NCBI GenBank assembly: GCA_964392925.1
Contig: CAYMRP010000004.1
Coordinates: forward strand, 71,184 to 135,183
Length of the DNA stretch: 64,000 nucleotides
Direction of reading: 5' to 3'
Source of the DNA: an uncultured Gammaproteobacteria bacterium
GTDB taxonomy: Bacteria > Patescibacteriota > Microgenomatia > Daviesbacterales > UBA10151
Positions within the stretch are counted from its first letter, which is position 1. The number at the start of each line of letters is the position of its first letter. The position numbers and the translations under genes were made by a program. The notes under the pieces are model-generated. The model saw nothing but the letters and a program-made list of their open reading frames with translations. It was not told the DNA's origin and did no database searches. This document shows, in pieces, positions 1 to 64,000 of the stretch.

Positions 1-136
1 AGAAGAGCATAAAGTCTATAAAATCGTCGATTCCCCGGAGGAAGTGTTAGAAGCCATCAACGCTTTTGAAAAAGAAATTGAAAAAGGCGACCACGGCGAT
101 CACCTCAAAGCCTCAACCGAAGGCTTCTCTATTTAA
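1..136 (+). CDS. 3' end of a gene cut by the window edge (last 44 aa: EEHKVYKIVDSPEEVLEAINAFEKEIEKGDHGDHLKASTEGFSI)
   Basis: Frame is open from position 2 to TAA at 134-136. It is missing from the ORF track because it has no start in the window. Function is not assignable; it only loosely resembles LOG/TIGR00730-type C-termini. Confidence 0.3.
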   Translation, partial: EEHKVYKIVDSPEEVLEAINAFEKEIEKGDHGDHLKASTEGFSI

Positions 137-170
137 ACAACCTAAGTATAAACTCTATTTTGTGCCTCCT

Positions 171-206
171 GGTACTTGTGGTACTTTTGATACTCGTGGT
201 ACCCTT
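171..206. repeat. 9-bp tandem repeat x4 (GGTACTTGT GGTACTTTT GATACTCGT GGTACCCTT) ending 5 nt before the transketolase start
   Basis: Direct reading shows G[GA]TAC[TC] cores at 171, 180, 189 and 198, exactly 9 bp apart. Confidence 0.8.
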
Positions 207-211
207 AAACT

Positions 212-1096
212 ATGCAACTTTCCCCTCATGATGTTAAAGATTTAGAACTAAAAGCCAACGAAATCCGTACAGATATTATAAAAATGTTAGTTGAAGCTAA
301 ATCCGGCCATTCAGGCGGTCCATTAGGCTTAGCCGATATTTTTACAGCCCTATTCTTTAAAGAATTAAATATAAATCCTGAAAAGCCTGAGTGGGAAGAA
401 AGAGATAGGTTCGTTTTATCCTGCGGCCATACCTGTCCTGTCATGTATGCTACCATGGCCCATCGCGGATTCTTTCCTATTTCCGAACTAAAAACCCTCC
501 GAAAACTTGGCAGCAGACTCCAAGGCCATCCGCATAGAGAAGCACTTCCCGGATTAGAAACAACCTCAGGCCCCTTAGGCTCAGGTTTATCTCAAGCTGC
601 CGGCATGGCTTTGGTTGGAAAAATGGATAATAAGTCTTGGCGGGTATATTGTGTAACCTCAGACGGCGAACACCAGGAGGGAAATACCTGGGAAGCAGTC
701 ATGTTTGCAGCCGGCCAAAAACTTGGAAATTTAACAGCCATAATGGATAGAAATAATATGCAAATCGACGGCCATACCGAAGATGTTTTGCCTCTTGATC
801 CGGTAGCCGATAAATATCGCGCCTTCAATTGGAATGTAATCGAAGTAAACGGCCATAATTTTGAGGAAATACTCGAAGCCTGCGAATCGGCTAAAAAAAT
901 TACTGATAAACCAACTATGATTATCGCCAACACTGTCCCTGGCAAAGGCGTAAGCTATATGGAAAACCGCTACGAATGGCACGGCGCACCTCCAGATGGA
1001 ATGGATATTGAAGGAGCTCCTAAAAAAGGCGAGCAGGCAAGCGAGGCACTACAACAATTGGAAAAAATTGAAAGAAGTCTTAAAGACTCAAGTTAA
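212..1096 (+). CDS. tkt: Transketolase, N-terminal (TPP-binding) subunit of a split enzyme
   Basis: Contains the GHSGGPLGLADIF motif, SCGHTCPV, TSDGEHQEGNTWEA and NNMQIDG, all typical of a transketolase N-terminal half. It is followed directly by the C-terminal half. Confidence 0.9.
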   Translation: MQLSPHDVKDLELKANEIRTDIIKMLVEAKSGHSGGPLGLADIFTALFFKELNINPEKPEWEERDRFVLSCGHTCPVMYATMAHRGFFPISELKTLRKLGSRLQGHPHREALPGLETTSGPLGSGLSQAAGMALVGKMDNKSWRVYCVTSDGEHQEGNTWEAVMFAAGQKLGNLTAIMDRNNMQIDGHTEDVLPLDPVADKYRAFNWNVIEVNGHNFEEILEACESAKKITDKPTMIIANTVPGKGVSYMENRYEWHGAPPDGMDIEGAPKKGEQASEALQQLEKIERSLKDSS

Positions 1097-1103
1097 AAGT
1101 CAT

Positions 1104-2078
1104 ATGCAAAATAACCTAAATCCAAAATTATTTGATGATGATATCGAGCAAGTTCCGTCCCGGAACGGTTTTGGCGAAGGCTTAGTTATAGCTGGTGAAG
1201 AAAATCCAAACGTCGTTGCTCTCTGCGCAGATCTCACAGAATCGACTAGGATGGAAGGATTTAAAAAGAAATTCCCTGAACGCTTCGTTGAAGTTGGAGT
1301 TGCCGAGCAAAACCTGGTAACTGTCGCCTCCGGCATGGCGCATGAAGGCAAAATCCCATTCACCTCCTCATACGCCACATTCTCCCCAGGTAGAAACTGG
1401 GAGCAAATAAGAACCACAATTTGCTACAACAATCAGCCAGTTAAAATAATCGGCAACCACACCGGAGTCTCAGTCGGTCCCGATGGCGCAACTCATCAAG
1501 CGTTGGAAGATATCGCTCTGATGCGTGTTCTCCCCAATATGATCGTCGTTGTTCCGGCAGACTCAATCGAAGCTAAAAAAGCCACTATCGCTATCGCCAA
1601 AAATGGCAAACCAAGCTACCTTAGACTTTCCAGAGACAAGACCCCGGTTATTACTACTGAAGACTCATCGTTTGAGATAGGCAAAGCCGAAGTTCTAAAT
1701 AATGGTAATGACGTGACTATTATTGCTTGTGGCCAAATGGTGTACCTCGCTTTAAAAGTTGCTAAAACCCTTGAAGAGGATAAGATTAGTGTTCGGGTAA
1801 TAAATTGCCACACAATTAAACCTTTAGACACAAAAACAATCCTAAATGCCGCAGAAGAAACTGGTGCCATAGTTACAGTCGAAGAACACCAAATAGCTGG
1901 TGGTTTAGGCAGCGCAGTCGCAGAAGTCGTTTCAGAATCATATCCTGTGCCCATTAAACGAATCGGCATTGAAGACAGTTTTGGCGAAAGTGGTTCGACT
2001 GCAGAGCTGATGACAAAATATGGCCTAACTGAAGAGCATATAAAGAAAGCTGTTCTCGAAGTAATTAGGCGAAAGTAA
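1104..2078 (+). CDS. tkt: Transketolase, C-terminal (pyrimidine-binding plus C-terminal domain) subunit
   Basis: Contains VEVGVAEQNLV, GPDGATHQALEDIALMR and FGESG. The start is moved to the ATG at 1104 (MQNNLNPKLF). The track start at 996 would overlap the upstream subunit by 100 nt. Confidence 0.88.
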   Translation: MQNNLNPKLFDDDIEQVPSRNGFGEGLVIAGEENPNVVALCADLTESTRMEGFKKKFPERFVEVGVAEQNLVTVASGMAHEGKIPFTSSYATFSPGRNWEQIRTTICYNNQPVKIIGNHTGVSVGPDGATHQALEDIALMRVLPNMIVVVPADSIEAKKATIAIAKNGKPSYLRLSRDKTPVITTEDSSFEIGKAEVLNNGNDVTIIACGQMVYLALKVAKTLEEDKISVRVINCHTIKPLDTKTILNAAEETGAIVTVEEHQIAGGLGSAVAEVVSESYPVPIKRIGIEDSFGESGSTAELMTKYGLTEEHIKKAVLEVIRRK

Positions 2079-2081
2079 TCT

Positions 2082-2237
2082 ATGTGTAATCTCTGCGGTG
2101 TAGTCACCATACCTCTCGATTTCCTACTCTCACTCTTAATGCTCGCCCTATCATACTTAATAATGATTTCTCAAATGGCCGTTATGTTTATATCCCGTTT
2201 TCTTGAATACAACCTCCGCAAATTCACCCAAAAATAA
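2082..2237 (+). CDS. Possible 51-aa hydrophobic small protein (MCNLCGVVTIPLDFLLSLLMLALSYLIMISQMAVMF...)
   Basis: ATG lies 3 nt after the tkt stop and the translation has one clear hydrophobic span. It is below the ORF-track length cut-off and shows no homology signal. Confidence 0.25.
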   Translation: MCNLCGVVTIPLDFLLSLLMLALSYLIMISQMAVMFISRFLEYNLRKFTQK

Positions 2238-2245
2238 TCTCCACT

Positions 2246-2266
2246 TTTCGAACATAGTGAGAAAAT
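2246..2266 (+). repeat. Copy 1 of a dispersed 21-nt motif TTTCGARCNYAGYGAGAAAA
   Basis: TTTCGAACATAGTGAGAAAAT here closely matches the copies at 59729 and 59765. Confidence 0.6.
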
Positions 2267-2342
2267 GCCTTAAGGAAGCAAATCCGGGAAACTGCGGGGT
2301 TTACACGCCAATACTCTTTGTGTAGAATCTTTTAACTAACGC

Positions 2343-3113
2343 ATGGACAAGACTGAGACTACTTCTTTCATTACCACACCAACAGCAATCTTAATCGGAT
2401 CGATCTTAATCTCTATTTCCTTATTAATCTCTGGCGGTGCTGTTCAAATAAAAGGTTTTAATTCTGGCGCGGCTGGTGTACCTACAGCCCCAGGAGCTCC
2501 TGCAGCTCCAGGCGCACCCACAGCTGCAGCCCCAGCTGAGCCAACATCTGCCACAGTCTCTATAGACGATGATCCCATCTTAGGAAATGCGGACGCTCCT
2601 GTCACCATAGTTGAATTCTCCGACTATGAATGCCCATTCTGCAAAAGACATTTTGAACAGACTTATGCTCAACTAAAAACTAACTACATAGAAACAGGCA
2701 AGGTAAAGTTAGTTTTCCGTGATCTCCCGCTTTCTTTCCATGATCCTCTAGCTACAAAAGAAGCAATCGCTGCCAATTGCGCTAGAGAGCAGGGCAATGA
2801 TCAGACTTATTTCAAGATGCATGAGGCACTTTTTCAAACCACAACATCAAATGGTAGTGGCATGACCATGGATCAGCTTTACGGTTTAGCCGGGAAAGTC
2901 GGTATTGATCAAACTGCTTTCAAAACCTGTATCGATGCCGATAAATATAAAGATGAAGTAGCCAAAGACTTAGCAGATGCCGGTGCAGCCGGAGCAACTG
3001 GAACTCCTAGTTTTGTGATTGGTAAATCAGGCAAAGAAGTCTCAGGTAAGTTAATAGTTGGAGCTCAGCCGTACGCAGCATTCCAAGCCGAAATCGATGC
3101 TTTGTTAAAGTAA
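2343..3113 (+). CDS. Membrane-anchored DsbA-family thiol:disulfide oxidoreductase
   Basis: Has an N-terminal TM helix, an Ala/Pro linker and a thioredoxin-fold CPFC active site (FSDYECPFCKRH). The C-terminal GTPSFVIG motif is typical of the DsbA/thioredoxin_4 family. Confidence 0.8.
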   Translation: MDKTETTSFITTPTAILIGSILISISLLISGGAVQIKGFNSGAAGVPTAPGAPAAPGAPTAAAPAEPTSATVSIDDDPILGNADAPVTIVEFSDYECPFCKRHFEQTYAQLKTNYIETGKVKLVFRDLPLSFHDPLATKEAIAANCAREQGNDQTYFKMHEALFQTTTSNGSGMTMDQLYGLAGKVGIDQTAFKTCIDADKYKDEVAKDLADAGAAGATGTPSFVIGKSGKEVSGKLIVGAQPYAAFQAEIDALLK

Positions 3114-3175
3114 CAATTTAACCATTTAACAATTCAGCAATTTAACCATTTAACAATTCAGCAATTTAACAATTA
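3114..3175. repeat. 24-bp tandem repeat, about 2.6 copies (CAATTTAACCATTTAACAATTCAG)
   Basis: Units at 3114-3137 and 3138-3161 are identical, with a partial third unit from 3162. The repeat lies between dsbA-like and the kinase gene. Confidence 0.85.
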
Positions 3176-3202
3176 ATTTATGCTATATTGTTACTACCTG
3201 CT

Positions 3203-4423
3203 ATGAATTTTGATCTTGAAAATGATTTTCAAATTTTTGATGAACTCCTAAAAAAACGGCCCGAAATCTCGACTGATTCTTTCAAAAAAGATCTTCAAAA
3301 CTTTTTCCTCCCTTATGCCGAGAAGCTTCTAAAGCTTAAGGAATCAGCAGATAAAGCTATAGTTATCGGAGTCTCTGCCATTCAGGGTGCTGGCAAAACC
3401 ACGCAGGGTGAAATCCTAGAGATCCTCCTCCGGCATTTTAATAAAACATCAGTTAGTCTTTCGATTGACGATCATTACATTACTCATAAAGAGCTCTGTG
3501 AATTAAGACAACAGGATTCAAGGTTTATCAGGCGTGGAGTGACCCACGATATTGGTCTTGCGATAAGAAATATTAATGATTTAGTAGATTTTAAATCCCC
3601 AATAATCATTGCTCAATATGATAAAGGTGCACAAATGGGGGACGGAGATAGGTTTGCCTTTATAACACCTGTTGAAAATTTAACTCTTAAAGCCAAAGTT
3701 TTTGAAGAGGATCTGATTATTAATAAACTTCCTCAAACTGAAAAAGCTCTTAAGTTGTTGTCCTCTCAGTACGGCTCTGAAGATTTGAAATTGCCCGAAA
3801 ATATGGGTTCGGATATCCCAATAACTGAGGAATTTCTTCCTCAACCGCTTTGCGACTTTCTTTCCAGAATTGATAATCAGGTTGTTACAATTACCCGAGT
3901 CCAGGATAAGGTCTATTTTAGAGGTGGGGAAGATTTAGAAGTAAATATTAGTGATCTGCCAAAAGGCTGGAGACTAGTTCCTCAAAAACCCGATTTTATT
4001 TTCTATGACGGCTGGATGTTAGGTGCTAGAAAAGTTCAGGATGAGTCTGCATTTAGTCCTGAACTGCCTGCGCTGGAAGGCCCTAACTCTAGGGACTTCG
4101 CAATTTTTATTAATAATAAGCTCACTCATTACAATCCTTTATGGGACTTAATAGACTTTACCTGTGTTTTATATGTGCCTAATTATCAAATGTCTCTCAA
4201 ATGGAGAGATCAGGCAGAAGAATCCTTACGCACTCAGGGAAAAGGCATGACCCCGGATCAAATCCGTGAATTCGTTTACTATTTCTGGCGCTCAGTCCAT
4301 CCGGCCATTCAAATTAAAAATCTAGCCCAAGATCCCGAAACAGACCAGGTAATTATTATTAACGACGATCACACAATAAAAGAAGTATTGAAGCCGGAAG
4401 AAGTAGCAGTTAGGTATCAGTAA
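3203..4423 (+). CDS. P-loop kinase of the D-glycerate 3-kinase (GLYK/COG4240)-like family carrying a large insertion
   Basis: Contains Walker A GVSAIQGAGKTTQG, SIDDHY, YDKGAQMGDGDR and FYDGWMLG, which match GLYK signature blocks from memory. The start is set at the ATG at 3203; the track uses TTG at 3188. Confidence 0.55.
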   Translation: MNFDLENDFQIFDELLKKRPEISTDSFKKDLQNFFLPYAEKLLKLKESADKAIVIGVSAIQGAGKTTQGEILEILLRHFNKTSVSLSIDDHYITHKELCELRQQDSRFIRRGVTHDIGLAIRNINDLVDFKSPIIIAQYDKGAQMGDGDRFAFITPVENLTLKAKVFEEDLIINKLPQTEKALKLLSSQYGSEDLKLPENMGSDIPITEEFLPQPLCDFLSRIDNQVVTITRVQDKVYFRGGEDLEVNISDLPKGWRLVPQKPDFIFYDGWMLGARKVQDESAFSPELPALEGPNSRDFAIFINNKLTHYNPLWDLIDFTCVLYVPNYQMSLKWRDQAEESLRTQGKGMTPDQIREFVYYFWRSVHPAIQIKNLAQDPETDQVIIINDDHTIKEVLKPEEVAVRYQ

Positions 4424-4528
4424 AATTTCTAATTTCTAAGTGCTCTAATTACTAAACAAATCCCAATACTCAAAATTGGGACTTTGGTTATTTCTTAGGT
4501 TAATTAGAAATTAGGTTAATTAGAAATT
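4424..4528. repeat. Copy A of a dispersed ~105-117-bp palindromic intergenic element (MITE/REP-like)
   Basis: It starts right after the TAA at 4421-4423. The 5' AATTTCTAAT is the reverse complement of the 3' ATTAGAAATT. It shares 26 of 27 nt at the 5' end and a 22-nt block (AATTAGAAATTAGGTTAATTAG) with 41434-41550. Confidence 0.75.
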
Positions 4529-4533
4529 AAACC

Positions 4534-5520
4534 ATGTACGATCTTATAACTATCGGAGACACAGTCATTGATACCTATCTGCCGATTGATGATGCCCAAG
4601 TTCTTGATAAAAAAGGCGTTAAATATCTTGGTTTAAAGTATGGTTATAAAATCCCCGTTTCTGACGGAGTTTCTGTGGTTGCCGGCAATGCCGCCAATAA
4701 CTCTATCGGAGCCTCCCGGCTGAAGCTAAAAACCGCAATCTATACTAATGTCGGGAATAAAGACGACGAGCAAAATGATGATCGTATCAAAGCTAAATTG
4801 AAGCAGGAAGGTGTGGATGTTCGCTATATAAAAGAAACTGACGATCTTCCTTCAAATCACAATATCGTCCTGACTTATAAAGGTGAGCGAACAATACTAG
4901 TCCATCACCAGCCATTCAAATTCGAGCTTCCAGACTTGGATAAATCTAAATGGGTTTATTTAACTTCAATGGCCCCAAATTATATTGAAACTCCCCTTGT
5001 AAATCAGCTTATCAATTACCTAGAGAGATCAAACGCTAAGCTTGCTTACCAGCCAGGCACTTTTCAGGTCAAACTGCGAGCAAAAAAACAGCACCGAATA
5101 TTATCTTTAGTTAATTTCTTGATTATGAACGCAGAAGAAGCAATTCATTTTCTGGAGCAGGAAGCCAATGAGCCCGTTCCAATTAAAAAACTTCTTAATA
5201 TGCTTTATCAATTAGGTCCTCGGTTAGTTGTTATCACTGATGGTAAAAAAGGCTCATTTGGTTTTGATGGAAAAAAGTATTTCTCGCTTGATGTCTTCCC
5301 TGCCAAGCTTGTCGAAATGACTGGTGCAGGGGATTCATTCGCAACCGGCACTCTGGCCGGCCTCTTTTACGGACATTCACTTGAAGAATCAATGCGCTGG
5401 GGCGGAGTTAATTCAGCCTCAGTCGTCGAACACATGGGATCAACCCCCGGATTATTAACACTAAACAAAATGGAAGAAAAACTAAAGGAACACAAAAAAA
5501 TTACTGCAAATGAATTATGA
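4534..5520 (+). CDS. PfkB-family carbohydrate kinase (ribokinase-like)
   Basis: Has an N-terminal GD..ID motif, and TGAGDSFATG (the PfkB signature 2 region) near the C-terminus. Confidence 0.8.
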   Translation: MYDLITIGDTVIDTYLPIDDAQVLDKKGVKYLGLKYGYKIPVSDGVSVVAGNAANNSIGASRLKLKTAIYTNVGNKDDEQNDDRIKAKLKQEGVDVRYIKETDDLPSNHNIVLTYKGERTILVHHQPFKFELPDLDKSKWVYLTSMAPNYIETPLVNQLINYLERSNAKLAYQPGTFQVKLRAKKQHRILSLVNFLIMNAEEAIHFLEQEANEPVPIKKLLNMLYQLGPRLVVITDGKKGSFGFDGKKYFSLDVFPAKLVEMTGAGDSFATGTLAGLFYGHSLEESMRWGGVNSASVVEHMGSTPGLLTLNKMEEKLKEHKKITANEL

Positions 5521-6217
5521 TGTTATTATGTCCATAAACCAAAAAGGCCTGACTGCAATATTTATTATTGTAAGCCTGCTGGTTTTTAGTAGTGCTATAG
5601 GCGGAGCCTATTTTTTTGGCACACAATCTAAAGCACCTGTCCCTTCCCCAAGCTTAGGCCCCTCATCAACGCCCTCTGTTGCACCAATTCTAAGTCCTCT
5701 TCCTTCCCAAACAGCAGCCACTCCGAGCCCAAGTGCTCAGGCTTCAGTTGTCACCACTCCTGTAACCGCTGTCAAAACCGAGCTAAAAATTACTTCAACT
5801 GTCCTTAATAACTCTCTCCCCTCAGGTTGGAAAACCATAAACAGCGCTAACAATAGCTTTCAGGTAGGCTATGATCCAAATCTGTATGAGGGAGAACAAA
5901 CAGCTTCATTTGCTGATAGTATTAACATTGAGAGAAGTAAAGAATGCTGTTTTAACTTTAACATTAATATAAAACCTTACAATGGTGGTTCAAGACATTC
6001 ATTCATAGGTAATTATGATAAAACTCCTCAGACTTATGAAAAAGATTATTACATAAAAGGTCGAAATGGCTTAGTGATATACAACATAATCTCCTCCTCA
6101 GCCTCAGCAATTGGCATGGTCAATATAGACGGTAAAAGAGCTTTTTATCTTACTTTCTATGGAAGCGACCAAGCATATATAGAGAAAGTATTGGCAAGCC
6201 TGAGAGTCCTACCCTAG
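5510..6217 (+). CDS. Hypothetical N-terminally anchored extracytoplasmic protein with a Ser/Pro-rich linker
   Basis: One TM helix (LTAIFIIVSLLVFSSAIGGAYFF), then a P/S/T-rich stretch and a globular tail. No recognisable motif. Confidence 0.5.
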   Translation: MNYDVIMSINQKGLTAIFIIVSLLVFSSAIGGAYFFGTQSKAPVPSPSLGPSSTPSVAPILSPLPSQTAATPSPSAQASVVTTPVTAVKTELKITSTVLNNSLPSGWKTINSANNSFQVGYDPNLYEGEQTASFADSINIERSKECCFNFNINIKPYNGGSRHSFIGNYDKTPQTYEKDYYIKGRNGLVIYNIISSSASAIGMVNIDGKRAFYLTFYGSDQAYIEKVLASLRVLP

Positions 6218-6766
6218 GAGCATCAGGTTGAATTCTTTCATTTTCTCGGAATCAAGTTTAGCCTCCAAAACTTTAACTTTCAAAGCTAAGTTAGGAAAAC
6301 TCTCCTCTGAAACTTTTTCTATAAATTCATCAAAACTAAATAAAATGGGTGTAATTCTTTCCCCTCCCTCTAAATTTTGCGGTCCAACTTTACGGCATCC
6401 CCGCGCCACATACGTATAAACAGTCCAATCAATCTTATAAATTGGATTTTCTAAATACCAAAGTTCAATTTCTTTACATTCATAACCAGTCTCCTCCAAA
6501 AGCTCGCGTTTGGCGGTATCTTCTGGTTTTTCCCCAGGATCCACTTTCCCGGCGACATTCTTTAAATGAAGTGGAATATGAGGCTGTTCTTCCTCAATCA
6601 GCATAATCTTCCCGTCCTCAGTAACGGGAATAACAGTCACAGTCTCACTTCTTTTTAATGACTCAAAAATAGCTTTTGAATCATCAAACAACACCTGTTC
6701 CCATTGATATACGTCAAAGATCTTACCTTTAAAAACTTTCTTTGCTGCATCTGGAATCTTCTTCAT
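6209..6766 (-). CDS. NUDIX hydrolase (ADP-ribose pyrophosphatase-like)
   Basis: Contains the Nudix box GKVDPGEKPEDTAKRELLEETGY. The ATG at 6766 (MKKIPDAAKK) is preferred over the track's TTG at 6793. Confidence 0.8.
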   Translation of the reverse strand: MKKIPDAAKKVFKGKIFDVYQWEQVLFDDSKAIFESLKRSETVTVIPVTEDGKIMLIEEEQPHIPLHLKNVAGKVDPGEKPEDTAKRELLEETGYECKEIELWYLENPIYKIDWTVYTYVARGCRKVGPQNLEGGERITPILFSFDEFIEKVSEESFPNLALKVKVLEAKLDSEKMKEFNLMLLG

Positions 6767-6803
6767 CTCGACTCTAAGTTTAATATATGTCAAACTAAAT
6801 TCA

Positions 6804-7169
6804 ATGCCTAATATAAATCAAAATGGTCTCGCACCTCTAATATTAATCGGGGTTTTGTTATCTATTGGGGTAATTGCTGCCTCCGGAACATACTACGCTT
6901 TGAATTTAACCCAACCTGTAAAGCAGGAATCTATCATCCCGGCGCAAAATCCAATTCCTTCGCCAAATGTAAATGTCACCATAGAAGAAGTTAAACAAAC
7001 AAACGAAGATGCTTTATTAAATATGGAAGGTGTGGAAAAAGTCGAAGTGGGGGAGAAGGATGGTAAACCCTGTGTAGTTGTCTTCAGCTTCAAAGAAACA
7101 GACGAACTTCAAAATCTGGAGAATAATGGTTTAAGTGGCTATGAGGTAGTTGTCCAAAATACTAAATAA
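6804..7169 (+). CDS. Hypothetical small anchored protein
   Basis: Has an N-terminal TM helix and no motif. Confidence 0.45.
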   Translation: MPNINQNGLAPLILIGVLLSIGVIAASGTYYALNLTQPVKQESIIPAQNPIPSPNVNVTIEEVKQTNEDALLNMEGVEKVEVGEKDGKPCVVVFSFKETDELQNLENNGLSGYEVVVQNTK

Positions 7170-7217
7170 TTAGTAATATCTCGACAATCCCAAAGCGATA
7201 TGCCAAACTAAATATTA

Positions 7218-8102
7218 ATGCCCAATCTTTCTAAATTCCAAAAAGACGGAAAATTCTTAATGCTGGCTTTTGATCACCGCGGCAGCTTCAAAAAACTAAT
7301 GAATCCTGAAAATCCTGATTCAGTAACTGACGAAGAAGCAATTTCTTTAAAAAAAGAAATTATTGACTCACTTAGAGGCCAGTTCACAAGTCTTCTGATT
7401 GATCAGGAAATCGGCTTAAAAGCTTATGAACCCAGAGATGTGCCTTATCTTCTTCCAATCGAAAAAACTGGTTATGAAGTAACGGGTGAAGAACGTTTAA
7501 CTGAACTTGAGAATTCCGTAGAATCACTCAAAGCAGCCGGAGCCTCAGGCGTAAAAATCTTAGTTTGGTTTAATCCCTACGTTGAATCGGCTCAAAAACA
7601 ATTGGAAATCAGTAAAAAAGTTATGGAGGAATGCCAAGCTGCAGATATGCCTTATTTTCTCGAGATCAGAACTTATGACGGTAAACGTGAAGCCGATAAA
7701 ATGGACGATGATGAAAGAGAGAAGATAATCCTCGAATCAATAAAAATGTTCTTAAGACATGATATATTCCCTGATGTCTACAAGCTAGAATACCCAGCCT
7801 CAGCCCTAGCCTGCCAAACAATCTCCGCCGCACTCCAGCTATCAGAACGGGAAATCCCATGGATCCTCCTCACAATGGGCTCCTCATTCGACGACTTCGT
7901 CGCCCAGCTAAAAGAAGCAAGCATCAGAGGCTGTAAAGGATTCTTAGCCGGCCGTGCAGTTTGGCAGGAAGTCTGCGCTATGAAAGGCGAAGAAAAACAG
8001 AAATTCCTAAAAGAAACTCTACCCGAAAGATTCAAAATAATCTCAGAAATAATGGTTGGTAATGCGGAAAATGTCATTGCGAGCGAAGCGTCGCAATCTT
8101 AA
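7218..8102 (+). CDS. Class I aldolase of the LacD/DhnA (tagatose/fructose-bisphosphate aldolase-like) family
   Basis: The MLAFDHRGSF block and a TIM-barrel-like pattern with a late K (VYKLEYP) match this family. The last ~8 codons are a palindromic repeat (8076-8097), so the true C-terminus is uncertain. Confidence 0.55.
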   Translation: MPNLSKFQKDGKFLMLAFDHRGSFKKLMNPENPDSVTDEEAISLKKEIIDSLRGQFTSLLIDQEIGLKAYEPRDVPYLLPIEKTGYEVTGEERLTELENSVESLKAAGASGVKILVWFNPYVESAQKQLEISKKVMEECQAADMPYFLEIRTYDGKREADKMDDDEREKIILESIKMFLRHDIFPDVYKLEYPASALACQTISAALQLSEREIPWILLTMGSSFDDFVAQLKEASIRGCKGFLAGRAVWQEVCAMKGEEKQKFLKETLPERFKIISEIMVGNAENVIASEASQS

Positions 8103-8151
8103 CTAAACCAGCTTGGAGTATAAATCTTTTAACAGCACTCACAGTGACTTT

Positions 8152-9834
8152 TTACTTCTTAACACCTTTATAATCTGCAACAGTTATCCCTGCCCCACTT
8201 AAATGAGCCTGAGAGTATTCGTGCGTCGCATCCATCTTCTTATGCGGATTAAAAATTCCCCGGGGATCAAATATCTTCTTCACAGCCTTAAACAGCTTCA
8301 GCATCTCCGGTCCATACATCTTTTCTAAATATGGTCCCCGGACCAATCCATCATTATGCTCGGCCGCCATAGATCCCCCAAATTCAAAAACCAAATCAAA
8401 AACTTTCCTTGATATCTCCGGAATCAAATCACGGATCTCTTTTTTATGCATATCCATCAAAGGGATAATATGAAAATTCCCATTTCCAATATGCCCGGCA
8501 ATTGTATAAATAATCTTCTTACGATATGGACTTAATACTTTTTGCAGTCTCGGCAGAAAAGCTGGCAATTTCTCAACCCGCACTACAATATCATCAATAA
8601 ACGGCGCAGTCCTTAAAGTCTTTCCTGAATGATTTCTTAAAATATTAAAGCTATCTCGTCTTAAAATCCAGTACTTATCAGAATCGCCATAAGGCACTAC
8701 CCGGCTTATAACTTTAGGATATTTCTTTAGAGAGCTGTGCACACTCTCAGCCTGGCTCATGACTTCTTCTTGGGAATCCCCTGTAAACTCCGCAATCAAA
8801 ACAATCTTCGGTAATTTTCTAAACAAATCCCGCATAAACCCAGGCAATAATTTTAGTTGAATCGGGTCAGAATTATGCTTTTTGAAATCCTTCTTAAAAT
8901 CTGGAATAAATCTATACGAAAATTTGATAGTTTGATCATCAAAACACTCAAAACTCTCCGGCTTAAACTTCAACACCTCCAAAACTACTTTATCCAATTG
9001 GTCCAAAGACGCAAGCTCAATCTCCACCATCGCTTTTTTAGTTTTAGGCTTAATAAGTCCAAATTTAATCTGCGTTATGATCCCGAGAGTTCCTTGTGAG
9101 CCTACAATTAACTTATTTAAATCAAATATCGCCCGGTTTTTATCCCAAACATTCCATAAATAGAGTCCAGTCGAATTTTTTGATGTCTGTGGTTTATGCT
9201 TTTTAATTAAGTCTTCATTTCTCTCTATTAAATTAAAAATCTGTTTATATAAATTTCCCTCGAAAGTTTTCTCTTTCATTTTCGCATCAAGCTCTCTTTT
9301 AGTCAGAGGCTCAATAACATACTCCTGGCCATCAGCCAAAACCACTTTGAGCTCACGAACCCATCTTTCTGTTTGACCATAGCTTAATGTTTTTTCACCT
9401 GCTGAGTTATTGCCCACCATTCCACCAACAGTATTTAATTCTCGGGAAGAGGTATAACAGGGGAGCAGCAAATTCTTCTTAAGAGTTTCTTTTTCAAAAT
9501 TTCTATAATAAACTCCAGGCTGAGTTACAGCATAGTCGTTTCCAACCTGAATCACCCGGTCAAAGTGCTTTGTCATATCAAGAACCAACGACTCGGATAA
9601 TGATCCTCCTGACATACAGGTACCTGCGGCTCTTGGGGTCAGGGATATATCAACCTCTGGATGATCATTAACAAACTGAACCAGCTTTTGGATATCCTCT
9701 GAGTCCTTTGGCGCTATTACCAGTTCTGGTTTCACTACAAATATTGATGCGTCTTTTGAAAAAGTTTCTAAAACTTCTGGTGTATCGATAACCTCTCCTT
9801 TAATAACTTTTGACAACTGATCTTTAAGCTTCAT
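8152..9834 (-). CDS. FAD-linked oxidase (GlcD / D-lactate dehydrogenase-like)
   Basis: Has an FAD_binding_4-type N-terminus (PRAAGTCMSGGS, GGMVGNNSAG) and an FAD-oxidase C-terminal pattern (GHIGNGNFH, GGSMAAEHNDG). Confidence 0.8.
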   Translation of the reverse strand: MKLKDQLSKVIKGEVIDTPEVLETFSKDASIFVVKPELVIAPKDSEDIQKLVQFVNDHPEVDISLTPRAAGTCMSGGSLSESLVLDMTKHFDRVIQVGNDYAVTQPGVYYRNFEKETLKKNLLLPCYTSSRELNTVGGMVGNNSAGEKTLSYGQTERWVRELKVVLADGQEYVIEPLTKRELDAKMKEKTFEGNLYKQIFNLIERNEDLIKKHKPQTSKNSTGLYLWNVWDKNRAIFDLNKLIVGSQGTLGIITQIKFGLIKPKTKKAMVEIELASLDQLDKVVLEVLKFKPESFECFDDQTIKFSYRFIPDFKKDFKKHNSDPIQLKLLPGFMRDLFRKLPKIVLIAEFTGDSQEEVMSQAESVHSSLKKYPKVISRVVPYGDSDKYWILRRDSFNILRNHSGKTLRTAPFIDDIVVRVEKLPAFLPRLQKVLSPYRKKIIYTIAGHIGNGNFHIIPLMDMHKKEIRDLIPEISRKVFDLVFEFGGSMAAEHNDGLVRGPYLEKMYGPEMLKLFKAVKKIFDPRGIFNPHKKMDATHEYSQAHLSGAGITVADYKGVKK

Positions 9835-9964
9835 TAATTAATAATAGAGGCTTTTAGTATCTCAAAACACCCCCTAAAAATAGACCTATAGATTTGATTA
9901 TTGACCCATAGTATGGTATTATATTCACTTCAGTTAAAGCTATTTAGGCTCAAAACTGACAAAT

Positions 9965-10639
9965 ATGATACAAACTGCCCTAATTTCAGTAATGCTTCTT
10001 TCAAACGTCGCCTTTACCCAGGCTGAATTTCCTACCACAGCCTCCGCCCAGTTGAAAACTGAGGCTAGCCAGGCTCAAACTATCCTAGGCTCAAGATCGA
10101 TGTCTTTAAACATGAGATATGGCTACGACGTGCCTGAGAACGTTTATAAAGACAATATTTTACTTAATTTAGCCTATCTCTCAGGCACAGTTAAATCTAA
10201 AAACGACATCAATTGGGACGTTTTAAAACAGCCTTCATCTACGAAATTCACTTTAAAACCAGGTGAAAGATTTGCTTATCACGATTTAATCGATCCTCAA
10301 TATCAAGATAATGTTGTTGTAACTGCCCATACTAACTTTGGAGCTGGCGATGGTTATAAATTCGAAGGTGGACTATATGGAATGGGTGTTTGTCACTTAG
10401 CTTCTTTAATCCATTGGGCTGCGCTTGATGCTGGACTAGAATCAATTGCTCCAAGCAACCATGACTTTTATGCTATACCTGAAATCCCTAAACAATATGG
10501 AGTAGCAATTTACGCAAGCCCTGATGCAGTTTCTTCATCTGTAAGACAAAATCTTTATATTAAAAACACTCTGGATTCAGAAATAACAATTAAATTTGAT
10601 TTCGACGGAGTAAATCTAATAGTTAGCGTTATTAAGTAA
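9965..10639 (+). CDS. Secreted VanW-like protein
   Basis: Has a signal peptide plus PGERFAY, GYKFEGG, GMGVCHLASLIHWAALDAGLE and a late H block. These parallel the VanW-domain signature (PGE.FS...GY...GGGVCQ.ST). Confidence 0.6.
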   Translation: MIQTALISVMLLSNVAFTQAEFPTTASAQLKTEASQAQTILGSRSMSLNMRYGYDVPENVYKDNILLNLAYLSGTVKSKNDINWDVLKQPSSTKFTLKPGERFAYHDLIDPQYQDNVVVTAHTNFGAGDGYKFEGGLYGMGVCHLASLIHWAALDAGLESIAPSNHDFYAIPEIPKQYGVAIYASPDAVSSSVRQNLYIKNTLDSEITIKFDFDGVNLIVSVIK

Positions 10640-10641
10640 GT

Positions 10642-11343
10642 TTAGTGAACTCTTACCCTTGTCCCAGGATTATCTACAGATGCTCTTAAAGCATTAACCC
10701 CAGGCGGTAAAACAGGTCCAGTCCAATCGAATAACTCAGCAACTTCAGCCAATGGTGAATTAACACATCCATGACTCATTGGGTTTCCAAAATTACTGTG
10801 CCAATACGCCCCATGTATCGCATAACCCTGATAAAAGAACATATTATGAGGCACATTCGGTAAGTAATAATAAGTTCCTAATTCTTTTGAGCCCCCTTTC
10901 ATCGCCTGAGAACGGGTCTTATACCAAATTCTAAATTCCCCCTTTGGTGTTGCAGCCCATTTACCAGAAGATATTAAAAACTCTTTAACAATTGTATCGC
11001 CTTCATAAGCCCTTAACTTCTGCTCATCAAGCGAAACATCAATCCATTTTTCCTCACCTGCTGCATTTGTTATTCCGAGTACACTCACATCTTGAATTTG
11101 ATTATTGGATAAAATTTGAGCCAGAGATGTCTTTGGGTAATCTATGATCTCATTATTGTAAATTGCCAAATTAGCACCCTCATCAAAACCTCCATCAGAT
11201 AAATTATTTACATCACAGCACGACAATGTTGTATCTCCTGAAATTCCAAGTCTATAAGCAGCCTCACGGCGAATTGGTGTGTAATTAAAAGCGCCCACAA
11301 TCAGGGCTATAAAGACTAGTATGGGCAGAAAACGTATCATCAC
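10642..11343 (-). CDS. L,D-transpeptidase (YkuD domain)
   Basis: Contains the catalytic block HGAYWHSNFGNPMSHGCVN (H...SHGC) and an N-terminal anchor. Confidence 0.85.
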   Translation of the reverse strand: MMIRFLPILVFIALIVGAFNYTPIRREAAYRLGISGDTTLSCCDVNNLSDGGFDEGANLAIYNNEIIDYPKTSLAQILSNNQIQDVSVLGITNAAGEEKWIDVSLDEQKLRAYEGDTIVKEFLISSGKWAATPKGEFRIWYKTRSQAMKGGSKELGTYYYLPNVPHNMFFYQGYAIHGAYWHSNFGNPMSHGCVNSPLAEVAELFDWTGPVLPPGVNALRASVDNPGTRVRVH

Positions 11344-11417
11344 TTCAGCGAAGAAAATAAAGCCTCAACGCTTAATATATTGTCCGGTTTGCTAGTATAA
11401 TAAGTCAAGACTTCAAT

Positions 11418-12503
11418 ATGAGAATCCACTGGTTTTTTAAAGTTACAGGTTTTTTTGCGGCGATTTTTATAATCTGGCTGCTGTTTTATTATGCTCTCCC
11501 GGAAATATTACCTGCGCAAAGAGTCGAGTCATCAGAAGTCTATGGACTAATCTTCTCTGATCAAATTTGGGGAGGAAATATTAAAATTGTTGGAGATGTT
11601 TATACTCTCACAAATAGTAAGGTAACGATTCTTCCGGGAACTAAAATAAAAGTTGCCATTAATAGTGATAAATCAAATATGGATCTTCTTCCTTGGCATA
11701 GAAAGGAAGGAGTTAACACCGGAGATTTTTATAAAGGTGTTAAAACTGGTGAGCCTTTCTGGAATGAAAGCCGGAAAATTCAAATCCATCTCAATACAGT
11801 CGAAATGATTGGAGAGCCCAGCAATACTATCGAAATAACCTCAGAATCAGAAGACCCTAGTCCATATGACTATAATATTTTAAGTATAAGATCAGGTAAG
11901 ATTACGCACGCTTTATTTTCTAACTACCGCCGTTTTGAAACTAATGGCGATTTAGAAGTAATGAACTCTACCTTTCGTAATACAGGTGAATGCGCACTCT
12001 GTATAACTGGTGGAACACCCAGAGTCTACAACAATACTTTTGAAAATAGCTTACGTGAGTCAATTTGGATTAAAAAAGCCAGCCCCATAATCGATAATAA
12101 TTTATTCATTAACCTAACCGGAGATGGAATAAAAATAGATCCTCAAAAAATTGCCGCACCTCATATCGTAAATAATGTTTTTGAAATGCCTCAACGAGGA
12201 GCAATTGATATAATAGCAGGAAGTCAACTTGGGGAAATATTAATTGCCAGAAATATTTTCTCCGGAAATTCGCAGATTAAAATCGCTTGTGATGCACAAG
12301 TCAAAATAAGAGATAATGCTATCTTTGGGCTGATTAGTTTTACCAATGGTTGTACTGGTGGATTCACCTTTGGGTCCAATTTTTGGGGAACTATTGACCC
12401 GCGAATTATCCTCAGTGAAAAAATTCTCAGTAAATATGAAAGATTCCGCATTGAAATACCTAACGTTCTATTTATGGCTCCTAAAGGAGCGGGGAGGAAA
12501 TAG
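11418..12503 (+). CDS. Anchored right-handed parallel beta-helix (PbH1 / NosD-like) repeat protein
   Basis: Shows repeating N-N-x-F/I-x-N turns (VYNNTFEN, IDNNLFIN, VNNVFEM, ARNIFSGN, RDNAIFG). Confidence 0.6.
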   Translation: MRIHWFFKVTGFFAAIFIIWLLFYYALPEILPAQRVESSEVYGLIFSDQIWGGNIKIVGDVYTLTNSKVTILPGTKIKVAINSDKSNMDLLPWHRKEGVNTGDFYKGVKTGEPFWNESRKIQIHLNTVEMIGEPSNTIEITSESEDPSPYDYNILSIRSGKITHALFSNYRRFETNGDLEVMNSTFRNTGECALCITGGTPRVYNNTFENSLRESIWIKKASPIIDNNLFINLTGDGIKIDPQKIAAPHIVNNVFEMPQRGAIDIIAGSQLGEILIARNIFSGNSQIKIACDAQVKIRDNAIFGLISFTNGCTGGFTFGSNFWGTIDPRIILSEKILSKYERFRIEIPNVLFMAPKGAGRK

Positions 12504-12506
12504 TAA

Positions 12507-13439
12507 CTGAAAAATTTATTAGCATTCTTAGGAATATTACTTCTTAGTAGCTTTGTTTTGTTTAAATCTGGTGAATTCTTTACTAAATCCAGCTTAACGT
12601 CACCCGTGCTTGGAGTAGCGAAGGAAAGAGTTTCTGAAAACGTCTGGGCTCCTCATATAGAGGATATCACTTTAAATCAGTTTATTGATGCCCCAGAAAT
12701 AACCGCCATCTCAGCATTATTTGTTGACACTACAACCGGTCAGGTTTTATATGAGAAAAATTCTCAGCAGGAATTGTCTATTGCTTCGTTGACTAAAATA
12801 ATGACAACTATAATTGCTCTGGAGAATAAAACCCCCGAAGATCTTTTTACAGTGTCTGAACATGCCTCCAGCATGGAGCCCGATAAAATGTATTTGATAG
12901 CTGGAGAAAAAATCAGCCTAAGCAACTTACTAGATGGAATATTCCTGGTCTCTGCCAACGATGCAGCGGAAGTTATCGCTGAGAACACCTCTGGGAGAAG
13001 AGAGGAGTTTATTAATTTAATGAATTCTAAAGCCAGGCAACTAGGTATGAATAATACTTTTTTCCTCAATCCCTCCGGTCTTGAAGAAGATTTTGCTAAA
13101 CAGTATTCAACAGCCCTTGATGTCGCTGTTATGTCTAGATATTTAATTACCAGGTGGCCTAATGTTGTTAATATTTCCTCGCAACCCCATGTTTATATCG
13201 AACGGACAGACTATCACCAAGATTATGATATGTATAGCGGTATTAATTTACTCACTACTTATCCGGGAGTTTTAGGATTAAAAACTGGCTATACTCCTGT
13301 TGCCGGCTTAACTCTAGTAACTTTAGCTAGGCGTGGCGATAAAGAAGTCTTAGGCGTTTTACTTGGTGCTGTTAACCGTCGGGACGATGCTAAGGCCTTA
13401 CTAGACTATTCCTTCAAAAAACTCGGTTTAGAGATATAA
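12507..13439 (+). CDS. D-alanyl-D-alanine carboxypeptidase (PBP5/S11 family)
   Basis: Contains SxxK (SIASLTKIM), SxN (VSAND) and KTG (LKTGYT). A signal-anchor (KNLLAFLGILLLSSFVLF) lies in-frame upstream of the first canonical start (TTG 12558). The 5' end is therefore provisionally placed at CTG 12507. Confidence 0.8.
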   Translation: MKNLLAFLGILLLSSFVLFKSGEFFTKSSLTSPVLGVAKERVSENVWAPHIEDITLNQFIDAPEITAISALFVDTTTGQVLYEKNSQQELSIASLTKIMTTIIALENKTPEDLFTVSEHASSMEPDKMYLIAGEKISLSNLLDGIFLVSANDAAEVIAENTSGRREEFINLMNSKARQLGMNNTFFLNPSGLEEDFAKQYSTALDVAVMSRYLITRWPNVVNISSQPHVYIERTDYHQDYDMYSGINLLTTYPGVLGLKTGYTPVAGLTLVTLARRGDKEVLGVLLGAVNRRDDAKALLDYSFKKLGLEI

Positions 13440-13528
13440 ATCTTACCCCACTTCTTCATACCCAAAATAAACTATGAGCTAGCTTTCAGGATTAGAGTAT
13501 GTTATTATAGGCCCTCATAATTTTCCCA

Positions 13529-16500
13529 ATGAATCTGGGAATAGATGTTATGGGTTTAAACATGAGCAATTTAGATATCATCATCCCGGTTAAAAACGAA
13601 GAAGGCAATATTCTTGCCTTAGTCCAGAGAATCAGTCAAGCAATGAAGCTTGGAAATCTTTCCTATAAAATGATTTTCATCGATGATAATTCAAGCGATA
13701 AAACTGTCTCCTCTCTAGAAATACTAAAAAAAATCTATCCAATTGAAATACATCCAAAAAAGGGCAAGCCAGGCAAAGCTTATTCAATAATTGAGGGAGT
13801 CGATTACGCAACCAGCGATAACATCGCCATGATCGATGCCGATCTTCAATACCCCCCAGAAGTTTTGCCTCAAATGCTCAAACAATTAGCAGATTCAGGG
13901 GTAGTAATCGCCCGCCGGAAAACAGCCCAGGGCTCAAAGTTGCGAAGATTCGTCAGTAAAGCTTTTACCAATGTATTTGGCGGCCTTCTTCACAACCTAA
14001 ACGTTGATGTTCAATCAGGACTCAAAGTCTTCAAAAAAGAAGTAATTGAAAAAATAGACCCCAAGAAAATAACACCTTGGACTTTAGACCTCTCACTGGT
14101 TTTAGTTGCCCGGGATTTAGGATTAGGCATTTCAGAAGTTGATATTGAATTTGATAAAAGAAAAAATGGTAATTCAAAAGTAAGTTTAGTCAGAACTTCA
14201 ATTGAAATCGGCAAAAACGCTTTAAAGCTTAAGTTCTTTAGAAAAAGACAATTCACTATTAAACCAACTAAAGAAAACTCCATGATCGGTGGAGGCATAA
14301 TACTTAAGGGTAAAAAATATATTACTCACACCACCTTAGAAGATAAGCATCTCGCTCTCAAAACATTTAGCACCACCCAAAAGTTCATTATTGGCTCACT
14401 AGTTACCGCTGCCATAGTTGGTTTAATCACAAATCCTCTTGCTGCAATTTTAACTATAGTCGCGATTCTCAGCGTAATTTATTTTATTGACGTTGTTTTT
14501 AATATTAGTGTTGTTCTGAAGAGTCTTCATTTTCCGCCAGAAATTAAAATACCCTCGGAAGACATCGAGGCTGTAGATGATAGTAAATTACCAACCTATA
14601 CAATTCTCTGTCCTCTCTATCGAGAAGCGGATGTATTGCCGCAGTTTTTGGAGTCTATCGAAAAACTTGATTGGCCTAAAAGTAAGCTTGATGTCATACT
14701 TTTACTTGAGGAAGATGATAAAGAGACTGTCGCTGAAATTAGTAAAAAAAGACTTCCATATTACGTCAGGGCTTTAATTACTCCCGACTCTCAGCCTAAA
14801 ACAAAGCCCAAGGCCTGTAACTACGGTTTAGCCCATGCTAACGGTGAATACCTAGTTATTTATGATGCCGAAGATCGACCTGATCCAGACCAATTAAAAA
14901 AGGCCTATCTCGGCTTTAAAAATTCCGGATCTAAAATTGTCTGCTTGCAGGCAAAATTGAACTATTTTAATCCTCACCAAAATTTACTCACCCGTTTCTT
15001 TACCGCTGAATATTCACTCTGGTTCGATGTTATGCTACCGGGACTCCAGTCTATTAATACTGTGATCCCTCTGGGCGGTACCTCAAATCACTTCAGAACC
15101 GCCACCTTAAGAGATCTCGAAGGATGGGATCCATTCAACGTCACAGAGGATTGTGACTTAGGAGTGAGAATCTTTAAAAAAGGCTGGTCAACAGCAATTA
15201 TCGATTCAATAACTCTAGAAGAAGCCAATTCAAATTGGGCTAATTGGATCAGGCAGCGTTCAAGATGGCTCAAAGGTTATATGCAAACCTACCTGGTTCA
15301 TATGCGTAATCCTTTCAGTTTTATTGCTCAAAACGGCTGGCACGCTTTTGTTTTTCAACTAATTATTGGTGCCCGTATCTCGTTCATGCTTATTAACCCG
15401 ATTCTTTGGTTAACGACTCTTTCCTATTTTGCTCTCTACGCCTATGTTGGTCCGGCAATTGAAGAGATTTTTCCTTCAGCAATATTCTATATGGCGGTCT
15501 TTTCTCTTTTAGTCGGTAACTTCTCATATATCTATAACTACATGATAGGTGCCTTAAAGCGCGAGCACTATTCGCTTATTAAGTTCATTTTCTTGATCCC
15601 AATCTATTGGCTGGTGGCATCCTACGCAGCTGGAGTGGCTGCTTATCAATTAATTGTTAAACCTCACTATTGGGAAAAAACTGTCCACGGTCTCCATATC
15701 AAAAAAATGACTATAGAGAGTATAAAAGAAGAAATACTGCCCACGCTTACTGCCGATTTAATTAAGCCCTCTGACGGAAGAATGTCATTCTACAAGAAGC
15801 TATCCTTACCAAAAGCTTTAATACCAAGTGCAATTTACACCTTAGCTACTTTTATCTCAGGGATTCTTAACCTAGGATTTAATGTCTTCTTAGGTAGAGT
15901 AATCAGCTTTGAGAACTTAGCGACCTTAAGTTTAGTAAGCAGTTTTTTGTATTTTTCTTCAGTGCCTCAGAACTCCTTACTAAGCACTATCACCCATAAA
16001 GTTGGTTATCTAGAAGGTAAAGGTAAGTTAACATCAGCACTTCATTTTTTTAAACAGGCAACAAATAGATCGCTTTTAATATCTTTTATTGCCTCGGCTG
16101 CATGGCTTTTTTCAATTCCCTTTCTAATGGATTATTTCCAATCAGATGATATATTTCCTTTTCTTCTCTTTACCCCTGTTTGGACACTTGGTACGGTTTT
16201 CGCTCTGATGAAGGGGTTTTTAGTAGGGAGATTAATGCTTGCCAGAGTAGGGTTTATTCTTTTTGCTGAAACTGTATTTAAATTTAGCATAGCGCTCATT
16301 TTTATATATTTTAATCTTTCCCACTGGGCATTTGTTGCTCTACCAGGATCGATTGTGCTCAGCGCAATTCTGATAATTCTTATCTCGGGAAAACTACTTA
16401 AAGTGCCAGAGAATGCTCCACAGTTAAAAAATGAATTTAGCTTTCCTCTTAAGTTCTATTCTGCTTCTGCCCTATCAATACTTGCACCCATTGCCTTTTT

Positions 16501-18274
16501 AAGTATGGATGTCCTCTTGGCTAAGCACTACTTAGCTCCCGTTGAAGCGGGTAAGTACGCCTTGCTTTCTGTCATTGGAAAAATCATTTTCTTTATGGGT
16601 GCATTAGCTAATCAGCTAGTGCTGCCTCTGGTTAGTCGAAATGAGGGCGCGGGTCGAAGTTCAGAAAAGTTTCTTGGCTGGGTATTTATTGGAACATTCT
16701 TAGTCACAAGTCTGGGCTTCATTTTCTGGGGTTTACTTGGAGGCTATACAGTACCTCTAGTTTTCGGAGAAAAAGCCAATGAAATAACACAATTCTTAGA
16801 AATATTCACTTTTACAATGATATGTTTCTCACTCTCAAGAGTATTAGTGTCTTATTTTCTGGCCAAAAAAGTTTACACCTTCCCTATTGTTTCATCTCTA
16901 ATTGTTATTCTCCAATTCGCTTTAATTTATTTTAATCATTCCGACTTAGGGTCAATAGTTTTTGATATGTTCTTGGTCGGAGTAATTGATTTACTTGCTA
17001 TGGCTATTCTTTATTTATTCTTGCCGTATGTAAAAATATTTGAAAATAATGTTAGCGATTTATTTGGATTATTTACCCGATCACTTCCTTTTAGTAAAGC
17101 TGAAGCTAACAAAAAAGTCCGAATTCTCATATTCAATTGGAGAGATATCAGCCATGTCTGGTCTGGTGGAGCAGAGAACTATATTCATGAATTAGCAAAA
17201 CTTTGGGTGGAACAGGGTTATCAGGTAACTATTTTTTCAGGTAACGATAACTTAAGTAAACGGTATGAAGTTTTAGACGGTGTACAAATAGTTAGAAGGG
17301 GTGGGTTCTATACAGTCTACTTCTGGGCAGTTTTATATTATATTTTCCGTTTCCGCGGTCTATATGATTTAGTTATAGATTCTGAAAACGGCATCCCTTT
17401 CTTTACGCCTCTATACGTTGGAAAAGCAAAGCTTTTATTAATTCATCATATCCACCAAGAAGTTTTCAGAAATCACCTTTCTTTGCCACTGGCAATTTTT
17501 GCATCATTCCTTGAAGGCAAACTTATGCCATTTATTTATAAAAATCAAAAAGTTATAACAGTTTCTGAATCTTCAAAGCAGGAAATCTTAAAACTGGGCA
17601 AGGATGTATTTGGTGCAATTGAAATTGTTAATCCTGGAATTCACACTCATAAATTCCTCACCCTAAAGAAAACAACAAATCCATCATTCTTATATCTCGG
17701 CCGACTGCAGCCTTACAAGAATATTGAAGTAGCAATTAAAGCATTCGCACAAGTTATTTCTAAATACCCTGATGCCACTTTAACAATTGCCGGTTTTGGT
17801 GAAAGTCTGATATCTCTTAAAAAACTAGCCGGCCAATTATCAATAGAAAAATCAGTTATTTTTACTGGCCGTGTCACTGATGAGAGGAAGTACGAGCTGT
17901 TATCAGAAAGCTGGGTTATGCTTCAGCCCTCAATGATTGAAGGCTGGGGGATCACTGTTATAGAAGCAAATGCGTCCGGAACTCCTGTAATCGCCTCAAA
18001 TGTTAACGGTCTTCGTGATTCAGTTGTCGATGGTAGAACCGGCATGTTAGTTAGACCAAAAGATGTTCAGATGTTTGCCCGGGTCATGACAGATCTTATT
18101 GAAAATAAAGAATTTAGAGATTACTTATCAGCTCAGGGAATTAAGTGGTCACAAAATTTTTCTTGGAAAAAACAGGCTGAAAAATATACTCACATTATAG
18201 AAGAGACCCTCTCTGATCATACCAAGAAAGGTATAAATTTAACAAAATCATGGAGTTTAAATTTTAGAAAGTAA
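13529..18274 (+). CDS. 1581-aa four-module glycan-assembly fusion: GtrB/DPM1-like GT2, processive synthase-like GT2 with TM bundle, MOP/Wzx-like flippase, and GT4
   Basis: It is a single uninterrupted ORF. Module signatures are listed in the four sub-features below. The start could instead be the ATG at 13562 (MSNLDIIIP). Confidence 0.85.
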   Translation: MNLGIDVMGLNMSNLDIIIPVKNEEGNILALVQRISQAMKLGNLSYKMIFIDDNSSDKTVSSLEILKKIYPIEIHPKKGKPGKAYSIIEGVDYATSDNIAMIDADLQYPPEVLPQMLKQLADSGVVIARRKTAQGSKLRRFVSKAFTNVFGGLLHNLNVDVQSGLKVFKKEVIEKIDPKKITPWTLDLSLVLVARDLGLGISEVDIEFDKRKNGNSKVSLVRTSIEIGKNALKLKFFRKRQFTIKPTKENSMIGGGIILKGKKYITHTTLEDKHLALKTFSTTQKFIIGSLVTAAIVGLITNPLAAILTIVAILSVIYFIDVVFNISVVLKSLHFPPEIKIPSEDIEAVDDSKLPTYTILCPLYREADVLPQFLESIEKLDWPKSKLDVILLLEEDDKETVAEISKKRLPYYVRALITPDSQPKTKPKACNYGLAHANGEYLVIYDAEDRPDPDQLKKAYLGFKNSGSKIVCLQAKLNYFNPHQNLLTRFFTAEYSLWFDVMLPGLQSINTVIPLGGTSNHFRTATLRDLEGWDPFNVTEDCDLGVRIFKKGWSTAIIDSITLEEANSNWANWIRQRSRWLKGYMQTYLVHMRNPFSFIAQNGWHAFVFQLIIGARISFMLINPILWLTTLSYFALYAYVGPAIEEIFPSAIFYMAVFSLLVGNFSYIYNYMIGALKREHYSLIKFIFLIPIYWLVASYAAGVAAYQLIVKPHYWEKTVHGLHIKKMTIESIKEEILPTLTADLIKPSDGRMSFYKKLSLPKALIPSAIYTLATFISGILNLGFNVFLGRVISFENLATLSLVSSFLYFSSVPQNSLLSTITHKVGYLEGKGKLTSALHFFKQATNRSLLISFIASAAWLFSIPFLMDYFQSDDIFPFLLFTPVWTLGTVFALMKGFLVGRLMLARVGFILFAETVFKFSIALIFIYFNLSHWAFVALPGSIVLSAILIILISGKLLKVPENAPQLKNEFSFPLKFYSASALSILAPIAFLSMDVLLAKHYLAPVEAGKYALLSVIGKIIFFMGALANQLVLPLVSRNEGAGRSSEKFLGWVFIGTFLVTSLGFIFWGLLGGYTVPLVFGEKANEITQFLEIFTFTMICFSLSRVLVSYFLAKKVYTFPIVSSLIVILQFALIYFNHSDLGSIVFDMFLVGVIDLLAMAILYLFLPYVKIFENNVSDLFGLFTRSLPFSKAEANKKVRILIFNWRDISHVWSGGAENYIHELAKLWVEQGYQVTIFSGNDNLSKRYEVLDGVQIVRRGGFYTVYFWAVLYYIFRFRGLYDLVIDSENGIPFFTPLYVGKAKLLLIHHIHQEVFRNHLSLPLAIFASFLEGKLMPFIYKNQKVITVSESSKQEILKLGKDVFGAIEIVNPGIHTHKFLTLKKTTNPSFLYLGRLQPYKNIEVAIKAFAQVISKYPDATLTIAGFGESLISLKKLAGQLSIEKSVIFTGRVTDERKYELLSESWVMLQPSMIEGWGITVIEANASGTPVIASNVNGLRDSVVDGRTGMLVRPKDVQMFARVMTDLIENKEFRDYLSAQGIKWSQNFSWKKQAEKYTHIIEETLSDHTKKGINLTKSWSLNFRK
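13562..14240 (+). other. Module 1: polyprenyl-phosphate glycosyltransferase-like GT2 (GtrB/ArnC/DPM1 type)
   Basis: Contains IIIPVKNEE, FIDDNSSDKT and IDADLQYPPE, the DADLQ.PP signature of this subfamily. Confidence 0.7.
14591..15670 (+). other. Module 2: synthase-type GT2 (D, DxD, TED, QxxRW) followed by about 4 TM helices
   Basis: Contains YTILCPLYRE, YDAEDRPDPDQL, VTEDCDLG and QRSRWLKG, followed by hydrophobic helices. Confidence 0.7.
15818..17040 (+). other. Module 3: polytopic MOP/Wzx-like polysaccharide-transporter module
   Basis: About 12 hydrophobic spans. The block MDVLLAKHYLAPVEAGKYALL parallels VDILLVKHYFSDFEAGTYALL in the separate flippase at 18840. Confidence 0.6.
17114..18210 (+). 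other. Module 4: GT4 (glycosyl transferase group 1)
   Basis: Contains WSGGAENY and the C-terminal EGWGITVIEANASGTPVIAS (E-x7-E region). Confidence 0.75.
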
Positions 18275-18276
18275 TT

Positions 18277-18840
18277 ATGGGAAAAACGATATCAATCATC
18301 TTACGAGTCTTTAAAAAAACACAAGCCAAAATATATACCAGATTTTGGAAACTATTTCTAAAATCCTTAGGGAAATACAGTGTTCTATATCCTGGGAGCA
18401 CCTTTGCCGGGGCATGTAATATCCAAATAGGTCATCACGTATTTATTCATCAGGGAGCACATTTATATACTGGCGGCAGCAAAATTACCATTGGGAACTA
18501 CGTACTCATTGGTAGAAACTGCTCAATTATCGCCGCCAACAGAGACTATGCGAATTGGACTCGGCCTATTTATTTTGGTACAGAATATGTGAAAAAACCT
18601 GTAGTTATAAAAGATGATGTTTGGATTGGTGAACGGGTAATTATTACCGCTGGTGTGACCGTTGGGCGAGGAGTTGTAATAGGTGCGGGTTCAATCGTAA
18701 CAAAAGATGTACCTGATTTCGCTATTGTTGCTGGTGTTCCTGCCAAGTTAATTAAATATCGATTTGATAAAAAAACTATTCAGCGAGCGATGCGGATAGA
18801 CTTGTCCAAATTCAAAGATATCAAAAAGGAGAAAAAATAA
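18277..18840 (+). CDS. Hexapeptide-repeat (LbH) O-acetyltransferase, WbbJ/maltose-acetyltransferase-like
   Basis: Shows the left-handed beta-helix repeats IGERVIITAGVTVGRGVVIGAGSIVTKDVP. Confidence 0.8.
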   Translation: MGKTISIILRVFKKTQAKIYTRFWKLFLKSLGKYSVLYPGSTFAGACNIQIGHHVFIHQGAHLYTGGSKITIGNYVLIGRNCSIIAANRDYANWTRPIYFGTEYVKKPVVIKDDVWIGERVIITAGVTVGRGVVIGAGSIVTKDVPDFAIVAGVPAKLIKYRFDKKTIQRAMRIDLSKFKDIKKEKK

Positions 18841-20198
18841 TGTCCGGAATAATTACTAGAATTTCTACTTTGGCTTCCAAAAACAAACTTATAACTACAG
18901 CTGGATTATTTGTGGCAGCCTCGATGTTGGCAAATATATTCAATTGGCTTTTAAGTATCCTAGCCGGCCGGGTTTTAGATACAGATGAATTTGCAGTCTA
19001 CGCTGTTTTTGTAAGCATATTAGGCATTCTGTCTGTTCCCTCAAACGCTTTAGCAACAACAATCAGCAGATACTATGCTTATTATTCGGGAAAAGAGAGC
19101 AGTTCAGATATTAAAGCTTTGATTAACTATTATAAAAAAGTAGCGCTGATTTTAGGAGTTCTTGGTGTCCTTATAGTCTATTTCACAAACGACTATATCA
19201 GAGCTTTTTTAAAGCTACCATCAGATAGCATGGTCGTTGGGTTTGCACCCGTTGCTTTCTTTCTTTTTACGGCGGCTTACTTCAGAGGAATTTTAAAAGG
19301 AAAACTAAAATTCGGCATAGTTGGACTGATGATGATAGTAGAAACATTTACTAAGCTGATACTTTTATTCTCCGGATACATGTTAAACCTTCCTGTTCTC
19401 GTAATAGCCATCATTTCCTTACCACTTTCTTGGTCGCTTGCATCTCTGATCGGGTTTTTAGCTACTTTTGAAAACGATGATAAGACTAGAATCACAAAGA
19501 AAACAGGAACCTTAGAATTTTCAAAATTAGATAGTCATTTTTTTATGACAAACGCTTTTTTTGCTAGTGTTGGTATGATGCTAATGAATAGTGTCGATAT
19601 TTTGCTAGTAAAACATTATTTTTCCGATTTTGAAGCTGGAACTTATGCTCTATTAAGCCTTTTCGGGAAAATTCTTTACTTTGGAGGTGGAAGCTTCATA
19701 GAATTATTTGTTCCACTCACCGCTAAGTCACATGCGAAAAATTCTAACAGTAGAAATCAATTTTTTAAACTTCTCGTATTGGTATCATCAGTAGCGATCC
19801 CCACACTAATTCTATTTCTTTCATTCCCAAACTTCACAACATACCTATTCTTAAAGGATAAAGGCTACCTAGTAATTCCGTATTTGGCACCTTATCTTAT
19901 TGCAACAACATTCCTGCTTTATACCAATTGTTTTAATGCATATAACACGGCTAAAAAACATTTCATCTCGACATACCTGATAACTGCGATGGCATTAGTC
20001 CAGGGAGCTTTGATTATGATATGGCACAAATCGCTTACTGATATTGTAAACATTGTTCTTTTCACTCAAGTTGTACTTTTTGTACTAGTTCTGTTTTATG
20101 AATTTTTTATATCTCCAAAACACTCTGAAGAAAAATCAACTTCGTCACTATGGACAAAATGGTCTCCAATTTGGGAAAGGACTAACAACAATGTCTAA
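18840..20198 (+). CDS. MOP/Wzx-family polysaccharide flippase
   Basis: About 12 TM spans. The start ATG overlaps the preceding TAA (TAATG). Confidence 0.65.
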   Translation: MSGIITRISTLASKNKLITTAGLFVAASMLANIFNWLLSILAGRVLDTDEFAVYAVFVSILGILSVPSNALATTISRYYAYYSGKESSSDIKALINYYKKVALILGVLGVLIVYFTNDYIRAFLKLPSDSMVVGFAPVAFFLFTAAYFRGILKGKLKFGIVGLMMIVETFTKLILLFSGYMLNLPVLVIAIISLPLSWSLASLIGFLATFENDDKTRITKKTGTLEFSKLDSHFFMTNAFFASVGMMLMNSVDILLVKHYFSDFEAGTYALLSLFGKILYFGGGSFIELFVPLTAKSHAKNSNSRNQFFKLLVLVSSVAIPTLILFLSFPNFTTYLFLKDKGYLVIPYLAPYLIATTFLLYTNCFNAYNTAKKHFISTYLITAMALVQGALIMIWHKSLTDIVNIVLFTQVVLFVLVLFYEFFISPKHSEEKSTSSLWTKWSPIWERTNNNV

Positions 20199-21195
20199 AA
20201 CTTTATTAGTACAACAGCAACAGCTCCACTTTTTCTTGGTGATGCTTATGTCGTTATTCAGAAAAAAACAAACAGCCATCTCGCCTCTCCCAGCTTTAGT
20301 AAATGGCTTCGCTCTAGAGAGGGAGCTAAATTCAGGTGAGTTAATAAAGCCTCACAGAATAGGAATATACAAAAATGATCGCGGACAAAAAGGTGTAGTT
20401 AAATGGTGGAGTGGAAACAAAAAAACATTTGCAGCTATATCATTAGAGAATGAACTTTCAATGGCCAAATTATTAGAGAAATTAAACCATCGGACAATTA
20501 AAAATCAAAAACCAAATTTGACTCAAATTGGAAGTGCACATGTTATCACAAGTAGAGTAAATGAAAAAACAGTTTTTATAATGTCTGAATTTCATGAGGG
20601 AAAACTTCTTAGAGAAGTAGCAAAGGCGATCCAGATTAAAGAGTATAAACGGGCACTAAACTATTTAAGTAGTCTATCTGGCAATTTAACCCAAATTGAA
20701 ATTGACGCGCTTCCCAAGAGAACATATATTGATTACCTATTGCTTTACCCAGCTTTGTTAAGTGTCTCTATTCTAAGACAACCGAGATATTTTTGGACAT
20801 TTATAAAAGGCCTGCCCCCAGTACTTTTCTCACTTACAAAAATTAGAAAACATCCTTTAACCATAGTGCATCGAGATCTTCACACAATGAATATTATCTA
20901 TTCTCCATCTCGCACAACCATCATCGATCTACAGCGTGCTGTTCTAACTTACGGGTTATATGAGCTGGTAACAACTTTAGCAGTTGAATGGGACAACAAG
21001 GAATTACGTCAGGCGATTCTAGATTATATTTACTCATCATATTCGAATTCTTTAACTATCTTTAGAGGACTAATGATTTATTTTGCAACTCATGCTCTGA
21101 CTGCCAATAACTTGCCGGAGTATTATCTTAGCCGCTACAAAGCAATGCTTAACTTCGCGGTCTATAAATATTCCAACTATTATTTAAAAACATGA
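20191..21195 (+). CDS. Protein-kinase-like-fold phosphotransferase (APH / LPS-kinase-like)
   Basis: Contains IVHRDLHTMNIIY (HRDLHxxN catalytic loop) followed by IIDLQRA. The start is set at the ATG at 20191, which overlaps the flippase stop by 8 nt; the track start at 20098 lies inside the flippase gene. Confidence 0.55.
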   Translation: MSKTLLVQQQQLHFFLVMLMSLFRKKQTAISPLPALVNGFALERELNSGELIKPHRIGIYKNDRGQKGVVKWWSGNKKTFAAISLENELSMAKLLEKLNHRTIKNQKPNLTQIGSAHVITSRVNEKTVFIMSEFHEGKLLREVAKAIQIKEYKRALNYLSSLSGNLTQIEIDALPKRTYIDYLLLYPALLSVSILRQPRYFWTFIKGLPPVLFSLTKIRKHPLTIVHRDLHTMNIIYSPSRTTIIDLQRAVLTYGLYELVTTLAVEWDNKELRQAILDYIYSSYSNSLTIFRGLMIYFATHALTANNLPEYYLSRYKAMLNFAVYKYSNYYLKT

Positions 21196-22097
21196 AAACA
21201 AAAAAAACATTAACTATTTGTATACCCGCATTTAATGAGGCAGAAAATCTAAAAAAACTGCTTCCATCCCTACTCGCTCAAAAAAGGTCAACTTACATTC
21301 TTTCTAAAATAATAGTAGCCTCTGATGCAAGCACTGACACTATATATAATGTGGTAAAGAAAATAGGAAGCAAAAAAATAAATGTTATACATGGAAAGGA
21401 GAGAAAAGGTGTCGCTTATCGTCAAAATCAATTATTAGAAAAATCGACCTCTGATATTGTAGTTCTTCTTAATGCTGACATCGCTGTTATCGATTTCAGA
21501 TATATTGAGAAATTAGTTGCTCCAATTATAAAAAATAAAGCCGATATGACTTCATCAGCTCTCATGGAAACAAGTCCCCGCACTTTTTTCGAAAAAGCCC
21601 TATATACCAGCATGCAAGCAAAAAAATATGCTTTCAATAAATTCAAAGACGGAAATAATGTCTATACCTGTCGCGGACCTGCAAGAGCTTTTAGTAAAAA
21701 TCTCTATAAAATAATTCGTTTCCCTTCTGGTATCGGGGAGGATGCATACTCCTACCTTTTTACAATCAAACGAGGCATGCGATTTATCGCTGTTAAAAAC
21801 GCTACAGTCTACTATTCCTTGCCCACAACCTTTAAAGATCACAAAAGACAAAGCCTGCGTTACCTGAGTTCTAAATCAAATTTTACTTCCAAATTTGGCG
21901 AAAAGTTTGTCAAAGATGAATACAACCTTCCCCTAAAATATATATTGGAAGCAGCTCTGTTCTACTCAATGTCGAATCCTATCTATATGCTTTGCTACTT
22001 CATGATCTTCATGCAAATAAATCTTAGATCTCTATTCAAAAACACCCAGAGTGAAACATGGGAGGTGGCAACAAGTTCAAAGTTGCTAAATGTATAA
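21192..22097 (+). CDS. GT2 glycosyltransferase
   Basis: Contains ICIPAFNEAENL, ASDASTD and LNADI. The start forms an ATGA overlap with the upstream stop. Confidence 0.75.
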   Translation: MKTKKTLTICIPAFNEAENLKKLLPSLLAQKRSTYILSKIIVASDASTDTIYNVVKKIGSKKINVIHGKERKGVAYRQNQLLEKSTSDIVVLLNADIAVIDFRYIEKLVAPIIKNKADMTSSALMETSPRTFFEKALYTSMQAKKYAFNKFKDGNNVYTCRGPARAFSKNLYKIIRFPSGIGEDAYSYLFTIKRGMRFIAVKNATVYYSLPTTFKDHKRQSLRYLSSKSNFTSKFGEKFVKDEYNLPLKYILEAALFYSMSNPIYMLCYFMIFMQINLRSLFKNTQSETWEVATSSKLLNV

Positions 22098-22905
22098 AAT
22101 GAAAACCAATCCAATATTTATCATTCGCCGTTATATATACAAAACTCTAAATCTGGTCGATCGCCTTTTTGACAACAATACTAAAGCATTTGTTCTTTGC
22201 TATCACGGAATTGACTCCAGTGACTGGAGGTTTAGTATTTCGCTTATCATGTTCAAAAAACAAATTAAGCATCTGAAAAATGAAGGCTACTCTTTCATAA
22301 CAACTAAAGACATATTGGAATATTGCCAAGGTAAAAAAATTCTACCTAAGCCTAGTGTTGCAATAACTTTCGATGATGGATACAAAAGCATGAAAATAGT
22401 CGCTAAATTTCTCAAAGAAGAAAAAATTGAACCAACCCTATTCCTCCTCTCTCAAACAGTAAAACCTAACTGGAAAGAAATTGGTAAAAAGGACAGTTTC
22501 TTAAATTTCTCTGAGATAAAATCCTTGGAAAGAAATGGCTGGTTAATGGGAAGTCACAGCAGCACACATGCTAACCTTTCAGAGCTATCAAAAGAAGAGT
22601 TGGTAAATGAAATCTCAAATTCTAAAAAAGTGTTAGAACAAAAGCTTAAGAAATCTATTTCAGATTTTGCATACCCAAGAGGTAAATACAATGATTCCGT
22701 ACTAAAGCAAGTAAAAAAAGCTGGATTTAAAGCGGGTTGGACTATGGACGATGGATTTTTGGGTCCACAAACAAACTTACTTCAAATACCCAGAATAGGA
22801 GTTGACAGAACCCATTCCTTAGAAGAGTTTAAAACGCTATTCAGCCCATCGGCAATATTAATGCGAAAACTTATAAAACAATCTCCCATAGGAGGATTAC
22901 TATGA
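22090..22905 (+). CDS. Polysaccharide deacetylase (NodB / CE4)
   Basis: Contains ITFDDGY and GSHSSTH, corresponding to motifs 1 and 2 of NodB domains. Confidence 0.8.
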   Translation: MYKMKTNPIFIIRRYIYKTLNLVDRLFDNNTKAFVLCYHGIDSSDWRFSISLIMFKKQIKHLKNEGYSFITTKDILEYCQGKKILPKPSVAITFDDGYKSMKIVAKFLKEEKIEPTLFLLSQTVKPNWKEIGKKDSFLNFSEIKSLERNGWLMGSHSSTHANLSELSKEELVNEISNSKKVLEQKLKKSISDFAYPRGKYNDSVLKQVKKAGFKAGWTMDDGFLGPQTNLLQIPRIGVDRTHSLEEFKTLFSPSAILMRKLIKQSPIGGLL

Positions 22906-24074
22906 AAAGTAAACAAATTGATGTTGTAGTGAAATATTTTCACCCTGTTGCGGCGGGTATAGAAACTAACATACTTAATACATATAGTGTGCTTGCCCAA
23001 ATGGGTTGGGATGTTCGTATTCACACATCTACAAACACTCACACGGGTAAGGACATACTTCCAAAATTCGAAATAATCAGAGGCTTAAAAGTATATCGCT
23101 ATAAACATCATTGGTATGGAATACAGCCTAATATAGACTATACGAAAACTTCTTTAGTTTGTATCCATAATTTTAATATCTTTCCTCATATTCAAATAAT
23201 GACTAAAGCGATACTGGGTAACCTAACGAAAACAAAGAAGTACGGGCTGGTCTTGACCCCTCACGGGGGTTACACTCCTGATTGGAACGTTTTTGGACCA
23301 ATATCAAAACAAATTAAGAAAATCTATCACAGAACCCTAGGTAAAATTCTTATTAATTTATCTTGTGATGCAATAAGAGCAGTCTCAGTATGGGAGAAAG
23401 ACCAAATAATTAGCCAGGGAGTTAATAAAGATATTATTCAAGTTATAACAAATGGGGTAGAGAATGAAGCATTTGTAGATTTAAATAAAGAAGCAAGTAA
23501 ACAGGTCAAGAATCTCGCTCACTCATTAGGCGACTATATAATCCAGGTTGGAAGAATATACCCAATTAAAAACTACGAAACGACAATTCGAGCTCTTAGT
23601 CTGATCCCAGGTAACCTAAAATATGCTATTACTGGAGCAGATTCAGAGAAATCCGGTTATTTTAATTCCCTCAAAAAATTAATTAAATCGTTGGGGCTTG
23701 AAGAAAGAGTTGTCTTCACGGGAGTCATTTCCGGGGTCGATAAATTCTATCTCATGAATAAAGCCCAGATGATGGTCCATATGGCACATTGGGAGAGTTT
23801 TTGTAATGTGGTTCACGAAGGAATGAGCCAAGGATTAGTCTGTATCGTGGCCAACAATACTGCACTTCCATATCTAATAAAAAATAATGTGAACGGATAC
23901 TGTGTTGAAACTTTTGACTATAAATCTTTAGCAAGCAAGATTGAATATGTCATAAAAAACAAAAACAAGAAAGAAATTATTCAAATCGAAAAGAATAATA
24001 AAAATATTGGTTCTCAGGAAACTTGGGGTGCAGTTGCTGAAAAAATGAATAACTTGTATCTAAAGCTAATATGA
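22902..24074 (+). CDS. GT4 glycosyltransferase
   Basis: Has the GT-B pattern with C-terminal ESFCNVVHEGMSQGLVCI (E-x7-E). The start overlaps the upstream stop (ATGA). Confidence 0.7.
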   Translation: MKSKQIDVVVKYFHPVAAGIETNILNTYSVLAQMGWDVRIHTSTNTHTGKDILPKFEIIRGLKVYRYKHHWYGIQPNIDYTKTSLVCIHNFNIFPHIQIMTKAILGNLTKTKKYGLVLTPHGGYTPDWNVFGPISKQIKKIYHRTLGKILINLSCDAIRAVSVWEKDQIISQGVNKDIIQVITNGVENEAFVDLNKEASKQVKNLAHSLGDYIIQVGRIYPIKNYETTIRALSLIPGNLKYAITGADSEKSGYFNSLKKLIKSLGLEERVVFTGVISGVDKFYLMNKAQMMVHMAHWESFCNVVHEGMSQGLVCIVANNTALPYLIKNNVNGYCVETFDYKSLASKIEYVIKNKNKKEIIQIEKNNKNIGSQETWGAVAEKMNNLYLKLI

Positions 24075-24964
24075 AAAAGAAATTAAAAATATCAATCGCT
24101 ATACCTACTTACGAAGCCGGAGAAAGTCTTGTTGTCACACTCCGCTCTATCTACAATCAAACTTTTTATTCGGAAATAGATAAAATTTATGTGGCTATAG
24201 ATGGTAATAAGATAAAAAGCAAAATCATGAATAAAATAAAAAATCCAAAGCTGAGTCTACTTCACTATAAAAGAAGAGAAGGCCAAGCCCAAAGAATTAA
24301 TAATTTATTCAAAAAATCGAGTTCTGACATTTTGGTATTAACCAACGATGATATCTACTTAACCAATACCTTAGTCGAGGAAATTGTCCGCACTTATAAT
24401 GGTGACCTGATATTAGGAAATGTCCTAGGTATCAAGCCTCAGACATTCATTGAGAGACTCGTCTTGGTAGGAGCAAATATTAATAAAAGAGTCGCAGAAT
24501 CCTGGAATTCAGGCGACAATTATCTTTCCTGCAACGGCAGACTGATCATACTTTCTAAAAAATTATATAAAAGAATAGAGCTGCCGAAAACAATTTGGAA
24601 TAGTGATGCTTATATTTATTTCTATGCAAAAAAACTTAAATCTGAAGTTAATATCGGCAAAGAACTAAAAGCATATTTCAGAGCTCCTAGCAATCTTGAA
24701 GAGCATATTAAGCAGAGTGATAAGTTTCAAATGTCTCGGGAGGAAAATATGTCTTATTTTAAAGAGGATATATCTAAACAATACGACATACCTAAAGCTC
24801 TAAAATTTAAATCCCTCATTCTTGAATTCCTATTAAACCCAGTGATTACTTTTTGCTACGTACTTATTTATATCTATACAAGAACCCATAGAAAATACTA
24901 TAATATACAACATAAGGATTTTTGGGAAACTGATAAAACAACTAAGCAATTGAAAATATCATGA
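24071..24964 (+). CDS. GT2 glycosyltransferase
   Basis: Contains ISIAIPTYEAGESL, AIDGN and TNDDI. The start overlaps the upstream stop (ATGA). Confidence 0.7.
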   Translation: MKKKLKISIAIPTYEAGESLVVTLRSIYNQTFYSEIDKIYVAIDGNKIKSKIMNKIKNPKLSLLHYKRREGQAQRINNLFKKSSSDILVLTNDDIYLTNTLVEEIVRTYNGDLILGNVLGIKPQTFIERLVLVGANINKRVAESWNSGDNYLSCNGRLIILSKKLYKRIELPKTIWNSDAYIYFYAKKLKSEVNIGKELKAYFRAPSNLEEHIKQSDKFQMSREENMSYFKEDISKQYDIPKALKFKSLILEFLLNPVITFCYVLIYIYTRTHRKYYNIQHKDFWETDKTTKQLKIS

Positions 24965-26511
24965 AAAAAATAATTACTTCAATACTATTAATAATCTTCA
25001 GTTTCGTAATTCTAACTCTTTCTATAAGGGGCATAGCTGGTAATCCTAGTGATGCTACCATTAACGAACCGTACTGGAAAGATAATGGTCCTTTAGAGCT
25101 CTCACCTGAAAGAGGTAAATTTGCTCTGACATATTCCTTCGTTGAGGATAATTCTGTTCATTTCTCGGTTCCAATAGCAAAATTCTCGACACCCGACTTA
25201 GGTTATAGTAAAGGTAATTATGTCTCACTTTTTGCACCAGGCGTAGCCTATATAACAATACCAGGATATATTATAGGTAAGGAATTTGGCTCTTCGCAAG
25301 TTGGCACTTATGCTGTAATAGCATTATTCGCGATAATGAACGCAGCCTTAATAAATTTAATCCTCCTAAGGCTTGGTGTAAGGAGTATTTTATCTGCTAT
25401 AAGTAGTATCATTTTTCTATTCGCGACACCGGCTTTCGCATATGCCGTATCTCTATATCAGCATCATATATCCACATTTATAATACTTCTAAGTGTATAT
25501 CTGCTGCAAAGATTTAAAGGAATTTGGCCACTGGTAATTATATGGTTTATCTTAGCCATATCTTTAGCAGTAGATAATCCAAATCTTTTTATGGTTTTCC
25601 CGATCGGGATATATGCATTAGGGCGAGTAGTTTACGCAAAAATTGATCAGAACAAGGTTAAGGTAGGAGTGAAGACATTAGCAGTTCTGACTTTAGTCAC
25701 TGCTTTAGTCCCTCTTTTACTTTTCGGGTGGTTCAACAAAATATCTTATGGCGACGCTATGAGACTTGGAGGTACTGTGGCATCGGTTAAAGAAATAGAT
25801 GAACAAGGTAAGCCAGCTGCTCCAAAAAATACAGGAACAACTAATGTTGCCCAGTTTATCAATCCTGATCAGCAAAAAAAGTCAGCTCTCAGATTCTTTA
25901 AGACCAGAAATATATTAAACGGCTTTTATATTCATTTTATTAGTCCTGACAGAGGCATTATATATTTTACACCGGTCATACTATTGGGTTTCATTGGAAT
26001 GTTTTATTTTTACAGGAAAGATTCGGGATTAACGTCTCTTCTTATTGCAATCATGGGAACAAATATCCTGCTGTATTCTATGTGGGGTGATGCATGGGGA
26101 GGATGGGCGTTTGGTTCGAGATATTTAGTACCTTCTTATGCAATACTCGCCATTTTCCTTGGTGTCGCCCTAAACAGGTTCCATCGGAATATTATATTTA
26201 TACTTGTGTTCTTATCTCTTTTTGTATATTCGGCAGCTATAAATACCGTAGGTGCTATTACTTCCAATAGAAATCCTCCTCAGGTTGAAGTTTTGGGTCT
26301 GGAGCAGCTAACAGGCAAACAAGAAAAATACACTTATGAAAGAAATTTTGACATGCTAGGCATTAATCAATCTAAATCTTTTGTATTTAATACTACAGTT
26401 AACAAATATTTCACTGCATGGGAATACTACTATTTCCTGACGGGGCTAATTATTCTCTCAGTGGCATTGCCATTAATTACACTTAACGCACTAGACTGGA
26501 GAAGAAAATGA
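24961..26511 (+). CDS. Polytopic membrane protein, GT-C-like (ArnT/PMT/YfhO-type) candidate
   Basis: More than 10 TM spans and a first-loop acidic pair (VEDN). The size and topology resemble lipid-linked-sugar transferases. The call rests on topology only. Confidence 0.4.
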   Translation: MKKIITSILLIIFSFVILTLSIRGIAGNPSDATINEPYWKDNGPLELSPERGKFALTYSFVEDNSVHFSVPIAKFSTPDLGYSKGNYVSLFAPGVAYITIPGYIIGKEFGSSQVGTYAVIALFAIMNAALINLILLRLGVRSILSAISSIIFLFATPAFAYAVSLYQHHISTFIILLSVYLLQRFKGIWPLVIIWFILAISLAVDNPNLFMVFPIGIYALGRVVYAKIDQNKVKVGVKTLAVLTLVTALVPLLLFGWFNKISYGDAMRLGGTVASVKEIDEQGKPAAPKNTGTTNVAQFINPDQQKKSALRFFKTRNILNGFYIHFISPDRGIIYFTPVILLGFIGMFYFYRKDSGLTSLLIAIMGTNILLYSMWGDAWGGWAFGSRYLVPSYAILAIFLGVALNRFHRNIIFILVFLSLFVYSAAINTVGAITSNRNPPQVEVLGLEQLTGKQEKYTYERNFDMLGINQSKSFVFNTTVNKYFTAWEYYYFLTGLIILSVALPLITLNALDWRRK

Positions 26512-28166
26512 TAAAAATAAATAAGTTAGCTGAAATAGAAATAGAGCTTAATGTCTCTTTACTAGACAAAATTAAAGATTTTTTCTCTAAGTATGGACTC
26601 TACTTCATAATTTTAATACTTTCAGGCATTTCCGTAGGCGGATTTCTATACTTTCTTGAAAACGGATTAGGGCTCGCATACAACGATGCCAGATCCCATT
26701 TAAATATTGGCCGAAGAGTAGTAGAAGGGTTAAAGCCAGGTTTCGCCCAAATTGGTAGTGTCTGGTTACCTCTACCTCACGTTCTAATGATTCCTACAAT
26801 CTGGAATGATTTTATGTGGCACACAGGTTTATCCGGTGCAATTGTCTCGATGTCCTCCTTTATTGGAACAGGTGTATTAGTCTATAAGTTCCTTCAAAAA
26901 CTAGGAGCAGGATTAATGGGTAGATGGATGGGAGTTCTTGTGCTGGTAGCAAACATTAATATTCTATATTTGCAATCTACCGCAATGACTGAACTATTAT
27001 TACTTTTCACAATGACCGCCGCAGCCTACGACCTAATGATCTGGCACCAATCAAGCAGAATTATTAATCTGGTTAAAGCCGCATTTTGGATAATGTTATC
27101 AACTCTCGTCAGATATGATGGTTGGTTCCTATTTTTCGTATCAGTTATTCTTATAGTCATTAATCTTATGCGGGTGGGTAGTTTTAAAATAAAGGATCTC
27201 CCTGCTAAATATTTCAAAATAGAGGGAGTCGTCATTGCTTTCTGTACGTTAGCAGGTCTTGGAGTTTTTCTATGGTTACTATGGAACCTATTAATTTTTA
27301 AAGATCCGTTTTTCTTTGCCTTTGGCCCATACTCAGCTCATGCCCAGCAACAGCAATTAGAAAGTGCGGGGGAGTTAATTACCAAACATGATTGGTTTCT
27401 TTCAGCTAAGTTTTATACATATGCTCTAGCCTATAATTCCGGAGCTTTCTCAGCACTTCTTGGGATATTTGGGTTAGTAGCTATTTGGTTCGATAAGAAG
27501 CTATTAACACCGGTAAAATTTGCAGTGTTTGCTTTAGTTGCACCACTTTTATTCAATATATTAGCATTATACCTTGGGCATTCAGTTCTATTTATCCAAG
27601 GACTTTCTGGTGATGTCTGGTTCAATGTCCGATACGGCATTATGATGATGCCATCAATAGCAATCTTTATTGGTTTTCTTATCGATAGGGTTAAGAATCT
27701 TAGAGCAGTCCTTATCGGGCTTTTACTACTTACGATTTTCTTCCAGTTCCAAAACTTTGATGCAGTTACTATTGATGATGCCAGAGTTGGATCTTCTCAG
27801 AAAAATGTCAGCGAAGTATCAGATTGGCTATCTCAAAATGCTAAAGATAGGGATGGGTTCATTTTAATCTCAGCAGCCTCACACGACGCTATTATTTTTT
27901 CATCTGGATTACCAATGAAAAAATTTATCCATGAAGGTACCGGCAGATATTGGGAATCCGCAACAACAAATCCTGAAAGATGGGCAAGATGGATTATTGC
28001 CAGAACTCATGACAATAACGATTCTACGTGGAGAGCTGTATCGCAAACTCCAGATATTAATAACTATATTCTTGTTAAGTCTTACCCGTTTGCAGATATC
28101 TACGAACTAAAGCCAGAGTTCCTCCCTAACCTCAATACAAAACCTATCTTAGGCAAGCAAAAGTAG
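26508..28166 (+). CDS. Polytopic membrane protein, GT-C-like (ArnT/PMT family) candidate with a C-terminal soluble domain
   Basis: Has the first-loop block AYNDARSHLNIGRRV, about 11 TM spans and a ~150-aa periplasmic-type tail. The call rests on topology and motif only. Confidence 0.4.
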   Translation: MIKINKLAEIEIELNVSLLDKIKDFFSKYGLYFIILILSGISVGGFLYFLENGLGLAYNDARSHLNIGRRVVEGLKPGFAQIGSVWLPLPHVLMIPTIWNDFMWHTGLSGAIVSMSSFIGTGVLVYKFLQKLGAGLMGRWMGVLVLVANINILYLQSTAMTELLLLFTMTAAAYDLMIWHQSSRIINLVKAAFWIMLSTLVRYDGWFLFFVSVILIVINLMRVGSFKIKDLPAKYFKIEGVVIAFCTLAGLGVFLWLLWNLLIFKDPFFFAFGPYSAHAQQQQLESAGELITKHDWFLSAKFYTYALAYNSGAFSALLGIFGLVAIWFDKKLLTPVKFAVFALVAPLLFNILALYLGHSVLFIQGLSGDVWFNVRYGIMMMPSIAIFIGFLIDRVKNLRAVLIGLLLLTIFFQFQNFDAVTIDDARVGSSQKNVSEVSDWLSQNAKDRDGFILISAASHDAIIFSSGLPMKKFIHEGTGRYWESATTNPERWARWIIARTHDNNDSTWRAVSQTPDINNYILVKSYPFADIYELKPEFLPNLNTKPILGKQK

Positions 28167-28175
28167 TATTCTAAT

Positions 28176-29186
28176 ATGATCAAAAAAGTATTAATAGTCT
28201 CAGCTATAACAATAGTCATATTCTTGTTATTCTCCTACTTCAACTCAAAAATTGAAGAATATCATAAAGAATCTGCTCTAAAAAGAATTCATCTGTGGGA
28301 TTTTCGTTCGGTTGATACTGTAAAATATTCAAGAGATCTCGCACGCGAAATGATGGAGGATCAAGAATTCGATACCATTATTAGTAAACAAGTTAGTGAC
28401 ATAGCATTGCTAGGAGCTTCACATATTGCCATAAGTACTCCATACGATGCCGAATTCCTACCTTTCCTGAAAAGATGGGTTACCGTTGCAAGAGAGAAGA
28501 ATCTTAAAGTCTGGTTTAGAGGTAATTTTTCAGGCTGGGAAAATTGGTTTGGCTACGAAAGAATGACCAGAGAAGAACATAAAATATTACTCAAAGAGTT
28601 TATTGAAAATAATCCTGGTCTATTTGAAGATGGAGACATTTTTACCTCATGTCCTGAATGCGAGAACGGTGGACCAGGGGACCCGAGGCATAATGGTGAT
28701 GTAATAGGACATCGTAAATTCCTAATTGATGAATACAATATTTCTAAAGAATCATTTGCCAATATTGATAAGCAAGTTCAGCCTGGTTTTTATTCTATGA
28801 ATTATGATGTCGCAACTCTAGTTATGGATGAGGATACAACAAATAAGCTCGGAAACTTAGTAGTTATTGATCATTACATCAAAGATCCTGAAAAACTTGC
28901 CAAAGACGCAAGAAAGATAGCTGAGAAATCAAAAGGTGAAGTTGTTCTGGGTGAATTTGGTGCACCGATTCCTGACATACATGGAGCAATGACAGATAAG
29001 GCACAGGCTGACTGGATTAACCAAGCTTTGCAAGAAGTGAGTCTTGTTGAAGAAGTAACTGGTGTAAATTACTGGACTAATGTTGGAGGTTCTACCGAAT
29101 TGTGGAATTCAGGAGGTACTCCCAAAGCAGCTGTAGATATGATAAGAGAATATTATAAAAAAACAAAACTAATATCTCCACGTTGA
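28176..29186 (+). CDS. Anchored TIM-barrel glycoside-hydrolase-like protein (clan GH-A-like)
   Basis: Has an N-terminal anchor and VVLGEFGAP, which resembles a GH5-type nucleophile strand. The acid/base motif is not clear. Confidence 0.3.
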   Translation: MIKKVLIVSAITIVIFLLFSYFNSKIEEYHKESALKRIHLWDFRSVDTVKYSRDLAREMMEDQEFDTIISKQVSDIALLGASHIAISTPYDAEFLPFLKRWVTVAREKNLKVWFRGNFSGWENWFGYERMTREEHKILLKEFIENNPGLFEDGDIFTSCPECENGGPGDPRHNGDVIGHRKFLIDEYNISKESFANIDKQVQPGFYSMNYDVATLVMDEDTTNKLGNLVVIDHYIKDPEKLAKDARKIAEKSKGEVVLGEFGAPIPDIHGAMTDKAQADWINQALQEVSLVEEVTGVNYWTNVGGSTELWNSGGTPKAAVDMIREYYKKTKLISPR

Positions 29187-29218
29187 TTTAAACCCATAGT
29201 CGTGATACAATAACCCAT

Positions 29219-29244
29219 AATGTTTTTTATTATGATAAAAAACA
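29219..29244. repeat. Perfect 11-bp inverted repeat ATGTTTTTTAT-N4-ATAAAAAACAT between the glycan locus and the sortase-substrate gene
   Basis: Read directly from the sequence. It is an AT-only hairpin, so it could be a weak terminator or an operator. Confidence 0.6.
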
Positions 29245-29266
29245 TGCGAAATTTTTAATAAAACTT

Positions 29267-29905
29267 ATGAAGATAGTGTTCGTTATTTTTCTCGTTATTT
29301 TCAGCCTATTAATTAATTCAGGTCAAGCTCTCGCGTACGAAATACCTACCTTTACCTCCTGTGTTAACCCTCAAGGAGATCTCAAAGCTAACTATGAAAC
29401 TGGTACTCACGGAATTGCTGGCCGTCCAGGATTATTTGAAGGAAAAGACACCGTCTATGCAGTCGCGAGTAACGCCATTACTCAATGCTTTTGCCCAACC
29501 GATGGTAATGGTGTTCAGACAAATTTCTGGAAAATACCCGCTTTGACTCAATCTAAAATTAGTGTTCTTGAGGCTCAGGGTTGGATTTATATTCCCAACG
29601 GAGCATTGTGGGGATTAGAAAACGCTCCGTACCTAGCAAAAAATTCAGACTATAGCTGTAAATCATCAGGTGGAAGTAACGATAGTTCAGGTAGTTCTGG
29701 AGGTAGTAATGGATCTGGATCATCAGGCAGTAATTCTGGAGCTGGGGGCTCCTCATCTCTTTCAGTATCGGGCGGAGTAGGGCAGGTTTTAGGTCTCGCC
29801 TCAACCGGAAATACAATTTTTGTCTTAGGCACTGCTCTAACTTCAGGAATATCCCTGCTTCTGGGCCTTATTCTAAAAAGAAGAACAACAAATTTATCCA
29901 AGTAA
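29267..29905 (+). CDS. Sortase-anchored surface protein (signal peptide, Cys-containing domain, Ser/Gly stalk, LASTG sorting signal)
   Basis: LASTG lies at 29795-29809. It is followed by a hydrophobic span (NTIFVLGTALTSGISLLLGLIL) and a KRR tail, the classic cell-wall sorting signal layout. Confidence 0.75.
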   Translation: MKIVFVIFLVIFSLLINSGQALAYEIPTFTSCVNPQGDLKANYETGTHGIAGRPGLFEGKDTVYAVASNAITQCFCPTDGNGVQTNFWKIPALTQSKISVLEAQGWIYIPNGALWGLENAPYLAKNSDYSCKSSGGSNDSSGSSGGSNGSGSSGSNSGAGGSSSLSVSGGVGQVLGLASTGNTIFVLGTALTSGISLLLGLILKRRTTNLSK

Positions 29906-29906
29906 A

Positions 29907-30485
29907 ATGGCAAAATATAATGAGGGTACAAAACTAACTCAGTCTGTTTTTTTAGGTAACCTATTACTTATTTTTGGTCTAATAAGTTTTATAGCCTTCA
30001 GCTACCTGATATTCCAAAGATATAATCCTCAAAACTTAGCTTTTGATTTACCTGAAGCAATCGCCGTCTCTGATAATGAAAATTCTGAACTTCAGCCTAT
30101 TGGTTTAAGAATAAATTCTATAGATTTAGCTCTCTCAATTACTCCTGCGGAAATTAAAAATAATAATTGGCAGGCTTTTCCTAACGCAATTTCCTATCTT
30201 AAAACTACGGTTGTTCCAGGAGCCAAAGGTAATAGCGTTCTGTATGGTCATAACTGGCCAAATCTATTAGGTGATCTAAAAAAAGTAAAACCCGGCGACA
30301 ATATTAATATAATTTACTCAGACAACTCATCAAAAGATTTTGAAATCGAATTTATAACAAAAGTACTTCCTTCCGAAACCTCTATCCTTAAAGATTCACC
30401 AGACAATAGGGTAACTCTTTACACCTGTACCGGATTTCTCGACTCAGAAAGACTAGTGGTTATCGCAAAACTTCTTAATTCTTAA
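29907..30485 (+). CDS. Sortase (class E-like; LAxTG-type substrate adjacent)
   Basis: Has an N-terminal anchor, the catalytic His block LYGHNW, the TLYTC Cys motif and a late Arg (ERLVV). Confidence 0.8.
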   Translation: MAKYNEGTKLTQSVFLGNLLLIFGLISFIAFSYLIFQRYNPQNLAFDLPEAIAVSDNENSELQPIGLRINSIDLALSITPAEIKNNNWQAFPNAISYLKTTVVPGAKGNSVLYGHNWPNLLGDLKKVKPGDNINIIYSDNSSKDFEIEFITKVLPSETSILKDSPDNRVTLYTCTGFLDSERLVVIAKLLNS

Positions 30486-30507
30486 TTAGTCCTGTTAGAA
30501 TAGCTCT

Positions 30508-30678
30508 GTGGCCAAAGCAATAATTAGATTTATCAAAAATGACACAGTTTTTTGGCTATTCTTTATAGTCCTTTGTTTTATTATGCTGACATTTATTATG
30601 AAGAAAGAGGATATAAAAGTAACTATAACTTTGAGTGAGCCTTACGATAATAAAGTGATCACATTATTTGGTCGTTGA
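30508..30678 (+). CDS. Possible 56-aa anchored small protein
   Basis: A GTG-initiated ORF with one TM span (VFWLFFIVLCFIMLTFI). It is below the ORF-track cut-off. Confidence 0.25.
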   Translation: MAKAIIRFIKNDTVFWLFFIVLCFIMLTFIMKKEDIKVTITLSEPYDNKVITLFGR

Positions 30679-30693
30679 CTGTGACTGGTCCGC

Positions 30694-31389
30694 TTGCCAA
30701 AAAAGAATGATAGTGGTATAAAACCTGTTGGGATGAGTGAGAAGTCGTTTACAGTAATTTTCATAGCTATAACAATTGTTGCCGTTATTGGAATAATTGC
30801 GACCCGGTTAATAAGTTCTACTTCACCGGCTCCTTCTCCGTCTGCGGCTTCAGAACCGCAGCCAACCCAGCCAGTGCAGGAAGAAGCTACTCAAGCCGCC
30901 AATGTTATGAATGATAAAAAATCTTACACCCAAGCCCCAACCCCAATGCCTGCAGCTCAGTTAAAAAATAAAAAAGCTGTCATTGAAACCACCAAAGGCA
31001 ATATTGAGTTTGAAATTTATCCTGAAGCCTCTCAGGCCGCGACTAACTTCATCTTCCTTGCTAATGAAGGATTCTATGACAATTTAACTTTCCATCGTGT
31101 CGTTCCCGGCTTTGTTATTCAAGGCGGAGATCCTCTAGGTAATGGGACAGGCGGTCCAGGCTACCGATTTAATGACGAACCCGTTAAGCGCAAATATGAT
31201 AAAGGTATAGTCGCTATGGCTAATTCAGGTCCGAACACAAATGGTTCTCAGTTCTTCATCATGCTTGATAATAATCCTGATTTACCTGCTAAATATACTA
31301 TTTTTGGCAAAGTTACTAAAGGTCAGGACATAGTAGATGAAATAGCTGTCGGGGATGTCATGACTAAAGTTACAATTTCTCCAAAATAA
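30694..31389 (+). CDS. Membrane-anchored cyclophilin-type peptidyl-prolyl isomerase
   Basis: Contains FHRVVPGFVIQGGDP, MANSGPNTNGSQFFI and an N-terminal TM helix. The start is TTG at 30694 or ATG at 30733. Confidence 0.85.
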   Translation: MPKKNDSGIKPVGMSEKSFTVIFIAITIVAVIGIIATRLISSTSPAPSPSAASEPQPTQPVQEEATQAANVMNDKKSYTQAPTPMPAAQLKNKKAVIETTKGNIEFEIYPEASQAATNFIFLANEGFYDNLTFHRVVPGFVIQGGDPLGNGTGGPGYRFNDEPVKRKYDKGIVAMANSGPNTNGSQFFIMLDNNPDLPAKYTIFGKVTKGQDIVDEIAVGDVMTKVTISPK

Positions 31390-31615
31390 TTTCTCTCTTT
31401 CTTAAATCCAGTTTATGTAAATGAAGATTAATTAAGTGTGGCTGGGGTATTTAGTGCGCTGATACTGAAGCTGCAATCGAAAAAACAAAAAAAGTAAAAA
31501 CAATTGCTATTAATATAAGTGCTTGAATCCGCATCTATCTTTAAAACTACCACACACGCTCATTAGAGTCAAAGCTTTATAGATCTTAACTCCTGATTCT
31601 TGATACACTAATCAA

Positions 31616-32194
31616 ATGACCGGCAGAACTCACGACCTAGCAGCCTTTACCGCTTTATCATATGTGATCGCCACTCAGCCTCTTCCAGAGCACATCTCTT
31701 TGGCCACCGGTATTGTTGCTATCTCCGCCAATTTTATCGGCGGACTGGCACCTGATATTGACCAATCAACAGCTACTCTTTGGGGCAGGCTTAGAGGTGG
31801 TTCGGTATGGGGTAGAATATTCGCTCCTCTTTTTGGAGGCCATCGGTTCATCTCTCACTCCTTAATAGGTATCGCTTTATTTGGTATTGGCTCAAAGTTA
31901 ATTCTTCAGGCAATGAGCTCTGTTTTGATAGTTGATATGGATATAGTTTGGTGGGCTTTTATGATTGGTTTTGTCTCGCACCTCTTAATGGATACTATCA
32001 CCCGTGACGGCGTTCCTTGGCTTTTTCCAATCCCAATTCGCTTCGGCGTACCTCCACTCAGATTTCTTAGATTAAAAACCGGTGGTCTATTAGAAAAATC
32101 ATTTATTTTCCCCTCACTTATCCTGATAAATATCTGGATTTACTATCGTTACTACGATCGTTTCTTAGAAATTCTCCGGAATTACATAAAATAA
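31616..32194 (+). CDS. Membrane-bound metal-dependent hydrolase (YdjM/DUF457 family)
   Basis: Contains THDL, PDIDQ, SHSL and HLLMDTIT, His/Asp clusters in TM helices typical of DUF457. Confidence 0.6.
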   Translation: MTGRTHDLAAFTALSYVIATQPLPEHISLATGIVAISANFIGGLAPDIDQSTATLWGRLRGGSVWGRIFAPLFGGHRFISHSLIGIALFGIGSKLILQAMSSVLIVDMDIVWWAFMIGFVSHLLMDTITRDGVPWLFPIPIRFGVPPLRFLRLKTGGLLEKSFIFPSLILINIWIYYRYYDRFLEILRNYIK

Positions 32195-32235
32195 AGTCCT
32201 AGCTGAGCTTGCAAGTTATATTTTAGGCTAGTCTA

Positions 32236-32340
32236 ATACAACATCTAGTGTATTGACAGTTACCTAAGACAATATGTTAATCTTATTTTTACATTAATAC
32301 ATGTTGAGTCTTCAAGACCAATGAGGTACAATATGTTGTA
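32236..32340 (+). promoter_or_regulatory. Candidate NrdR-box region upstream of, and overlapping, the nrdR start
   Basis: ATACAACATCTAGTGTAT lies at 32236-32253. ACAATATGTT occurs twice (32269-32278 and 32328-32337). The last copy forms the near-palindrome TACAATATGTTGTA (32327-32340) that ends on the A of the ATG. The motifs resemble the acaCwAtATaTwGtgt consensus only in part. Confidence 0.35.
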
Positions 32341-32792
32341 TGTATTGCCCATTTTGCAGATCCTTACAGAGCAGTGTTATCGATAAAAGATCGGTAAAAG
32401 GCACTGGTGAAATTAGACGTAGAAGAGAGTGCCTGAAATGTAAAAGACGCTACACTACCTACGAACGGGCAAGCGCAGTCGAGTTATTAGTTATCAAGCG
32501 GGACGGTAGAAGACAGCCTTTTGATATTGAAAAACTCAGAATGGGACTTGAAAGATGTCTGGAAAAGCGTCCGGCTTATCAGAATCTAGATGTCATCCTG
32601 GCTAAACTTGAGCGTAAAATCCGCTCTAAGGAAGTAGCTGAGATTGACAGCAAGGTTATCGGTCGGGAAGTACTCGGAGAACTTAAAAAGCTGGACCAAA
32701 TAGCTTATTTAAGATTTGTTTCCGTTTACAGACAATTTAAGCAGGCCAGCGATTTTACAAAAGAACTCGCAAACCTGAAGCTAGAAGAGTAG
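32340..32792 (+). CDS. nrdR: NrdR transcriptional repressor (zinc ribbon plus ATP-cone)
   Basis: Contains MYCPFCRS...CLKCKRRYTTYE followed by an ATP-cone (VIKRDGRRQPF). Confidence 0.92.
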   Translation: MYCPFCRSLQSSVIDKRSVKGTGEIRRRRECLKCKRRYTTYERASAVELLVIKRDGRRQPFDIEKLRMGLERCLEKRPAYQNLDVILAKLERKIRSKEVAEIDSKVIGREVLGELKKLDQIAYLRFVSVYRQFKQASDFTKELANLKLEE

Positions 32793-32817
32793 AGTTCGTT
32801 GAAAGCTTCGCTTCCAA

Positions 32818-32852
32818 AAGAACTTGCCAACTTAAAATTAGAAGAATACTAA
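32818..32852 (+). repeat. In-frame, synonymously diverged duplicate of the nrdR C-terminal decapeptide (KELANLKLEE) downstream of the nrdR TAG
   Basis: Codons 32817-32846 encode KELANLKLEE, the same peptide as 32760-32789. They differ at 7 nt, all synonymous. The copy is in the nrdR frame and ends Y-TAA at 32847-32852. Confidence 0.8.
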
Positions 32853-32859
32853 AAATAAA

Positions 32860-35379
32860 ATGAAAAAACAAAATCAAAACAAAGCAGTCGCTCTACAAAT
32901 TCAAATCCCAGCAGATAACGCCAAAAAAGCCGAAATCAAAGATGTAAACAGAGCCTTTGATGAAGGAATACTTCCAAAAATCCGGACCAAAACTGAATTA
33001 GATGGTATCCGTCAAAAAGTCTTTATGGATCGCTACTCGCTTAAAGACGTTAACGGTGAACCAACCGAATTTATTCCAGAAGAAATGTGGCAAAGAGTCG
33101 CCGCTGGAATTGCTCAAATGGAAAAAACCCATCCTTTAAGAAAACATTGGGCAAAAGAGTTTTATTCTGCCATGGAAGGATTTAAATTCGTTCCAGCCGG
33201 CCGTATTCTCTCCGGTGCCGGCACGGGCTACGAAGTCACGTTCTTCAATTGCTATGTTATCCCTTCTCCCAAAGATTCAAGACAGGGCATCATGGAAAAC
33301 ATCACTCACACCGTAGAGATTCAGGCAAGAGGTGGAGGAGTTGGAATCAATCTTTCATCTTTAAGACCTCACGGTGCTCGTGTTAAAAAAGTTAACGGCA
33401 CATCCTCAGGACCAGTCTCTTGGGCAAAATTATATTCAGCCGCCAATCACGACGTTATTCAGCAGGGTGGTTCAAGACGCGGCGCTCTAATGCTCATGCT
33501 TCACGACTGGCATCCAGATGTTATTGAATTCATTCACGCCAAAGAAGATGGGGTTTCAATTCCCGGAGCTAATCTCTCAGTCTGTGTTTCTGATAAATTT
33601 ATGGAAGCCGTTCAAAAAGATGAAGAATGGGTAACTGTTTTTCCCGATGTTTCTGACCCTGAATATGATGAAAAATGGGATGGTGTTTTAGAAAATTGGA
33701 CAGAAATGGGTAAGCCAGTTATTGAATACACCAGAATGCCAGCTCGGGAAATTTGGGATCAAATCTGCACTTCAGCCTGGAAGTCCGCTGAGCCAGGTCT
33801 TCACTTCCTTGAGCGAAGCAATAAATGGGGAAATACTTGGTATTTTGAAAAATTACTCTCCACCAATCCTTGCGGTGAACAGCCTTTAGGTGAATGGGCA
33901 GTTTGTAACTTAGGCGCTATGAATCTCTCGGCTTTTGTTAATGATGAAGGGGTGTTCGATTATGACGATCTCGATGCTAAAGTCAGAGTCGCTATGAGAT
34001 TTATGGATAACGTTGTTGATGCCAACTATTATTTCTGGGAAGAGAACGAGAAAAAAGCTAAAGATATTAGAAGAACCGGCATCGGCACAATGGGCTTAGG
34101 TGATGCCTTAATCAAGATGAAACTTGCCTACGGTTCCGAAGATGCTCAACCAGTCATCGAAAAAATATATAAAACAATTAGAGATGCCTCTTATGACACA
34201 TCTTCTGACTTAGCCGCTGAAAAAGGCTCCTTCCCGATGTTTGACTCGGAAAAATATTTACAGGGCCATTTTATTAAACAGCTGCCTCAGCCAATCAGAA
34301 GCAAAATCCAAAATCAGGGCATTAGAAACGCTGTTATTTTAACTCAGGCTCCAACCGGAACTACCTCACTTCTAGCCGGTGTTTCCTCAGGAATCGAACC
34401 AGTTTTTGATTTCAAATTCACCAGAAAAGATCGAATAGGCGAGCACGTTATTTATCATCCGCTATACGAAGCCTGGATGAAGCAAAATCCTGGAGCTGAT
34501 CGCCCTCACTATTTCGTCGGCGCAAATGACATGAGTCCTATGGATCACGTTAAAGTCCAGGCTTTAATCCAGGGATACACTGATTCCTCGATTTCCAAAA
34601 CAGCCAACGCTCCTTTTGAATTCACAGTCGACCAGGTTAAAGAGCTTTATATGGAAGCATATAAATTAGGCTGCAAAGGGGTAACTTTCTTCAGAGACGG
34701 CTCAAGAACTGCCGTCTTAACTCATGGTGATGATAAAAAAACTGAGGTAGCCAAAGTAGAAATGAATTCTGCGACCACACAAGATACTGTCGTTTCTCGC
34801 CCAATGATCTTAAGAGGACGCACCTATAAAATGCAGACTCCAGTTGGAGAAGGTTTTATTACTATCAATCGTGATGAGCAAGATAATCCTTTTGAAGTCT
34901 TCATTACTGTTGGTAAAGGCGGAATGCACACAATGGCTGATGCTGAAGCAATGGGCCGTTTAGTTTCTCTATCCTTAAGACTCGCCAGAAGTGCTTCAAA
35001 CGCTGATCCTAAAACAGTTGCCCAAAAAATCTCGGCCCAACTCCGGGGAATTGGCGGCGCTTCCCACGTTGGATTCGGCAAAGATCGTGTTATGTCCTTA
35101 GCTGACGCTATTGCTAAAGCTTTAGCTGAAGATTTAGCAATAACCGCTGAAAATCCATCAGAAAAAATTGAAACTGTCCCTCTTAATTTAACAATGGAAA
35201 CAGAAACCGCTTCCCCAGTCGAAAATACTGGTGCAGATGATGTTATCACTTCTCAAATGCCGTTAATAACGGAATCTACTCAAAAAACCGCCGATCTTTG
35301 TCCGGAATGCGGACAGGCGAGTTTTGTATTCGAAGAGGGGTGCAAAAAATGCTACTCCTGCGGATACTCAATGTGTTAG
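32860..35379 (+). CDS. nrdJ: Class II (adenosylcobalamin-dependent) ribonucleotide reductase with a C-terminal Cys4 zinc finger
   Basis: Contains NPCGEQPL (catalytic Cys), TGTTS, SKT.N and the tail CPECG...CKKCYSCG. It is 839 aa and monomeric-type. Confidence 0.9.
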   Translation: MKKQNQNKAVALQIQIPADNAKKAEIKDVNRAFDEGILPKIRTKTELDGIRQKVFMDRYSLKDVNGEPTEFIPEEMWQRVAAGIAQMEKTHPLRKHWAKEFYSAMEGFKFVPAGRILSGAGTGYEVTFFNCYVIPSPKDSRQGIMENITHTVEIQARGGGVGINLSSLRPHGARVKKVNGTSSGPVSWAKLYSAANHDVIQQGGSRRGALMLMLHDWHPDVIEFIHAKEDGVSIPGANLSVCVSDKFMEAVQKDEEWVTVFPDVSDPEYDEKWDGVLENWTEMGKPVIEYTRMPAREIWDQICTSAWKSAEPGLHFLERSNKWGNTWYFEKLLSTNPCGEQPLGEWAVCNLGAMNLSAFVNDEGVFDYDDLDAKVRVAMRFMDNVVDANYYFWEENEKKAKDIRRTGIGTMGLGDALIKMKLAYGSEDAQPVIEKIYKTIRDASYDTSSDLAAEKGSFPMFDSEKYLQGHFIKQLPQPIRSKIQNQGIRNAVILTQAPTGTTSLLAGVSSGIEPVFDFKFTRKDRIGEHVIYHPLYEAWMKQNPGADRPHYFVGANDMSPMDHVKVQALIQGYTDSSISKTANAPFEFTVDQVKELYMEAYKLGCKGVTFFRDGSRTAVLTHGDDKKTEVAKVEMNSATTQDTVVSRPMILRGRTYKMQTPVGEGFITINRDEQDNPFEVFITVGKGGMHTMADAEAMGRLVSLSLRLARSASNADPKTVAQKISAQLRGIGGASHVGFGKDRVMSLADAIAKALAEDLAITAENPSEKIETVPLNLTMETETASPVENTGADDVITSQMPLITESTQKTADLCPECGQASFVFEEGCKKCYSCGYSMC

Positions 35380-35389
35380 TATCGAAAAA

Positions 35390-35534
35390 ATAAAGAAACT
35401 CCGAAGTTTGTGAAACTCAAACACTGTGCCGCAACCGTAATAGCCGGGTCGAAGGTTTCTTTGAAAGTGAATAAGTCTCACGAGCAATGAGGGTGATATT
35501 GAAAGTTACCTTCTCCAAAAGAGAAGGTTTTTTT
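35390..35534 (+). promoter_or_regulatory. Cobalamin riboswitch-like element with an intrinsic terminator
   Basis: GUGAAACUCAAACACUGUGCCGCAACCGUAA (35409-35440) parallels the conserved core GGUGnnAAUCCnnnnCnGnnCCCGCnACnGUAA (compare E. coli btuB GUGCGAAUCUGGAGCUGACGCGCAGCGGUAA). A closing helix AAAGAAAC (35392-35399) pairs with GUUUCUUU (35455-35462). A terminator follows at 35508-35534. The B12-box region is degenerate. Confidence 0.55.
35508..35534 (+). terminator. Intrinsic terminator (8-bp stem ACCTTCTC/GAGAAGGT, loop CAAAA, T-run)
   Basis: Read directly from the sequence. It lies inside the N-terminal extension of the track ORF that starts at 35487. Confidence 0.8.
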
Positions 35535-35600
35535 ATTTTCAAGCGAAAGCGAGAAAACAAAGTTTCTTTAACCCCAATTCTCCAAAGACTCCAAAATAAT

Positions 35601-36776
35601 ATGATTCAAGATTTAGAACAATATAGAAATAGGCGTGAAGTAACGAAGGCACCAATAATTAGCGGTGCGAATGCTTTAAAGTTGCAACCGCTTGTTGAAA
35701 TGACACCTCAGCTTAGGGTTGTTACTGAGCTTCCTGCTCCGATTCAAATAGACTCGTTCTTGAAAAGAAAAGTAGAGCCTCTTGCTGAAATCCCTAAAAC
35801 TCCAGAAGTCTTGGCAAGGCAACAGATAATAAATAATACAGCTGAAGCAGAGCCAGAGCGATTTATAGAAAGAGAAATTGACCCAGATAAGCCCTGGAGC
35901 GCCTTTGGACAAGTCATGTTTATAAAAGAGCATATTATTGATGGAAAATCAGTAAAGAAAATCGCTGCGATAAGTATGGCTTATCCAGGTGGGGTAGGAA
36001 CTAGAATGGCAGGGGAAGTGTTGAGTGAAACCGTCGGAATTAACCAATCTGAATTTGTAAGCTGGAAAGGTCAATCTGAAGGGGGGATTATAGCCGCAAG
36101 CAAAGAAGTTCAAAATATTACTGATCAATTTGGACTTATGGACGACTTTATTCAAAACTCCGGTTCAGTAATTAAAAACCGTCATGCTCAAGGTGAGCAC
36201 GAGGTGGTCCAGCACTTCTTCGGCCTGCAAGACACAAGGAAAGAATTTCTAGATACTGTTAAAGAAGATGCAGCTGCAATTTTAGAAAACCCTAATTTCA
36301 CGAGTAGGTCAGCGTTTGATGAGCGTTACAAGGACAAAGGTATTTACTTAATTGAAGGTATAGTGGTCGATGGAGTATGGGAAGGTGGAGATCCTCAGGG
36401 AAAAAGAATGCGTCTTGTTGATATGGCCGCAGATGAAGCACATCTAAAATGGTTGCAATGGGCTGAAAAAACAGCAAGCGAGATGAAAGGTGACGGAGTA
36501 ATTGTTGATGCAGAAGATACTGAGACAGTAACAGACTGCGGTGGAAATAAAGGATGCTCTGAATTCTTTGAAAAAATGGAAGGCAGCACATCTGAACCAA
36601 CCATCGATCTGAGCCGCTACTCTGTATCCACTGGAATAGCAGGCTCTATTGCTGCATCCGCATATTCAAAATCTCAGATTTCTGGAGGCGGAGCTCCAGC
36701 TTATGATAGTGAAAATTGCTCATCCTGCGGCAAAGACCGCTATAAAGAAGATGGCTGCAAATGCTCTACTAATTAA
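35601..36776 (+). CDS. Hypothetical 391-aa soluble protein with a Cys-rich C-terminal module
   Basis: The start is moved to the ATG at 35601 (MIQDLEQYRN) because 35487-35600 covers the riboswitch and terminator. No family is recognised. The tail reads DCGGNKGC...CSSCGKDRYKEDGCKC. Confidence 0.6.
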   Translation: MIQDLEQYRNRREVTKAPIISGANALKLQPLVEMTPQLRVVTELPAPIQIDSFLKRKVEPLAEIPKTPEVLARQQIINNTAEAEPERFIEREIDPDKPWSAFGQVMFIKEHIIDGKSVKKIAAISMAYPGGVGTRMAGEVLSETVGINQSEFVSWKGQSEGGIIAASKEVQNITDQFGLMDDFIQNSGSVIKNRHAQGEHEVVQHFFGLQDTRKEFLDTVKEDAAAILENPNFTSRSAFDERYKDKGIYLIEGIVVDGVWEGGDPQGKRMRLVDMAADEAHLKWLQWAEKTASEMKGDGVIVDAEDTETVTDCGGNKGCSEFFEKMEGSTSEPTIDLSRYSVSTGIAGSIAASAYSKSQISGGGAPAYDSENCSSCGKDRYKEDGCKCSTN

Positions 36777-36778
36777 TA

Positions 36779-37333
36779 ATGAAACCCAGCAAAAAATTTA
36801 AAGAAACAAAGCACGGTTTAACAATTATCTACACCGGTGAAGGCAAAGGTAAAACTACTGCCGCCTTAGGTTTGGCTTTACGTGCCGCAGGCTACAAAAG
36901 AAAAGTCTTAATTATCCAATTTGGCAAAACCTGGTTTTCAGGTGAGCTGGAAGGCATCAAAATGTTAAAGCCTTACGTCAAAATTATTCAGGGCGGTTTA
37001 GGTTTCGTTAAAATCTTTGATGACCAATCCGATATAAAAGACCACAAAAAAATGGCTCAGCAAACTTATGACCTATTATATAAGGAAGTTGTATCCGGAA
37101 ATTATGATGTAGTTATAGCAGATGAAATAGTTGGAGCAATTGCTGGAAAAATGGTCACCCAAAAACAAGTTATTCAACTAATAAAAGACAAACCTAAAAC
37201 CCTCGACTTGGTTTTAACCGGCCACCACGGCAAGCCTTCACTATTCAAACACGCCGATTTAGTAACCGAAATGATGCCAATAAAACACCCCTTCGAAAAA
37301 GGCTTCCTAGCTAAACCAGGAGTAGACTACTAA
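36779..37333 (+). CDS. btuR: Cob(I)yrinic acid a,c-diamide / cob(I)alamin adenosyltransferase (CobA/CobO/BtuR type)
   Basis: Contains LTIIYTGEGKGKTTAALG (P-loop of the CobA family), DE..GA and TGHH. The size is ~184 aa. Confidence 0.8.
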   Translation: MKPSKKFKETKHGLTIIYTGEGKGKTTAALGLALRAAGYKRKVLIIQFGKTWFSGELEGIKMLKPYVKIIQGGLGFVKIFDDQSDIKDHKKMAQQTYDLLYKEVVSGNYDVVIADEIVGAIAGKMVTQKQVIQLIKDKPKTLDLVLTGHHGKPSLFKHADLVTEMMPIKHPFEKGFLAKPGVDY

Positions 37334-37376
37334 TTTTTAGTTTGCACAATAAATAACTATAAGATATAATATCATA

Positions 37377-37772
37377 ATGTTAAGAGATATTGGTGATATC
37401 GGAGCTGAGTTAAAAATTCAATACCTGCAAAGCGATAAAAAAAGTCGCCAATTTACGCGCATACGCTTAGGAACAAAGGGTATACTGGTTGCAAATAATA
37501 GTCACATTTGGACAAAGTCTTTTTCTTTAGAGCACGACAATTCTATAAGAGATCTAAATGAATGGGCCGACTTATTAAGTTGGGATCCACCTTCTAATTT
37601 TAACAGATCTTATAATTGGCTAAAAATCTCAAAGCCTAAAAAAGTGTACAGATTACGGTTAAGTGAGGGCTTGAAAAGTACAGTCTGTTCTACGGGTACA
37701 ATTGAATGGGCACCTGATGGGGTTCGTCATTTGATAACGCAACTTGAAGCATATGCAGAAAAGAAGAAGTAA
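37377..37772 (+). CDS. Hypothetical protein (131 aa)
   Basis: ORF only; no motif. Confidence 0.4.
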   Translation: MLRDIGDIGAELKIQYLQSDKKSRQFTRIRLGTKGILVANNSHIWTKSFSLEHDNSIRDLNEWADLLSWDPPSNFNRSYNWLKISKPKKVYRLRLSEGLKSTVCSTGTIEWAPDGVRHLITQLEAYAEKKK

Positions 37773-37797
37773 TTCCCTCTAACCTTCGTTTACCGGG

Positions 37798-37834
37798 TTG
37801 ACACTCTTTAGCACTCATGATATATTACTGCTAA
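37798..37834 (+). promoter_or_regulatory. lon promoter (TTGACA-17-TATATT) overlapped by a CIRCE-like inverted repeat
   Basis: TTGACA lies at 37798-37803 and TATATT at 37821-37826. TTAGCACTC-N9-TACTGCTAA lies at 37808-37834, against the CIRCE consensus TTAGCACTC-N9-GAGTGCTAA. The left arm matches 9 of 9 and the right arm 6 of 9. Confidence 0.55.
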
Positions 37835-37919
37835 ATCCAGTTGAAGTTATCTCTTGAACAGATGTGGTAAAATAAGCTCCACTGTCCAATAACCTCTAAC
37901 TTGGACTCCCAATTTTTTT

Positions 37920-40322
37920 ATGGATCCAATCTCTAACCCTATTAAACTAAGTAAAACTTTACCAGTAGGTCCTTTACGCGGCACTGTTATTTTCCCTGGC
38001 AACACAGTCCCAATCGTCTCCGCCCGTCCAAAATCACGCGCGGCCCTTGATGCTGCTTGGGCTACTAATCGTTTAGTAGTTTTCGTTGCCCAAAAGAATG
38101 AGCGCATCGATGATCCCAAAAAAGATGATTTATTCCAGGTAGGCACAGTTTGTTTAATCAAAAGAATTTTAAAAGTCGATAATGAATACCAACTTAGTGC
38201 CGAAGGCTTAACCCGTGTATTTATTAAAGGCTTCACCCAGACTGATAATTATTTAGAAGCTGAAATTGAAGAAATTCCTGAGCTATATGAGAGAAATGAA
38301 GAAACAGAAGCTTTAATTAGAACAGTTCGTGAGCAATTACGAAAATATCTGGAACTCAACGGAAATCCGTTATTTGATATGTCCTCACTTACAAACTGGC
38401 CGCTAATTTCCTCAAGCGATGATCCAAATCAGCTAGTTAATACAATTTGCCAAATGATCGAATTTAAAACAATCGATAAGCAGCAAATTTTAGAAATGGT
38501 TGCAGCCTCAGAAAGACTTCAAAGAGTCTCCGAATTACTCGCCAAAGAAATCAGAATTCTGGAAATTTCTCAAAAAATCTCTTCCCATACTCAGGAGAGA
38601 GTTTCCCGGATGACTAAAGAAGCTATTTTAAGAGAACAAATGCGCTCAATTGAAGAAGAGTTAGGTGAAGCTTCTGAAAATTCCGAAGTCCGCGAGTTTG
38701 AACTTAAGATCCGCAAAGCCAGCATGCCTAAAGAAGTTCGTGATAAAGCTAATAAAGAGCTTGGTCGTTTGGCAAAAATGTCCTCGTATAATCCTGAAGC
38801 TGCCTATATTAGAAATTACATTGAATGGTTAACTGATTTGCCTTGGAAAGGTGCACCCAAAACAAAAATCGATATGAAAAAAGCTGAAAAAGTTTTGGAT
38901 GCCGAGCATTACGGACTAAAAAAAGTTAAAGAGCGAATTATGGAATACCTAGCCGTTTATAAATTATCAGGCAAACTCCACGGCCCAATCTTATGTTTCG
39001 CTGGACCTCCGGGTACTGGAAAAACCTCAATCGGAAAATCAATCGCCAAAGCCTTAGGCCGAAAGTTTGTTAAAGTTTCTCTCGGTGGTATCAGAGACGA
39101 AGCTGAAATCAGAGGTCACAGAAGAACCTACGTTGGTTCTATGCCAGGACGCATGATCCAATCAGTCAAACAAGCTGGAACCTCAAATCCGGTCTTTATG
39201 TTAGACGAAATTGATAAAATCGGAGCCGATTACCGAGGTGATCCTTCAGCAGCCTTGCTTGAAGCGCTTGATCCTGAACAAAATCATTCCTTCTCAGATC
39301 ATTATTTAGAAGTGCCTTACGATTTGTCTAATGTTATGTTTATAACCACAGCAAACATGCTCGATACCATTCCTCCGGCACTGCGTGATCGTCTCGAAGT
39401 CATTACTTATCCAGGCTATACCAGAGATGAAAAATTTAATATCGCTAAGAACCATCTATTACCAAAAGTAATCGAGTCTCACGGACTAAAAAATTCTAAA
39501 ATCAAACTCGATTTTGATGAAAGCGCTATTTATCAGGTTATCGATGGCTACACTCGTGAAGCCGGAGTCAGAAGTTTAGAGCGGGAGCTCTCCGCAGTAA
39601 TTAGAAAAATCGCCAGAAAAATCGCTGAAGGCGAAATTAAATCTAGCTATCCGGTCACTGAAGAAGTTGTCAGAAAATTATTAGGTCCTGTTAAATTCTT
39701 GCCAGAGCTCGCTGAAATTGAAGATATGATCGGCGCTTCGACTGGCCTCGCTTGGAGTGAAGTTGGCGGATCAATTATGTTTATCGAGGTTACTTTAATG
39801 CCTGGTAAAGGTGCAATTCAATTAACAGGTCAATTAGGAGACGTTATGAAAGAATCAGCTCAAGCTGCAATGTCATATGTCCGTTCAAGTTGGGCAGCTC
39901 TAGGCTTAAATGAAAAATTCTTCCATAAAGTCGATGTTCACGTCCACGTTCCTGAAGGCGCAGTTCCTAAAGACGGTCCCTCTGCTGGAATCGCTTTAAC
40001 TACCGCTATTGTTTCAGCTTTTACTAAAATCCCTGTTAAAAAAGACATCGCCATGACCGGAGAAGTTACTTTAAGAGGTCGGGTTCTAGAAATCGGCGGC
40101 TTAAAAGAAAAAGTCCTCGCTGCCCACAGGGCTGGTGTTAAAGATATTATTATTCCTGAAAACAATAAAAAGGATTTGGAAGATATTCCAGAACATATTG
40201 TTGCTGATCTAAAATTCCACACAGTCAAGCATATGGACCAGGTACTGGAAATCGCTCTAATCAGAAATCCTTTTCCTAAAGCCAAGAAAATTCATTCAAC
40301 CCTTCCTCCAGCTTTTGCTTAA
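37920..40322 (+). CDS. lon: ATP-dependent Lon protease
   Basis: Has a Lon N-domain, Walker [10 protein letters not shown] and the protease Ser in PKDGPSAG. Confidence 0.93.
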
Positions 40323-40362
40323 CCATCTAGACCTATAGATCTTTTTAGATTATAATTCGCAG

Positions 40363-40833
40363 ATGAGAATTGAATCAGTCCAAGCTCCTATAGAGAGGCT
40401 AAAGTTTCTGCGTAATTTTAAGACTGAATCTTTAAGTGTCTTAGCCGGTGTTGGGATAGGGATATATGCCGCTCTGTCAGGTTCTATAAATAATGACCCA
40501 GCCTTCAAAATATCTTACTCCTGCGAAGAAAATAAAATGACGAATAATCGTGCAGAGGGAAAACACATAGAAATTGAAGTGGTCAGTAATTATCGGACCC
40601 GCGACGATTCTCTTCTCATTTTCTGGACTCCTCAACGACTAAGTCGGTTTAATCCCGAGCGACCATTTAATGGCTCTGCCAAGGAATCATTTGAGATGCC
40701 TAACGGCGTGAGTGTGCCTAAAGGTACGGTTGCCAGATTGAGAATCGTCCACTCTGACAGTCCCGATTTGAAACACTCTCTAAGCAGTGGCCGAGAGGTA
40801 GCTGCCCAAGCAGTACCAATAACTTGTGAATAG
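40363..40833 (+). CDS. Hypothetical anchored protein (156 aa)
   Basis: One TM span; no motif. Confidence 0.4.
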   Translation: MRIESVQAPIERLKFLRNFKTESLSVLAGVGIGIYAALSGSINNDPAFKISYSCEENKMTNNRAEGKHIEIEVVSNYRTRDDSLLIFWTPQRLSRFNPERPFNGSAKESFEMPNGVSVPKGTVARLRIVHSDSPDLKHSLSSGREVAAQAVPITCE

Positions 40834-40926
40834 CTTCTTATATTTGACTATAAGTCCTAAAATTTAGTATAATTCCTCAATCAAAATTAATCTCTAGGTA
40901 ACCCCAAAGATTATTGATATACTAAA

Positions 40927-41433
40927 ATGACAGTGCATAATATTGGTGTCGGTAAAAAGTTTCCAAACGAAATATATGTAGTACTAGAGATCCCAAAAGG
41001 ATCTAGAAACAAATACGAATTCAACGAGGAATTCGGACTAATCGAACTAGACCGTGTTAACTACACAGCCATGGCTCATCCATACGACTATGGGTTTATA
41101 CCTGGAACCAGAAGCGAAGATGGCGATCATCTCGATGCTTTTGTTTTACTTGATCATTCCGCATTCCCTGGAGCACTCGTCTCCGCTCGTCCGGTAGGAG
41201 TTTTATTCATGGTTGATGACGGCGAAAAAGACGAAAAAATTATTGCAGTCCCTTCTAAAGATCCTAGATTTAATCATATTAAAGATCTTTCAGATCTATC
41301 TCCTCACATCAAAAAAGAAATCGAGCATTTCTTCCAGCATTACAAAGATCTTCAAAAAGTTACAGTTGAACTAAAAGGCTGGGGCGGAGCAGAAAAAGCT
41401 AAGGAAGTAATAGAGAAAAGTAGAGAAGAATAG
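40927..41433 (+). CDS. ppa: Soluble family I inorganic pyrophosphatase
   Basis: Contains EIPKGSRNKYE, YGFIPGT and DGDHLDAFVL. Confidence 0.9.
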   Translation: MTVHNIGVGKKFPNEIYVVLEIPKGSRNKYEFNEEFGLIELDRVNYTAMAHPYDYGFIPGTRSEDGDHLDAFVLLDHSAFPGALVSARPVGVLFMVDDGEKDEKIIAVPSKDPRFNHIKDLSDLSPHIKKEIEHFFQHYKDLQKVTVELKGWGGAEKAKEVIEKSREE

Positions 41434-41550
41434 AATTTCTAATATCTAAGTGCTCTAATTGACATAAGAAAATCCCAATATCCAAGTCCCAAATTTAAGT
41501 CATTCTAACCTTGGTGCTTGTTTAGATAAATTAGAAATTAGGTTAATTAG
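41434..41550. repeat. Copy B of the dispersed palindromic intergenic element
   Basis: It starts right after the TAG at 41431-41433. See copy A at 4424-4528 for the shared blocks. Confidence 0.75.
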
Positions 41551-41628
41551 GTCAATTAATTCCACATTCCCTCTTGACCTGTAACCTGTAGTTGTTGTAA
41601 TAATATCCCCACTGCCGCCAAGGTCTAT

Positions 41629-43632
41629 ATGGGTTTTGAATTAACACCACAAATTTTAAATTACTTTATTTGGTCCGGCTCAATCGCCGCCACAGCTTAT
41701 GGACTCATTCTTGCTTGGTTAATCTTAAAACTCCCCACAGGTAACGACAAAATGAGGGAAATCGCCTCAGCAATTCAGGAAGGTGCTACCGCATATTTAA
41801 CCCGACAATACATGGTTATCTCCCTGGTTGCGCTAGTAATAACTGTCCTGATCGGTCTCTTCATCTCCTTAAATAGTGCAATCGGCTTCGTTATCGGTGC
41901 TTTATTCTCAGCTGTTGCCGGTCTCGTCGGTATGGTTGTAGCCGTTAGAGCAAATATCCGATGCGCTGAAGCTGCAAAAAAAGGTTTAGCTCAGGCATTT
42001 GATGTCGCCTTTAAAGGCGGAGCAGTCACAGGTTTTATAGTTGTTGGCTTGGCTTTAGGCGTAACTTATGGCTTTTACCAATATTCTCTCGATATCCCAG
42101 CTTTAGTTTCTTTAGGTTTTGGAGCTTCTTTGATCTCAGTTTTTGCTAGACTCGGTGGGGGAATCTATACTAAAGGCGCAGACGTTGGTGGTGACATGGT
42201 TGGTAAAGTTGAGGCCGGAATTCCGGAAGATGATCCTCGAAATCCTGCTGTTATTGCTGATCTTGTAGGCGATAATGTTGGTGACGATGCTGGAATGGCT
42301 GCTGATATTTTCGAGACTTATGTTGTGACTGCAATTGCCGCAATTCTGCTCGGTGAATTCTTAATCCCTGGCTCTGAAACAGTTATTTATTATCCTCTGG
42401 CATTAATGTCAGGCGGTATTTTTGCTTCAATTATTGGTTCATTCTTTGCCCGTCTCACAGGTGGCCGGATTATGGGTACTTTATATCAGGGTCTTGGCGT
42501 AGCTGTTGTTTTATCTGCAGTTTCTTTTTACTTTATTACTGATGCTATGTGGGCAGGCAACGCAATCTTCTCCTCGACAAACTTATTCCTGGCCAGCCTT
42601 GTTGGTTTAGCAGTTTCAGCCGGCATGATGATAATTACGGAGTATTACACAGGGACAAAGTATAGTCCTGTTCGTTCAATAGCTCAGGCTTCAGCAACTG
42701 GCCATGGCACTAATGTTATTGCAGGCCTCGCAGTTTCTATGAAATCTACCTTTGCTCCAATCATCTTAATCTGCGCCGCTACTCTAATCTCTTTCTTCTT
42801 AGCTGATCTCTATGGAGTCGCTATCGCTGCAGTTGCCATGTTATCTCTGGCTGGAATAGTTGTGGCTATCGATGCCTTTGGTCCGATAACTGATAACGCC
42901 GGAGGAATCGCCGAAATGAGCGGTATGCCTGCTAAAATCCGTGCGAGTGTGACTGATCCTTTGGATGCCGTTGGCAACACCACCAAAGCAGTCACCAAAG
43001 GTTATGCTATTGCCTCAGCCGGCCTCGCAGCACTAGTTCTCTTTGCAGCCTACACACAAGAACTAGGTTCAGGAGTTATATTTGCCCTTAATGATCCTAA
43101 AGTCTTAGTTGGATTATTTATTGGTGGCGCATTGCCTTATGTATTTGCCTCCTTTGCTATGGAAGCAGTGGGTAAAGCTGGACAAGCTGTTGTTGAAGAA
43201 GTCCGCCGTCAATTCAAACTTTACAAAGGCATTATGAAAGGCACTCAAAAACCAGATTACGCTGCCTGTGTTTCAATAGTTACTGCAGCTGCTCAAAAAG
43301 AAATGATTATCCCAACTCTAATCCCTGTCTTAGCTCCAATCATAGTTGGTCTTTTCTTAGGTCCTATCGCCTTAGGCGGAATGCTCGTCGGTATAATTAT
43401 CACTGGTTTATTCGTTGGTTTATCTATGACAACTGGCGGAGCCGCTTGGGATAACGCTAAAAAATATATTGAGCAAGGTAACTTAGGCGGCAAAGGCTCC
43501 TTCGCTCATCAATCAGCAGTCACTGGCGACACAGTCGGCGATCCTTATAAGGATACTGCCGGACCAGCCATCAACCCAATGATTAAAGTTGCAAACATTG
43601 TTGCCCTACTTCTAGTCGCTCTTCTCAAATAA
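41629..43632 (+). CDS. hppA: Membrane-integral H+-translocating pyrophosphatase, K+-independent-type signature
   Basis: Contains [29 protein letters not shown] and [13 protein letters not shown]. The Lys and Thr in GNTT[K]Axx[T]K are the published K+-independence determinants. Confidence 0.88.
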
Positions 43633-43660
43633 TTATTATTCTCTCAGTTATAATTAGTGA

Positions 43661-44833
43661 ATGTTTCAGCAATCCCGAAGAAATGTTTTAAGAAATATTA
43701 AGCTCTTATATCTCTATGATTTTTTCTCAGACTTTAGATTTTATTATCCTATTGAAATATTATATTTTTCTGAAATAGCCGGTTCTTATGCTTTAGGAAT
43801 GATGGTCTGGGGTGTTATGAGTGTTTCTTCATCTTTATTCGAAGTTCCAACAGGGATTTTTTCTGATTATATTGGCAGGAGAAAAACAATTATTCTGGCA
43901 TCTATAGCCTGTGTTATGTCAGTCTTTTGTTATGCATTAGGTCTTTCATATTGGTTTTTAATTCTCGGGGCAGTACTCCAAGGCCTTTCGAGATCGTTCT
44001 TCAGTGGAAATAATGAAGCTTTACTTCACGATTCTCTAAAAGAAAAAGATATGCAAAATGAATATCACCACTTTCATGGAAAAACTAACAGTATGATGCA
44101 GACAGGAGCCGCAATATCAGCTTTGGCCGGAGGCTTTCTCGCATACTATTTTTCATACAGCTTTGTTTTTTGGCTAAGCCTTATTCCACTGCTTATAAAT
44201 CTAGGACTATCTTTTCTATTCATAGAGCCGAAAGTTAAATCGGAAAAAAGCGGAAATTTATATAACCACTTAGGTGAAGCAATTACCTTATTTATTAAAA
44301 ATCCTAAACTTAGATTATTAAGCTTTGCCAGTATTTGGGCTTATGGTTTAGGTGAAAGCGGTTGGCTTTTTAGATCGGCTTTTGTTGCAACAATTTGGCC
44401 AATTTGGGCTGTCGGAATACCTAAAGCTCTTGGGAATATTGGAGCAGCATTTGGATTTTTTATTGCAGGTAAAGTAATCACAAAATTTAAAGCAATTAAA
44501 GCTCTTTTGTTCGGTAGTATATTCGCCCATACAATAAATATTATTGCTTTTGCTTTTGTAACGATACTTTCTCCAATAATATCTATACTAGGTTCTCCAA
44601 TTTTTGGAATTTCAGAAACTGCAAAATCTACCCTTTTTCAAAAAGAATTTACTGATAAGCAAAGAGCAACAATGGGTTCTTTAAATGCATTGGCTGGATC
44701 TTTATTCTTTGCCCTCGCTTCTTACTCAGTGGGATATATCGCAGATTTACTTGATCCGGCCAAAGGACTCTTGATCTTACAAATACTAATGCTTGTGAAT
44801 ATTTATATTTATTGGCGACTTCTTAAAAGATAA
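43661..44833 (+). CDS. MFS transporter
   Basis: About 12 TM spans, with GRRK in the loop 2-3 position (DYIGRRKT). Confidence 0.7.
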   Translation: MFQQSRRNVLRNIKLLYLYDFFSDFRFYYPIEILYFSEIAGSYALGMMVWGVMSVSSSLFEVPTGIFSDYIGRRKTIILASIACVMSVFCYALGLSYWFLILGAVLQGLSRSFFSGNNEALLHDSLKEKDMQNEYHHFHGKTNSMMQTGAAISALAGGFLAYYFSYSFVFWLSLIPLLINLGLSFLFIEPKVKSEKSGNLYNHLGEAITLFIKNPKLRLLSFASIWAYGLGESGWLFRSAFVATIWPIWAVGIPKALGNIGAAFGFFIAGKVITKFKAIKALLFGSIFAHTINIIAFAFVTILSPIISILGSPIFGISETAKSTLFQKEFTDKQRATMGSLNALAGSLFFALASYSVGYIADLLDPAKGLLILQILMLVNIYIYWRLLKR

Positions 44834-44860
44834 TTTGACACCAAGGACTATAATTTAGGT

Positions 44861-45502
44861 ATGAATGAGAGATTCATAGCCGATAAGCTTGCTGAATATC
44901 CCAAAGGCTGGAGTGCAAAAGTAAGACCTATTATTCCTTATGCAAATATTTCTTTAAGTAAAACTGCCTTACACGAAGCAAAGCATTTGGTATTACTGCA
45001 CGCAAATGGAACGGGTGCCAAAAGCGGGACAATTGAACCCGGACCCGGATATTTAGGAATGGTTGAGCCTCATGGCTTTGACGCTGTTGCCGCTTTAGGT
45101 CCAGATGCAGACGGAGATACCGGGACTGATCATGATAAAAGAGTTGCTGCATGGGGCGGCGCAGATATTGATTCATCTAGAAAAGTTGCCAGAACTATGC
45201 TTAATCGTTTAAGAGAAGAGGTCAGATTAGTAGCAGGGCTTCTAGAAGTAGAAAGAACTGTCTCCGGGGGCAGGGTATCAGAAGTTATAAATAAATATCA
45301 GCAAGATCCTGACGAAGAAGTAGAGGTGGTCGATCCAATTGGTAACATAACAACAACTAAGACACCCCGAAGTAAAAGACACGAAATACTTTTCGGGGTA
45401 AATGAAAAGAATAAACACTTAGAAAATAAAGATATAAAAAAAGTCAGGAATTTCAGACCTTTGAATAATAAGTTAAAAATTTCTACTAAAATAGCAGCTT
45501 GA
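44861..45502 (+). CDS. Stand-alone zinc-metallopeptidase-like protein (HExxH; M41/FtsH-peptidase-domain-like layout)
   Basis: ALHEAKHLV (HExxH) is followed by GTIEPGPGYLG. This parallels HEAGHA...IIPRG.ALG of the FtsH protease domains. The tail is Lys-rich and of low complexity. Confidence 0.35.
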   Translation: MNERFIADKLAEYPKGWSAKVRPIIPYANISLSKTALHEAKHLVLLHANGTGAKSGTIEPGPGYLGMVEPHGFDAVAALGPDADGDTGTDHDKRVAAWGGADIDSSRKVARTMLNRLREEVRLVAGLLEVERTVSGGRVSEVINKYQQDPDEEVEVVDPIGNITTTKTPRSKRHEILFGVNEKNKHLENKDIKKVRNFRPLNNKLKISTKIAA

Positions 45503-45516
45503 CCTATAGTAGAGTA

Positions 45517-45544
45517 TTGCAAAAAATAAAATTTATGATAGTAT
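45517..45544 (+). promoter_or_regulatory. Promoter of the T-box leader (TTGCAA-16-TAGTAT with upstream TG)
   Basis: TTGCAA lies at 45517-45522, TG at 45536-45537 and TAGTAT at 45539-45544. Confidence 0.5.
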
Positions 45545-45551
45545 ATTCATA

Positions 45552-45796
45552 CAACTAAATATCAAAAGCGTTTGTACTTGTAGTCGCGCACAAGGAGCTG
45601 GTTCTCAAAATAGAACACGGAGACGAAACCGTAAAAGACAGTAACATGTGTCGGTAACGGAGCATGTCAGGAATAAGTAATTCTTTGACATCTCGCGAAA
45701 GCGGGATTTTTTTGAATTAGTACAAGGTGGCACCGCCAATTTAAAGGCCCTTGTGATTTTCTTAACTAAAGTTAGGGAATTCACAAGGGCTTTTTT
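45552..45796 (+). promoter_or_regulatory. T-box riboswitch leader (transcription attenuation type)
   Basis: The T-box sequence AAGGUGGCACCGCC lies at 45724-45737 and matches 12 of 14 positions of AGGGUGGNACCGCG. The canonical antiterminator has a 7-nt UGGCACC bulge. It competes with a 10-bp terminator stem plus U6. Upstream hairpins include a GNRA-capped stem at 45692-45705. Confidence 0.85.
45747..45796 (+). terminator. T-box terminator hairpin plus U6
   Basis: GCCCUUGUGA (45747-45756) pairs perfectly with UCACAAGGGC (45781-45790). An inner helix spans 45758-45779, and Ts run from 45791 to 45796. Confidence 0.85.
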
Positions 45797-45822
45797 AATG
45801 CCCTAAAAAAGGAAAAAAATAT

Positions 45823-46413
45823 ATGAGATCAATATATAAGGAAAAGCTAAGTAATCCAATATCGGAACACATTCCTGGGAAAATTATTATGGGCGGAGAA
45901 ATTGACATCCTCTCTTTAGGGGTGAGGCAGGGGTATGCAAGTTATATTAGTGAGGAGCTAGGTAAGCATCAAGATAAAACTAAACTAAGAAGTTCCATAG
46001 AATTAGAAAGGGATATGCGAGAAGCCAGAGCGATTCTTTGTCTTCACCCCGAGACTGAGCAATTATTAGCATTCGCCAAGCTCGAATATTTTGGAATAAA
46101 TGATGCAAAACAAATTATATATGAGTTTGGTTCTTGGATTGGTAAGAATGGCTATGGAAGAGATGTCTTAGAGGCTGGAAGAGATTTAGCCGCCCAGCAA
46201 TTTCCGTATGCCAGACTGATAGCAATTGTCAGACCCAGCAACCTAAAAGCGCAAAGAATAATTACTGAGAGTGGGGGAATAAAAGTGGGTTATCTTGATC
46301 CTCTCGTGAAACATATTTACGACATAACCAGAAGACAACAACCAACAAGTGTAATCAAGCTAGGTCAGGGTGGAATTTGGATTAATCAACAAAATCAAGG
46401 TCATATTCTATAA
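45823..46413 (+). CDS. GNAT-fold N-acetyltransferase-like protein
   Basis: GSWIGKNGYGRDVLEAG is in the position of the GNAT motif A (Q/R-x-x-G-x-G/A), and NLKAQRIITESGG resembles motif B. This is a weak family-level call. Confidence 0.45.
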   Translation: MRSIYKEKLSNPISEHIPGKIIMGGEIDILSLGVRQGYASYISEELGKHQDKTKLRSSIELERDMREARAILCLHPETEQLLAFAKLEYFGINDAKQIIYEFGSWIGKNGYGRDVLEAGRDLAAQQFPYARLIAIVRPSNLKAQRIITESGGIKVGYLDPLVKHIYDITRRQQPTSVIKLGQGGIWINQQNQGHIL

Positions 46414-46424
46414 GGAAAAAAGTT

Positions 46425-47150
46425 ATGAAAAAATCTACAGCAATAAAATACAAGACAATAGGTGTTTTAGGAGGCATGGGCCCCTCTGCCTCAGCATACT
46501 TTTATCAGCTTTTATTGAAAACTCTACAGCAAAAGCATAATGCTGTGCAGGATTATGACTATCCTCAAATAATCATTAATTCATTATCTCTATCGGATTC
46601 CAGCGAGAATGGAATGGAAAGTTCGACTAGAATTATTAATCAGTTAACCAAAGGGATTAATGCATTGGAAAAGGCGGGTGCTAATTTTATTACAATTCCT
46701 TGCAATTCAGTTCATAATTCAATTAAGGTACTGAGGAAGAAAACAAAGTTACCAATAATCAGTATTATTGAGAAAGTAAGCTTGGAGGTTATTAAGGATA
46801 AATCTAAGAAAATTCTTATTCTCTCCTCAAAAACAACTAATAATTACGGTCTTTATGATAGTTTGAAAAATGAGGGAATAATTATAATAAAACCTAACAG
46901 TATTCTTGAGGAGCAAGTCACTAGGTTAATACTTGCTGTAATGGGAAATAAGAATATTCAGAACGTAAAAAAACCTGTTATCAAAACAATTAACAGCATG
47001 TTTAACAGTGGTGATATTGATTCAGTACTTCTAGGTTGTACCGAGTTACCATTAGCAATAACTAAGGGCGATGTAGATTGTAAGATTTATGATTCATTAA
47101 GAATATTATCGGAGGCTTCTGTAAACTACTCACTAATCTCGGCGAAATAA
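46425..47150 (+). CDS. Aspartate/glutamate racemase-family enzyme (aspartate-racemase-like)
   Basis: Contains IGVLGGMGPSAS and LLGCTELP. The two catalytic Cys regions are PCNSVH and GCTE. Confidence 0.75.
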   Translation: MKKSTAIKYKTIGVLGGMGPSASAYFYQLLLKTLQQKHNAVQDYDYPQIIINSLSLSDSSENGMESSTRIINQLTKGINALEKAGANFITIPCNSVHNSIKVLRKKTKLPIISIIEKVSLEVIKDKSKKILILSSKTTNNYGLYDSLKNEGIIIIKPNSILEEQVTRLILAVMGNKNIQNVKKPVIKTINSMFNSGDIDSVLLGCTELPLAITKGDVDCKIYDSLRILSEASVNYSLISAK

Positions 47151-47256
47151 TTATTGTTTTAATTTTTACACAGTTTAAGCTATAATAGGCACTATAAACG
47201 AAGACTTCATTAAAAACACATTATCTTTAAGAGGCAAGGTTAAGGGTCAAAAATGG

Positions 47257-48102
47257 TTGGACAGTTTGCCAGAACTTGTTAAAAGTTATGAAACTAAATG
47301 GGGTATCAAAACTGGCAGCCCTATCGAAAATCTTTCAATAAATTATGTTCAAAATGCTCAGGCCAGAGAAGGACAAGCTGTTCTAAAAATTGGATTTCCA
47401 GAAGATCAAGTTTTTCTCTATGAAATAAAAGCACTTGAAGTTTTTAATGGTAACGGCGCAGTTAGAATTATCAGAGAAGATTTTGAAAATTCTGTTGTCC
47501 TTCTTGAATCATGCATCCCTGGTAAATCTTTAGATACTATTAATGATGAAGAAAAAGAAAATTTAATTTTTACAAATGTTAGTAAAAGAATTTGGAGAAG
47601 AGTTTTTGAAGATTCAGAATTTCCTAAACTCTCAGATGAAATAAAATACTTCGACTGGTACTTCAGCAATAAAAAAGCTGCAACACTTTTGCCGGTGGAA
47701 TTAGTTACAAAGGCAAAGGAAAAATTTGAGGCATTAATAAAAGCCCAGAAAGATTTATATCTTTTACATGGTGATTTACATCACGGTAATATTCTATCTT
47801 CTGAAAGAGGATGGCTCTCTATTGATCCTAAAGGCATAGTCGGTGAAAGGGAATACGAAATAGCTTCTTTTATTACCAACCCCCGATCCAGATTTGAAAA
47901 CAACAATGATCTAATTGATAAAGATTATTTTGCCAAAAAAATAGAATCAATAGCAACCATCCTCAGATTTGATAAGAAAAAAATCACTCAATGGGCTTTT
48001 GTTAAGCAGGTTCTATCATTAATTTGGACAATCCAAGATCATGGTAAAACCGATAAGCTAGGACTAAGAATTGCTACCGAACTGGAAAAGTTAATATCAT
48101 AA
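47257..48102 (+). CDS. Aminoglycoside phosphotransferase-fold kinase, APH(6)/streptomycin-kinase-like
   Basis: Contains LLHGDLHHGNIL and SIDPKG. The homology-like N-terminal block (GKVKGQKWLDSLPEL) continues in-frame upstream to 47179 without any ATG, GTG or TTG, so the 5' end is unresolved. Confidence 0.7.
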   Translation: MDSLPELVKSYETKWGIKTGSPIENLSINYVQNAQAREGQAVLKIGFPEDQVFLYEIKALEVFNGNGAVRIIREDFENSVVLLESCIPGKSLDTINDEEKENLIFTNVSKRIWRRVFEDSEFPKLSDEIKYFDWYFSNKKAATLLPVELVTKAKEKFEALIKAQKDLYLLHGDLHHGNILSSERGWLSIDPKGIVGEREYEIASFITNPRSRFENNNDLIDKDYFAKKIESIATILRFDKKKITQWAFVKQVLSLIWTIQDHGKTDKLGLRIATELEKLIS

Positions 48103-48159
48103 ACCTCCTATAAACTCGAAAAAAGAAATCTAAATGGTGAATTTGCTTAGTAAAGTAAA

Positions 48160-48561
48160 ATGTTAAATATAACTGAGCTTTTAACTAAAATAATAAATTG
48201 GGGAAATTCTGAAGAAAGTATTCAAGCCATTGGTTTAGTTGGATCTCACGCCAGAAAAGCAGCAACAGATGATTCAGATGTTGATCTAATGATCATTTGT
48301 AAAAATCCCGAAAATTATATTTCTGACGAAGATTGGATTCACAATTTCGGTCAAGTAAAAGAAATAAAAAATGAAATATGGAGTCAGTTAAAAACCAAAA
48401 GGGTTTTCTACACGAACGGCTTAGAAGTTGAATTTAATTTCGACAAAGCTTCTTGGGCAAATCATGAAGATTCAGGAACTAAAAGAGTTATTACAGATGG
48501 AATAAAGATTCTAGTAGATAAAGAAAAAATTCTGGAAAATTTACAAAAGTTTTTTAAGTAG
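48160..48561 (+). CDS. Short nucleotidyltransferase resembling the N-terminal domain of ANT(6) (AadK-type)
   Basis: Contains GLVGSHARKAATDDSDVDLMI (the G-S...D-x-D NTase core). YISDEDWIHNFG parallels FISNDDWLNQFG of AadK as recalled. It is 133 aa versus about 280 aa for full ANT(6). Confidence 0.55.
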   Translation: MLNITELLTKIINWGNSEESIQAIGLVGSHARKAATDDSDVDLMIICKNPENYISDEDWIHNFGQVKEIKNEIWSQLKTKRVFYTNGLEVEFNFDKASWANHEDSGTKRVITDGIKILVDKEKILENLQKFFK

Positions 48562-48630
48562 CGCGTACGGGAGTCGAACCCGTTCTGCTAGATTGAGAAT
48601 CTAACGTCCTAACCGGTAGACGAACGCGCC
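48559..48630 (-). tRNA. tRNA-Glu (anticodon CUC)
   Basis: The manual cloverleaf has acceptor GGCGCGU/ACGCGCU (G1-U72 wobble), D-arm GUCU/GGAC and anticodon stem UUAGA/UCUAG with loop UUCUCAA. It also has a 4-nt variable loop, T-arm ACGGG-UUCGACU-CCCGU and discriminator A. No CCA is encoded. Confidence 0.85.
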
Positions 48631-48724
48631 AAGAAGGTTAATTTTACCAGACTTCAGCCTTCCATGCCAATTGATATGCAAAGTCGATACTTGCCAGGAA
48701 TATTGAAAGTGCTAAACTGATGGA

Positions 48725-48994
48725 ATGTTAACGAAACAAGATATACGACAAATAGGGGAAGTAATAGAAGTTAAATTAATGCCAATCGATGAAAAAGTAA
48801 CTGGACTTGATGAAAAAGTAACTGGACTTGATGAAAAAGTAACGAAGCTCGAGAAATCTCAAAAAGCATTGAAGAAAACACTTAATAGAGTTGCAAGAGA
48901 GCAACAAGCGATTCTAGGCTTCCTGAACAAAGAAGATGTGGAGACTCGCAAGCGGGTTGATAGAATAGAAGATTATCTGGGACTTTCTTCTTAA
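48725..48994 (+). CDS. Small coiled-coil protein with heptad tandem repeat (DEKVTGL x2, DEKVTKL)
   Basis: An 89-aa ORF that contains the 21-bp tandem repeat. Confidence 0.45.
   Translation: MLTKQDIRQIGEVIEVKLMPIDEKVTGLDEKVTGLDEKVTKLEKSQKALKKTLNRVAREQQAILGFLNKEDVETRKRVDRIEDYLGLSS
48788..48850 (+). repeat. 21-bp in-frame tandem repeat x3 (GATGAAAAAGTAACTGGACTT)
   Basis: Units 48788-48808 and 48809-48829 are identical. The third unit diverges at its 3' end. Confidence 0.85.
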
Positions 48995-49036
48995 TAACTT
49001 CCAATATAGCCTCAAAAAATATATACTTAAGCCTCT

Positions 49037-50599
49037 ATGTATTGGGCAGATAAAGTCGCTAAACAAATTATTGATTCAGGAAAATTTAAGCCATATTTAG
49101 TGGACGATATGTTCACGCCATCCGGTTTTCCTCACATCGGATCCCTTCGCGGTCCTATTGTCCACGATTTAATTTTTAAAGCCCTCAAGAGTCAAAAACA
49201 GGATGTTAAATTTACTTTTGTCATAAACGATTTTGATCCAATCGATGGTTTGCCTCCTTCAATGGAAGAAGAATTTACGAAATATATGGGACTGCCTTTA
49301 AGAAATGCGCCTTCTCCCGTTGAAGGGTTCACTTCATTTGCCGCTTACTTTGCAGATGATTATAAAAAATCTATGAAGTCTCTTGGTGTAGAACCAGAGT
49401 TTTTATCCTCCTGGGATATGTACCACGAAGGTAAATTTGATCCAGCCATAAAACTTGCTTTAGATAATGCCGGTAAAATTCAGGACATTTATGAAGAAGT
49501 TTCCGGTAGTAAAAAAAGACAGGCTGGTTGGTTGCCTCTCCAAGTTATTTGTCAAAACTGCGGCAAAGTCGGAACCACCAGAGTTTTTGATTGGGATGGA
49601 GAAACTGTTGCCTATAAATGTGAACCTGATTTAGTTAAATGGGCTAAAGGCTGCGATAACGAAGGCCGCATCTCTCCATTCGGCGGAAATGGTAAATTAC
49701 CCTGGAAAGTCGATTGGCCATCTCATTGGCTGGTGATTGGTGTAACCATTGAGGGTGCCGGAAAAGATCACTCTTCTGCCGGCGGCTCACGTGATATCGC
49801 CCGAGAACTTTTAAAACAAATCTTCAAAATAGAAGAGCCGTTTAATTTGCCGTATGAATTCTTCTTAATCGGTGGTAAAAAAATGGCCTCCTCAAAAGGC
49901 TTGGGTTTAAAAGCCCGGGATTTAACTGAATTATTACCCTTAGAACTCGGCCGGTTTTTATTTTGTCGGGCCGACTATCGGCAGCAAGTTAATTTCGATC
50001 CTATTAACACCATGGCCATTCCGGATTTATTTGATGAATATGATCGTTGTTTCCAGGCTTTTGTTAGCAGTACAGATCCAGATTTTGCCCGGGCTTTTGA
50101 AATGAGTCATATAGGGGAGCTTCCGGAAAAAGCAAAAATATTTCTGCCCCGTTTTCGGGACGTAGCCAATTTTATTCAACAACCCACAGTCAAATTGGAA
50201 GAAAAATTCGCCGAAATTAAAGGCTCAGACTTAAATCCAATAGAAATAGAAATACTAAATGAAAGAGTTAAATATGCAAAAATCTGGCTGGATAAATTTG
50301 CCCCAGAGGATTTAAAACTTAGCCTCTCGGAAGATACTAAAAATAATTTCCAACTTTCTGCAGAGCAAAAACAATATCTTAAAGAAGTCATCAATTTAAT
50401 TGAAGAAGATTCTGATGCCGAGGAACTTCAAGCTAAACTCTACGAACTAACAAAATCCCAAGGCATAAATGCTAAACTTGGTTTTCAGGCAATCTATCAA
50501 ACATTGATCGGCAAAGATTTTGGTCCTAAAGCCGGAGCATTCATTAGGCAATATGAAAAACAGGAAGTTATTGGTAAAATAAACCAGGTTTTGAATTAA
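49037..50599 (+). CDS. lysK: Class I lysyl-tRNA synthetase
   Basis: Contains MYWADKVAKQI, TPSGFPHIGSLRG (HIGH-type) and KMASSKG (KMSKS-type). Confidence 0.85.
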   Translation: MYWADKVAKQIIDSGKFKPYLVDDMFTPSGFPHIGSLRGPIVHDLIFKALKSQKQDVKFTFVINDFDPIDGLPPSMEEEFTKYMGLPLRNAPSPVEGFTSFAAYFADDYKKSMKSLGVEPEFLSSWDMYHEGKFDPAIKLALDNAGKIQDIYEEVSGSKKRQAGWLPLQVICQNCGKVGTTRVFDWDGETVAYKCEPDLVKWAKGCDNEGRISPFGGNGKLPWKVDWPSHWLVIGVTIEGAGKDHSSAGGSRDIARELLKQIFKIEEPFNLPYEFFLIGGKKMASSKGLGLKARDLTELLPLELGRFLFCRADYRQQVNFDPINTMAIPDLFDEYDRCFQAFVSSTDPDFARAFEMSHIGELPEKAKIFLPRFRDVANFIQQPTVKLEEKFAEIKGSDLNPIEIEILNERVKYAKIWLDKFAPEDLKLSLSEDTKNNFQLSAEQKQYLKEVINLIEEDSDAEELQAKLYELTKSQGINAKLGFQAIYQTLIGKDFGPKAGAFIRQYEKQEVIGKINQVLN

Positions 50600-50600
50600 T

Positions 50601-51833
50601 ATGATCGATATTAAATTAATTAGAGAGCAAACAGATTTAGTTAAAGAAGGAGTTCTTAAAAAGAACTTCGATGTCTCCAAAGTTGATGCAGTTCTTGAGC
50701 TTGATAAAAAAAAGCTTGAAATGCTTCATAAAATAGAAACCCTGCGTCAGGAACGCAATACTTTAAGCCGTGATGCCATAGACAGGGGCAGAGAAATAAA
50801 AGAAGAGCTAAAACAACTTGAGCCGGATCTCGAAGTTGTTGAAAAAGAATTTAAACATTTGCTACATGAAATTCCTAATCTCCCATCTGATGAATCTCCT
50901 GTAGGTAAAGGTGAAGCCGAAAATAAAGAAGTCAGACTGGTTGGTGAAAAACCAAACTTCGACTTTGAAGCCAAAGATCATGTTGAAATTGGAAAAAATC
51001 TTGATATCTTGGACTTTGAAAACGGTGCCAAAGTTGCCGGTTCCGGCTTCTACTATTTGAAAAACGCTGGTGCAATGCTTGAAGTTGCCTTAGTAAATTA
51101 TGGTTTACTCTTTTTGTCTAAGAGGGGTTTCTCTCCAGTCATAACTCCAGACTTAGCCCGCGAAAAATTCTACTTAGGTACTGGCTACAATCCTAAAGGT
51201 GATGAAGCTCAAACATATAAAATTGAAGACTCCGATCTAGGTCTAATAGCCACCTCAGAAGTTACAATCGCTGGGTATCATGCAGATGAAATAATCCAGA
51301 ACTTAGATAACCCCAAGCTGTATGGCGGGTATTCTCATTGTTTCCGGATGGAGTCAGGGGCTTACGGTAAATACTCAAAAGGTCTATATCGGGTTCATCA
51401 GTTCACAAAAGTTGAAATGTTTGCTTACACCAAAAAAGAAGAGTCTAAAAAAATGCACGAAAGATTTCTTGAACTGGAAGAGGAATTCTGGAAGAGTTTG
51501 GGTATTCCTTACCGGGTCCTTGAAATGTGTACTGGAGATCTCGGTTCGCAAGCTGTTCGCAAATTCGATCTGGAAGCCTGGATGCCTGGCCGCGGAGATT
51601 GGGGAGAGGTTACCTCAACCTCAAATACTACCGACTACCAAGCCCGCAACTTAAATATTAAATATAAAGATGGCGGCTCGACCGAATACGCTCATATGTT
51701 AAACGGCACATTAGTCGCCACTTCAAGAGCAATCATTGCCATACTAGAAAATTTCCAGCAGGCTGATGGTTCTGTTAAAGTTCCTGAAGTTCTGGTGCCG
51801 TTTGTTGGAGTCTCCGAAATTAAATCCTCTTAA
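50601..51833 (+). CDS. serS: Seryl-tRNA synthetase
   Basis: Has an N-terminal coiled coil and class II motifs (FRMESGAYG, RVHQF.KVEMF, GTLVATSRAIIAILEN). Confidence 0.92.
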   Translation: MIDIKLIREQTDLVKEGVLKKNFDVSKVDAVLELDKKKLEMLHKIETLRQERNTLSRDAIDRGREIKEELKQLEPDLEVVEKEFKHLLHEIPNLPSDESPVGKGEAENKEVRLVGEKPNFDFEAKDHVEIGKNLDILDFENGAKVAGSGFYYLKNAGAMLEVALVNYGLLFLSKRGFSPVITPDLAREKFYLGTGYNPKGDEAQTYKIEDSDLGLIATSEVTIAGYHADEIIQNLDNPKLYGGYSHCFRMESGAYGKYSKGLYRVHQFTKVEMFAYTKKEESKKMHERFLELEEEFWKSLGIPYRVLEMCTGDLGSQAVRKFDLEAWMPGRGDWGEVTSTSNTTDYQARNLNIKYKDGGSTEYAHMLNGTLVATSRAIIAILENFQQADGSVKVPEVLVPFVGVSEIKSS

Positions 51834-51849
51834 GTCAAAATCCCTTATC

Positions 51850-53358
51850 TTAATTTACCGGTAAGCTTGATGAAGTGCCTGCCGAAGCAGCTGGACTGCC
51901 GCTAGGTGTTGGTGAAGCTTTTTGCTGAGCAGCTCTCATCGCCGGGCTAAGCGATGCTGCTGGACTTGAAGCAGGGTCTGGTGATCCGCCTACTGTAGGT
52001 GCTGGTAATGCAGTGTCTGTTGTTGGTTCCATGACTGGAACTGGAGATGGGGCAACTATTTGTGCCGGAGGATTAGTTAATGGAGCTTGTGTCTGTTGTG
52101 TTTCTTCAACAGGTAAAGAAGTTTCATCTGTAGGTGTTGGATTAGCTTGCCCCACTCCTAATATTAAATAAGCACTTAAAGCTGCAACTATCAGGATAAT
52201 TGGAATACCCGCAACTAAAAGTACTTTTGTTAAATTTAAATGCTTACCAGGAGGTGGAGCATCGCCTTCTGCTGATTGTGGTGTTGCAGAAGCCGGAGCC
52301 ATATTCAAGTTCTGATCAGCTGCAACTGGTGGGGTATAAACTCCATTCGTCTGCGAAGGTGCTGTCTCGTCACCTGCAATTAAATGCGATAAATCAGTTG
52401 GGGCATTCTCAACAGGTCCCATGTCCGGAAGAGGGGAGGCTGTAGGTGCGGCTGCAGCCTGATCAGGTTGTATTGGTGCTTGCATAGCAGCTGGATCTGC
52501 AGGCGGAGTAGTTGTAGCCCCGAGTCCCGATTGAAGTCCTGATAAATCCATCGATCCGGGTTGCGGCTGTGAGGACATAGTTTGATCCTGAATTTGGGCA
52601 GTTTCTTGTGGTGGGTTTCCAGGCTGGACATTTAGATCAATAGTAGGTGTCGCCATTGGGTCAGACATCGAAGCTGCTACTGGCGCTGCGGTTGGCGCTG
52701 AGAACTGTGACTCTGCCGGAGCCGGTTGATCCCAAGGATTAACAGTTGGTGCAGCAGGCTGAGTAGGATCACTAGGTAGCGCCGTAGCTCCTTCAAACGG
52801 ACTCTGCGGAGGAGTCGGAGTGAATGCTGTATTCAAAGGATCAGGTGGAGTAGTTGTCTGAGCACCGTATGGTGCGGCTGGTTGTTCAGGCAAAGGCGTA
52901 GGTGCTGCAGGCTGTTCAAAGGGAGGTGATGTATTAAAAGTCCCTGCTTGAGGCTGTAAAAAAGGATTAGCGGCTGCCGGATTTTCACTTGGCACTGCTG
53001 GTTCTGGAGGTGCCATCGGAGCTGTTGGTACATCTGTCGGAACAGTCGCTTGTGGGGTAGGCGGCCACGCCGCTCCTGAACTTGCGGTCGGTGTACTTGG
53101 CAATGGTGAAGAAAATCCAGGTTCTGGTGCAACAGTTTCAACCGGTACCGGGCTCCAAGGATTAGGAGCAGCTGTTGGGTTTGATTGGGCTGGATCTGAC
53201 ACAGGCATACTGGAAGAAAGGGGAGCTGATGTTGCCGATTGGTCAGGACTGCTGGACCATCCTGGAGTTTGTTGTGGAGGGGTTAATGGATCAACAGGGG
53301 CTGCGCCAAAAGGTAAACTAGGATTGTTATTTGGATTATTAGGGTCATTACTATCCAT
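51850..53358 (-). CDS. 502-aa Pro/Ala/Thr/Gln-rich low-complexity protein with a single TM helix near residue 380
   Basis: One continuous ORF, visibly GC-richer than its flanks. The TM span is VLLVAGIPIILIVAALSAYLILGV, with K/H residues on its N-terminal side. Confidence 0.6.
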   Translation of the reverse strand: MDSNDPNNPNNNPSLPFGAAPVDPLTPPQQTPGWSSSPDQSATSAPLSSSMPVSDPAQSNPTAAPNPWSPVPVETVAPEPGFSSPLPSTPTASSGAAWPPTPQATVPTDVPTAPMAPPEPAVPSENPAAANPFLQPQAGTFNTSPPFEQPAAPTPLPEQPAAPYGAQTTTPPDPLNTAFTPTPPQSPFEGATALPSDPTQPAAPTVNPWDQPAPAESQFSAPTAAPVAASMSDPMATPTIDLNVQPGNPPQETAQIQDQTMSSQPQPGSMDLSGLQSGLGATTTPPADPAAMQAPIQPDQAAAAPTASPLPDMGPVENAPTDLSHLIAGDETAPSQTNGVYTPPVAADQNLNMAPASATPQSAEGDAPPPGKHLNLTKVLLVAGIPIILIVAALSAYLILGVGQANPTPTDETSLPVEETQQTQAPLTNPPAQIVAPSPVPVMEPTTDTALPAPTVGGSPDPASSPAASLSPAMRAAQQKASPTPSGSPAASAGTSSSLPVN

Positions 53359-53490
53359 GGCAGTTACTCTATAAGTTTATGCGAAGATAGCCTTAATAAT
53401 CAAGTAGTCGCATAAATTACGGTAGTGCTTTTTGCTCATTTCAGGTATAATCCCTCACACAGGGGAATTCCCAAAGTAAGAGTCAGTAAT

Positions 53491-56292
53491 ATGCTTAATT
53501 TTTTTTCTTCATTAATCGATGCCAATAAACGGGAAATTAATCGCCTCTCAAAAATCGTTGAAACCATTAATAGTTATGAAGCTAAAATCAAAAAGTTTGA
53601 CGATAAAAAGTTTAAAGAAAAAGCTCTAGATCTACGTAAAAGACATGAAAAAGGTGAAACCTTAGAGTCTCTTTTACCTGAAGCTTTTGCTTTCGCCCGC
53701 GAAGCCGCTAGCCGCAGCCTAGGCATGCGTCACTATGATGTTCAGCTAATGGCAGCCATCGCTTTGCACAGCGGTAAGATCGCCGAACAACGAACCGGTG
53801 AAGGAAAAACTATGTCTGGTGTTCCGGCCATTTTTCTAAATGCTCTTTCCGGTAAAGGTGTCCATGTAGTTACGGTAAATGATTATTTAGCTCGCCGCGA
53901 TGCAGGTTGGAATGGACCTATCTTTCATACTCTAGGTGTTTCAGTCTCAGTTATTATTCATGAAAAGGCTTTTCTTTTTGATCCAAAATATAAAGATCCA
54001 GACACAACAGATAAACGGCTTAAGAATTTAAGACCAGTCACTCGCAAAGAAGCTTATGCTGCTGATATAACTTACGGCACTAATAATGAGTTTGGTTTTG
54101 ATTATCTAAGGGACAACATGGCCAACAGCTTGGATAATATGGTTCAGCGAGGTCACAATTTCGCCATCGTTGATGAAGTAGATTCAATTTTAATTGACGA
54201 GGCCCGTACTCCATTAATTATTTCAGCCCCCGATACTGAGCCCACAGGTAAATATATTGAGTTCACCAAAATCGTCAGTCAGCTTGATGGTAAAACAGAT
54301 TATGTAGTTAACGAAAAAGAACGTGCAGCCCACATGACAGAGGAAGGTATTCTTCATATCGAAAAAATTATGGGTGTCGATAATCTTTATGAAAAAGATT
54401 TTTCTGCTCTTCACCATATAGAAGAAGCCTTAAAAGCCAGAACCCTTTTTCTTAAAGACCGCGACTATGTTGTTAAAGATGGCGAAGTAATTATTGTTGA
54501 TGAATTCACTGGCCGTTTAATGCCGGGCCGCCGTTACTCCGGAGGTCTACATCAATCAATCGAAGCCAAAGAAGGCGTTAAAATCCAACAAGAGTCAAAA
54601 ACTTTAGCCACAATTTCTTTCCAGAATTACTTCAGAATGTATAAAAAGCTTTCTGGTATGACTGGAACTGCAGCCACCGAAGCAGAAGAATTCTTTAAAA
54701 TCTATAAGCTGGAAGTAGTTATTATCCCAACTCATCAACCTATGATCAGAAAAGATAATCCTGATGCTATCTTTAAAACCCAAACCGGTAAATTGATGGC
54801 CGTCGCCTCAGAAGTTGAAAAAATTCATGCATCTGGCCAGCCTGTTTTAGTAGGTACAACTTCGATTGATAAAAACGAATTCTTATCTGAACTCTTAAAG
54901 AAAAAGCGGATCTCCCACGCACTTTTAAATGCTAAAAACCACGAACGCGAGGCCGAAATTATTGCTGATGCCGGTCAAAAAGGTTCAGTAACTGTAGCCA
55001 CTAACTTAGCCGGTCGTGGTGTCGATATTAAGCTTGGTAAAAATGTTGAAAAATTAGGCGGACTTTATGTTATCGGTACCGAACGTCACGAATCAAGGAG
55101 AATCGATAATCAATTAAGAGGCCGCTCAGGTCGTCAGGGTGACCCGGGTGCTTCCAAATTCTTTGTTTCTCTTGAAGATGATTTAATGAGAATCTTTGGC
55201 GGCGAGCAAGTCGCAAGAGTCATGGGCTTTTTAAAAATGCCGGAAGATACTCCTATCGAAAACGGTATGGTTTCCAAAGCAATTGAAGGCGCACAGAAAA
55301 AAGTTGAAGGTCATAATTTTGATATCCGTAAACATACAGTTGAATACGACGACGTTATGAATCAGCAGCGCCAGATTATTTATGGTGTCAGAAGGAATGT
55401 CCTGGATGTCTTAGCTGGAAAATCCAAAGATGGTAAATCTCTTAAGGATGAAATCATCGAAAAAATCGGCATTGAAGTCGAAGCCATCATTGATGACTAT
55501 GCGATTGAAGGGGAGATAGAATATGAAAAAATTATCGAAGATTTCTCAACCATAATTAATTTTGATCAAGCCAGCCGTAAACAGCTATTAGGCCAAATCT
55601 CAGATATCAAAGATGAAGCTAAATTAAAAGAATTTTTAGTCCGTCTCGCCGAAGATCTCTACGGTGAAAAAGAAAAAACCGTCGGTGCCGATCTGATGCG
55701 CCAAATGGAAAGCTTTGTTTACTTAAACACAATTGATACTTTTTGGATGGAACATCTCGATACAATGGATGATCTTCGCTCAGGTATCGGATTGCGCGGA
55801 TATGCCCAAAGAGATCCTCTAATCGAATATAAAAAAGAAGGCTTTGAGTTATTCGAAAAAATGATTGCTGAAATTGATTCAGAAATTGCCAGACGTATCT
55901 ATAAAGTCTCAATGCATAATCATGGGCCAGTCCAGGTTGTTTCTCCAATCGATATGTCAAAAGCCGTCGCAACCCACGATGAGGCGCTCGATGAAAAAAC
56001 CTTACTTGAAGAAGTCGGCCAGCTTATGCCGTCAGTTCCTGAAGTTCGCCACAGCGGAACCAAAATCAAAGTTGAAGGCTCAAGTAATGATGAGGCATAC
56101 TCTCAGACTCCGACTGTAGTCGAAGAACCAGTTGCTGCCGGCACCCGAGTTACTGTTGAAAGAGCCGGTCAGGTTGTCTCACAAGATGTCTATAACGATA
56201 CAGGTTCGCTCCAAAGGAAAAAGCCTGGCAGAAATGACCCCTGCCACTGCGGTTCAGGCAAAAAATATAAAAAATGCCATTATCCTAATTAG
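53491..56292 (+). CDS. secA: Preprotein translocase ATPase SecA
   Basis: Contains MRHYDVQL, GEGKT, DEVDSILIDEARTPLIIS and the C-terminal zinc motif CHCGSGKKYKKCH. The start is set at the ATG at 53491 (MLNFFSSL). Confidence 0.93.
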   Translation: MLNFFSSLIDANKREINRLSKIVETINSYEAKIKKFDDKKFKEKALDLRKRHEKGETLESLLPEAFAFAREAASRSLGMRHYDVQLMAAIALHSGKIAEQRTGEGKTMSGVPAIFLNALSGKGVHVVTVNDYLARRDAGWNGPIFHTLGVSVSVIIHEKAFLFDPKYKDPDTTDKRLKNLRPVTRKEAYAADITYGTNNEFGFDYLRDNMANSLDNMVQRGHNFAIVDEVDSILIDEARTPLIISAPDTEPTGKYIEFTKIVSQLDGKTDYVVNEKERAAHMTEEGILHIEKIMGVDNLYEKDFSALHHIEEALKARTLFLKDRDYVVKDGEVIIVDEFTGRLMPGRRYSGGLHQSIEAKEGVKIQQESKTLATISFQNYFRMYKKLSGMTGTAATEAEEFFKIYKLEVVIIPTHQPMIRKDNPDAIFKTQTGKLMAVASEVEKIHASGQPVLVGTTSIDKNEFLSELLKKKRISHALLNAKNHEREAEIIADAGQKGSVTVATNLAGRGVDIKLGKNVEKLGGLYVIGTERHESRRIDNQLRGRSGRQGDPGASKFFVSLEDDLMRIFGGEQVARVMGFLKMPEDTPIENGMVSKAIEGAQKKVEGHNFDIRKHTVEYDDVMNQQRQIIYGVRRNVLDVLAGKSKDGKSLKDEIIEKIGIEVEAIIDDYAIEGEIEYEKIIEDFSTIINFDQASRKQLLGQISDIKDEAKLKEFLVRLAEDLYGEKEKTVGADLMRQMESFVYLNTIDTFWMEHLDTMDDLRSGIGLRGYAQRDPLIEYKKEGFELFEKMIAEIDSEIARRIYKVSMHNHGPVQVVSPIDMSKAVATHDEALDEKTLLEEVGQLMPSVPEVRHSGTKIKVEGSSNDEAYSQTPTVVEEPVAAGTRVTVERAGQVVSQDVYNDTGSLQRKKPGRNDPCHCGSGKKYKKCHYPN

Positions 56293-56300
56293 GTTTTTCT

Positions 56301-56723
56301 ATGATAAAAACAGCCAGCGAAATAGTTGACCAACTTAGAACCGAAGGTCACCGTATCACCCCGATTAGAAATCGGATTCTCGATATTCTCTCCAAGAGCA
56401 CAGAGCCTATTTCGGCATTAGATTTAATAGCAGACTTTAAATCCTCAAATCTTAACGTTAACAAAACCACCATCTACCGGGAAATAGAATTTTTATTAGG
56501 CAAAAATCTTATTAATGAAGTTGAATTTGGAGATGGCAAAAAAAGATACGAGATGGATAATGGGCATCACCATCACTTAGTTTGCTTAAAGTGTGGCAAA
56601 GTTGAAGATGTTAGTTTGGAGACGGATTTATCATCGGAAGAAAAAAAGATAGAAAAAGAAACAGGTTTTAAAGTTGAATCTCATTCATTAGAATTTTTTG
56701 GAATTTGTAAAACCTGCCAATAG
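56301..56723 (+). CDS. Fur-family metalloregulator (Fur/Zur/PerR not distinguishable)
   Basis: Has a winged helix, HHHHLVCLKCGKV and a C-terminal CKTC. Confidence 0.8.
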   Translation: MIKTASEIVDQLRTEGHRITPIRNRILDILSKSTEPISALDLIADFKSSNLNVNKTTIYREIEFLLGKNLINEVEFGDGKKRYEMDNGHHHHLVCLKCGKVEDVSLETDLSSEEKKIEKETGFKVESHSLEFFGICKTCQ

Positions 56724-56743
56724 AACTTTACTAAAGGTAAGTT
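56724..56743. promoter_or_regulatory. Imperfect 20-bp palindrome (AACTTtaCTAAAGgtAAGTT) between the Fur-family gene and the flavin operon
   Basis: 7 of 10 positions are self-complementary. It does not resemble the 7-1-7 Fur/Zur/PerR boxes. Confidence 0.2.
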
Positions 56744-56808
56744 GTTTACTAACAGCGATTTTCGTGCTAACTTAATCAAGTCAAATTCAAAACGAAAGGG
56801 GGTGTTTT

Positions 56809-57291
56809 ATGGAAGAACAAGTAAATACACAAGGCAGTTTGCCGAAGTTTGTAATGCCCACTGTTGTTGCAGCTCTAATAGTGTTCGCAGTTATCGGTTA
56901 TTATTTTTATAATTCCGGCTCAAATAACTCGTCTCAGCCAGCATCCACTATGGAAGGCCAAGGTTCTCCTGCAGCGGTTTCAGAAAGTAATTCGAATTAT
57001 AAAAATGGTACTTACACCATTAACGGGGAATACGTTAGCCCAGGAGGGCCCAGAGAAATTGGGGTAACTTTAACTTTGACTGATGGTTTAGTAACCGCAG
57101 CAGAGAGTCAGGTGCTCGCCGAGGATGCCACCTCTAAAAGATTCCAAACCGAGTTCGTTGAAGGTTTTAAACCAATGGTTATTGGTAAAAGTCTAAACGA
57201 AGTCGTTCTATCAAAAGTTTCGGGCTCATCTTTAACTCCTAAAGGATTTAATGATGCTGTCGAAAAGATTAAAGTTGAGGCTCAGTCTTAA
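56809..57291 (+). CDS. Membrane-anchored extracytoplasmic FMN-binding-domain protein (predicted ApbE substrate)
   Basis: Contains YKNGTYTINGEY...GVTLTLTDGLVT...SKVSGSSLTPKGFNDAVEKI. This parallels the FMN_bind layout, including the D/S-x-x-SGA[TS] flavinylation motif position. Confidence 0.65.
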   Translation: MEEQVNTQGSLPKFVMPTVVAALIVFAVIGYYFYNSGSNNSSQPASTMEGQGSPAAVSESNSNYKNGTYTINGEYVSPGGPREIGVTLTLTDGLVTAAESQVLAEDATSKRFQTEFVEGFKPMVIGKSLNEVVLSKVSGSSLTPKGFNDAVEKIKVEAQS

Positions 57292-58170
57292 ATGATTTGG
57301 GATCAAAAGTTTAATTTTGAAGAAATAGGAACCTCATGGACTATTGAATATTCAGGAGTCTCAAAACTTTCACCTGAATTACTTATAGAAAAGATCCGCG
57401 CAGAAATTAATAAATTCTCGCGGGTTTTTTCTAGGTTTGACAAAAATTCAGCGGTTTTTAAATCAAGTAAAACCGCATCTGAGATTATTATTCCGGAAGC
57501 TTATTTACCGCTTCTAGCTATCTATAAATCTTTATATAAATTAACTGACGGTTTATTCACTCCTCTTGTTGGAAATTTACTTTCTGAATCAGGCTACGAC
57601 GAAGATTATTCTCTGGTTCAAAAAAAATTAAATCCTGTTCCGCAGTGGGACCAAGTTATTGAGATTTCCGGAGAAACAATTAAATTTAAAAAGCCCTGGC
57701 TTCTAGATTTTGGCGCGGCCGGCAAAGGATTTATTGTTGATCTGATAGGGGAGTTGCTGGAAGATCAAAATATTAAGTCCTATTGTATAGATGCCGGCGG
57801 AGACATTCGCTATAAATCTGATAACAATGAAAAACTAAAAATCGGCCTTGAGCACCCCGATAATTTAGATCAGGTTCTTGGAGTTGCAGATCTAGAAACA
57901 GGTAGTATTTGCGGCTCATCTGGAAATCGCCGCAAATGGGCAAATCTTCACCATATTTTCAACCCTAAAAAACTTGATTCTGTTAGAGAAGTCCTGGCAG
58001 TTTGGGTAATTTCAGATACTACTTTAATAGCAGATGCTCTCTCGACAGCTTTATTCTTTGTAAACCCGGAAAAGCTTTTAGGAGATTTTAAGTTTCAATT
58101 TCTAATAATTTACCCGGATTTCACTTTTAAAAAATCCCCAAACTTCCCCGGTGAAGTATATGTGGCATGA
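57292..58170 (+). CDS. apbE: FAD:protein FMN transferase (ApbE family)
   Basis: Contains GT.W.I, FGAAGKGFIVD and CIDAGGDIRY. The ATG abuts the upstream TAA. Confidence 0.8.
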   Translation: MIWDQKFNFEEIGTSWTIEYSGVSKLSPELLIEKIRAEINKFSRVFSRFDKNSAVFKSSKTASEIIIPEAYLPLLAIYKSLYKLTDGLFTPLVGNLLSESGYDEDYSLVQKKLNPVPQWDQVIEISGETIKFKKPWLLDFGAAGKGFIVDLIGELLEDQNIKSYCIDAGGDIRYKSDNNEKLKIGLEHPDNLDQVLGVADLETGSICGSSGNRRKWANLHHIFNPKKLDSVREVLAVWVISDTTLIADALSTALFFVNPEKLLGDFKFQFLIIYPDFTFKKSPNFPGEVYVA

Positions 58171-58197
58171 GATGTCCAAGTCGGGTAAACTAGAATA

Positions 58198-59718
58198 ATG
58201 TACTTACTTAATAAAATTGATTCTCTTCTAAATTCAATCACCATGTACCGGCTGGTGCTATATGTATTACTAGTCCAATCCGCATTCGCAATAATTCTAG
58301 GTTTTCTAAATCTCCTACCTTATTCCGGAATCCAATTCACACTGACGCTTCTAGTTTTAGTCATAGTTAGTTATATATCCAATTTAATTTTTGCCTGGAC
58401 CGTCAAAGCCGTAGTTAACGTAGAGTCCTGGTTAATAACTGCCTTGATTCTTTTTTTAGTCCTGGCCCCGATAAATAATTTTCAGGATTTTATAGTCACC
58501 ACTGTTATCGCGATAGTGGCTATGGCTTCCAAATACTTTTTAACTTATGACAAAAGACATATCTTTAATCCGGCCGCTTTAGCTATGTTTCTAGCTAGCC
58601 TTTTCGGTTTCGGAAATTCTATTTGGTGGATTGGAAGTTCAATTATGCTGCCTGTCGTTTTAGTAACCGGCTTATTAATTGTTAGAAAAATTAGGAGATT
58701 TAGGTTAGTGATTATGTTCCTTGTCACAGCTGTCCTAACAGTCAGTGTCTTTAATTATTTAAATGGTATTCCTCTTACCCAAGCCTTAATCCAAGTTTTT
58801 ACATCTTGGCCTTTAATCTTTTTTGCAACGATTATGTTAACAGAGCCATTCACAACTCCTCCCAACAGAGAGTTCCGAAATTACTACGGAGTTTTTACTG
58901 GAGCATTATTTGGCTCTCAATTCTCAATCGGTCCTCTTTACGCTTCTCCAGAGCTCGCCCTAGTTGCCGGTAATTTTGTGTCATTTCTTTTAAGTCCTAA
59001 GGGTAAATTAATCCTTAAGTTTAAACAAAGAAACCAACTCGCTCCAACAATTTTCGAATTTATTTTTTCTCACAATGGGAAATATAATTTTACTCCTGGC
59101 GAATATTTAGAATGGACCCTGCCTCACCCAAATTCAGATTCAAGAGGTGTCAGAAGATATTTCACTATTGCCTCCTCCCCAGAAGAACCAGATTTAAAAC
59201 TTGGGGTTAAAATTATTCCTGATAAATCAAGTAGTTTTAAAAAAGCTCTCTTGGCTTTACAGCCCGGCAGTACACTTGCCGCCGACCAACTCTCGGGTGA
59301 TTTTGTCCTGCCTAAAAATCCCTCTCAAAAATTAGTTTTTATTGCTGGAGGAATCGGGGTAACTCCGTTTCGCAGTATGATTAATAGTCTAATTGTTAGT
59401 GGCGCAAAAAAGGACATAGTCCTTTTTTATAGCGCCGCAGATCCAAAAGAATTCGTCTATAAAGATATTTTCACTCAAGCAGAATCTTCCGGACTTAAAA
59501 CAGTTTATGTTTTTGGCGGTAAAGAAGTACCGCCTGATTGGCAAGGGGAGACAGGATTTCTAAATGAAGCAATGCTCAGAAAATATGTCCCTGATCTGAA
59601 AGAACGGAAATTCTATATGTCAGGTCCTGTCGCGATGGTTAACAATTATAAAGGCCTTCTGAAAACCCTAGGCATCTCCAACTCATCAATCGTTACCGAC
59701 TACTTCCCCGGCTTCTAG
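58198..59718 (+). CDS. Fusion of an RnfD/NqrB-like polytopic membrane domain with a ferredoxin-NAD(P)+ reductase-like FAD/NAD(P)-binding domain
   Basis: The N-terminal ~270 aa carry FNPAAL and IMLTEPFTTPP (compare FFMATDPVTSP of RnfD/NqrB). The C-terminal part carries RRYFTIASSP (RxY[ST]) and FIAGGIGVTPF (GGxGxxP). Confidence 0.7.
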   Translation: MYLLNKIDSLLNSITMYRLVLYVLLVQSAFAIILGFLNLLPYSGIQFTLTLLVLVIVSYISNLIFAWTVKAVVNVESWLITALILFLVLAPINNFQDFIVTTVIAIVAMASKYFLTYDKRHIFNPAALAMFLASLFGFGNSIWWIGSSIMLPVVLVTGLLIVRKIRRFRLVIMFLVTAVLTVSVFNYLNGIPLTQALIQVFTSWPLIFFATIMLTEPFTTPPNREFRNYYGVFTGALFGSQFSIGPLYASPELALVAGNFVSFLLSPKGKLILKFKQRNQLAPTIFEFIFSHNGKYNFTPGEYLEWTLPHPNSDSRGVRRYFTIASSPEEPDLKLGVKIIPDKSSSFKKALLALQPGSTLAADQLSGDFVLPKNPSQKLVFIAGGIGVTPFRSMINSLIVSGAKKDIVLFYSAADPKEFVYKDIFTQAESSGLKTVYVFGGKEVPPDWQGETGFLNEAMLRKYVPDLKERKFYMSGPVAMVNNYKGLLKTLGISNSSIVTDYFPGF

Positions 59719-59728
59719 TTATATTACG

Positions 59729-59785
59729 TTTCGAACGCAGTGAGAAAAACATGCTCTTCATATTTTTCGAGCATAGCGAGAAAAT
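59729..59785 (+). repeat. Copies 2 and 3 of the dispersed 21-nt motif (59729-59749 and 59765-59785)
   Basis: TTTCGAACGCAGTGAGAAAAA and TTTCGAGCATAGCGAGAAAAT closely match copy 1 at 2246. Confidence 0.6.
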
Positions 59786-59817
59786 ACTTTACTGTGTTTC
59801 GCTAACAAGTTAGAATA

Positions 59818-59864
59818 TTGACAAACGCCACAAAGTTGCATATACTTAATGCCACAAGGTTGCA
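59818..59864 (+). promoter_or_regulatory. Promoter TTGACA-17-TATACT flanked by two 14-bp direct repeats GCCACAA[A/G]GTTGCA
   Basis: TTGACA lies at 59818-59823 and TATACT at 59841-59846. The direct repeats lie at 59827-59840 and 59851-59864, 24 bp start to start, and the second ends 3 nt before the ATG. Confidence 0.6.
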
Positions 59865-59867
59865 ATT

Positions 59868-60857
59868 ATGGAAAGAAGAGAAGCCTCTAACGAACTAAAT
59901 AAATCACTAAACTCTGTTGGCTTAAGACTTGAAGGTGCCCCAAAAGTTATAATCCCTAAAACGCTTAGTGCTGAAATTCTGGCAGCAAAAGCCATCGCTA
60001 TGTCAGAAGACATGCAATATGGTTTTGATTTAGCAAATATAGTCACAGATCTCAGGCAATCTGCAATCAGAACCCTAAAAGACGGAAAGTCCTTTCCATT
60101 AGTACTGGATATACCAAACCTCGCAGATCCGAATTATGAACCTACTCCAGCTGATATTGCGCCTTCTTTGCTCGCCGCAAGTCTTGGAAGTTTTGCAATT
60201 GTCAGGATTGCTATGCCAAACTCAGATCACAGTATATCGCAGCTTTACGGAACAACTACACCCAGAACAAACATTGATGAGGGGGAACTGCAATTTACTT
60301 ACATCGGATTAAGAGTCTCGAGTAAGAGCGGTTATAAATGGGAGTCCCCCGCGCAAATAGATCCTTTAAGACCAGACCTGGTCTCTCCGGCCGATATGGA
60401 AACTTATTTATCAGGTGCAAATCAACTCGGCCTAGTTGGTGATCACGATAACTCAGGAATAAAAGTTTCAGATCCAAGACACTTAATAAATCTCCTCCAC
60501 GGCCTAGCAAATCCTGGACTTAGCGGACATTGGGCAGATGCACTTGAAAGTAATGGTCAAAGAAAACTTTTGACCGAAACATCAGCAAAAAGAATAATTG
60601 CCCCTAACGAGTTTGGCGACAGCTTGTATCAAGACCCCCTAAACACGACCCCTGTATTCACAATAGGTGCAGAGAGAATTCCCATGGCCATAGTTCTGGC
60701 CCCTGAACTTATGGAAGATATAGATTCTCTTGAAACCAGACGCAGTAATAAACCGGGAAGTCTTGAAACTTTGCAAGGAATGGCGCTCGCTGCACGTTTC
60801 GCGCAGAGATTAGGGGATAGCTTAGATCGGGCAATACCTAAAAGCGGAATGATTTAA
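59868..60857 (+). CDS. Hypothetical 329-aa soluble protein
   Basis: ORF with a strong promoter. No recognisable motif. Confidence 0.55.
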   Translation: MERREASNELNKSLNSVGLRLEGAPKVIIPKTLSAEILAAKAIAMSEDMQYGFDLANIVTDLRQSAIRTLKDGKSFPLVLDIPNLADPNYEPTPADIAPSLLAASLGSFAIVRIAMPNSDHSISQLYGTTTPRTNIDEGELQFTYIGLRVSSKSGYKWESPAQIDPLRPDLVSPADMETYLSGANQLGLVGDHDNSGIKVSDPRHLINLLHGLANPGLSGHWADALESNGQRKLLTETSAKRIIAPNEFGDSLYQDPLNTTPVFTIGAERIPMAIVLAPELMEDIDSLETRRSNKPGSLETLQGMALAARFAQRLGDSLDRAIPKSGMI

Positions 60858-60859
60858 CT

Positions 60860-61396
60860 ATGCTAGAGACAGCATCACCTAAAAAATTATTTGGAAAGAA
60901 AAAAATAGAATCTCAGGATATATCAACTCATTCTTTGGGAAACCCAATTCTAATAACAGAAACTCTCGACATTTTTAACCAAAGCCTGAGTGCCGAGATT
61001 ATAAAACAGGACCAGCAAATTACAGAGGTCCTTAAAAAAACATCAGATAACTTTATTAACTTCACAGGTCCTAAAGTTTTAGATTGGAATAAAAGTACTG
61101 GAAGAATAGCATTAGCAGAAAGTGTCATCAAAAATTCCGAAACCGAGTTTTTAGCATTCCGGCAAAGAATGACCGCTATGGCAGATGCTGATGGTTGCGG
61201 TGGTAAAAATGAAATTGCAAAATCTTCAGAGTCTGCTCTTTCTTCAAATGCGAATGTTATAGATTTTGGACAGGCGAAATTAAACAAAGCCTTAGGGATA
61301 AATAATAAACATACTCATAAATCAGGGGAACACGATCATTGTTCTCACGGCAATGATTACGGAGAATGCCCTAGCGGTTGTAAAAAAGCAGCCTAA
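60860..61396 (+). CDS. Hypothetical 178-aa protein with a His/Cys-rich C-terminal module
   Basis: Contains DGCGGKNE...VIDF...HTHKSGEHDHCSHGNDYGECPSGCKK, a layout like the tail of the 35601 ORF. The ATG lies 2 nt after the upstream stop. Confidence 0.55.
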   Translation: MLETASPKKLFGKKKIESQDISTHSLGNPILITETLDIFNQSLSAEIIKQDQQITEVLKKTSDNFINFTGPKVLDWNKSTGRIALAESVIKNSETEFLAFRQRMTAMADADGCGGKNEIAKSSESALSSNANVIDFGQAKLNKALGINNKHTHKSGEHDHCSHGNDYGECPSGCKKAA

Positions 61397-61417
61397 ACTC
61401 TAAAATTAGCTGACTAA

Positions 61418-62497
61418 ATGAAAAAAATCCTAGCAGTACTTCTCCTTTTTCTTGCGTTACAAATATCTCCTGCTTTAGCTCAGGAAAACTTAGATCAGAC
61501 CATAAATTCCTCTGGGTATTCAACCCCGACCGATGAAATAAAACTTGAAGGTGTAGTTTTAGAAGATGGAAAAAAAGTCGAAGTGACCTCTCCTAACCGG
61601 CAGGGCGAAATTCTAAATACTGAGCAATCTTTTAATGCCCCTAATTCTCCGAGTTTTAAAAATGGTGATAAAGTAAAAGTTTCAATCTTTACGAATCCTG
61701 ATAACTCTCAGCAAATTTTCATTACTGATTTTATTAGAACCAGCCCGCTTTATTGGCTGTTCGGGTTATTTGTTTTGCTTGTTTTAATAATAGGAAAAAA
61801 ATCAGGACTCGGCTCGCTCGTCGGTATGGCTATATCTTTTGCAGTTCTATTCCTTTTTATTGTTCCCCAAATAACCGCCGGTCAAAATCCAATCTGGACT
61901 ACTTTAATTGGAGTATTATTTATTCTTCCTATAACTTTTTATCTATCCCACGGCATCAATAAAAAAACTACTATTGCTCTTGTTTCAACTTTTCTTTCTG
62001 TTTGTTTTACCAGTCTATTATCAATCTTCTTTATTAATACCGCCAAAATTTCCGGCTATGCTAGTGAACAGGCCGGCTTTATTCAAACTGCCAGAAGCGG
62101 AAGCTTCGATATTCAGGGATTATTATTTGCCGGAATTGTAATAAGCATAATTGGTATTCTGGATGATGTCACTATTTCTCAGGCCTCCATTGTTAATCAA
62201 CTGAAGATCGAACTACCAAAAGCTAAAGTGCTAGAGCTTTATAAAAAAGCTATGAATATTGGTCGCGATCATATTGGCTCTGTTGTAAATACGTTAATTC
62301 TTGTTTATGCCGGCGCATCCCTGCCGCTTTTAGTTTTATTCACAGACAGCAGTATTGGTTTTAACGAAGCGCTCAACAATGAAATAGTCGCCGAAGAAAT
62401 AGTAAAAACTCTGGTTGCCAGCATCGGACTTGTTCTATCAATTCCTTTGACCACAATTCTGGCTGCTTATTTTCTCAGTAATGACAAAGAAGCTTAA
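61418..62497 (+). CDS. YibE/F-family membrane protein
   Basis: Has a signal peptide, a soluble N-domain and a polytopic region with GILDDVTISQAS and MNIGRDHIGSVVNTL, as in the YibE/F family. Confidence 0.65.
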   Translation: MKKILAVLLLFLALQISPALAQENLDQTINSSGYSTPTDEIKLEGVVLEDGKKVEVTSPNRQGEILNTEQSFNAPNSPSFKNGDKVKVSIFTNPDNSQQIFITDFIRTSPLYWLFGLFVLLVLIIGKKSGLGSLVGMAISFAVLFLFIVPQITAGQNPIWTTLIGVLFILPITFYLSHGINKKTTIALVSTFLSVCFTSLLSIFFINTAKISGYASEQAGFIQTARSGSFDIQGLLFAGIVISIIGILDDVTISQASIVNQLKIELPKAKVLELYKKAMNIGRDHIGSVVNTLILVYAGASLPLLVLFTDSSIGFNEALNNEIVAEEIVKTLVASIGLVLSIPLTTILAAYFLSNDKEA

Positions 62498-62862
62498 GAA
62501 TTAATAATTGCTCTTGTCGCTTCAACATCCCTGGCCATTTGTGCAGTCAAATCTTTCTTATCAGGAAAATTCATAACTGGTCTTAAAAATTTAATAACTT
62601 CAACTTCGAATTCACGGGAATTCGGAATATCCGATTCCTTCGTATCAATTAAAAAGAACTCCAATGTTTTATCATCTTCTAAGAAAACCGGAATCGGCCC
62701 GTAATGCATTGCACCAATAAATTCTTTGTCTTCAATAAAAACTTTAACTGCATAAATTCCGTCATCTAAAATTAAGTCTGTTGGGATTTCTAAATTGATT
62801 GTTGGGAACCCTAAGATCTTCCCCCGGCCCTTCCCTTTAACTTGTGTGCTCTTAAACCTCAT
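62494..62862 (-). CDS. Monofunctional riboflavin kinase (RibF C-terminal-domain type)
   Basis: Contains GKGRGKILGFPTINL and GIYAV...GAMHYGP..., the riboflavin-kinase beta-barrel signature. No FAD-synthetase domain is attached. Confidence 0.8.
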   Translation of the reverse strand: MRFKSTQVKGKGRGKILGFPTINLEIPTDLILDDGIYAVKVFIEDKEFIGAMHYGPIPVFLEDDKTLEFFLIDTKESDIPNSREFEVEVIKFLRPVMNFPDKKDLTAQMARDVEATRAIINS

Positions 62863-63784
62863 GCTTTAATTGTAGTGAAGATAATCTCCAAATACTAAAC
62901 ATCAAAACCGCAGCTGCCAATAATTGAGTTGGAGCCAAGAATGTTTTATACAAAACTGCATCAATAATAATAGTTAACACCGGAAACACTAATTCCAAAA
63001 TAGTCGCCACCCTAACTGGAGTCTGTTTAAGACCTTTGTAATAGATAAGCAGTGCCACCATACCAGTCGATAAAGCAATAAATCCAAATTTTAGAAACTG
63101 CGAAAAATCTGGTGTAAACAATTGCGGCATCGCCCCTAGAAAAATAATAAATGGAATAGCCAAAATTGTTGTAAAAATAAATCGTAGTCCGGTAACTGTA
63201 TTAGAGTCATACTTTGTTAAAGCCATTTTAGAGAATGTTGTCGAAGTTCCCCAAGCAAACGCTGCTCCTAACGCAAATAAAGCTGCAGTTGCAGTTCCGC
63301 TGCCAGTCCCAAAATTAACCACCCCACCAGGGAAAGTGACAAAGTATGCAGCCGCAAATGCTAGGAGTGCCCAAGGTAAATAACTCTTTTTAATCGGTTC
63401 TTTAAGAAAAATTATCGCCGAGGAAATTGCAAAAATCGGCTGTAGTTTTTGGAGTAAAAATACGACAGAGAAAGGGATGAAGTTAACTTGCAAAAGTGCA
63501 GTTGTAAACCAAAGTGTACCTAATACACCGCTAAGCAACCCAATCACAATTAAAAGTAAAAATTCTTTCCGGGTTAAACGGACAGTAATTAATTTTTTCC
63601 AGATAAATGGAATTAAAATTAATAGTCCTATTAGATGCTCATAAAATACAATAATAATCGGCGGTAAAGAATAAAGGCTCCGTCTAACAACTCCGTCCAA
63701 AGCCCAAAGCACTGCTGCCGTAATAATTAATACTGGCCCTACTTTTAAAATATGTTTAATGAAGTGATTCATATAGATCCCCAC
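62852..63784 (-). CDS. EamA/DMT-family transporter (candidate riboflavin importer, RibN/ImpX-like by context)
   Basis: Has 10 TM spans in two EamA halves. The GTG start at 63784 lies 9 nt after AGGAG (alternative ATG at 63772). The gene overlaps the riboflavin kinase by 11 nt and lies downstream of the FMN riboswitch. Confidence 0.7.
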   Translation of the reverse strand: MGIYMNHFIKHILKVGPVLIITAAVLWALDGVVRRSLYSLPPIIIVFYEHLIGLLILIPFIWKKLITVRLTRKEFLLLIVIGLLSGVLGTLWFTTALLQVNFIPFSVVFLLQKLQPIFAISSAIIFLKEPIKKSYLPWALLAFAAAYFVTFPGGVVNFGTGSGTATAALFALGAAFAWGTSTTFSKMALTKYDSNTVTGLRFIFTTILAIPFIIFLGAMPQLFTPDFSQFLKFGFIALSTGMVALLIYYKGLKQTPVRVATILELVFPVLTIIIDAVLYKTFLAPTQLLAAAVLMFSIWRLSSLQLKHEV

Positions 63785-63846
63785 ATCGCTCCGCTCCTCA
63801 GGATGACAAATTGAATTTTAAATTTTATTCCATTTGTCAATTTTCC

Positions 63847-63873
63847 AAAAAAAATCCCCGACAAAATCGGGGG
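63847..63873 (-). terminator. Intrinsic terminator of the FMN-riboswitch expression platform
   Basis: The minus strand reads CCCCGA-UUUUG-UCGGGG followed by A and U8. Confidence 0.8.
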
Positions 63874-64000
63874 TAAATTTTGCACATCAAATGCGCAGCC
63901 TTCTTTCACTCCACTTGCGCCTAATGGCTTGGTGGAGTGTTCCGCACAGCTTTATTAAAAGCGACGTGGAACATCCGGACTATACCGTCGACTTTGGAAT
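63847..64000 (-). promoter_or_regulatory. FMN riboswitch (RFN element), 3' part only, plus expression platform; the 5' part lies beyond the window
   Basis: Minus strand 64000 to 63970 reads AUUCCAAAGUCGACGGUAUAGUCCGGAUG. The conserved RFN 3' core is AUUCCrrrGCCGACaGUnnAAGUCUGGAUG (compare B. subtilis ribD GCCGACAGUGAAAGUCUGGAUG). An 8-bp hairpin (CACUCCAC/GUGGAGUG) and the terminator follow. Confidence 0.75.

Follow-up and report, generated by a model that had tools for sequence, protein, structure and literature searches.

Within a CPR-type bacterial genome, a Fur-family gene is followed by genes for an FMN-binding protein, an ApbE flavin transferase and a protein joining a membrane domain to a flavoprotein reductase module. 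This locus raises the question of which path electrons would take through these products, and on which side of the membrane the flavin would be attached. The window, that is, the whole stretch of 64,000 nucleotides that was analysed, contains the following features:

56301 to 56723, forward strand: Fur-family metalloregulator of 140 aa (Pfam FUR, E = 7e-28)
56745 to 56781, forward strand: candidate regulatory element, comprising a candidate promoter (-35 TTTACT at 56745-56750, 17-nt spacer, -10 TAACTT at 56768-56773) and, overlapping it at 56770-56781, the near-palindrome ACTTAATCAAGT as candidate operator
56809 to 57291, forward strand: NqrC/RnfG-like FMN-binding partner of 160 aa, with signal-anchor helix, linker and FMN_bind-fold domain
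57292 to 58170, forward strand: leaderless ApbE-family FAD:protein FMN transferase of 292 aa (Pfam ApbE, E = 2e-41)
58198 to 59001, forward strand: RnfD/NqrB-like membrane domain (residues 1-268) of a 506-aa fusion protein
59002 to 59718, forward strand: FNR-type FAD/NAD(P)H-binding module (residues ~270-506) of the same fusion
62494 to 62862, reverse strand: monofunctional riboflavin kinase of 122 aa (Pfam Flavokinase, E = 5.5e-26)
62852 to 63784, reverse strand: EamA/DMT-family transporter of 310 aa (Pfam EamA, E = 6e-35)

The cluster is an NQR/RNF-like system, a type defined by Méheust et al. (2021, eLife; PMC8238504) and reported mainly from Actinobacteria and CPR. That definition asks for one protein with an N-terminal PF03116-homologous membrane domain and a C-terminal PF00175 domain, and for an ApbE or FMN-binding gene within five genes. 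The fusion has this architecture, and an ApbE gene (PF02424) lies directly upstream of it. The features described for the NQR/RNF-like complex from Ktedonobacter racemifer, for which an AlphaFold-multimer model with the partner docked on the outer side was published in 2024 (PMC10979944), were found as well, namely an NqrC/RnfG-like second subunit and an RnfD-like subunit devoid of the conserved flavinylation Thr. The preliminary description of the locus had regarded the fusion as uncharacterised, which is correct as far as biochemistry is concerned, since a literature search found no biochemical work on NQR/RNF-like systems; the architecture itself had already been defined and modelled. A literature search on YibE/F returned nothing relevant.

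The gene order, the common strand and the spacing given in that description are borne out by the list of open reading frames, with gaps of 85 nt between the Fur and partner genes, 0 nt between the partner and ApbE genes, and 27 nt between the ApbE and fusion genes, and every motif quoted in it was found in the translated proteins. The ATG of the ApbE gene comes straight after the TAA of the partner gene, with both genes in one frame. Synthesis of a partner-ApbE fusion by stop-codon read-through was ruled out, because in relatives the two genes overlap by 1 nt and lie in different frames. Dozens of loci, spread over several phyla, show the order partner-ApbE-fusion again, which is kept in CPR, Chloroflexota, Alphaproteobacteria and Actinomycetota, and ApbE also adjoins the fusion in most full-length relatives. 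Given this recurrence across phyla, the arrangement is not due to chance.

The membrane half of the fusion, with FNPAAL at residue 123 and MLTEPFTTPP at residue 213, does match RnfD/NqrB profiles as had been proposed, but barely, since the partial match to Pfam NQR2_RnfD_RnfE reached 28.0 bits with a cut-off of 27.7, and TIGR01946 rnfD gave 17.4 bits with a cut-off of 207. Homology to RnfD by sequence covers only about 40% of this half, and the RnfD segment at residues ~100-220 has no sequence-aligned counterpart. The domain has the fold of RnfD/NqrB, includes the segment that is best conserved in RnfD, and spans the membrane about 10 times with both termini inside (structure prediction was run on monomers of the fusion and of the partner). 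The covalent FMN site of RnfD/NqrB, the SGAT Thr, was sought in the membrane half and is absent. Residues 1-270 include a single His (H121), and the 506 residues of the whole protein include no Cys, which excludes haem and Fe-S centres; any electron wire must therefore be flavin-only. A haem-based ferric-reductase mechanism, already considered improbable on account of the single His, is ruled out by that His together with the unrelated fold. In the C-terminal half, RRYFTIASSP is found at residue 319 and GGIGVTPF at residue 384. Both sub-domains of the plant-type FNR superfamily are present, although the profile searches suggested for them succeeded in part: Pfam NAD_binding_1 matched with E = 5e-16, whereas FAD_binding_6 matched none of the window proteins, and the FAD sub-domain is recognised by fold evidence. 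The positive-inside charge pattern predicts a cytoplasmic (C-in) FNR half, in agreement with the preliminary description.

The partner consists of an N-terminal signal-anchor helix, a low-complexity linker and a domain of about 95 aa with the three-dimensional FMN_bind fold, and its family membership rests on this fold evidence. The profile match that had been anticipated failed, as Pfam FMN_bind (PF04205) did not recognise the window partner even at E <= 1; among 40 relatives, 25 gave weak matches, the best of them with E = 7.9e-6. A profile of the partner family had no match by sequence among solved FMN_bind chains, and NCBIfam PplA showed a weak resemblance to the partner (E = 0.015). The motif SKVSGSSLT begins at residue 135, and S141 (codon 57229-57231), inside KVSGSSLTP, is the predicted flavinylation site. 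A modifiable residue in alignments had been named as a prerequisite, and the GSS site proved invariant, with both the Gly and S141 conserved throughout; it lies 19 residues from the C-terminus, the same distance as the canonical SGAT in a sister subtype. Compared with the canonical D-x-x-[S/T]-G-A-[S/T], Ser/Thr replaces Asp and Ser replaces Ala. According to a review of flavinylation (PMC12052999), a D-to-A change in the motif has minor effects, and replacing its G or A gives less product.

The ApbE protein matched its Pfam profile, as expected, with 142.6 bits (cut-off 25.6), residues 13-262 aligning with positions 2-251 of the 266 in the profile. The motifs GAAGKGF, DAGGD (IDAGGDI at residue 166), HHIFNP and ADALSTA, which correspond to the conserved FAD/Mg/catalytic motifs of ApbE structures, are all present. 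On sequence grounds, the clusters fall into two subtypes distinguished by ApbE length and partner site, which are newly described here. That of the window combines a long ApbE (~290 aa) with the non-canonical site KV(S/A)GSSL(T/S)P, and the other a short ApbE with canonical VDIxSGATxTS; a locus of the latter kind, L010, with VDIVTGATDTS and an ApbE of ~247 aa, resembles the modelled Ktedonobacter-type clusters. With a partner that goes unrecognised by Pfam FMN_bind and an ApbE devoid of a signal peptide, the window subtype may be under-represented in the counts of the published pipeline; censuses that rely on Pfam probably count one subtype too low.

Taken together, these components probably form an NQR/RNF-like electron-transfer system working from NAD(P)H towards the outside. 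FAD in the C-terminal FNR module would be reduced by cytoplasmic NAD(P)H, and the electrons would cross the membrane via one or two non-covalent flavins in the RnfD/NqrB-fold domain, which offers no haem or Fe-S ligands. They would then reach the single-pass partner, which would face outward and carry at Ser141 an FMN put on covalently by the co-encoded ApbE; this FMN in turn would reduce an extracytosolic acceptor. The identities of the domains, the linkage of the genes and the conservation of the site are shown by the analysis, while cofactor content, direction of electron flow, sidedness of the partner and the acceptor are inferred. No acceptor gene could be identified in the cluster, and our best guess at the physiological role, held with low confidence, is reductive iron acquisition or an NAD(P)H electron sink. 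This chain, put forward in the preliminary description, is supported by everything that could be computed and is identical to the published hypothesis (PMC8238504, PMC10979944). The window ApbE has neither a signal peptide nor a lipobox or TM segment, its N-terminus being free of any hydrophobic stretch (maximum KD19 of 0.26), and no export signal was found in any of ~25 ApbE homologs associated with the fusion; flavinylation on the outer face, as assumed in that description, is thus not what the sequence predicts.

The leaderless ApbE conflicts with flavinylation outside the cell, while the FMN-bearing domain of the partner is predicted to face outward. Judged by hydropathy and charge, the N-terminal hydrophobic anchor of the partner looks uncleaved and has an N-in charge bias, consistent with a predicted N-in/C-out topology. 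One conceivable route, which we consider rather doubtful, is that modification comes first and export afterwards: the leaderless ApbE, specialised for the non-canonical site KV(S/A)GSSL(T/S)P, would attach FMN to the partner near its C-terminus while still in the cytoplasm, with its supply of FAD, and insertion of the signal-anchored protein would then bring the FMN-bearing domain to the outside. If true, extracytosolic flavoproteins would be made by a sequence of steps that has not been described before, an organism with a minimal genome would have no need of FAD export, and ApbE and the site would be co-evolving as two specificity classes.

An all-cytoplasmic system, in which the partner would be flavinylated inside and its domain anchored N-out/C-in, making the cluster a membrane-attached NAD(P)H:acceptor oxidoreductase with a membrane or cytoplasmic substrate, is unlikely. 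It would suit the lack of signal peptide, lipobox and TM segment in every ApbE beside the fusion, as well as the modest charge bias of the partner anchor (K+R 1.43 vs 0.70), which is reversed in 5 of 40 proteins; nevertheless, N-in/C-out is still favoured in 27 of these 40. Moreover, the anchor is followed by a linker rich in Ser, Thr, Pro and Gln, as is typical of exposed tethers, and a purely cytoplasmic reaction would not need a transmembrane domain. There are known cases, such as Klebsiella pneumoniae, of ApbEs that reside in the cytosol and have their targets in it (PMC12052999), but in solved complexes the FMN pocket of RnfD/NqrB is on the outer side, which is also where the partner is docked in the published multimer model (PMC10979944). 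Even less probable, to the point of being very unlikely, is that the membrane domain is an energy-coupled remnant of Rnf/Nqr that still moves Na+ or H+, conserving energy or running in reverse under a gradient, and would be more than a plain one-way exit for electrons. NqrB and RnfD do belong to ion-translocating complexes (PMC12174285), and the domain retains their fold and the best-conserved RnfD segment. However, genes for RnfA/E, RnfB/C or NqrD/E/A are absent from the cluster here and in relatives, the site at which RnfD/NqrB bind FMN covalently is missing (PMC10979944), and so is an aligned counterpart of RnfD residues ~100-220. By its missing SGAT Thr and the absence of Rnf/Nqr subunit genes among its neighbours, the fusion differs from RnfD/NqrB proper.

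The protein encoded by the Fur-family gene matched Pfam PF01475 with 97.6 bits, and its best NCBIfam scores were 105.8 bits with the Bacillus-type Fur model and 82.5 bits with the PerR model, both far under the cut-offs. Its best PDB matches were Fur 9ire (85.6 bits) and Bacillus subtilis PerR 2fe3 (73.3 bits). The residues taken as diagnostic of the subtype are mixed: when aligned to B. subtilis PerR, an Asp pairs with the Asp of PerR GKIVD, a position at which Fur proteins have Glu; the recognition helix carries Arg, like Fur, where PerR has Asn; and Asn stands in place of the His of PerR TPQRH. Metal- or peroxide-responsive control, read earlier from the adjacent Fur gene, may apply within the close clade, where 8 of the 9 loci with a fusion identity of at least 61% have this gene immediately upstream of the cluster (the exception is L088). 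The linkage does not extend to the family, as no locus at 56% identity or lower has a Fur gene next to the cluster; it is gone below ~60%. Being confined to the close clade, the Fur gene says nothing general about the function of the system.

It is also possible that the Fur gene is a mere neighbour inherited with the synteny of the SecA region, the cluster being constitutive or otherwise controlled. This would agree with the absence of an adjoining Fur gene from the distant loci and from L088, and with the start of the window Fur gene 8 nt after the secA stop; on the other hand, in L083, L089, L092 and L093, where Fur is parted from secA by one to four other genes, it still stands immediately ahead of the partner gene. 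The -35/-10 pair holds its position in 9 orthologous intergenic regions. Fur-linked loci, but not L088, share an inverted repeat, ACTT-N3-4-AAGT, placed at the -10 or just past it (in L089 as a perfect 24-bp palindrome), and this repeat argues against a mere neighbour. In favour of that reading, ACTT-N4-AAGT shows no enrichment within the window (3 found vs 1.63 expected), so the candidate operator is only a lead; identification of the repeat as a classical Fur box, from which it differs, was rejected.

The riboflavin kinase covers no more of the RibF models than their C-terminal kinase part. Every locus with at least 61% identity (9 of 9) has it downstream of the fusion. The EamA transporter, which may be a flavin importer, is always paired with it in the same synteny (9 of 9 loci). 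The presence of these two genes and of the Fur gene beside the module in the close clade suggests metal- or oxidant-responsive control together with a dedicated flavin supply.

Very few redox systems can be recognised in CPR bacteria. Among the few candidates for carrying NAD(P)H electrons across their membrane is this flavin-only wire of two proteins, which might serve to acquire iron, to regenerate NAD(P)+ or to interact with a host. The two ApbE/site classes, the universally leaderless ApbE, the flavin-only membrane domain and the clade-level linkage to Fur and riboflavin salvage provide experimental handles.

Among known systems, NOX/FRE ferric reductases and PepSY-like::NAD-binding fusions use bis-His haems, whereas the membrane domain of the window fusion contains just one His and is of the RnfD fold, which is unrelated to theirs. 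With respect to Rnf (its RnfD-RnfG-RnfC branch) and Na+-NQR (NqrB-NqrC-NqrF), the window system has only two polypeptides. It lacks the Fe-S carriers RnfA/E or NqrD/E as well as RnfB/C and NqrA, its membrane subunit has neither a covalent FMN site nor any Cys, and its FNR module is fused straight to the membrane domain; electron flow is presumably unidirectional. By analogy, Listeria-type EET (Ndh2/EetA/EetB/PplA/FmnB) would share with it an ApbE-family enzyme, a membrane-tethered FMN_bind-type protein, the outward passage of NADH electrons and a flavin supply module nearby. In contrast, the window has no Ndh2, quinone step, EetA/B or lipoprotein signal, the membrane would be crossed via an RnfD-like flavoprotein domain, and its ApbE is leaderless, whereas Listeria FmnB is a secreted lipoprotein supplied by an FAD-exporting ECF transporter (PMC9973259). 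The closest likeness is to the published NQR/RNF-like systems (PMC8238504, PMC10979944). Those papers make no mention of a linkage to Fur, riboflavin kinase and EamA. The window shares with these systems the domain architecture with ApbE and an NqrC/RnfG-like partner alongside, the range over CPR and Actinobacteria, an RnfD-like half without the flavinylation Thr, and the proposed one-way flow of electrons from NAD(P)H to the outside.

The cluster belongs to the already published, biochemically uncharacterised NQR/RNF-like system, a flavinylation-associated cluster (Méheust et al., 2021; PMC8238504) in which, by definition, a single protein joins an NqrB/RnfD-like membrane domain at its N-terminus to a PF00175 domain at its C-terminus (PMC8238504); a literature search found no biochemical study of such systems. 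ORF listing bore out exactly the four-ORF layout and coordinates of the preliminary description (Fur-family regulator, FMN_bind-fold partner, ApbE and an RnfD-like::FNR fusion), all the peptide motifs it had named were found in place, and the cluster observation is confirmed. The cluster and its downstream neighbours are:

56301-56723, plus strand: Fur-family gene, 140 aa
56809-57291, plus strand: partner gene, 160 aa, after an 85-nt gap
57292-58170, plus strand: ApbE gene, 292 aa, its ATG abutting the partner TAA
58198-59718, plus strand: fusion gene, 506 aa, 27 nt after ApbE
59868-60857, plus strand: 329-aa protein gene, between fusion and riboflavin kinase, no Pfam or NCBIfam match
60860-61396, plus strand: 178-aa protein gene, no Pfam or NCBIfam match
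61418-62497, plus strand: YibE/F membrane protein gene, third of a set with the preceding two
62494-62862, minus strand: monofunctional riboflavin kinase, C-terminal RibF domain only, no FMN adenylyltransferase part
62852-63784, minus strand: EamA-family transporter gene, overlapping the riboflavin kinase gene

The partner and ApbE genes share one reading frame, with a single TAA between them (57289-57294). Programmed read-through was rejected and the shared frame looks like a coincidence, because the corresponding genes of relatives have a one-base overlap and lie in different frames.

Of the domains proposed earlier, Pfam recognised ApbE (E = 2e-41), NAD_binding_1 in the C-terminal half of the fusion (E = 5e-16) and, barely, the RnfD family in its membrane half (at 28.0 bits, the cut-off being 27.7, and over profile positions 165-259 of 296), whereas FMN_bind and FAD_binding_6 went undetected in the cluster proteins; the regulator matched FUR (E = 7e-28). 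In sequence-profile comparison, residues 150-258 of the fusion were the sole stretch aligning to RnfD (220-327; E = 1.6e-4). In NCBIfam, residues 275-503 aligned to many FNR-type reductases, including NqrF, and the partner showed only trace resemblance to the Listeria flavoprotein PplA; weak Pfam FMN_bind matches occurred in 25 of 40 partner relatives. Since Pfam support for the RnfD-like and FMN_bind domains was marginal or absent, these two doubtful domains were checked by structure and, as modelled, both assignments hold at fold level. For FMN_bind, the hmmscan suggested in the preliminary description would have come out negative.

The membrane half contains, as claimed, a single His (H121), and Cys is absent from all 506 residues of the fusion, which therefore cannot coordinate either bis-His haem or Fe-S clusters. 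This agrees with the earlier judgement that a haem mechanism is unlikely, and the transmembrane step must thus be flavin-borne. Flavins bound in the RnfD-like domain would carry electrons across the membrane, with the FNR module as the putative nicotinamide-facing end in place of RnfC or NqrF.

Loop charges in the fusion are consistent with an N-in, ten-crossing, C-in model, placing the FNR half in the cytoplasm as proposed. The partner has a single N-terminal hydrophobic helix, flanked by more Lys+Arg on its N side than on its C side (1.43 vs 0.70); this bias, present in 27 of 40 members and reversed in five, favours the outward-facing domain assumed earlier. The window's ApbE starts directly at the catalytic core, with an in-frame stop immediately upstream, and has no hydrophobic segment; neither segment nor leader was found in about 25 ApbE genes of both subtypes adjoining fusion homologs. 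As read from sequence, a leaderless ApbE would conflict with an outward-facing partner. Flavinylation may come before export, ApbE may exit the cell via an unrecognised route, or the partner may in fact face inward, against the Lys/Arg bias. The conflict is not discussed for the NQR/RNF-like system in PMC8238504 or PMC10979944. The published pipeline demanded a signal peptide in the Pfam-recognised ApbE or FMN-binding gene (PMC8238504), a requirement that may under-count the window's subtype.

Partner site and ApbE type co-vary without exception in loci where both genes are readable. The long subtype (12 loci plus the window) pairs ApbEs of 288-309 aa, with scores of 265 bits or more against the window's ApbE, with [LI]xKV[S/A]GSSL[T/S]P. 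In the short subtype (12 loci, including Ktedonospora), the canonical VDI[IV][S/T]GA[T/S]xxS goes with ApbEs of 244-263 aa that score 20-48 bits. In both subtypes the target sits 17-20 residues from the partner C-terminus, so the two sites are positionally equivalent. G139, S140, S141 and L142 are invariant in the window's partner family. Measured against the consensus D-x-x-[S/T]-G-A-[S/T] (PMC12052999), Asp and Ala are both missing from the window's variant site, whose flavinylation is inferred. In a Saccharibacteria locus (L017, 1455-1982), a partner with the intermediate site LSRIAGASDTT immediately precedes the fusion without an intervening ApbE gene; this locus may link the two subtypes, or its ApbE may be encoded elsewhere.

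Neighbours were examined in nine distinct loci with fusion identity of at least 61%. The reported adjacency of the Fur-family gene is real, the gene immediately preceding the partner gene in eight of the nine (absent in L088), but clade-specific: loci at or below 56% identity, and all 28 full-length genome loci, keep the three-gene core with no Fur gene nearby. It adjoins the partner also in loci L083, L089, L092 and L093, in which other genes intervene between it and secA. In the 7-kb metagenome contig L091 it is frameshifted (~560-1000), a defect that reflects either pseudogenisation or misassembly. Its closest structures are Fur, then PerR, with subtype-diagnostic residues mixed. In the window it begins 8 nt past the secA stop (56292-56301) and lacks any obvious separate promoter; gene callers extend it into overlap with secA in loci L081 and L090, and the two genes may be co-transcribed in the window's organism. 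In the intergenic region ahead of the partner gene a candidate promoter (TTTACW-17-TAAnTT) is conserved, and an ACTT-N3-4-AAGT inverted repeat, not enriched within the window, recurs at or after its -10. In locus L089 (2520-2550), just downstream of this -10, the repeat is a perfect 24-bp palindrome, ACTTGATAAGTTAACTTATCAAGT, whose TGATAAG half-sites are reminiscent of Fur/PerR boxes; the version in L093 is degenerate, and the window retains only ACTTAATCAAGT.

In all nine loci the fusion is followed downstream by the riboflavin kinase/EamA pair, sometimes beside a NAD(P)HX-dehydratase-type Carb_kinase gene. This linkage is tighter than that of Fur (8/9) and suggests a flavin-supply role, perhaps as a unit that salvages riboflavin for the flavoproteins; the source of FAD, the ApbE substrate, is not visible within the window. 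The YibE/F protein occurs in six of the nine loci and the two unannotated proteins in five, the full set recurring in L089, L090, L092 and L093. These three genes probably form a transcription unit of their own, since the region's best promoter-like site (TTGACA-17-TATACT, 59818-59846; 11/12 matches) sits just upstream. The C-terminal tail of the 178-aa protein, HTHKSGEHDHCSHGNDYGECPSGCKK, is rich in His and Cys and looks metal-binding. Farther upstream (51850-53358, minus strand), a 502-aa protein without Pfam match is extremely Pro/Ala/Thr/Ser/Gln-rich, with one hydrophobic helix near residue 385; its gene coincides with a local GC rise (0.467 vs ~0.39), and L090 encodes a 501-aa unannotated counterpart.

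The nearest named relatives of the cluster are in Daviesbacteria and Levybacteria, and a 542-kb wastewater metagenome contig carries a 94%-identical copy in which the gene order is unchanged. Among 1.84 billion, the membrane half alone matched 1,366 representative clusters, of which 366 reached E <= 1e-30. Of the 150 best matches, about three quarters are 460-590 aa long, which makes the fusion the usual form. Full-length relatives occur in many CPR lineages, Ktedonospora (Chloroflexota), Alphaproteobacteria and Actinomycetota.

The electron chain inferred in the preliminary description matches essentially the published hypothesis (PMC8238504, PMC10979944), and there is thus little new in the interpretation. 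A Ktedonobacter complex was modelled in 2024; its RnfD-like subunit lacks the flavinylation Thr, and the partner's covalent FMN was suggested to sample that subunit's empty flavin pocket (PMC10979944). Modest additions that deserve an experiment are the missing ApbE leader, the pairing of the variant site with its own ApbE class, and the regulator and flavin genes specific to this clade. In solved complexes, the electron path of RnfD/NqrB runs via FMN and riboflavin, and the flavin path proposed for the fusion parallels it.

What the first reader, a model, noticed from the sequence alone, without database searches (positions are those of the whole stretch)
59818..61396. Orphan two-gene operon with a near-consensus promoter bracketed by 14-bp direct repeats
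TTGACA-17-TATACT is one of the best promoters in the window. GCCACAAAGTTGCA (59827-59840) fills the spacer. GCCACAAGGTTGCA (59851-59864) covers the predicted transcription start and ends 3 nt before the ATG. This is the layout expected for a repressor operator pair (24 bp start to start). The two products (329 aa, and 178 aa with an HTHKSGEHDHCSHG...C..GC tail) match nothing I recognise. They are translationally coupled, with a 2-nt gap. The locus sits between a flavin-based redox operon and a YibE/F membrane protein. Tight regulation of an unknown, possibly metal-binding pair is worth a look.
Basis: partly seen in the sequence, partly recalled or inferred. Interest (0 to 1): 0.55.

Follow-up and report, generated by a model that had tools for sequence, protein, structure and literature searches.

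The report
Metal-repressor-controlled operon of unknown proteins
The two "direct repeats" are a pair of binding sites for a Fur-family metal-sensing repressor (most likely zinc-responsive). They sit on a near-perfect promoter and shut off an operon encoding two uncharacterised proteins plus a YibE/F membrane protein, and the same design recurs across many small-genome (candidate phyla radiation) bacteria.

Summary
TTGACA-17-TATACT (59818-59846) is one of only three promoter matches of at least 11/12 in the window.

Each 14-mer is the core of an imperfect 15-bp palindrome, consensus TGCAAc-N3-gTTGCA (59826-59840 and 59850-59864).

Promoter, both boxes and the box2-3nt-ATG spacing are conserved upstream of every homologue of gene A, down to 27-29% protein identity.

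A scan of 185,579 species genomes with the promoter/box cassette gave at least 119 loci, mostly labelled Patescibacteria:
- 58 sit directly upstream of a Fur-family regulator gene.
- 31 of these regulator genes are followed by a ZIP zinc permease.
- About 16 are followed by ZnuA/ZnuC/ZnuB.
- YibE/F shares these operons in two lineages.

So this is a Fur-family, Zur-like regulon, and the regulator in the window is probably the gene at 56301-56723.

Proteins A (329 aa) and B (178 aa) match no Pfam, NCBIfam, PHROG, PADLOC or PDB entry, and the AlphaFold models were poor. B carries a conserved His-rich CxxC...CxxC tail. A keeps three His and one Asp.

Function is inferred, not shown: a tightly repressed metal-starvation module. 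The regulation is of a known kind; the effector proteins are new.

The parts
56301..56723 (+). Fur-family metalloregulator gene (140 aa), the probable repressor acting on the two boxes
   Evidence: Pfam FUR, E=7e-28. It has HHHH-x2-CxxC and a C-terminal CxxC. Fur-family genes lie next to A-B in L009, L008, L010 and L110. Window-type regulators preceded by the same cassette: L122, L017, L085, L047. No box lies upstream of this copy.
59818..59823 (+). -35 hexamer TTGACA
   Evidence: Invariant in all related loci.
59826..59840 (+). Operator box 1 (CGCCACAAAGTTGCA). It fills the -35/-10 spacer and abuts the -10.
   Evidence: Consensus from 98 cassettes: AA-TGCAA-nTnAn-TTGCA. It has 2 mismatches to TGCAAC-N3-GTTGCA.
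59841..59846 (+). -10 hexamer TATACT
59850..59864 (+). Operator box 2 (TGCCACAAGGTTGCA). It covers the predicted transcription start and almost the whole short leader, and ends 3 nt before the ATG.
   Evidence: A box at offset 2-3 nt after the -10 recurs in 23 of 98 cassettes and in all A-B-type operons.
59868..60857 (+). Gene A, 329 aa, a new family. Conserved S182, Q186, H193, D202-P-R-H205, H221, D224, R232.
   Evidence: No Pfam, NCBIfam, PHROG, PADLOC or PDB match. AlphaFold pLDDT 41.
60860..61396 (+). Gene B, 178 aa, a new family. It is helical, with an invariant DADGCGG motif and a His-rich C-terminal Cys/His knuckle. It is translationally coupled to A.
   Evidence: B-like tails H-x-H-C-x2-C-G-x-D...G-x-C-x2-C occur in L008, L009, L010, L110, L129, L022 and L076.
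61418..62497 (+). YibE/F-family membrane protein, probably the third gene of the operon
   Evidence: Pfam PF07907, E=8e-72. The gap after B is 21 nt and no terminator was predicted. The order A-B-YibE/F is kept in L001, L002, L003, L005, L007 and L129. YibE/F sits in regulator-ZIP or regulator-ZnuACB operons in L066 and L051.

Best explanation
The locus is a metal-repressed operon, A-B and very probably YibE/F, belonging to the regulon of a Fur-family repressor that is most likely zinc-responsive (Zur-like).

Proposed mechanism:
1. When the metal is sufficient, the metallated regulator dimer binds two 15-bp palindromic boxes. The regulator is probably the product of 56301-56723.
2. Box 1 lies between the -35 and -10 hexamers. 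Box 2 lies over the transcription start and the 14-17-nt leader, which has no Shine-Dalgarno sequence. Together they block RNA polymerase at an otherwise near-consensus promoter.
3. When the metal runs short, the boxes are vacated and the operon is expressed strongly.
4. The two-box design makes this operon more tightly controlled than the regulator and importer genes, which mostly carry one box.
5. B is a cytoplasmic His/Cys-rich metal-binding protein made in step with A (the two genes are translationally coupled). A keeps a 3-His/1-Asp set of conserved residues. I take the pair, with the YibE/F membrane protein, to be a metal-trafficking or metal-sparing module for starvation.

Shown here:
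- the anatomy;
- its conservation;
- the link of the box to Fur-family genes and to ZIP/ZnuABC importers.

Inferred:
- repression as the mode of action;
- zinc as the signal;
- metal binding by B and A;
- the biochemical role.
For: **Anatomy.**

**Conservation.** The promoter, both boxes and the box2-2/3nt-ATG spacing are kept upstream of A homologues at 62-87% identity (L001-L007), 43% (L009), 29% (L010, L011) and 27% (L008, which has one box). They are also kept in L110, L022 and L129.

**Palindrome.** Box 1 in L007 is a perfect 7-1-7 palindrome, TGCAACA-T-TGTTGCA.

**Cassette scan.** TTGACA-N3-GCNA-N5-TTGCATATAMT gave at least 119 loci in genome contigs, against my rough estimate of fewer than about 10 by chance. 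The unconstrained positions are strongly biased toward AA-T...A...T.A.

**Regulon content.**
- 58 cassettes are immediately upstream of a Fur-family gene.
- 31 regulator genes are followed by a ZIP permease (Pfam ZIP E=1e-47 for L063).
- About 16 are followed by ZnuA plus an ABC ATPase and an ABC-3 permease.
- Ten of 17 ZnuA-like proteins carry the His/His/His/Asp ligand pattern of zinc-type binding proteins.

**Linkage to A-B.**
- L010 reads A-B-sm54-regulator-ZnuA-C-B, with exact boxes before A, before the small genes and before the regulator.
- In L009 the regulator gene is directly upstream of A-B.

**YibE/F.** It shares operons with regulator-ZIP (L066) and regulator-ZnuACB (L051).

**Two boxes.** A second box occurs at 15 of 58 regulator promoters, but at all A-B, sm49 and MinD/ParA-type (CooC-like) ATPase operons.

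**B tail.** It is conserved across lineages.

**A residues.** His and Asp are conserved.

**Coupling.** The A-B gap is between -1 and 3 nt in 8 of 9 lineages.
Against: - No experiment exists. Metal binding, DNA binding and repression are all inferred.
- The window's regulator lacks the Cys that marks characterised Zur sensing sites. It has Glu in RYE, like Fur (compared against sensor-site residue numbering I recalled from memory).
- It also lacks the N-terminal His of PerR/Fur sites.
- It scores far below every NCBIfam equivalog cut-off. Its best partial matches are Bacillus Fur and clostridial PerR, not Zur. Its nearest solved structures are Fur and PerR.
- The same cassette precedes rubrerythrin in Aquificota, a PerR-like target. 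The box type alone therefore does not fix the signal.
- The regulator gene in the window has no box of its own, and no importer gene lies in the 64 kb.
- The left half-sites in the window deviate from consensus (GCCAC), although this variant is conserved within its clade.
- In the window clade the neighbours are flavin/redox genes, which would also fit an iron or redox theme.
- The function of A and B is unknown. Both structure models are unusable.
Confidence: 0.72

Rival explanations
1. The architecture and a Fur-family repressor are as described, but the signal is iron, manganese or peroxide (a Fur-, Mur- or PerR-like regulator). A-B-YibE/F would then serve iron/redox stress rather than zinc starvation.
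For: - The sensor-site residue is Glu, as in Fur, not the Cys of Zur.
- The best NCBIfam and PDB similarities are to Bacillus Fur, PerR and Campylobacter Fur.
- The same cassette precedes rubrerythrin in four Aquificota genomes.
- In the window clade the regulator heads a flavin-transfer/oxidoreductase cluster (ApbE, RnfD-FNR fusion), and a flavokinase lies downstream.
- ZIP and TroA-type transporters can carry Fe or Mn (general knowledge).
Against: - The importers tied to the regulator are ZIP (31 loci) and ZnuA-type binding proteins with a third-position His rather than the Glu of Mn/Fe-specific ones.
- No FeoB, ferritin, Dps, catalase or AhpC was seen downstream of CPR-type cassettes.
- The rubrerythrin cases come from a different phylum and may belong to a different paralogue.
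Confidence: 0.2
2. The regulator is a nickel sensor like Streptomyces Nur. B would be a nickel chaperone with a His-rich tail, and A-B would serve a nickel enzyme.
For: - The box core TGCAA-N5-TTGCA matches the published Nur box tTGCaa-N5-ttGCAA (PMC2691836).
- ScNur is among the nearest solved structures (E=1.6e-15).
- MinD/ParA-type (CooC-like) ATPases are under the same cassette in L094 and L072.
- His-rich tails are typical of nickel chaperones (general knowledge).
Against: - The Nur nickel-site His70 and His72 (SHAH) align to E-V-E in the window protein.
- The regulator keeps the Cys4 motifs.
- The linked transporters are ZnuA-type and ZIP, not NikABCDE or CbiMNQO.
- No nickel enzyme is linked.
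Confidence: 0.05
3. The repeats are a chance or structural feature of a strong constitutive promoter. A and B are ordinary lineage-specific proteins with no special regulation.
For: Within the window the motif occurs nowhere else beyond chance.
Against: - Both boxes are conserved in place across lineages in which protein A has diverged to 27-43% identity, while the surrounding upstream DNA is not alignable.
- Hundreds-fold more cassette matches were found than my chance estimate, with biased free positions.
- The cassette is systematically associated with Fur-family genes.
Confidence: 0.02

Closest known systems
Zur regulons (e.g. Bacillus subtilis, Streptomyces coelicolor and Mycobacterium Zur): a Fur-family zinc repressor whose palindromic boxes overlap promoters of zinc importers and zinc-starvation proteins, with graded derepression
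   Same: - A Fur-family regulator with HHHH-x2-CxxC and a C-terminal CxxC.
- A 15-bp palindromic box over the -35/-10 spacer and the transcription start.
- Autoregulated regulator-importer operons (ZnuACB, ZIP).
- Extra regulon members under tighter, two-box control.

   Different: - The box sequence is TGCAAc-N3-gTTGCA rather than the AT-rich Zur/Fur boxes.
- The sensing-site Cys of characterised Zur proteins is replaced by Glu.
- The protein fails the NCBIfam Zur cut-off (53 vs 167 bits).
- The usual starvation genes (ribosomal protein paralogues, COG0523, FolE2) were not seen. In their place are A-B, YibE/F, small proteins and MinD/ParA-type (CooC-like) ATPases.
Nur box of Streptomyces coelicolor (tTGCaa-N5-ttGCAA, a 6-5-6 motif; PMC2691836)
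   Same: The core TGCAA-N5-TTGCA is identical, and it is a Fur-family operator.
   Different: - Here the central bases are also partly palindromic (cTnAg), giving a 7-1-7 reading.
- The outermost bases differ (aTGCAA...TTGCAt).
- The regulator lacks the Nur nickel-site histidines.
- The regulon holds Zn-type importers rather than nik and sodF.
His/Cys-rich metallochaperones and metal-buffering proteins of starvation regulons (ZinT, the ZnuA His loop, COG0523 partners, HypB/SlyD/UreE tails)
   Same: B has a His-rich stretch followed by CxxC...CxxC (CxH...Cx3C in the window clade), and it is expressed under a metal-responsive repressor.
   Different: There is no sequence similarity to any of them. 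B is a helical cytoplasmic protein that is always paired, with translational coupling, to a protein of about 320 aa. No GTPase domain is present.
CIRCE/HrcA-type promoters, in which the operator sits inside a consensus promoter
   Same: The design principle is the same: a palindromic operator in or next to the -10 of a consensus promoter. An example lies in this window before lon, at 37798-37834.
   Different: The regulator family and signal are different. The cassette scan also picked up Firmicutes CIRCE promoters, which are false positives.

Membership tests
Fur-family operator / regulon member | A palindromic box of 15-19 bp (n-1-n or 6-5-6) | tested here: met
   The 15-bp consensus is TGCAAc-N3-gTTGCA, and it is a perfect 7-1-7 in L007. 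The window boxes have 2 and 1 mismatches.
Fur-family operator / regulon member | The box overlaps core promoter elements, giving a repressor geometry | tested here: met
   Box 1 lies in the -35/-10 spacer and box 2 over the predicted transcription start.
Fur-family operator / regulon member | The cognate Fur-family gene carries the same box (autoregulation) or is linked to the target | tested here: met
   58 cassettes lie directly upstream of Fur-family genes. The regulator is adjacent to A-B in L008, L009, L010 and L110. The window's own copy has no box.
Fur-family operator / regulon member | Metal-dependent binding of the regulator to the box | not testable with these tools
   This needs a gel-shift or footprinting assay.
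Zur subfamily (regulator 56301-56723) | Controls zinc importers | tested here: met
   In relatives there are 31 regulator-ZIP operons and about 16 regulator-ZnuACB operons. The ZnuA ligands are His3Asp. None lies in this window.
Zur subfamily (regulator 56301-56723) | A Cys ligand in the sensing site (ScZur C79 / MtZur C76 position) | tested here: not met
   The position is Glu (..KKRYEMDNGHHHH..). I read this from the alignments to PerR, Fur and Nur, using residue numbering recalled from memory. The same Glu is found in all cassette-linked regulators.
Zur subfamily (regulator 56301-56723) | Reaches the NCBIfam Zur equivalog score | tested here: not met
   53 bits against a cut-off of 167. It also falls below the Fur and PerR cut-offs.
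Nur (nickel) subfamily | Ni-site histidines (H70, H72, H126) | tested here: not met
   SHAH of Nur aligns to NEVE in the window protein.
Nur (nickel) subfamily | A 6-5-6 box, tTGCaa-N5-ttGCAA | tested here: met
   The core TGCAA-N5-TTGCA is shared.
PerR subfamily | Regulatory site H37, D85, H91, H93, D104 | tested here: not met
   H37 aligns to Pro/Glu and D85 to Glu. The two His and the Asp are present. The score is below the PerR cut-offs.
YibE/F (PF07907), third gene | Pfam model above the gathering score | tested here: met
   242 bits against a cut-off of 27.
Any described family for proteins A and B | A significant match to Pfam, NCBIfam, PHROGs, PADLOC or PDB sequences | tested here: not met
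   No hits. Nothing was found in phage or plasmid records.

The most novel reading that the evidence does not exclude
A-B is a previously unrecognised zinc-starvation module specific to candidate-phyla-radiation bacteria. B would be a new class of cytoplasmic His/Cys metallochaperone or metal buffer. Less likely, it is the precursor of a ribosomally made metal-binding peptide. A would be its 3-His/Asp client enzyme or maturase, working with YibE/F as the membrane component. This would also give YibE/F its first functional context. The regulator would be a Zur that senses zinc without the canonical Cys and reads a Nur-type box.
Probability: 0.3. Interest if true: 0.7.

Novelty: new variant of a known kind. 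Interest (0 to 1): 0.55.

Why it matters
- Candidate-phyla-radiation bacteria have tiny genomes and few regulators, and almost nothing is known about how they handle metals.
- This locus reveals a widely conserved Fur-family regulon in them: one promoter/operator cassette, found at over a hundred loci.
- It identifies the box as a Nur-like TGCAA-N5-TTGCA sequence.
- It points to two unannotated protein families and to YibE/F, a Pfam family of unknown function, as the most tightly controlled targets.
- That gives concrete, testable candidates for new metal-trafficking proteins.
- It also gives a ready-made, very tight metal-switchable promoter.

Tried and rejected
**Family and structure searches for A and B**
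- Pfam, NCBIfam, PHROGs and PADLOC: no hits.
- Profile searches of PDB sequences with A3 and A2: only noise.
- AlphaFold2 on the shallow close-family alignments: pLDDT 41 (A) and 53 (B), unusable.
- A in phage and plasmid records: none, so a mobile-element origin was dropped.

**Searches for relatives**
- Protein-pattern scan of genome contigs for A: no relatives, so A is absent from nearly all species representatives.
- The word-index search with profile A3 added only P0024.
- P0023 and P0033 from the HMMER search are repetitive eukaryote-like proteins and are spurious.
- hhalign of family A against the different first genes of L024, L076 and L116: no homology.

**Motif and RNA searches**
The palindrome pattern gave the same result, so no second target is visible in these 64 kb.
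- Rfam on the window and on YibE/F leaders: only tRNAs.
- Firmicutes hits in the cassette scan are CIRCE/HrcA promoters and are unrelated.

**Literature**
- No papers on YibE/F function, on Fur or Zur in Patescibacteria, or on the box sequence.

**Other**
- A PDB search with the 54-aa small protein found nothing.
Full report
**1.

The sequence reads TTGACA (59818-59823), a 17-nt spacer, TATACT (59841-59846), then ATG at 59868. GCCACAAAGTTGCA lies at 59827-59840 and GCCACAAGGTTGCA at 59851-59864.

The ORFs are 59868-60857 (329 aa) and 60860-61396 (178 aa), 2 nt apart.

The promoter scores 11/12. It is the top site in 56-64 kb and one of three sites of at least 11/12 in the whole window.

The two 14-mers are the only close matches in the window. 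Matches with three mismatches occur at chance frequency.

**2. What the repeats are**

I aligned the upstream regions of the seven close homologues of gene A (62-87% identity). The promoter and both boxes are conserved, while the DNA further upstream is not.

The conserved unit is a 15-bp inverted repeat, TGCAAC-N3-GTTGCA. It is perfect in L007 (TGCAACA-T-TGTTGCA).

The window carries CGCCAC-AAA-GTTGCA (59826-59840) and TGCCAC-AAG-GTTGCA (59850-59864). It reads as a direct repeat only because both copies share the GCCAC variant of the left half-site.

**3. Distant relatives keep the design**

A full HMMER search with the family profile found only 20 cluster representatives among 1.84 billion proteins. 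The family is therefore rare, but it is real.

| Locus | Protein A identity | Promoter region |
|---|---|---|
| L009 | 43% | TTGACA-CTCGCAACTAAGTTGCA-TATAAT-ACA-TGCAATTGAGTTGCA-AGT-ATG |
| L010 | 29% | TTGACA-AACGCAAGCAAATTGCA-TATACT-AAA-TGCAAGTTAATTGCA-TTT-ATG |
| L011 | 28% | same layout |
| L008 | 27% | one box in the spacer |

In every case a B-like gene follows within a few nucleotides.

**4. Who binds the boxes**

- In L009 a Fur-family gene sits directly upstream of A-B.
- In L008 and L110 a Fur-family gene follows A-B and a small gene.
- In L010 the order is A, B, a 54-aa gene, a Fur-family gene, ZnuA, an ABC ATPase and an ABC-3 permease. Exact TGCAA-N5-TTGCA boxes lie before A, before the small genes and before the regulator.

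I then scanned 185,579 species genomes with the cassette TTGACA-N3-GCNA-N5-TTGCATATAMT. My rough estimate of the chance expectation is a handful.

Many loci are labelled Gottesman-, Levy-, Curtiss-, Shapiro- or Woesebacteria, Microgenomates, Saccharimonadales, or "Patescibacteria group".

The positions the pattern left free are strongly biased. The consensus is TTGACA-AA-TGCAA-cTnAg-TTGCA-TATAMT.

Downstream of the cassettes:
- 58 cassettes are followed at once by a Fur-family gene.
- 31 of these regulator genes are followed by a ZIP permease. All 31 are direct BLAST hits of the L063 protein, which matches Pfam ZIP at E=1e-47.
- About 16 are followed by ZnuA-type transporters.
- Ten of the 17 ZnuA-like proteins show His/His/His/Asp at the four ligand positions. 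From general knowledge, this is the pattern of zinc-type rather than Mn/Fe-type cluster A-I binding proteins.

The box is therefore the operator of an autoregulated Fur-family repressor whose core targets are zinc importers.

Regulators of the window's own subtype also carry the cassette (L122, L017, L085, L047).

**5. The operon probably has three genes**

- YibE/F starts 21 nt after B, and no terminator was predicted.
- The order A-B-YibE/F is kept in the whole clade and in L129.
- YibE/F is also the last gene of a regulator-ZIP operon (L066) and of a regulator-ZnuACB operon (L051).

**6. Two boxes mean tighter control**

A second box 2-3 nt after the -10 is present at 15 of 58 regulator promoters and at neither of the 2 ZnuA-first promoters. 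It is present at all A-B, sm49 and MinD/ParA-type (CooC-like) ATPase operons.

This fits a graded response in which the effector genes are the last to be released. That reading is inference.

**7. Which metal**

Zinc is favoured by the importers. The regulator itself is ambiguous:
- It falls below all NCBIfam equivalog cut-offs.
- Its nearest solved relatives are Bacillus Fur, PerR, Campylobacter Fur and Nur.
- In the alignments it has Glu where Zur proteins have the sensing Cys, has no N-terminal His ligand, and has Glu-Val-Glu where Nur has its nickel histidines. The Zur, PerR and Nur ligand numbering is recalled from memory.

The box core equals the published Nur box, tTGCaa-N5-ttGCAA (PMC2691836).

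In four Aquificota genomes the same cassette precedes rubrerythrin. The box type is evidently shared by Fur paralogues with other signals.

My estimates: zinc about 0.65; iron, manganese or peroxide about 0.2; nickel about 0.05.

**8. The proteins**

A and B match nothing in Pfam, NCBIfam, PHROGs, PADLOC or PDB sequences, and nothing in phage or plasmid records. The two AlphaFold models are of low confidence.

*Protein A.* It keeps S182, Q186, H193, D202-P-R-H205, H221, D224, R232, S239 and Q303 across 20 sequences down to 25% identity. Three His and one Asp suggest a metal or catalytic site. This is inference.

*Protein B.* It is mostly helical. It has an invariant DADGCGG motif (ACCP or ACHPH in distant members). 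Its tail reads H-x-H-C-x2-C-G-x-D-x3-5-G-x-C-x2-C; in the window clade this is HDHCSHG...CPSGC.

In three further lineages (L024, L076, L116) a B-like His/Cys protein follows a different first gene of about 320-380 aa, under the same cassette. That gene shows no detectable homology to A. B is therefore the constant partner.

**9. Verdict**

The regulatory element is a well-understood kind of thing: a Fur-family operator pair on a consensus promoter.

What is new:
- the box sequence in this context;
- the breadth of the regulon in candidate-phyla-radiation bacteria, for which I found no literature;
- the identity of its most tightly controlled targets, namely two unannotated protein families and YibE/F.

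The biochemical role remains inferred.

Noticed in passing
window 37798-37834 (promoter), ORF 37920-40322: This is another of the three best promoters in the window (TTGACA-17-TATATT). It carries a CIRCE-like inverted repeat, TTAGCACTC-N9-TACTGCTAA, overlapping the -10. It lies upstream of a Lon protease gene (Pfam Lon_C, E=1e-91), which suggests HrcA-type heat-shock control of lon.
   Followed up: partly
L010 5567-5731; also L008 3937-4071, L009 4453-4614, and in L110, L094, L022, L030, L053: A conserved 44-63-aa lysine-rich protein (MKFYNVKTRQ.V...KV.VVTMKNGKKAAKAE.NG..LFKI.S.EDAARL) sits in the same regulon, usually just before the regulator gene. It has no Pfam, NCBIfam or PDB match. It is absent from the window.
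   Followed up: partly
L010 5310-5517; L030; L053 (two copies): A second full copy of the promoter/two-box cassette drives a small ORF. It is 49 aa in L010 and L030, and 107-114 aa in L053, where it contains an HELLH (HExxH-like) motif. It may be a small metalloprotease-like protein that is truncated in some genomes.
   Followed up: no
L049, L109, L123 (about 75 nt after the cassette, upstream of YibE/F): The cassette is followed by a conserved two-hairpin RNA that ends in a terminator-like stem and a T-run. Four pairs show compensatory changes, but there are only three sequences. There is no Rfam match. It could be a regulator-controlled small RNA or an attenuating leader for YibE/F.
   Followed up: partly
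window 56301-59718: The Fur-family gene follows secA with an 8-nt gap and precedes three genes: a small membrane protein, an ApbE flavin transferase, and a 506-aa fusion of an RnfD/NqrB-like membrane domain with an FNR-like NAD-binding domain. A flavokinase and an EamA transporter lie on the opposite strand after YibE/F. This flavin-centred neighbourhood is conserved in the clade (L001-L007).
   Followed up: partly
L094 and L072 (first gene after the cassette): MinD/ParA/CbiA-type P-loop ATPases that look CooC-like (GKGG[TA]GK[ST]T, with a C-x-S/H motif) are under the same two-box promoter. In L094 an SDR gene, the small protein and the regulator follow. They may be metallochaperones standing in for the COG0523 proteins of classical Zur regulons.
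   Followed up: partly
L019, L023, L095, L099 (Aquificota): The same promoter/box cassette (TTGACA-ATTGCAAAAATTTTGCA-TATAAT) precedes rubrerythrin genes. This suggests that a PerR-like Fur paralogue in that phylum uses the same box type.
   Followed up: no
L014, L017, L022, L110, L129 and about 35 other loci: Many MAG records titled 'uncultured Gammaproteobacteria' carry regulators, ZIP/Znu operons and A-B genes that are typical of the Patescibacteria-labelled records. One is a 936-kb contig. The taxon labels look unreliable.
   Followed up: no
window 59847-59867 and many cassette loci (e.g. L018, L036, L068): There is no Shine-Dalgarno sequence. The start codon lies 21 nt after the -10 in two-box promoters, and only 6-13 nt after it in many one-box promoters. 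The mRNAs of this regulon are therefore leaderless or have very short leaders.
   Followed up: no
window 61385-61396; B homologues in L009, L129, L022, L076; small protein in L010: Many B proteins end in -KAA, -KKAA or -AAA, and the small protein ends in -LAA. This resembles the C-terminal Ala-Ala of ssrA-type ClpXP degradation signals. It could mean conditional proteolysis, or it could be coincidence.
   Followed up: no

Follow-up and report, generated by a model that had tools for sequence, protein, structure and literature searches.

RibF/RibC proteins combine FMN adenylyltransferase with riboflavin kinase, and Fmn1 and RibR are monofunctional kinases. The FMN riboswitch is a conserved antibiotic target. 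In the crystal structure 3F2Q, FMN is contacted by G10, G11, G32, G62, G84, A48, A85 and A99 (PMC6298564, PMC7573352). Among riboflavin importers linked to this element, RibN has been reported from Proteobacteria only; in alpha-proteobacteria an FMN riboswitch stands upstream of it, and no kinase accompanies it (PMC4418817). RibN of Rhizobium leguminosarum and Vibrio cholerae is cited as an EamA-domain (PF00892) protein (PMC10557607, ref. 67). ImpX of Fusobacterium nucleatum and Desulfitobacterium hafniense imports riboflavin, as complementation has shown, and is under FMN riboswitch control; it is usually monocistronic and was found only in riboflavin-making bacteria, and RFT2/SLC52 is its distant homologue (PMC4418817). 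The fold of SLC52 proteins is an atypical MFS fold resembling that of ENT1 (PMC12044054). Variant FMN-like riboswitches of Clostridioides difficile, in which the guanines contacting phosphate and ribityl are mutated, control efflux pumps (PMC6298564).

The locus described here occupies the end of a 64-kb stretch of DNA, hereafter the window, and its features are collected in Table 1. We consider it probable, with good confidence, that the edge of the window carries a canonical FMN riboswitch, the OFF switch of an operon for riboflavin import and trapping in Microgenomates-type Patescibacteria (CPR). These organisms lack most cofactor biosynthesis and are thought to scavenge all cofactors. The transporter-kinase pair is a concrete and widely conserved candidate for a vitamin B2 system in the CPR.

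Table 1. Features of the locus, in window coordinates
Feature	Position	Strand	Basis
3' part of FMN aptamer	63972..64000	-	RF00050 model 97-125, base for base (cmscan)
65-nt two-hairpin insertion in junction J6/1	63907..63971	-	alignment with L002; RNAfold
J6/1 remainder (UGAAA) and true P1 3' strand GAAGG(CUG)	63896..63908	-	identical in L002, L088, L090, L092
Platform hairpin UGCGCAU-UUG-AUGUGCA, between P1 and terminator	63881..63897	-	RNAfold; conserved
Intrinsic terminator CCCCGA(U)-UUU-(G)UCGGGG, then A and U8	63847..63872	-	terminator scan
Second lineage-specific segment, terminator to start codon	63773..63846	-	present in L088, L090; absent from L002, L092
EamA/DMT transporter, 306 aa, 2 x 5 TM, candidate riboflavin importer	62852..63772	-	Pfam, homologue N-termini, hydropathy
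Stand-alone riboflavin kinase, 122 aa	62494..62862	-	Pfam PF01687 Flavokinase

Transporter and kinase genes

The kinase matches PF01687 over profile positions 6-123 of 124 (91.7 bits against a cut-off of 19.6; 5.5e-26) and shows the motif GxGRGxxLGFPT(I/A)N. NCBIfam RibF models align through their C-terminal kinase half only (positions ~175-320), far under their cut-offs. As the preliminary description had stated, no FMN adenylyltransferase is fused to the kinase: the protein is 122 aa long and the N-terminal domain is absent. Neither rib genes nor an FMN adenylyltransferase were found within the 64-kb window. The 11-nt overlap of the transporter and kinase genes is exact (62852-62862), the kinase ATG being at 62862 and the transporter stop codon at 62854-62852.

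The transporter contains two EamA domains (PF00892; 120.8 bits, 6.3e-35) and its hydropathy fits about 10 TM segments, in agreement with its original assignment as a 10-TM EamA/DMT protein. The AGGAG-GTG start first proposed did not survive comparison, since both elements fall inside a lineage-specific insert and all 11 homologues whose N-termini were compared begin at the ATG equivalent to 63772. The start is thus most likely ATG 63772, not GTG 63784, which would give a protein of 306 aa. No identical protein was returned by an exact-protein look-up with either start. Databases label the family 'EamA family transporter' or 'DMT permease', and the only NCBIfam matches are to generic DMT models and fall far short of the threshold: TIGR00950, at 66 bits where the cut-off is 230, and YedA. 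In a phmmer search of PDB chains the nearest solved structure was the DMT permease LicB (E = 0.032), which was the only chain at E <= 1; no RFVT chain was matched, the presence of the RFVT2/3 structures (PMC12044054) in the set being assumed. From Pfam and PDB chains, this suggests that the transporter may lie outside the ImpX/SLC52 family. ImpX itself, which had been cited beforehand as a DMT protein, is probably not one, being a distant homologue of RFT2/SLC52 (PMC4418817), and SLC52 proteins having the MFS fold mentioned above (PMC12044054).

The association of the two genes was assessed in 80 named, species-level Patescibacteria genomes with the transporter gene. A kinase gene adjoins it in 65, lying downstream on the same strand in 39, upstream on the same strand in 18, divergently in seven and convergently in one. 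Leaving aside fragments of 61 and 100 aa, kinase ORFs in the comparison loci are either stand-alone (106-156 aa) or C-terminal in EamA fusions; that the kinases upstream of the transporter might be C-terminal halves of bifunctional RibF was ruled out, these ORFs being 106-143 aa long. In-frame EamA-Flavokinase fusions are present in three loci (L025, L061 and L062), and among the 120 best matches to one fusion both domains are fused in 88, down to 47 % identity. The kinase domain is C-terminal in all fusions seen. The C-terminal end of 10-TM DMT proteins is expected to be cytoplasmic, and the arrangement thus fits phosphorylation of an imported substrate. Such frequent fusion provides a Rosetta-stone argument for the substrate and suggests that uptake is driven by metabolic trapping; permease and riboflavin kinase could act together as a unit for uptake and trapping, which in many lineages is one polypeptide. 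A search of the open-access literature found no description of a CPR transporter-kinase system or fusion.

An FMN riboswitch lies upstream of the transporter gene in 9 of the 80 genomes, all of Microgenomates-like lineages, and 71 have none there, so that the riboswitch evidence covers part of the family only. Complete aptamers directly upstream of the orthologous gene are also seen in L002 and L003. The upstream aptamers in orthologues, the 65/80 kinase adjacency and the in-frame fusions together support the proposal of an operon for FMN-repressed riboflavin import and phosphorylation. Placement of the transporter in a family with no riboswitch association had been named beforehand as counter-evidence; the family proves to have both riboswitch and flavin association. 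The chances appear about even that this EamA subfamily and its kinase constitute the main B2 acquisition device of Patescibacteria, an undescribed transporter family, and that the FMN aptamer tolerates the J6/1 module described below.

The aptamer and its insertion

A permissive cmscan of 63700-64000 placed RF00050 (FMN) at 64000..63959 on the minus strand (model 97-138; 23.3 bits, E = 0.0021; marked as cut at its 5' end), with no other match at E < 0.01. At the gathering threshold a scan of the whole window reported tRNA alone, as would be expected where the window holds only a fragment of the FMN element. That the window ends in the 3' core of the aptamer is therefore upheld by the RF00050 match, with the amendment that the RNA string quoted for it is 29 nt long, not 31. 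These nucleotides comprise the 3' strand of P5 (UUCCAAA), the CG closing P2a, P6 (CGG-UAUAGU-CCG) and the start of J6/1, GAUG, and include the positions that correspond to G84/A85 and G98/A99 of the ligand pocket.

Exact 40-nt scans of genome and metagenome contig collections did not find the window edge. Contigs L088-L092 were reached through the proteins that cluster with P0001 at 90 %. One of these, L088, is a 542-kb wastewater contig with the gene order of the window, and its leader is identical to that of the window at 228 of 228 nt. The 29 nt at the window edge recur unchanged at L088 9773-9801 as part of a full aptamer, and L088 continues upstream through the rest of this aptamer to a promoter, TTGACA-17-TAACAT. 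The 5' half of the RFN element, whose absence beyond position 64000 had been named as grounds for rejection, is thus found in a leader-identical sister contig, and the window's own 5' half, beyond its edge, would be expected to match it. Folding employed the real L088 sequence, which replaced a chimera of the L002 5' half and the window.

The L088 aptamer core aligns with RF00050 over model positions 11-128 (E = 8.8e-13) and L002, an insertion-free sister, over 1-138 (93.0 bits). For comparison, the complete aptamers of other orthologues score 75-105 bits. Helices P2-P6 and the conserved junction sequence match the covariance model in L088 and L002, and in the window fragment as far as it extends. 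The pocket segments of L088 and L002, compared at segment level by consensus alignment, follow the upper-case consensus: GGGG in J1/2, CGG before P3, GCGAG, CGAC and GGAUG. The G-to-A changes of variant FMN subtypes were not seen in these segments. Loop L2 contains an inserted 17-nt hairpin in the window's strain and its close relatives, the sequence being taken from the L088-type leader.

The larger insertion, of 65 nt, is in J6/1, zero to two nt 3' of the equivalent of A99, an FMN-contacting adenine; TG on each side leaves its boundary uncertain by 2 nt. Immediately beside this adenine, disruption of function by an insertion is conceivable. Here UUCCACGUCGC..., which follows GGAUG, is the start of the insertion and not the 3' strand of P1, despite the cmscan alignment. 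RNAfold gives two abutting hairpins, H1 (63973-63938, UGUUCC...GGAACA with inner stem GCUUU/AAAGC) and H2 (63937-63909, CUCCAC...GUGGAG with inner stem GCC/GGC). The 8-bp hairpin that the preliminary description placed directly after the RFN core is part of this insertion and precedes the true P1 3' strand, and where a single hairpin had been drawn between GGAUG and the terminator there are three.

Pairwise alignment shows the insertion to be missing from L002, although the transporters of the two strains share 98 % of their amino acids, and the family's 11 other complete aptamers do not have it. Its carriers, the window, L088/L089, L090/L091 and L092, represent four independent datasets with varying sequences, which rules out an assembly artefact. 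The idea of a repeated mobile element found no support, as blastn-short against the 64-kb window and L001-L007 turned up no second copy; the insertion might derive from an element outside the sequences compared. Nor was there support for a known small RNA or ribozyme (zero Rfam matches at E <= 10). The insertion core had no match in a viral contig collection, and a flank-anchored, gapped pattern for the J6/1 insertion had none in a set of metagenome contigs that evidently lacks the pattern-fitting JGI contigs L090 and L092, so that this negative carries no information.

Comparison of L088 with L092 separates the rates at which the parts of the leader change. One difference is found in the 155 positions of aptamer core, P1 and platform hairpin taken together, against 11 in the 65 of the insertion (Fisher p = 7e-6), and 22.5 % of third codon positions differ. 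The insertion thus evolves near the neutral rate yet retains its stems, and the aptamer core is almost invariant. Among carriers, changes in the stems include one compensatory A-U to G-C replacement, as well as C-G to U-G and G-C to G-U. This comparison was used in place of the leader identity of window and L088 (0/228 differences), which was dropped as evidence of selection since the identical run reaches ~170 nt into the coding region and may be a recombination tract.

In unconstrained RNAfold predictions both insertion hairpins sit within the P1-closed junction. Each hairpin is closed on itself and neither leaves an unpaired end, and J6/1 thus reads GGA^UGAAAGAAGG, as it does in L002. The complete insertion-bearing element of L088 scores 58.3 bits, under the RF00050 gathering cut-off of 66.2 bits, an operational rather than a structural criterion; the shortfall arises because the 65-nt insertion removes P1 from the model alignment, and Rfam annotation at the gathering threshold overlooks such elements. 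These comparisons suggest that the J6/1 module is tolerated as an expansion looped out of the junction, the switch not being inactivated. It might also have been put to use, for example in tuning folding kinetics or as a site for a binding partner. The insertion-bearing aptamer represents a natural experiment, in which strong purifying selection persists despite 65 extra nt beside the pocket; if the reading is true, the FMN aptamer accommodates a large structured expansion right at its ligand pocket.

Expression platform and proposed regulation

The true 3' strand of P1, GAAGG, lies at 63903-63899, displaced 65 nt from P6, and its partner CAUCCUUC is beyond the window edge. L088, L090, L092 and L002 all have P1 (CCUUC/GAAGG plus A-U and C-G), and the pairing is recovered by the unconstrained MFE folds of L088 and L092. 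The platform hairpin that follows covaries in orthologues, where it appears as GAUACA/UGUAUC in L010 and as GCGCAC/GUGUGC in L009. The terminator is as originally reported, CCCCGA/UCGGGG with U8, the scan returning CCCCGAttttgTCGGGG plus U8 at 63872-63847. Between it and the start codon, the second lineage-specific segment contains an inverted repeat, TGACAAAT/ATTTGTCA, together with the motif TGTCATCCTGAGGAGCGGAGCGATGTGGGGATC; L003, L010 and L011 have different inserts with a similar motif at the same position.

The 5' arm of the terminator can alternatively pair with UCGGGG of J1/2, forming a predicted anti-terminator. When transcripts ending short of the 3' arm are folded, the summed probability of this pairing is 5.7-6.0 of 6 and that of P1 drops to about 0. 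With the full sequence, aptamer plus terminator is the MFE structure in L002, L008, L010, L088 and L092; for L003 and L009 it is the anti-terminated form. The anti-terminator pairing is without clean covariation, L010 having J1/2 UCAGGG against the CCCCGA arm.

The mechanism that we infer, from FMN binding and anti-terminator pairing to the direction and substrate of transport, would run as follows. At high cytoplasmic FMN, the ligand would bind the six-helix junction and fix P1 (CCUUC/GAAGG) and J1/2 (GGGG), leaving the CCCCGA arm free for UCGGGG; the terminator hairpin with its U8 would then form and transcription would stop. At low FMN, the 5' segment CUUCGGGG would pair with CCCCGA as an anti-terminator, allowing RNA polymerase to read through. 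The 10-TM EamA/DMT permease would then most likely import riboflavin, and the monofunctional kinase would convert it to FMN, trapping the vitamin in the cell. Since the kinase would make the riboswitch's own ligand, the feedback loop would be closed.

Alternative readings and known systems

The insertion invites the reading that the riboswitch is dead, FMN binding having been abolished by the 65 nt, the operon being constitutive or always terminated and the aptamer a decaying relic. J6/1 is indeed split zero to two nt from a contact adenine, P6 and the P1 3' strand are 65 nt apart, the Rfam score falls from 93.0 to a sub-gathering 58.3 bits, and 0/11 other complete family aptamers have anything at the site. 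A dead aptamer should, however, drift like the insertion, and the core does not (1/155 against 11/65, with synonymous sites at about 22 %); the insertion hairpins are self-contained, restoring J6/1 as in L002, and compensatory change maintains their stems. We regard a dead switch as unlikely. It is very improbable that the permease carries a different compound, for instance lumichrome, an analogue of flavin or some unrelated metabolite, and is only indirectly associated with flavin genes. Curated families assign no substrate, TIGR00950 and YedA being sub-threshold, and rare FMN-like riboswitch variants govern transporters of other flavin-related compounds (PMC6298564). Against this, the aptamer retains the canonical guanines contacting phosphate and ribityl, with none of the G-to-A changes of the variant subtypes (PMC6298564), and the partner gene, adjacent in 65/80 genomes and fused in many lineages, encodes specifically a riboflavin kinase, an enzyme that acts on riboflavin.

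The direction of transport might also be reversed, with the EamA protein exporting riboflavin, FMN or FAD to an extracytosolic ApbE and an NQR/RNF-like protein, and the kinase making the exported species. Many characterised EamA/DMT proteins are exporters, and extracytosolic flavinylation requires flavin outside the membrane. About 3-6 kb away lie genes for ApbE (57292-58170) and for an NqrB/RnfD-like protein fused to an NAD-binding domain (58198-59718), neighbours that recur in L004, L005 and L088 and belong to the cluster type termed 'NQR/RNF-like system' (PMC8238504). The link between the operon and this system is positional only. The transporter-kinase pair occurs in many genomes with no adjacent ApbE cluster; in L006 and L007, for example, it is followed directly by SecA. 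Moreover, the ApbE donor is FAD, which riboflavin kinase does not make, and fusion of a cytoplasmic, C-terminal kinase to the permease agrees with the trapping of riboflavin as it enters. OFF logic, with the terminator accompanying the locked aptamer, is what genes for supply would call for, and export should rather be induced than repressed by high FMN. Export is, on this evidence, decidedly unlikely, and we retain riboflavin import as the preferred reading.

Considered as an FMN-controlled import operon, the locus shares the six-helix junction and conserved nucleotides of the Bacillus subtilis ribD and ypaA (ribU) and Fusobacterium nucleatum impX (PDB 3F2Q) leaders. Like known RFN elements (RF00050), its aptamer is followed by an intrinsic terminator and a gene for flavin supply, with OFF logic exerted through P1/J1-2 against a terminator arm; unlike them, it has the 65-nt J6/1 insertion, the 17-nt L2 hairpin and an extra, conserved hairpin between P1 and terminator. 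The C. difficile variants likewise precede transporter genes, but the window type has a canonical pocket and its change is an insertion (PMC6298564). ImpX and the window transporter are both linked to FMN riboswitches; in Pfam the window protein matches EamA alone. RibN, compared by description only, is likewise an EamA-domain importer with an FMN riboswitch, while the window family is found in the CPR and is coupled to a kinase. That kinase has the Flavokinase domain (PF01687) in common, near end to end, with RibF/RibC, eukaryotic Fmn1 and B. subtilis RibR; in contrast to bifunctional RibF/RibC, it lacks the adenylyltransferase domain, is only 122 aa long and is translationally coupled to a permease, with which it is fused in other lineages.

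The window-edge riboswitch and its leader

Read on the minus strand from 64000, the window starts with AUUCCAAAGUCGACGGUAUAGUCCGGAUG. Scanned permissively against Rfam, the interval 63700-64000 gave a match to the FMN riboswitch family RF00050 (model positions 97-138, 23.3 bits, E = 0.0021), reported as truncated on the 5' side. At the gathering threshold a scan of the whole window returned a tRNA as its sole match, as is to be expected when only part of a riboswitch is present. A terminator-like hairpin with a run of eight U follows (Table), then a transporter ORF with two EamA domains (Pfam PF00892, 6.3e-35) and a 122-aa ORF occupied end to end by a riboflavin kinase domain (PF01687, 91.7 bits against a cut-off of 19.6), the two ORFs overlapping by exactly 11 nt. 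The observation made in the preliminary description was therefore correct: an authentic FMN riboswitch, truncated by the window edge, controls an operon that probably serves riboflavin uptake and phosphorylation.

Exact-sequence scans of contig collections gave no match to the window edge, and the 5' half of the aptamer was sought upstream of closely homologous transporter genes on other contigs. Complete FMN aptamers lie directly upstream of the gene in L002 (93.0 bits; transporter 98 % identical at the protein level) and L003 (100.3 bits; 89 % identical). The 90 % cluster of protein P0001 yielded L088, a wastewater contig of 542 kb that has the gene order of the window, namely SecA, FUR, ORF160, ApbE, NQR/RNF-like protein, two unknown ORFs and YibE/F, followed, as in the window, by the kinase and EamA genes on the opposite strand. 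The leaders are identical at 228/228 positions, with coding regions around 3 % apart, and upstream of the position of the window edge L088 contains P1 (CAUCCUUC), J1/2 (GGGG), P2-P5 and a promoter, TTGACA-17-TAACAT. The 5' half, whose absence would have counted against a riboswitch, is therefore present to the extent that this leader-identical contig can stand for the window. The window and L088 share a 400-nt run without mismatch (63601-64000), which extends through the leader and ~170 nt into the transporter gene; elsewhere divergence is ~3 % in the operon and 6 % in the YibE/F gene. The run may be a recent recombination tract.

Alignment of the window leader with that of L002 reveals two lineage-specific segments. 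The first, of 65 nt, is folded by RNAfold into two abutting hairpins, H1 and H2; the 8-bp hairpin previously noted is one of these two. A cmscan alignment of the window fragment had offered UUCCACGUCGC as P1, an artefact of truncation, the real 3' strand being GAAGG. The second segment contains the AGGAG and GTG proposed earlier as the translation start. Since all homologues, ~306 aa in length, begin at an ATG equivalent to 63772, this ATG, rather than the GTG, is the probable start codon. In the lineage of the window the second segment also replaces the first four codons, giving MNHFI instead of MEKFF. Unrelated inserts occupy the same terminator-to-start interval in other loci, and together with that of the window they have a common motif, GTCATYC...GGATC, which often lies beside a short inverted repeat; they resemble a family of short palindromic elements landing repeatedly at one spot.

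Coordinates of features in the window and in homologous loci
Feature	Position	Strand	Remarks
FAD-linked oxidase	8152-9834	minus	
NrdR, ribonucleotide reductase with TSCPD domain, corrinoid adenosyltransferase	32340-37333	plus	
H+-pyrophosphatase	41629-43632	plus	
FUR, unknown ORF (160 aa), ApbE, NqrB/RnfD-like-NAD-binding fusion (506 aa), two unknown ORFs (329, 178 aa)	56301-61396	plus	
YibE/F	61418-62497	plus	after flavinylation region; converges on kinase gene
Second lineage-specific segment	63846-63773	minus	terminator to start codon
Terminator-like hairpin CCCCGAUUUUGUCGGGG and U8	63872-63847	minus	
Platform hairpin	63897-63881	minus	conserved, between P1 and terminator; covaries among orthologues
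P1 3' strand (GAAGG)	63903-63899	minus	after insertion
J6/1 insertion, 65 nt	63971-63907	minus	right after GGAUG; TG at each end; from L002 alignment
L2 hairpin, 17 nt, GGCAUGAGAAAUCUGCU	L088 9700-9716		first base G/A polymorphic; equivalents in L002, L090, L092
Other terminator-to-start inserts	L003 577-650; L010 ~2925-3000; L011 ~235-267		unrelated to one another and to that of the window
EamA-Flavokinase in-frame fusions	L025 746-2032; L061 ~2870-4153; L062 849-2123		
Roizmanbacteria-like aptamers	L018 2809-3000; L019 2833-3000; L022 2829-3000; L035 2832-3000; L039 2824-3000		

Coupling of permease and kinase, and the logic of the switch

Transporters of this family are strongly conserved throughout Patescibacteria, the closest named genome being a Candidatus Daviesbacteria MAG. 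Among 80 species-level genomes, the kinase gene directly adjoins the transporter gene in 65, lying downstream on the same strand in 39, upstream on the same strand in 18, divergently in seven and convergently in one. Kinase ORFs in the fetched loci are stand-alone and of 106-156 aa, save for two short fragments (61 and 100 aa) and for three loci, L025, L061 and L062, in which permease and kinase form a single polypeptide of 424-428 aa. Pfam confirmed both domains in L025 and L062, the two fusions scanned, and a database search with one fusion found both in 88 of the best 120 matches, down to 47 % identity; these came from Gottesman-, Komeili-, Lipton- and Paceibacteria and were named only 'EamA family transporter' by their sources. 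Together with proteins P0125-P0218, the three show fusions of 409-519 aa to be common across Patescibacteria, annotated merely as EamA/DMT transporters. The kinase domain is C-terminal in all fusions, which fits a cytoplasmic location.

An FMN riboswitch reaching the gathering score lies upstream of the transporter gene in 9/80 genomes, four from the clade of the window and five Roizmanbacteria-like. In the latter the riboswitch points towards the transporter gene, from which the kinase gene diverges. These five loci carry AAAGAAGGAGAGnnCUUCUUUUGUGCCCCCGAAUAUU 3' of the aptamer and no G+C-rich hairpin plus U-run, and they appear to use a different expression platform.

In the window-type leader, CCCCGA, the 5' arm of the terminator, has its complement in UCGGGG of J1/2. 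RNAfold predicts that in transcripts ending before the 3' arm these segments pair (summed probability 5.7-6.0 of 6) and P1 is lost, both with and without the insertion. The minimum free energy structure of the full-length leader comprises aptamer plus terminator in five orthologues and is anti-terminated in two. As FMN contacts the J1/2 guanines and stabilises P1 (PMC6298564), its binding would release the CCCCGA arm and allow the terminator to form, giving an OFF switch. Anti-terminator covariation is imperfect, J1/2 of L010 reading UCAGGG.

The main rival reading takes the EamA protein for an exporter serving the neighbouring ApbE system, an assignment that fits poorly both with OFF logic and with coupling to a kinase. 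Riboswitch control, conserved adjacency and fusion combined make a riboflavin permease with a trapping kinase the best-supported prediction, in agreement with the import and phosphorylation originally proposed.

Expansions of the aptamer in J6/1 and L2

The J6/1 insertion is present in four independent datasets: the window, L088/L089 (ENA/Logan ERR977425), L090/L091 (JGI 3300005130 / SRR5165157) and L092 (JGI 3300043411). Neither L002 nor any of the 11 other complete aptamers of the family has it. The window, L088, L090, L092 and L002 form one clade, with operon divergence of at most 10 %, made up of three roughly equidistant sub-lineages: window/L088/L090 and L092, both with the insertion, and L002 without it. 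Comparison of L088 with L092 shows differences at 1/155 positions in the aptamer core, P1 and platform hairpin, at 11/65 in the insert (Fisher p = 7e-6 for core against insert) and at 22.5 % of third codon positions in the transporter gene. An aptamer inactivated by the insertion would be expected to diverge as the insert has, and the core did not. The insert stems are themselves kept, H2 changing from CUCCAC/GUGGAG to CUUCGC/GCGGAG with a compensatory A-U to G-C replacement. The insertion is real, old and apparently tolerated.

Unconstrained RNAfold places both hairpins within the P1-closed junction and, the module having no unpaired ends, J6/1 therefore still reads GGA^UGAAAGAAGG. The insertion site lies 0-2 nt 3' of the adenine equivalent to A99 (numbering of 3F2Q), which hydrogen-bonds the isoalloxazine ring (PMC6298564, PMC7573352). 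The complete insertion-bearing element scores 58.3 bits, below the Rfam gathering cut-off of 66.2, because P1 drops out of the alignment. L090 and L092 fit a gapped J6/1 pattern exactly, yet a scan of the metagenome contig collection with this pattern gave no match, and a null from that collection is not equivalent to absence. The L2 hairpin, beyond the window edge, is common to all five clade strains, including L002.

Genomic neighbourhood and known systems

L004 and L088 keep the FUR-to-YibE/F arrangement, and L005 keeps part of it. The region with ApbE and the NqrB/RnfD-NAD-binding fusion corresponds to the 'NQR/RNF-like' flavinylation system known from CPR and Actinobacteria (PMC8238504). 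FAD is needed, since the window encodes an FAD-linked oxidase; none of its 57 ORFs of 90 aa or more showed a riboflavin-biosynthesis or FMN adenylyltransferase domain. The ribonucleotide reductase is probably B12-dependent. The oxidase and the reductase/adenosyltransferase genes point to further cofactor needs (FAD, B12), with no biosynthesis genes visible in the window.

Of the known riboflavin transporters, RibN is cited among EamA proteins (PMC10557607). The earlier description of ImpX as a DMT protein is doubtful: RFT2/SLC52 has been called a distant homologue of ImpX (PMC4418817), and the fold of SLC52 proteins is of an ENT1-like MFS type (PMC12044054). We found no description of the CPR permease-kinase system or of the EamA-Flavokinase fusion in the open-access papers searched. 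An FMN riboswitch over a riboflavin uptake and kinase operon is of a kind already known; the CPR-wide module, often fused, and the aptamer expansions in J6/1 and L2 are new variants, worth testing at the bench.
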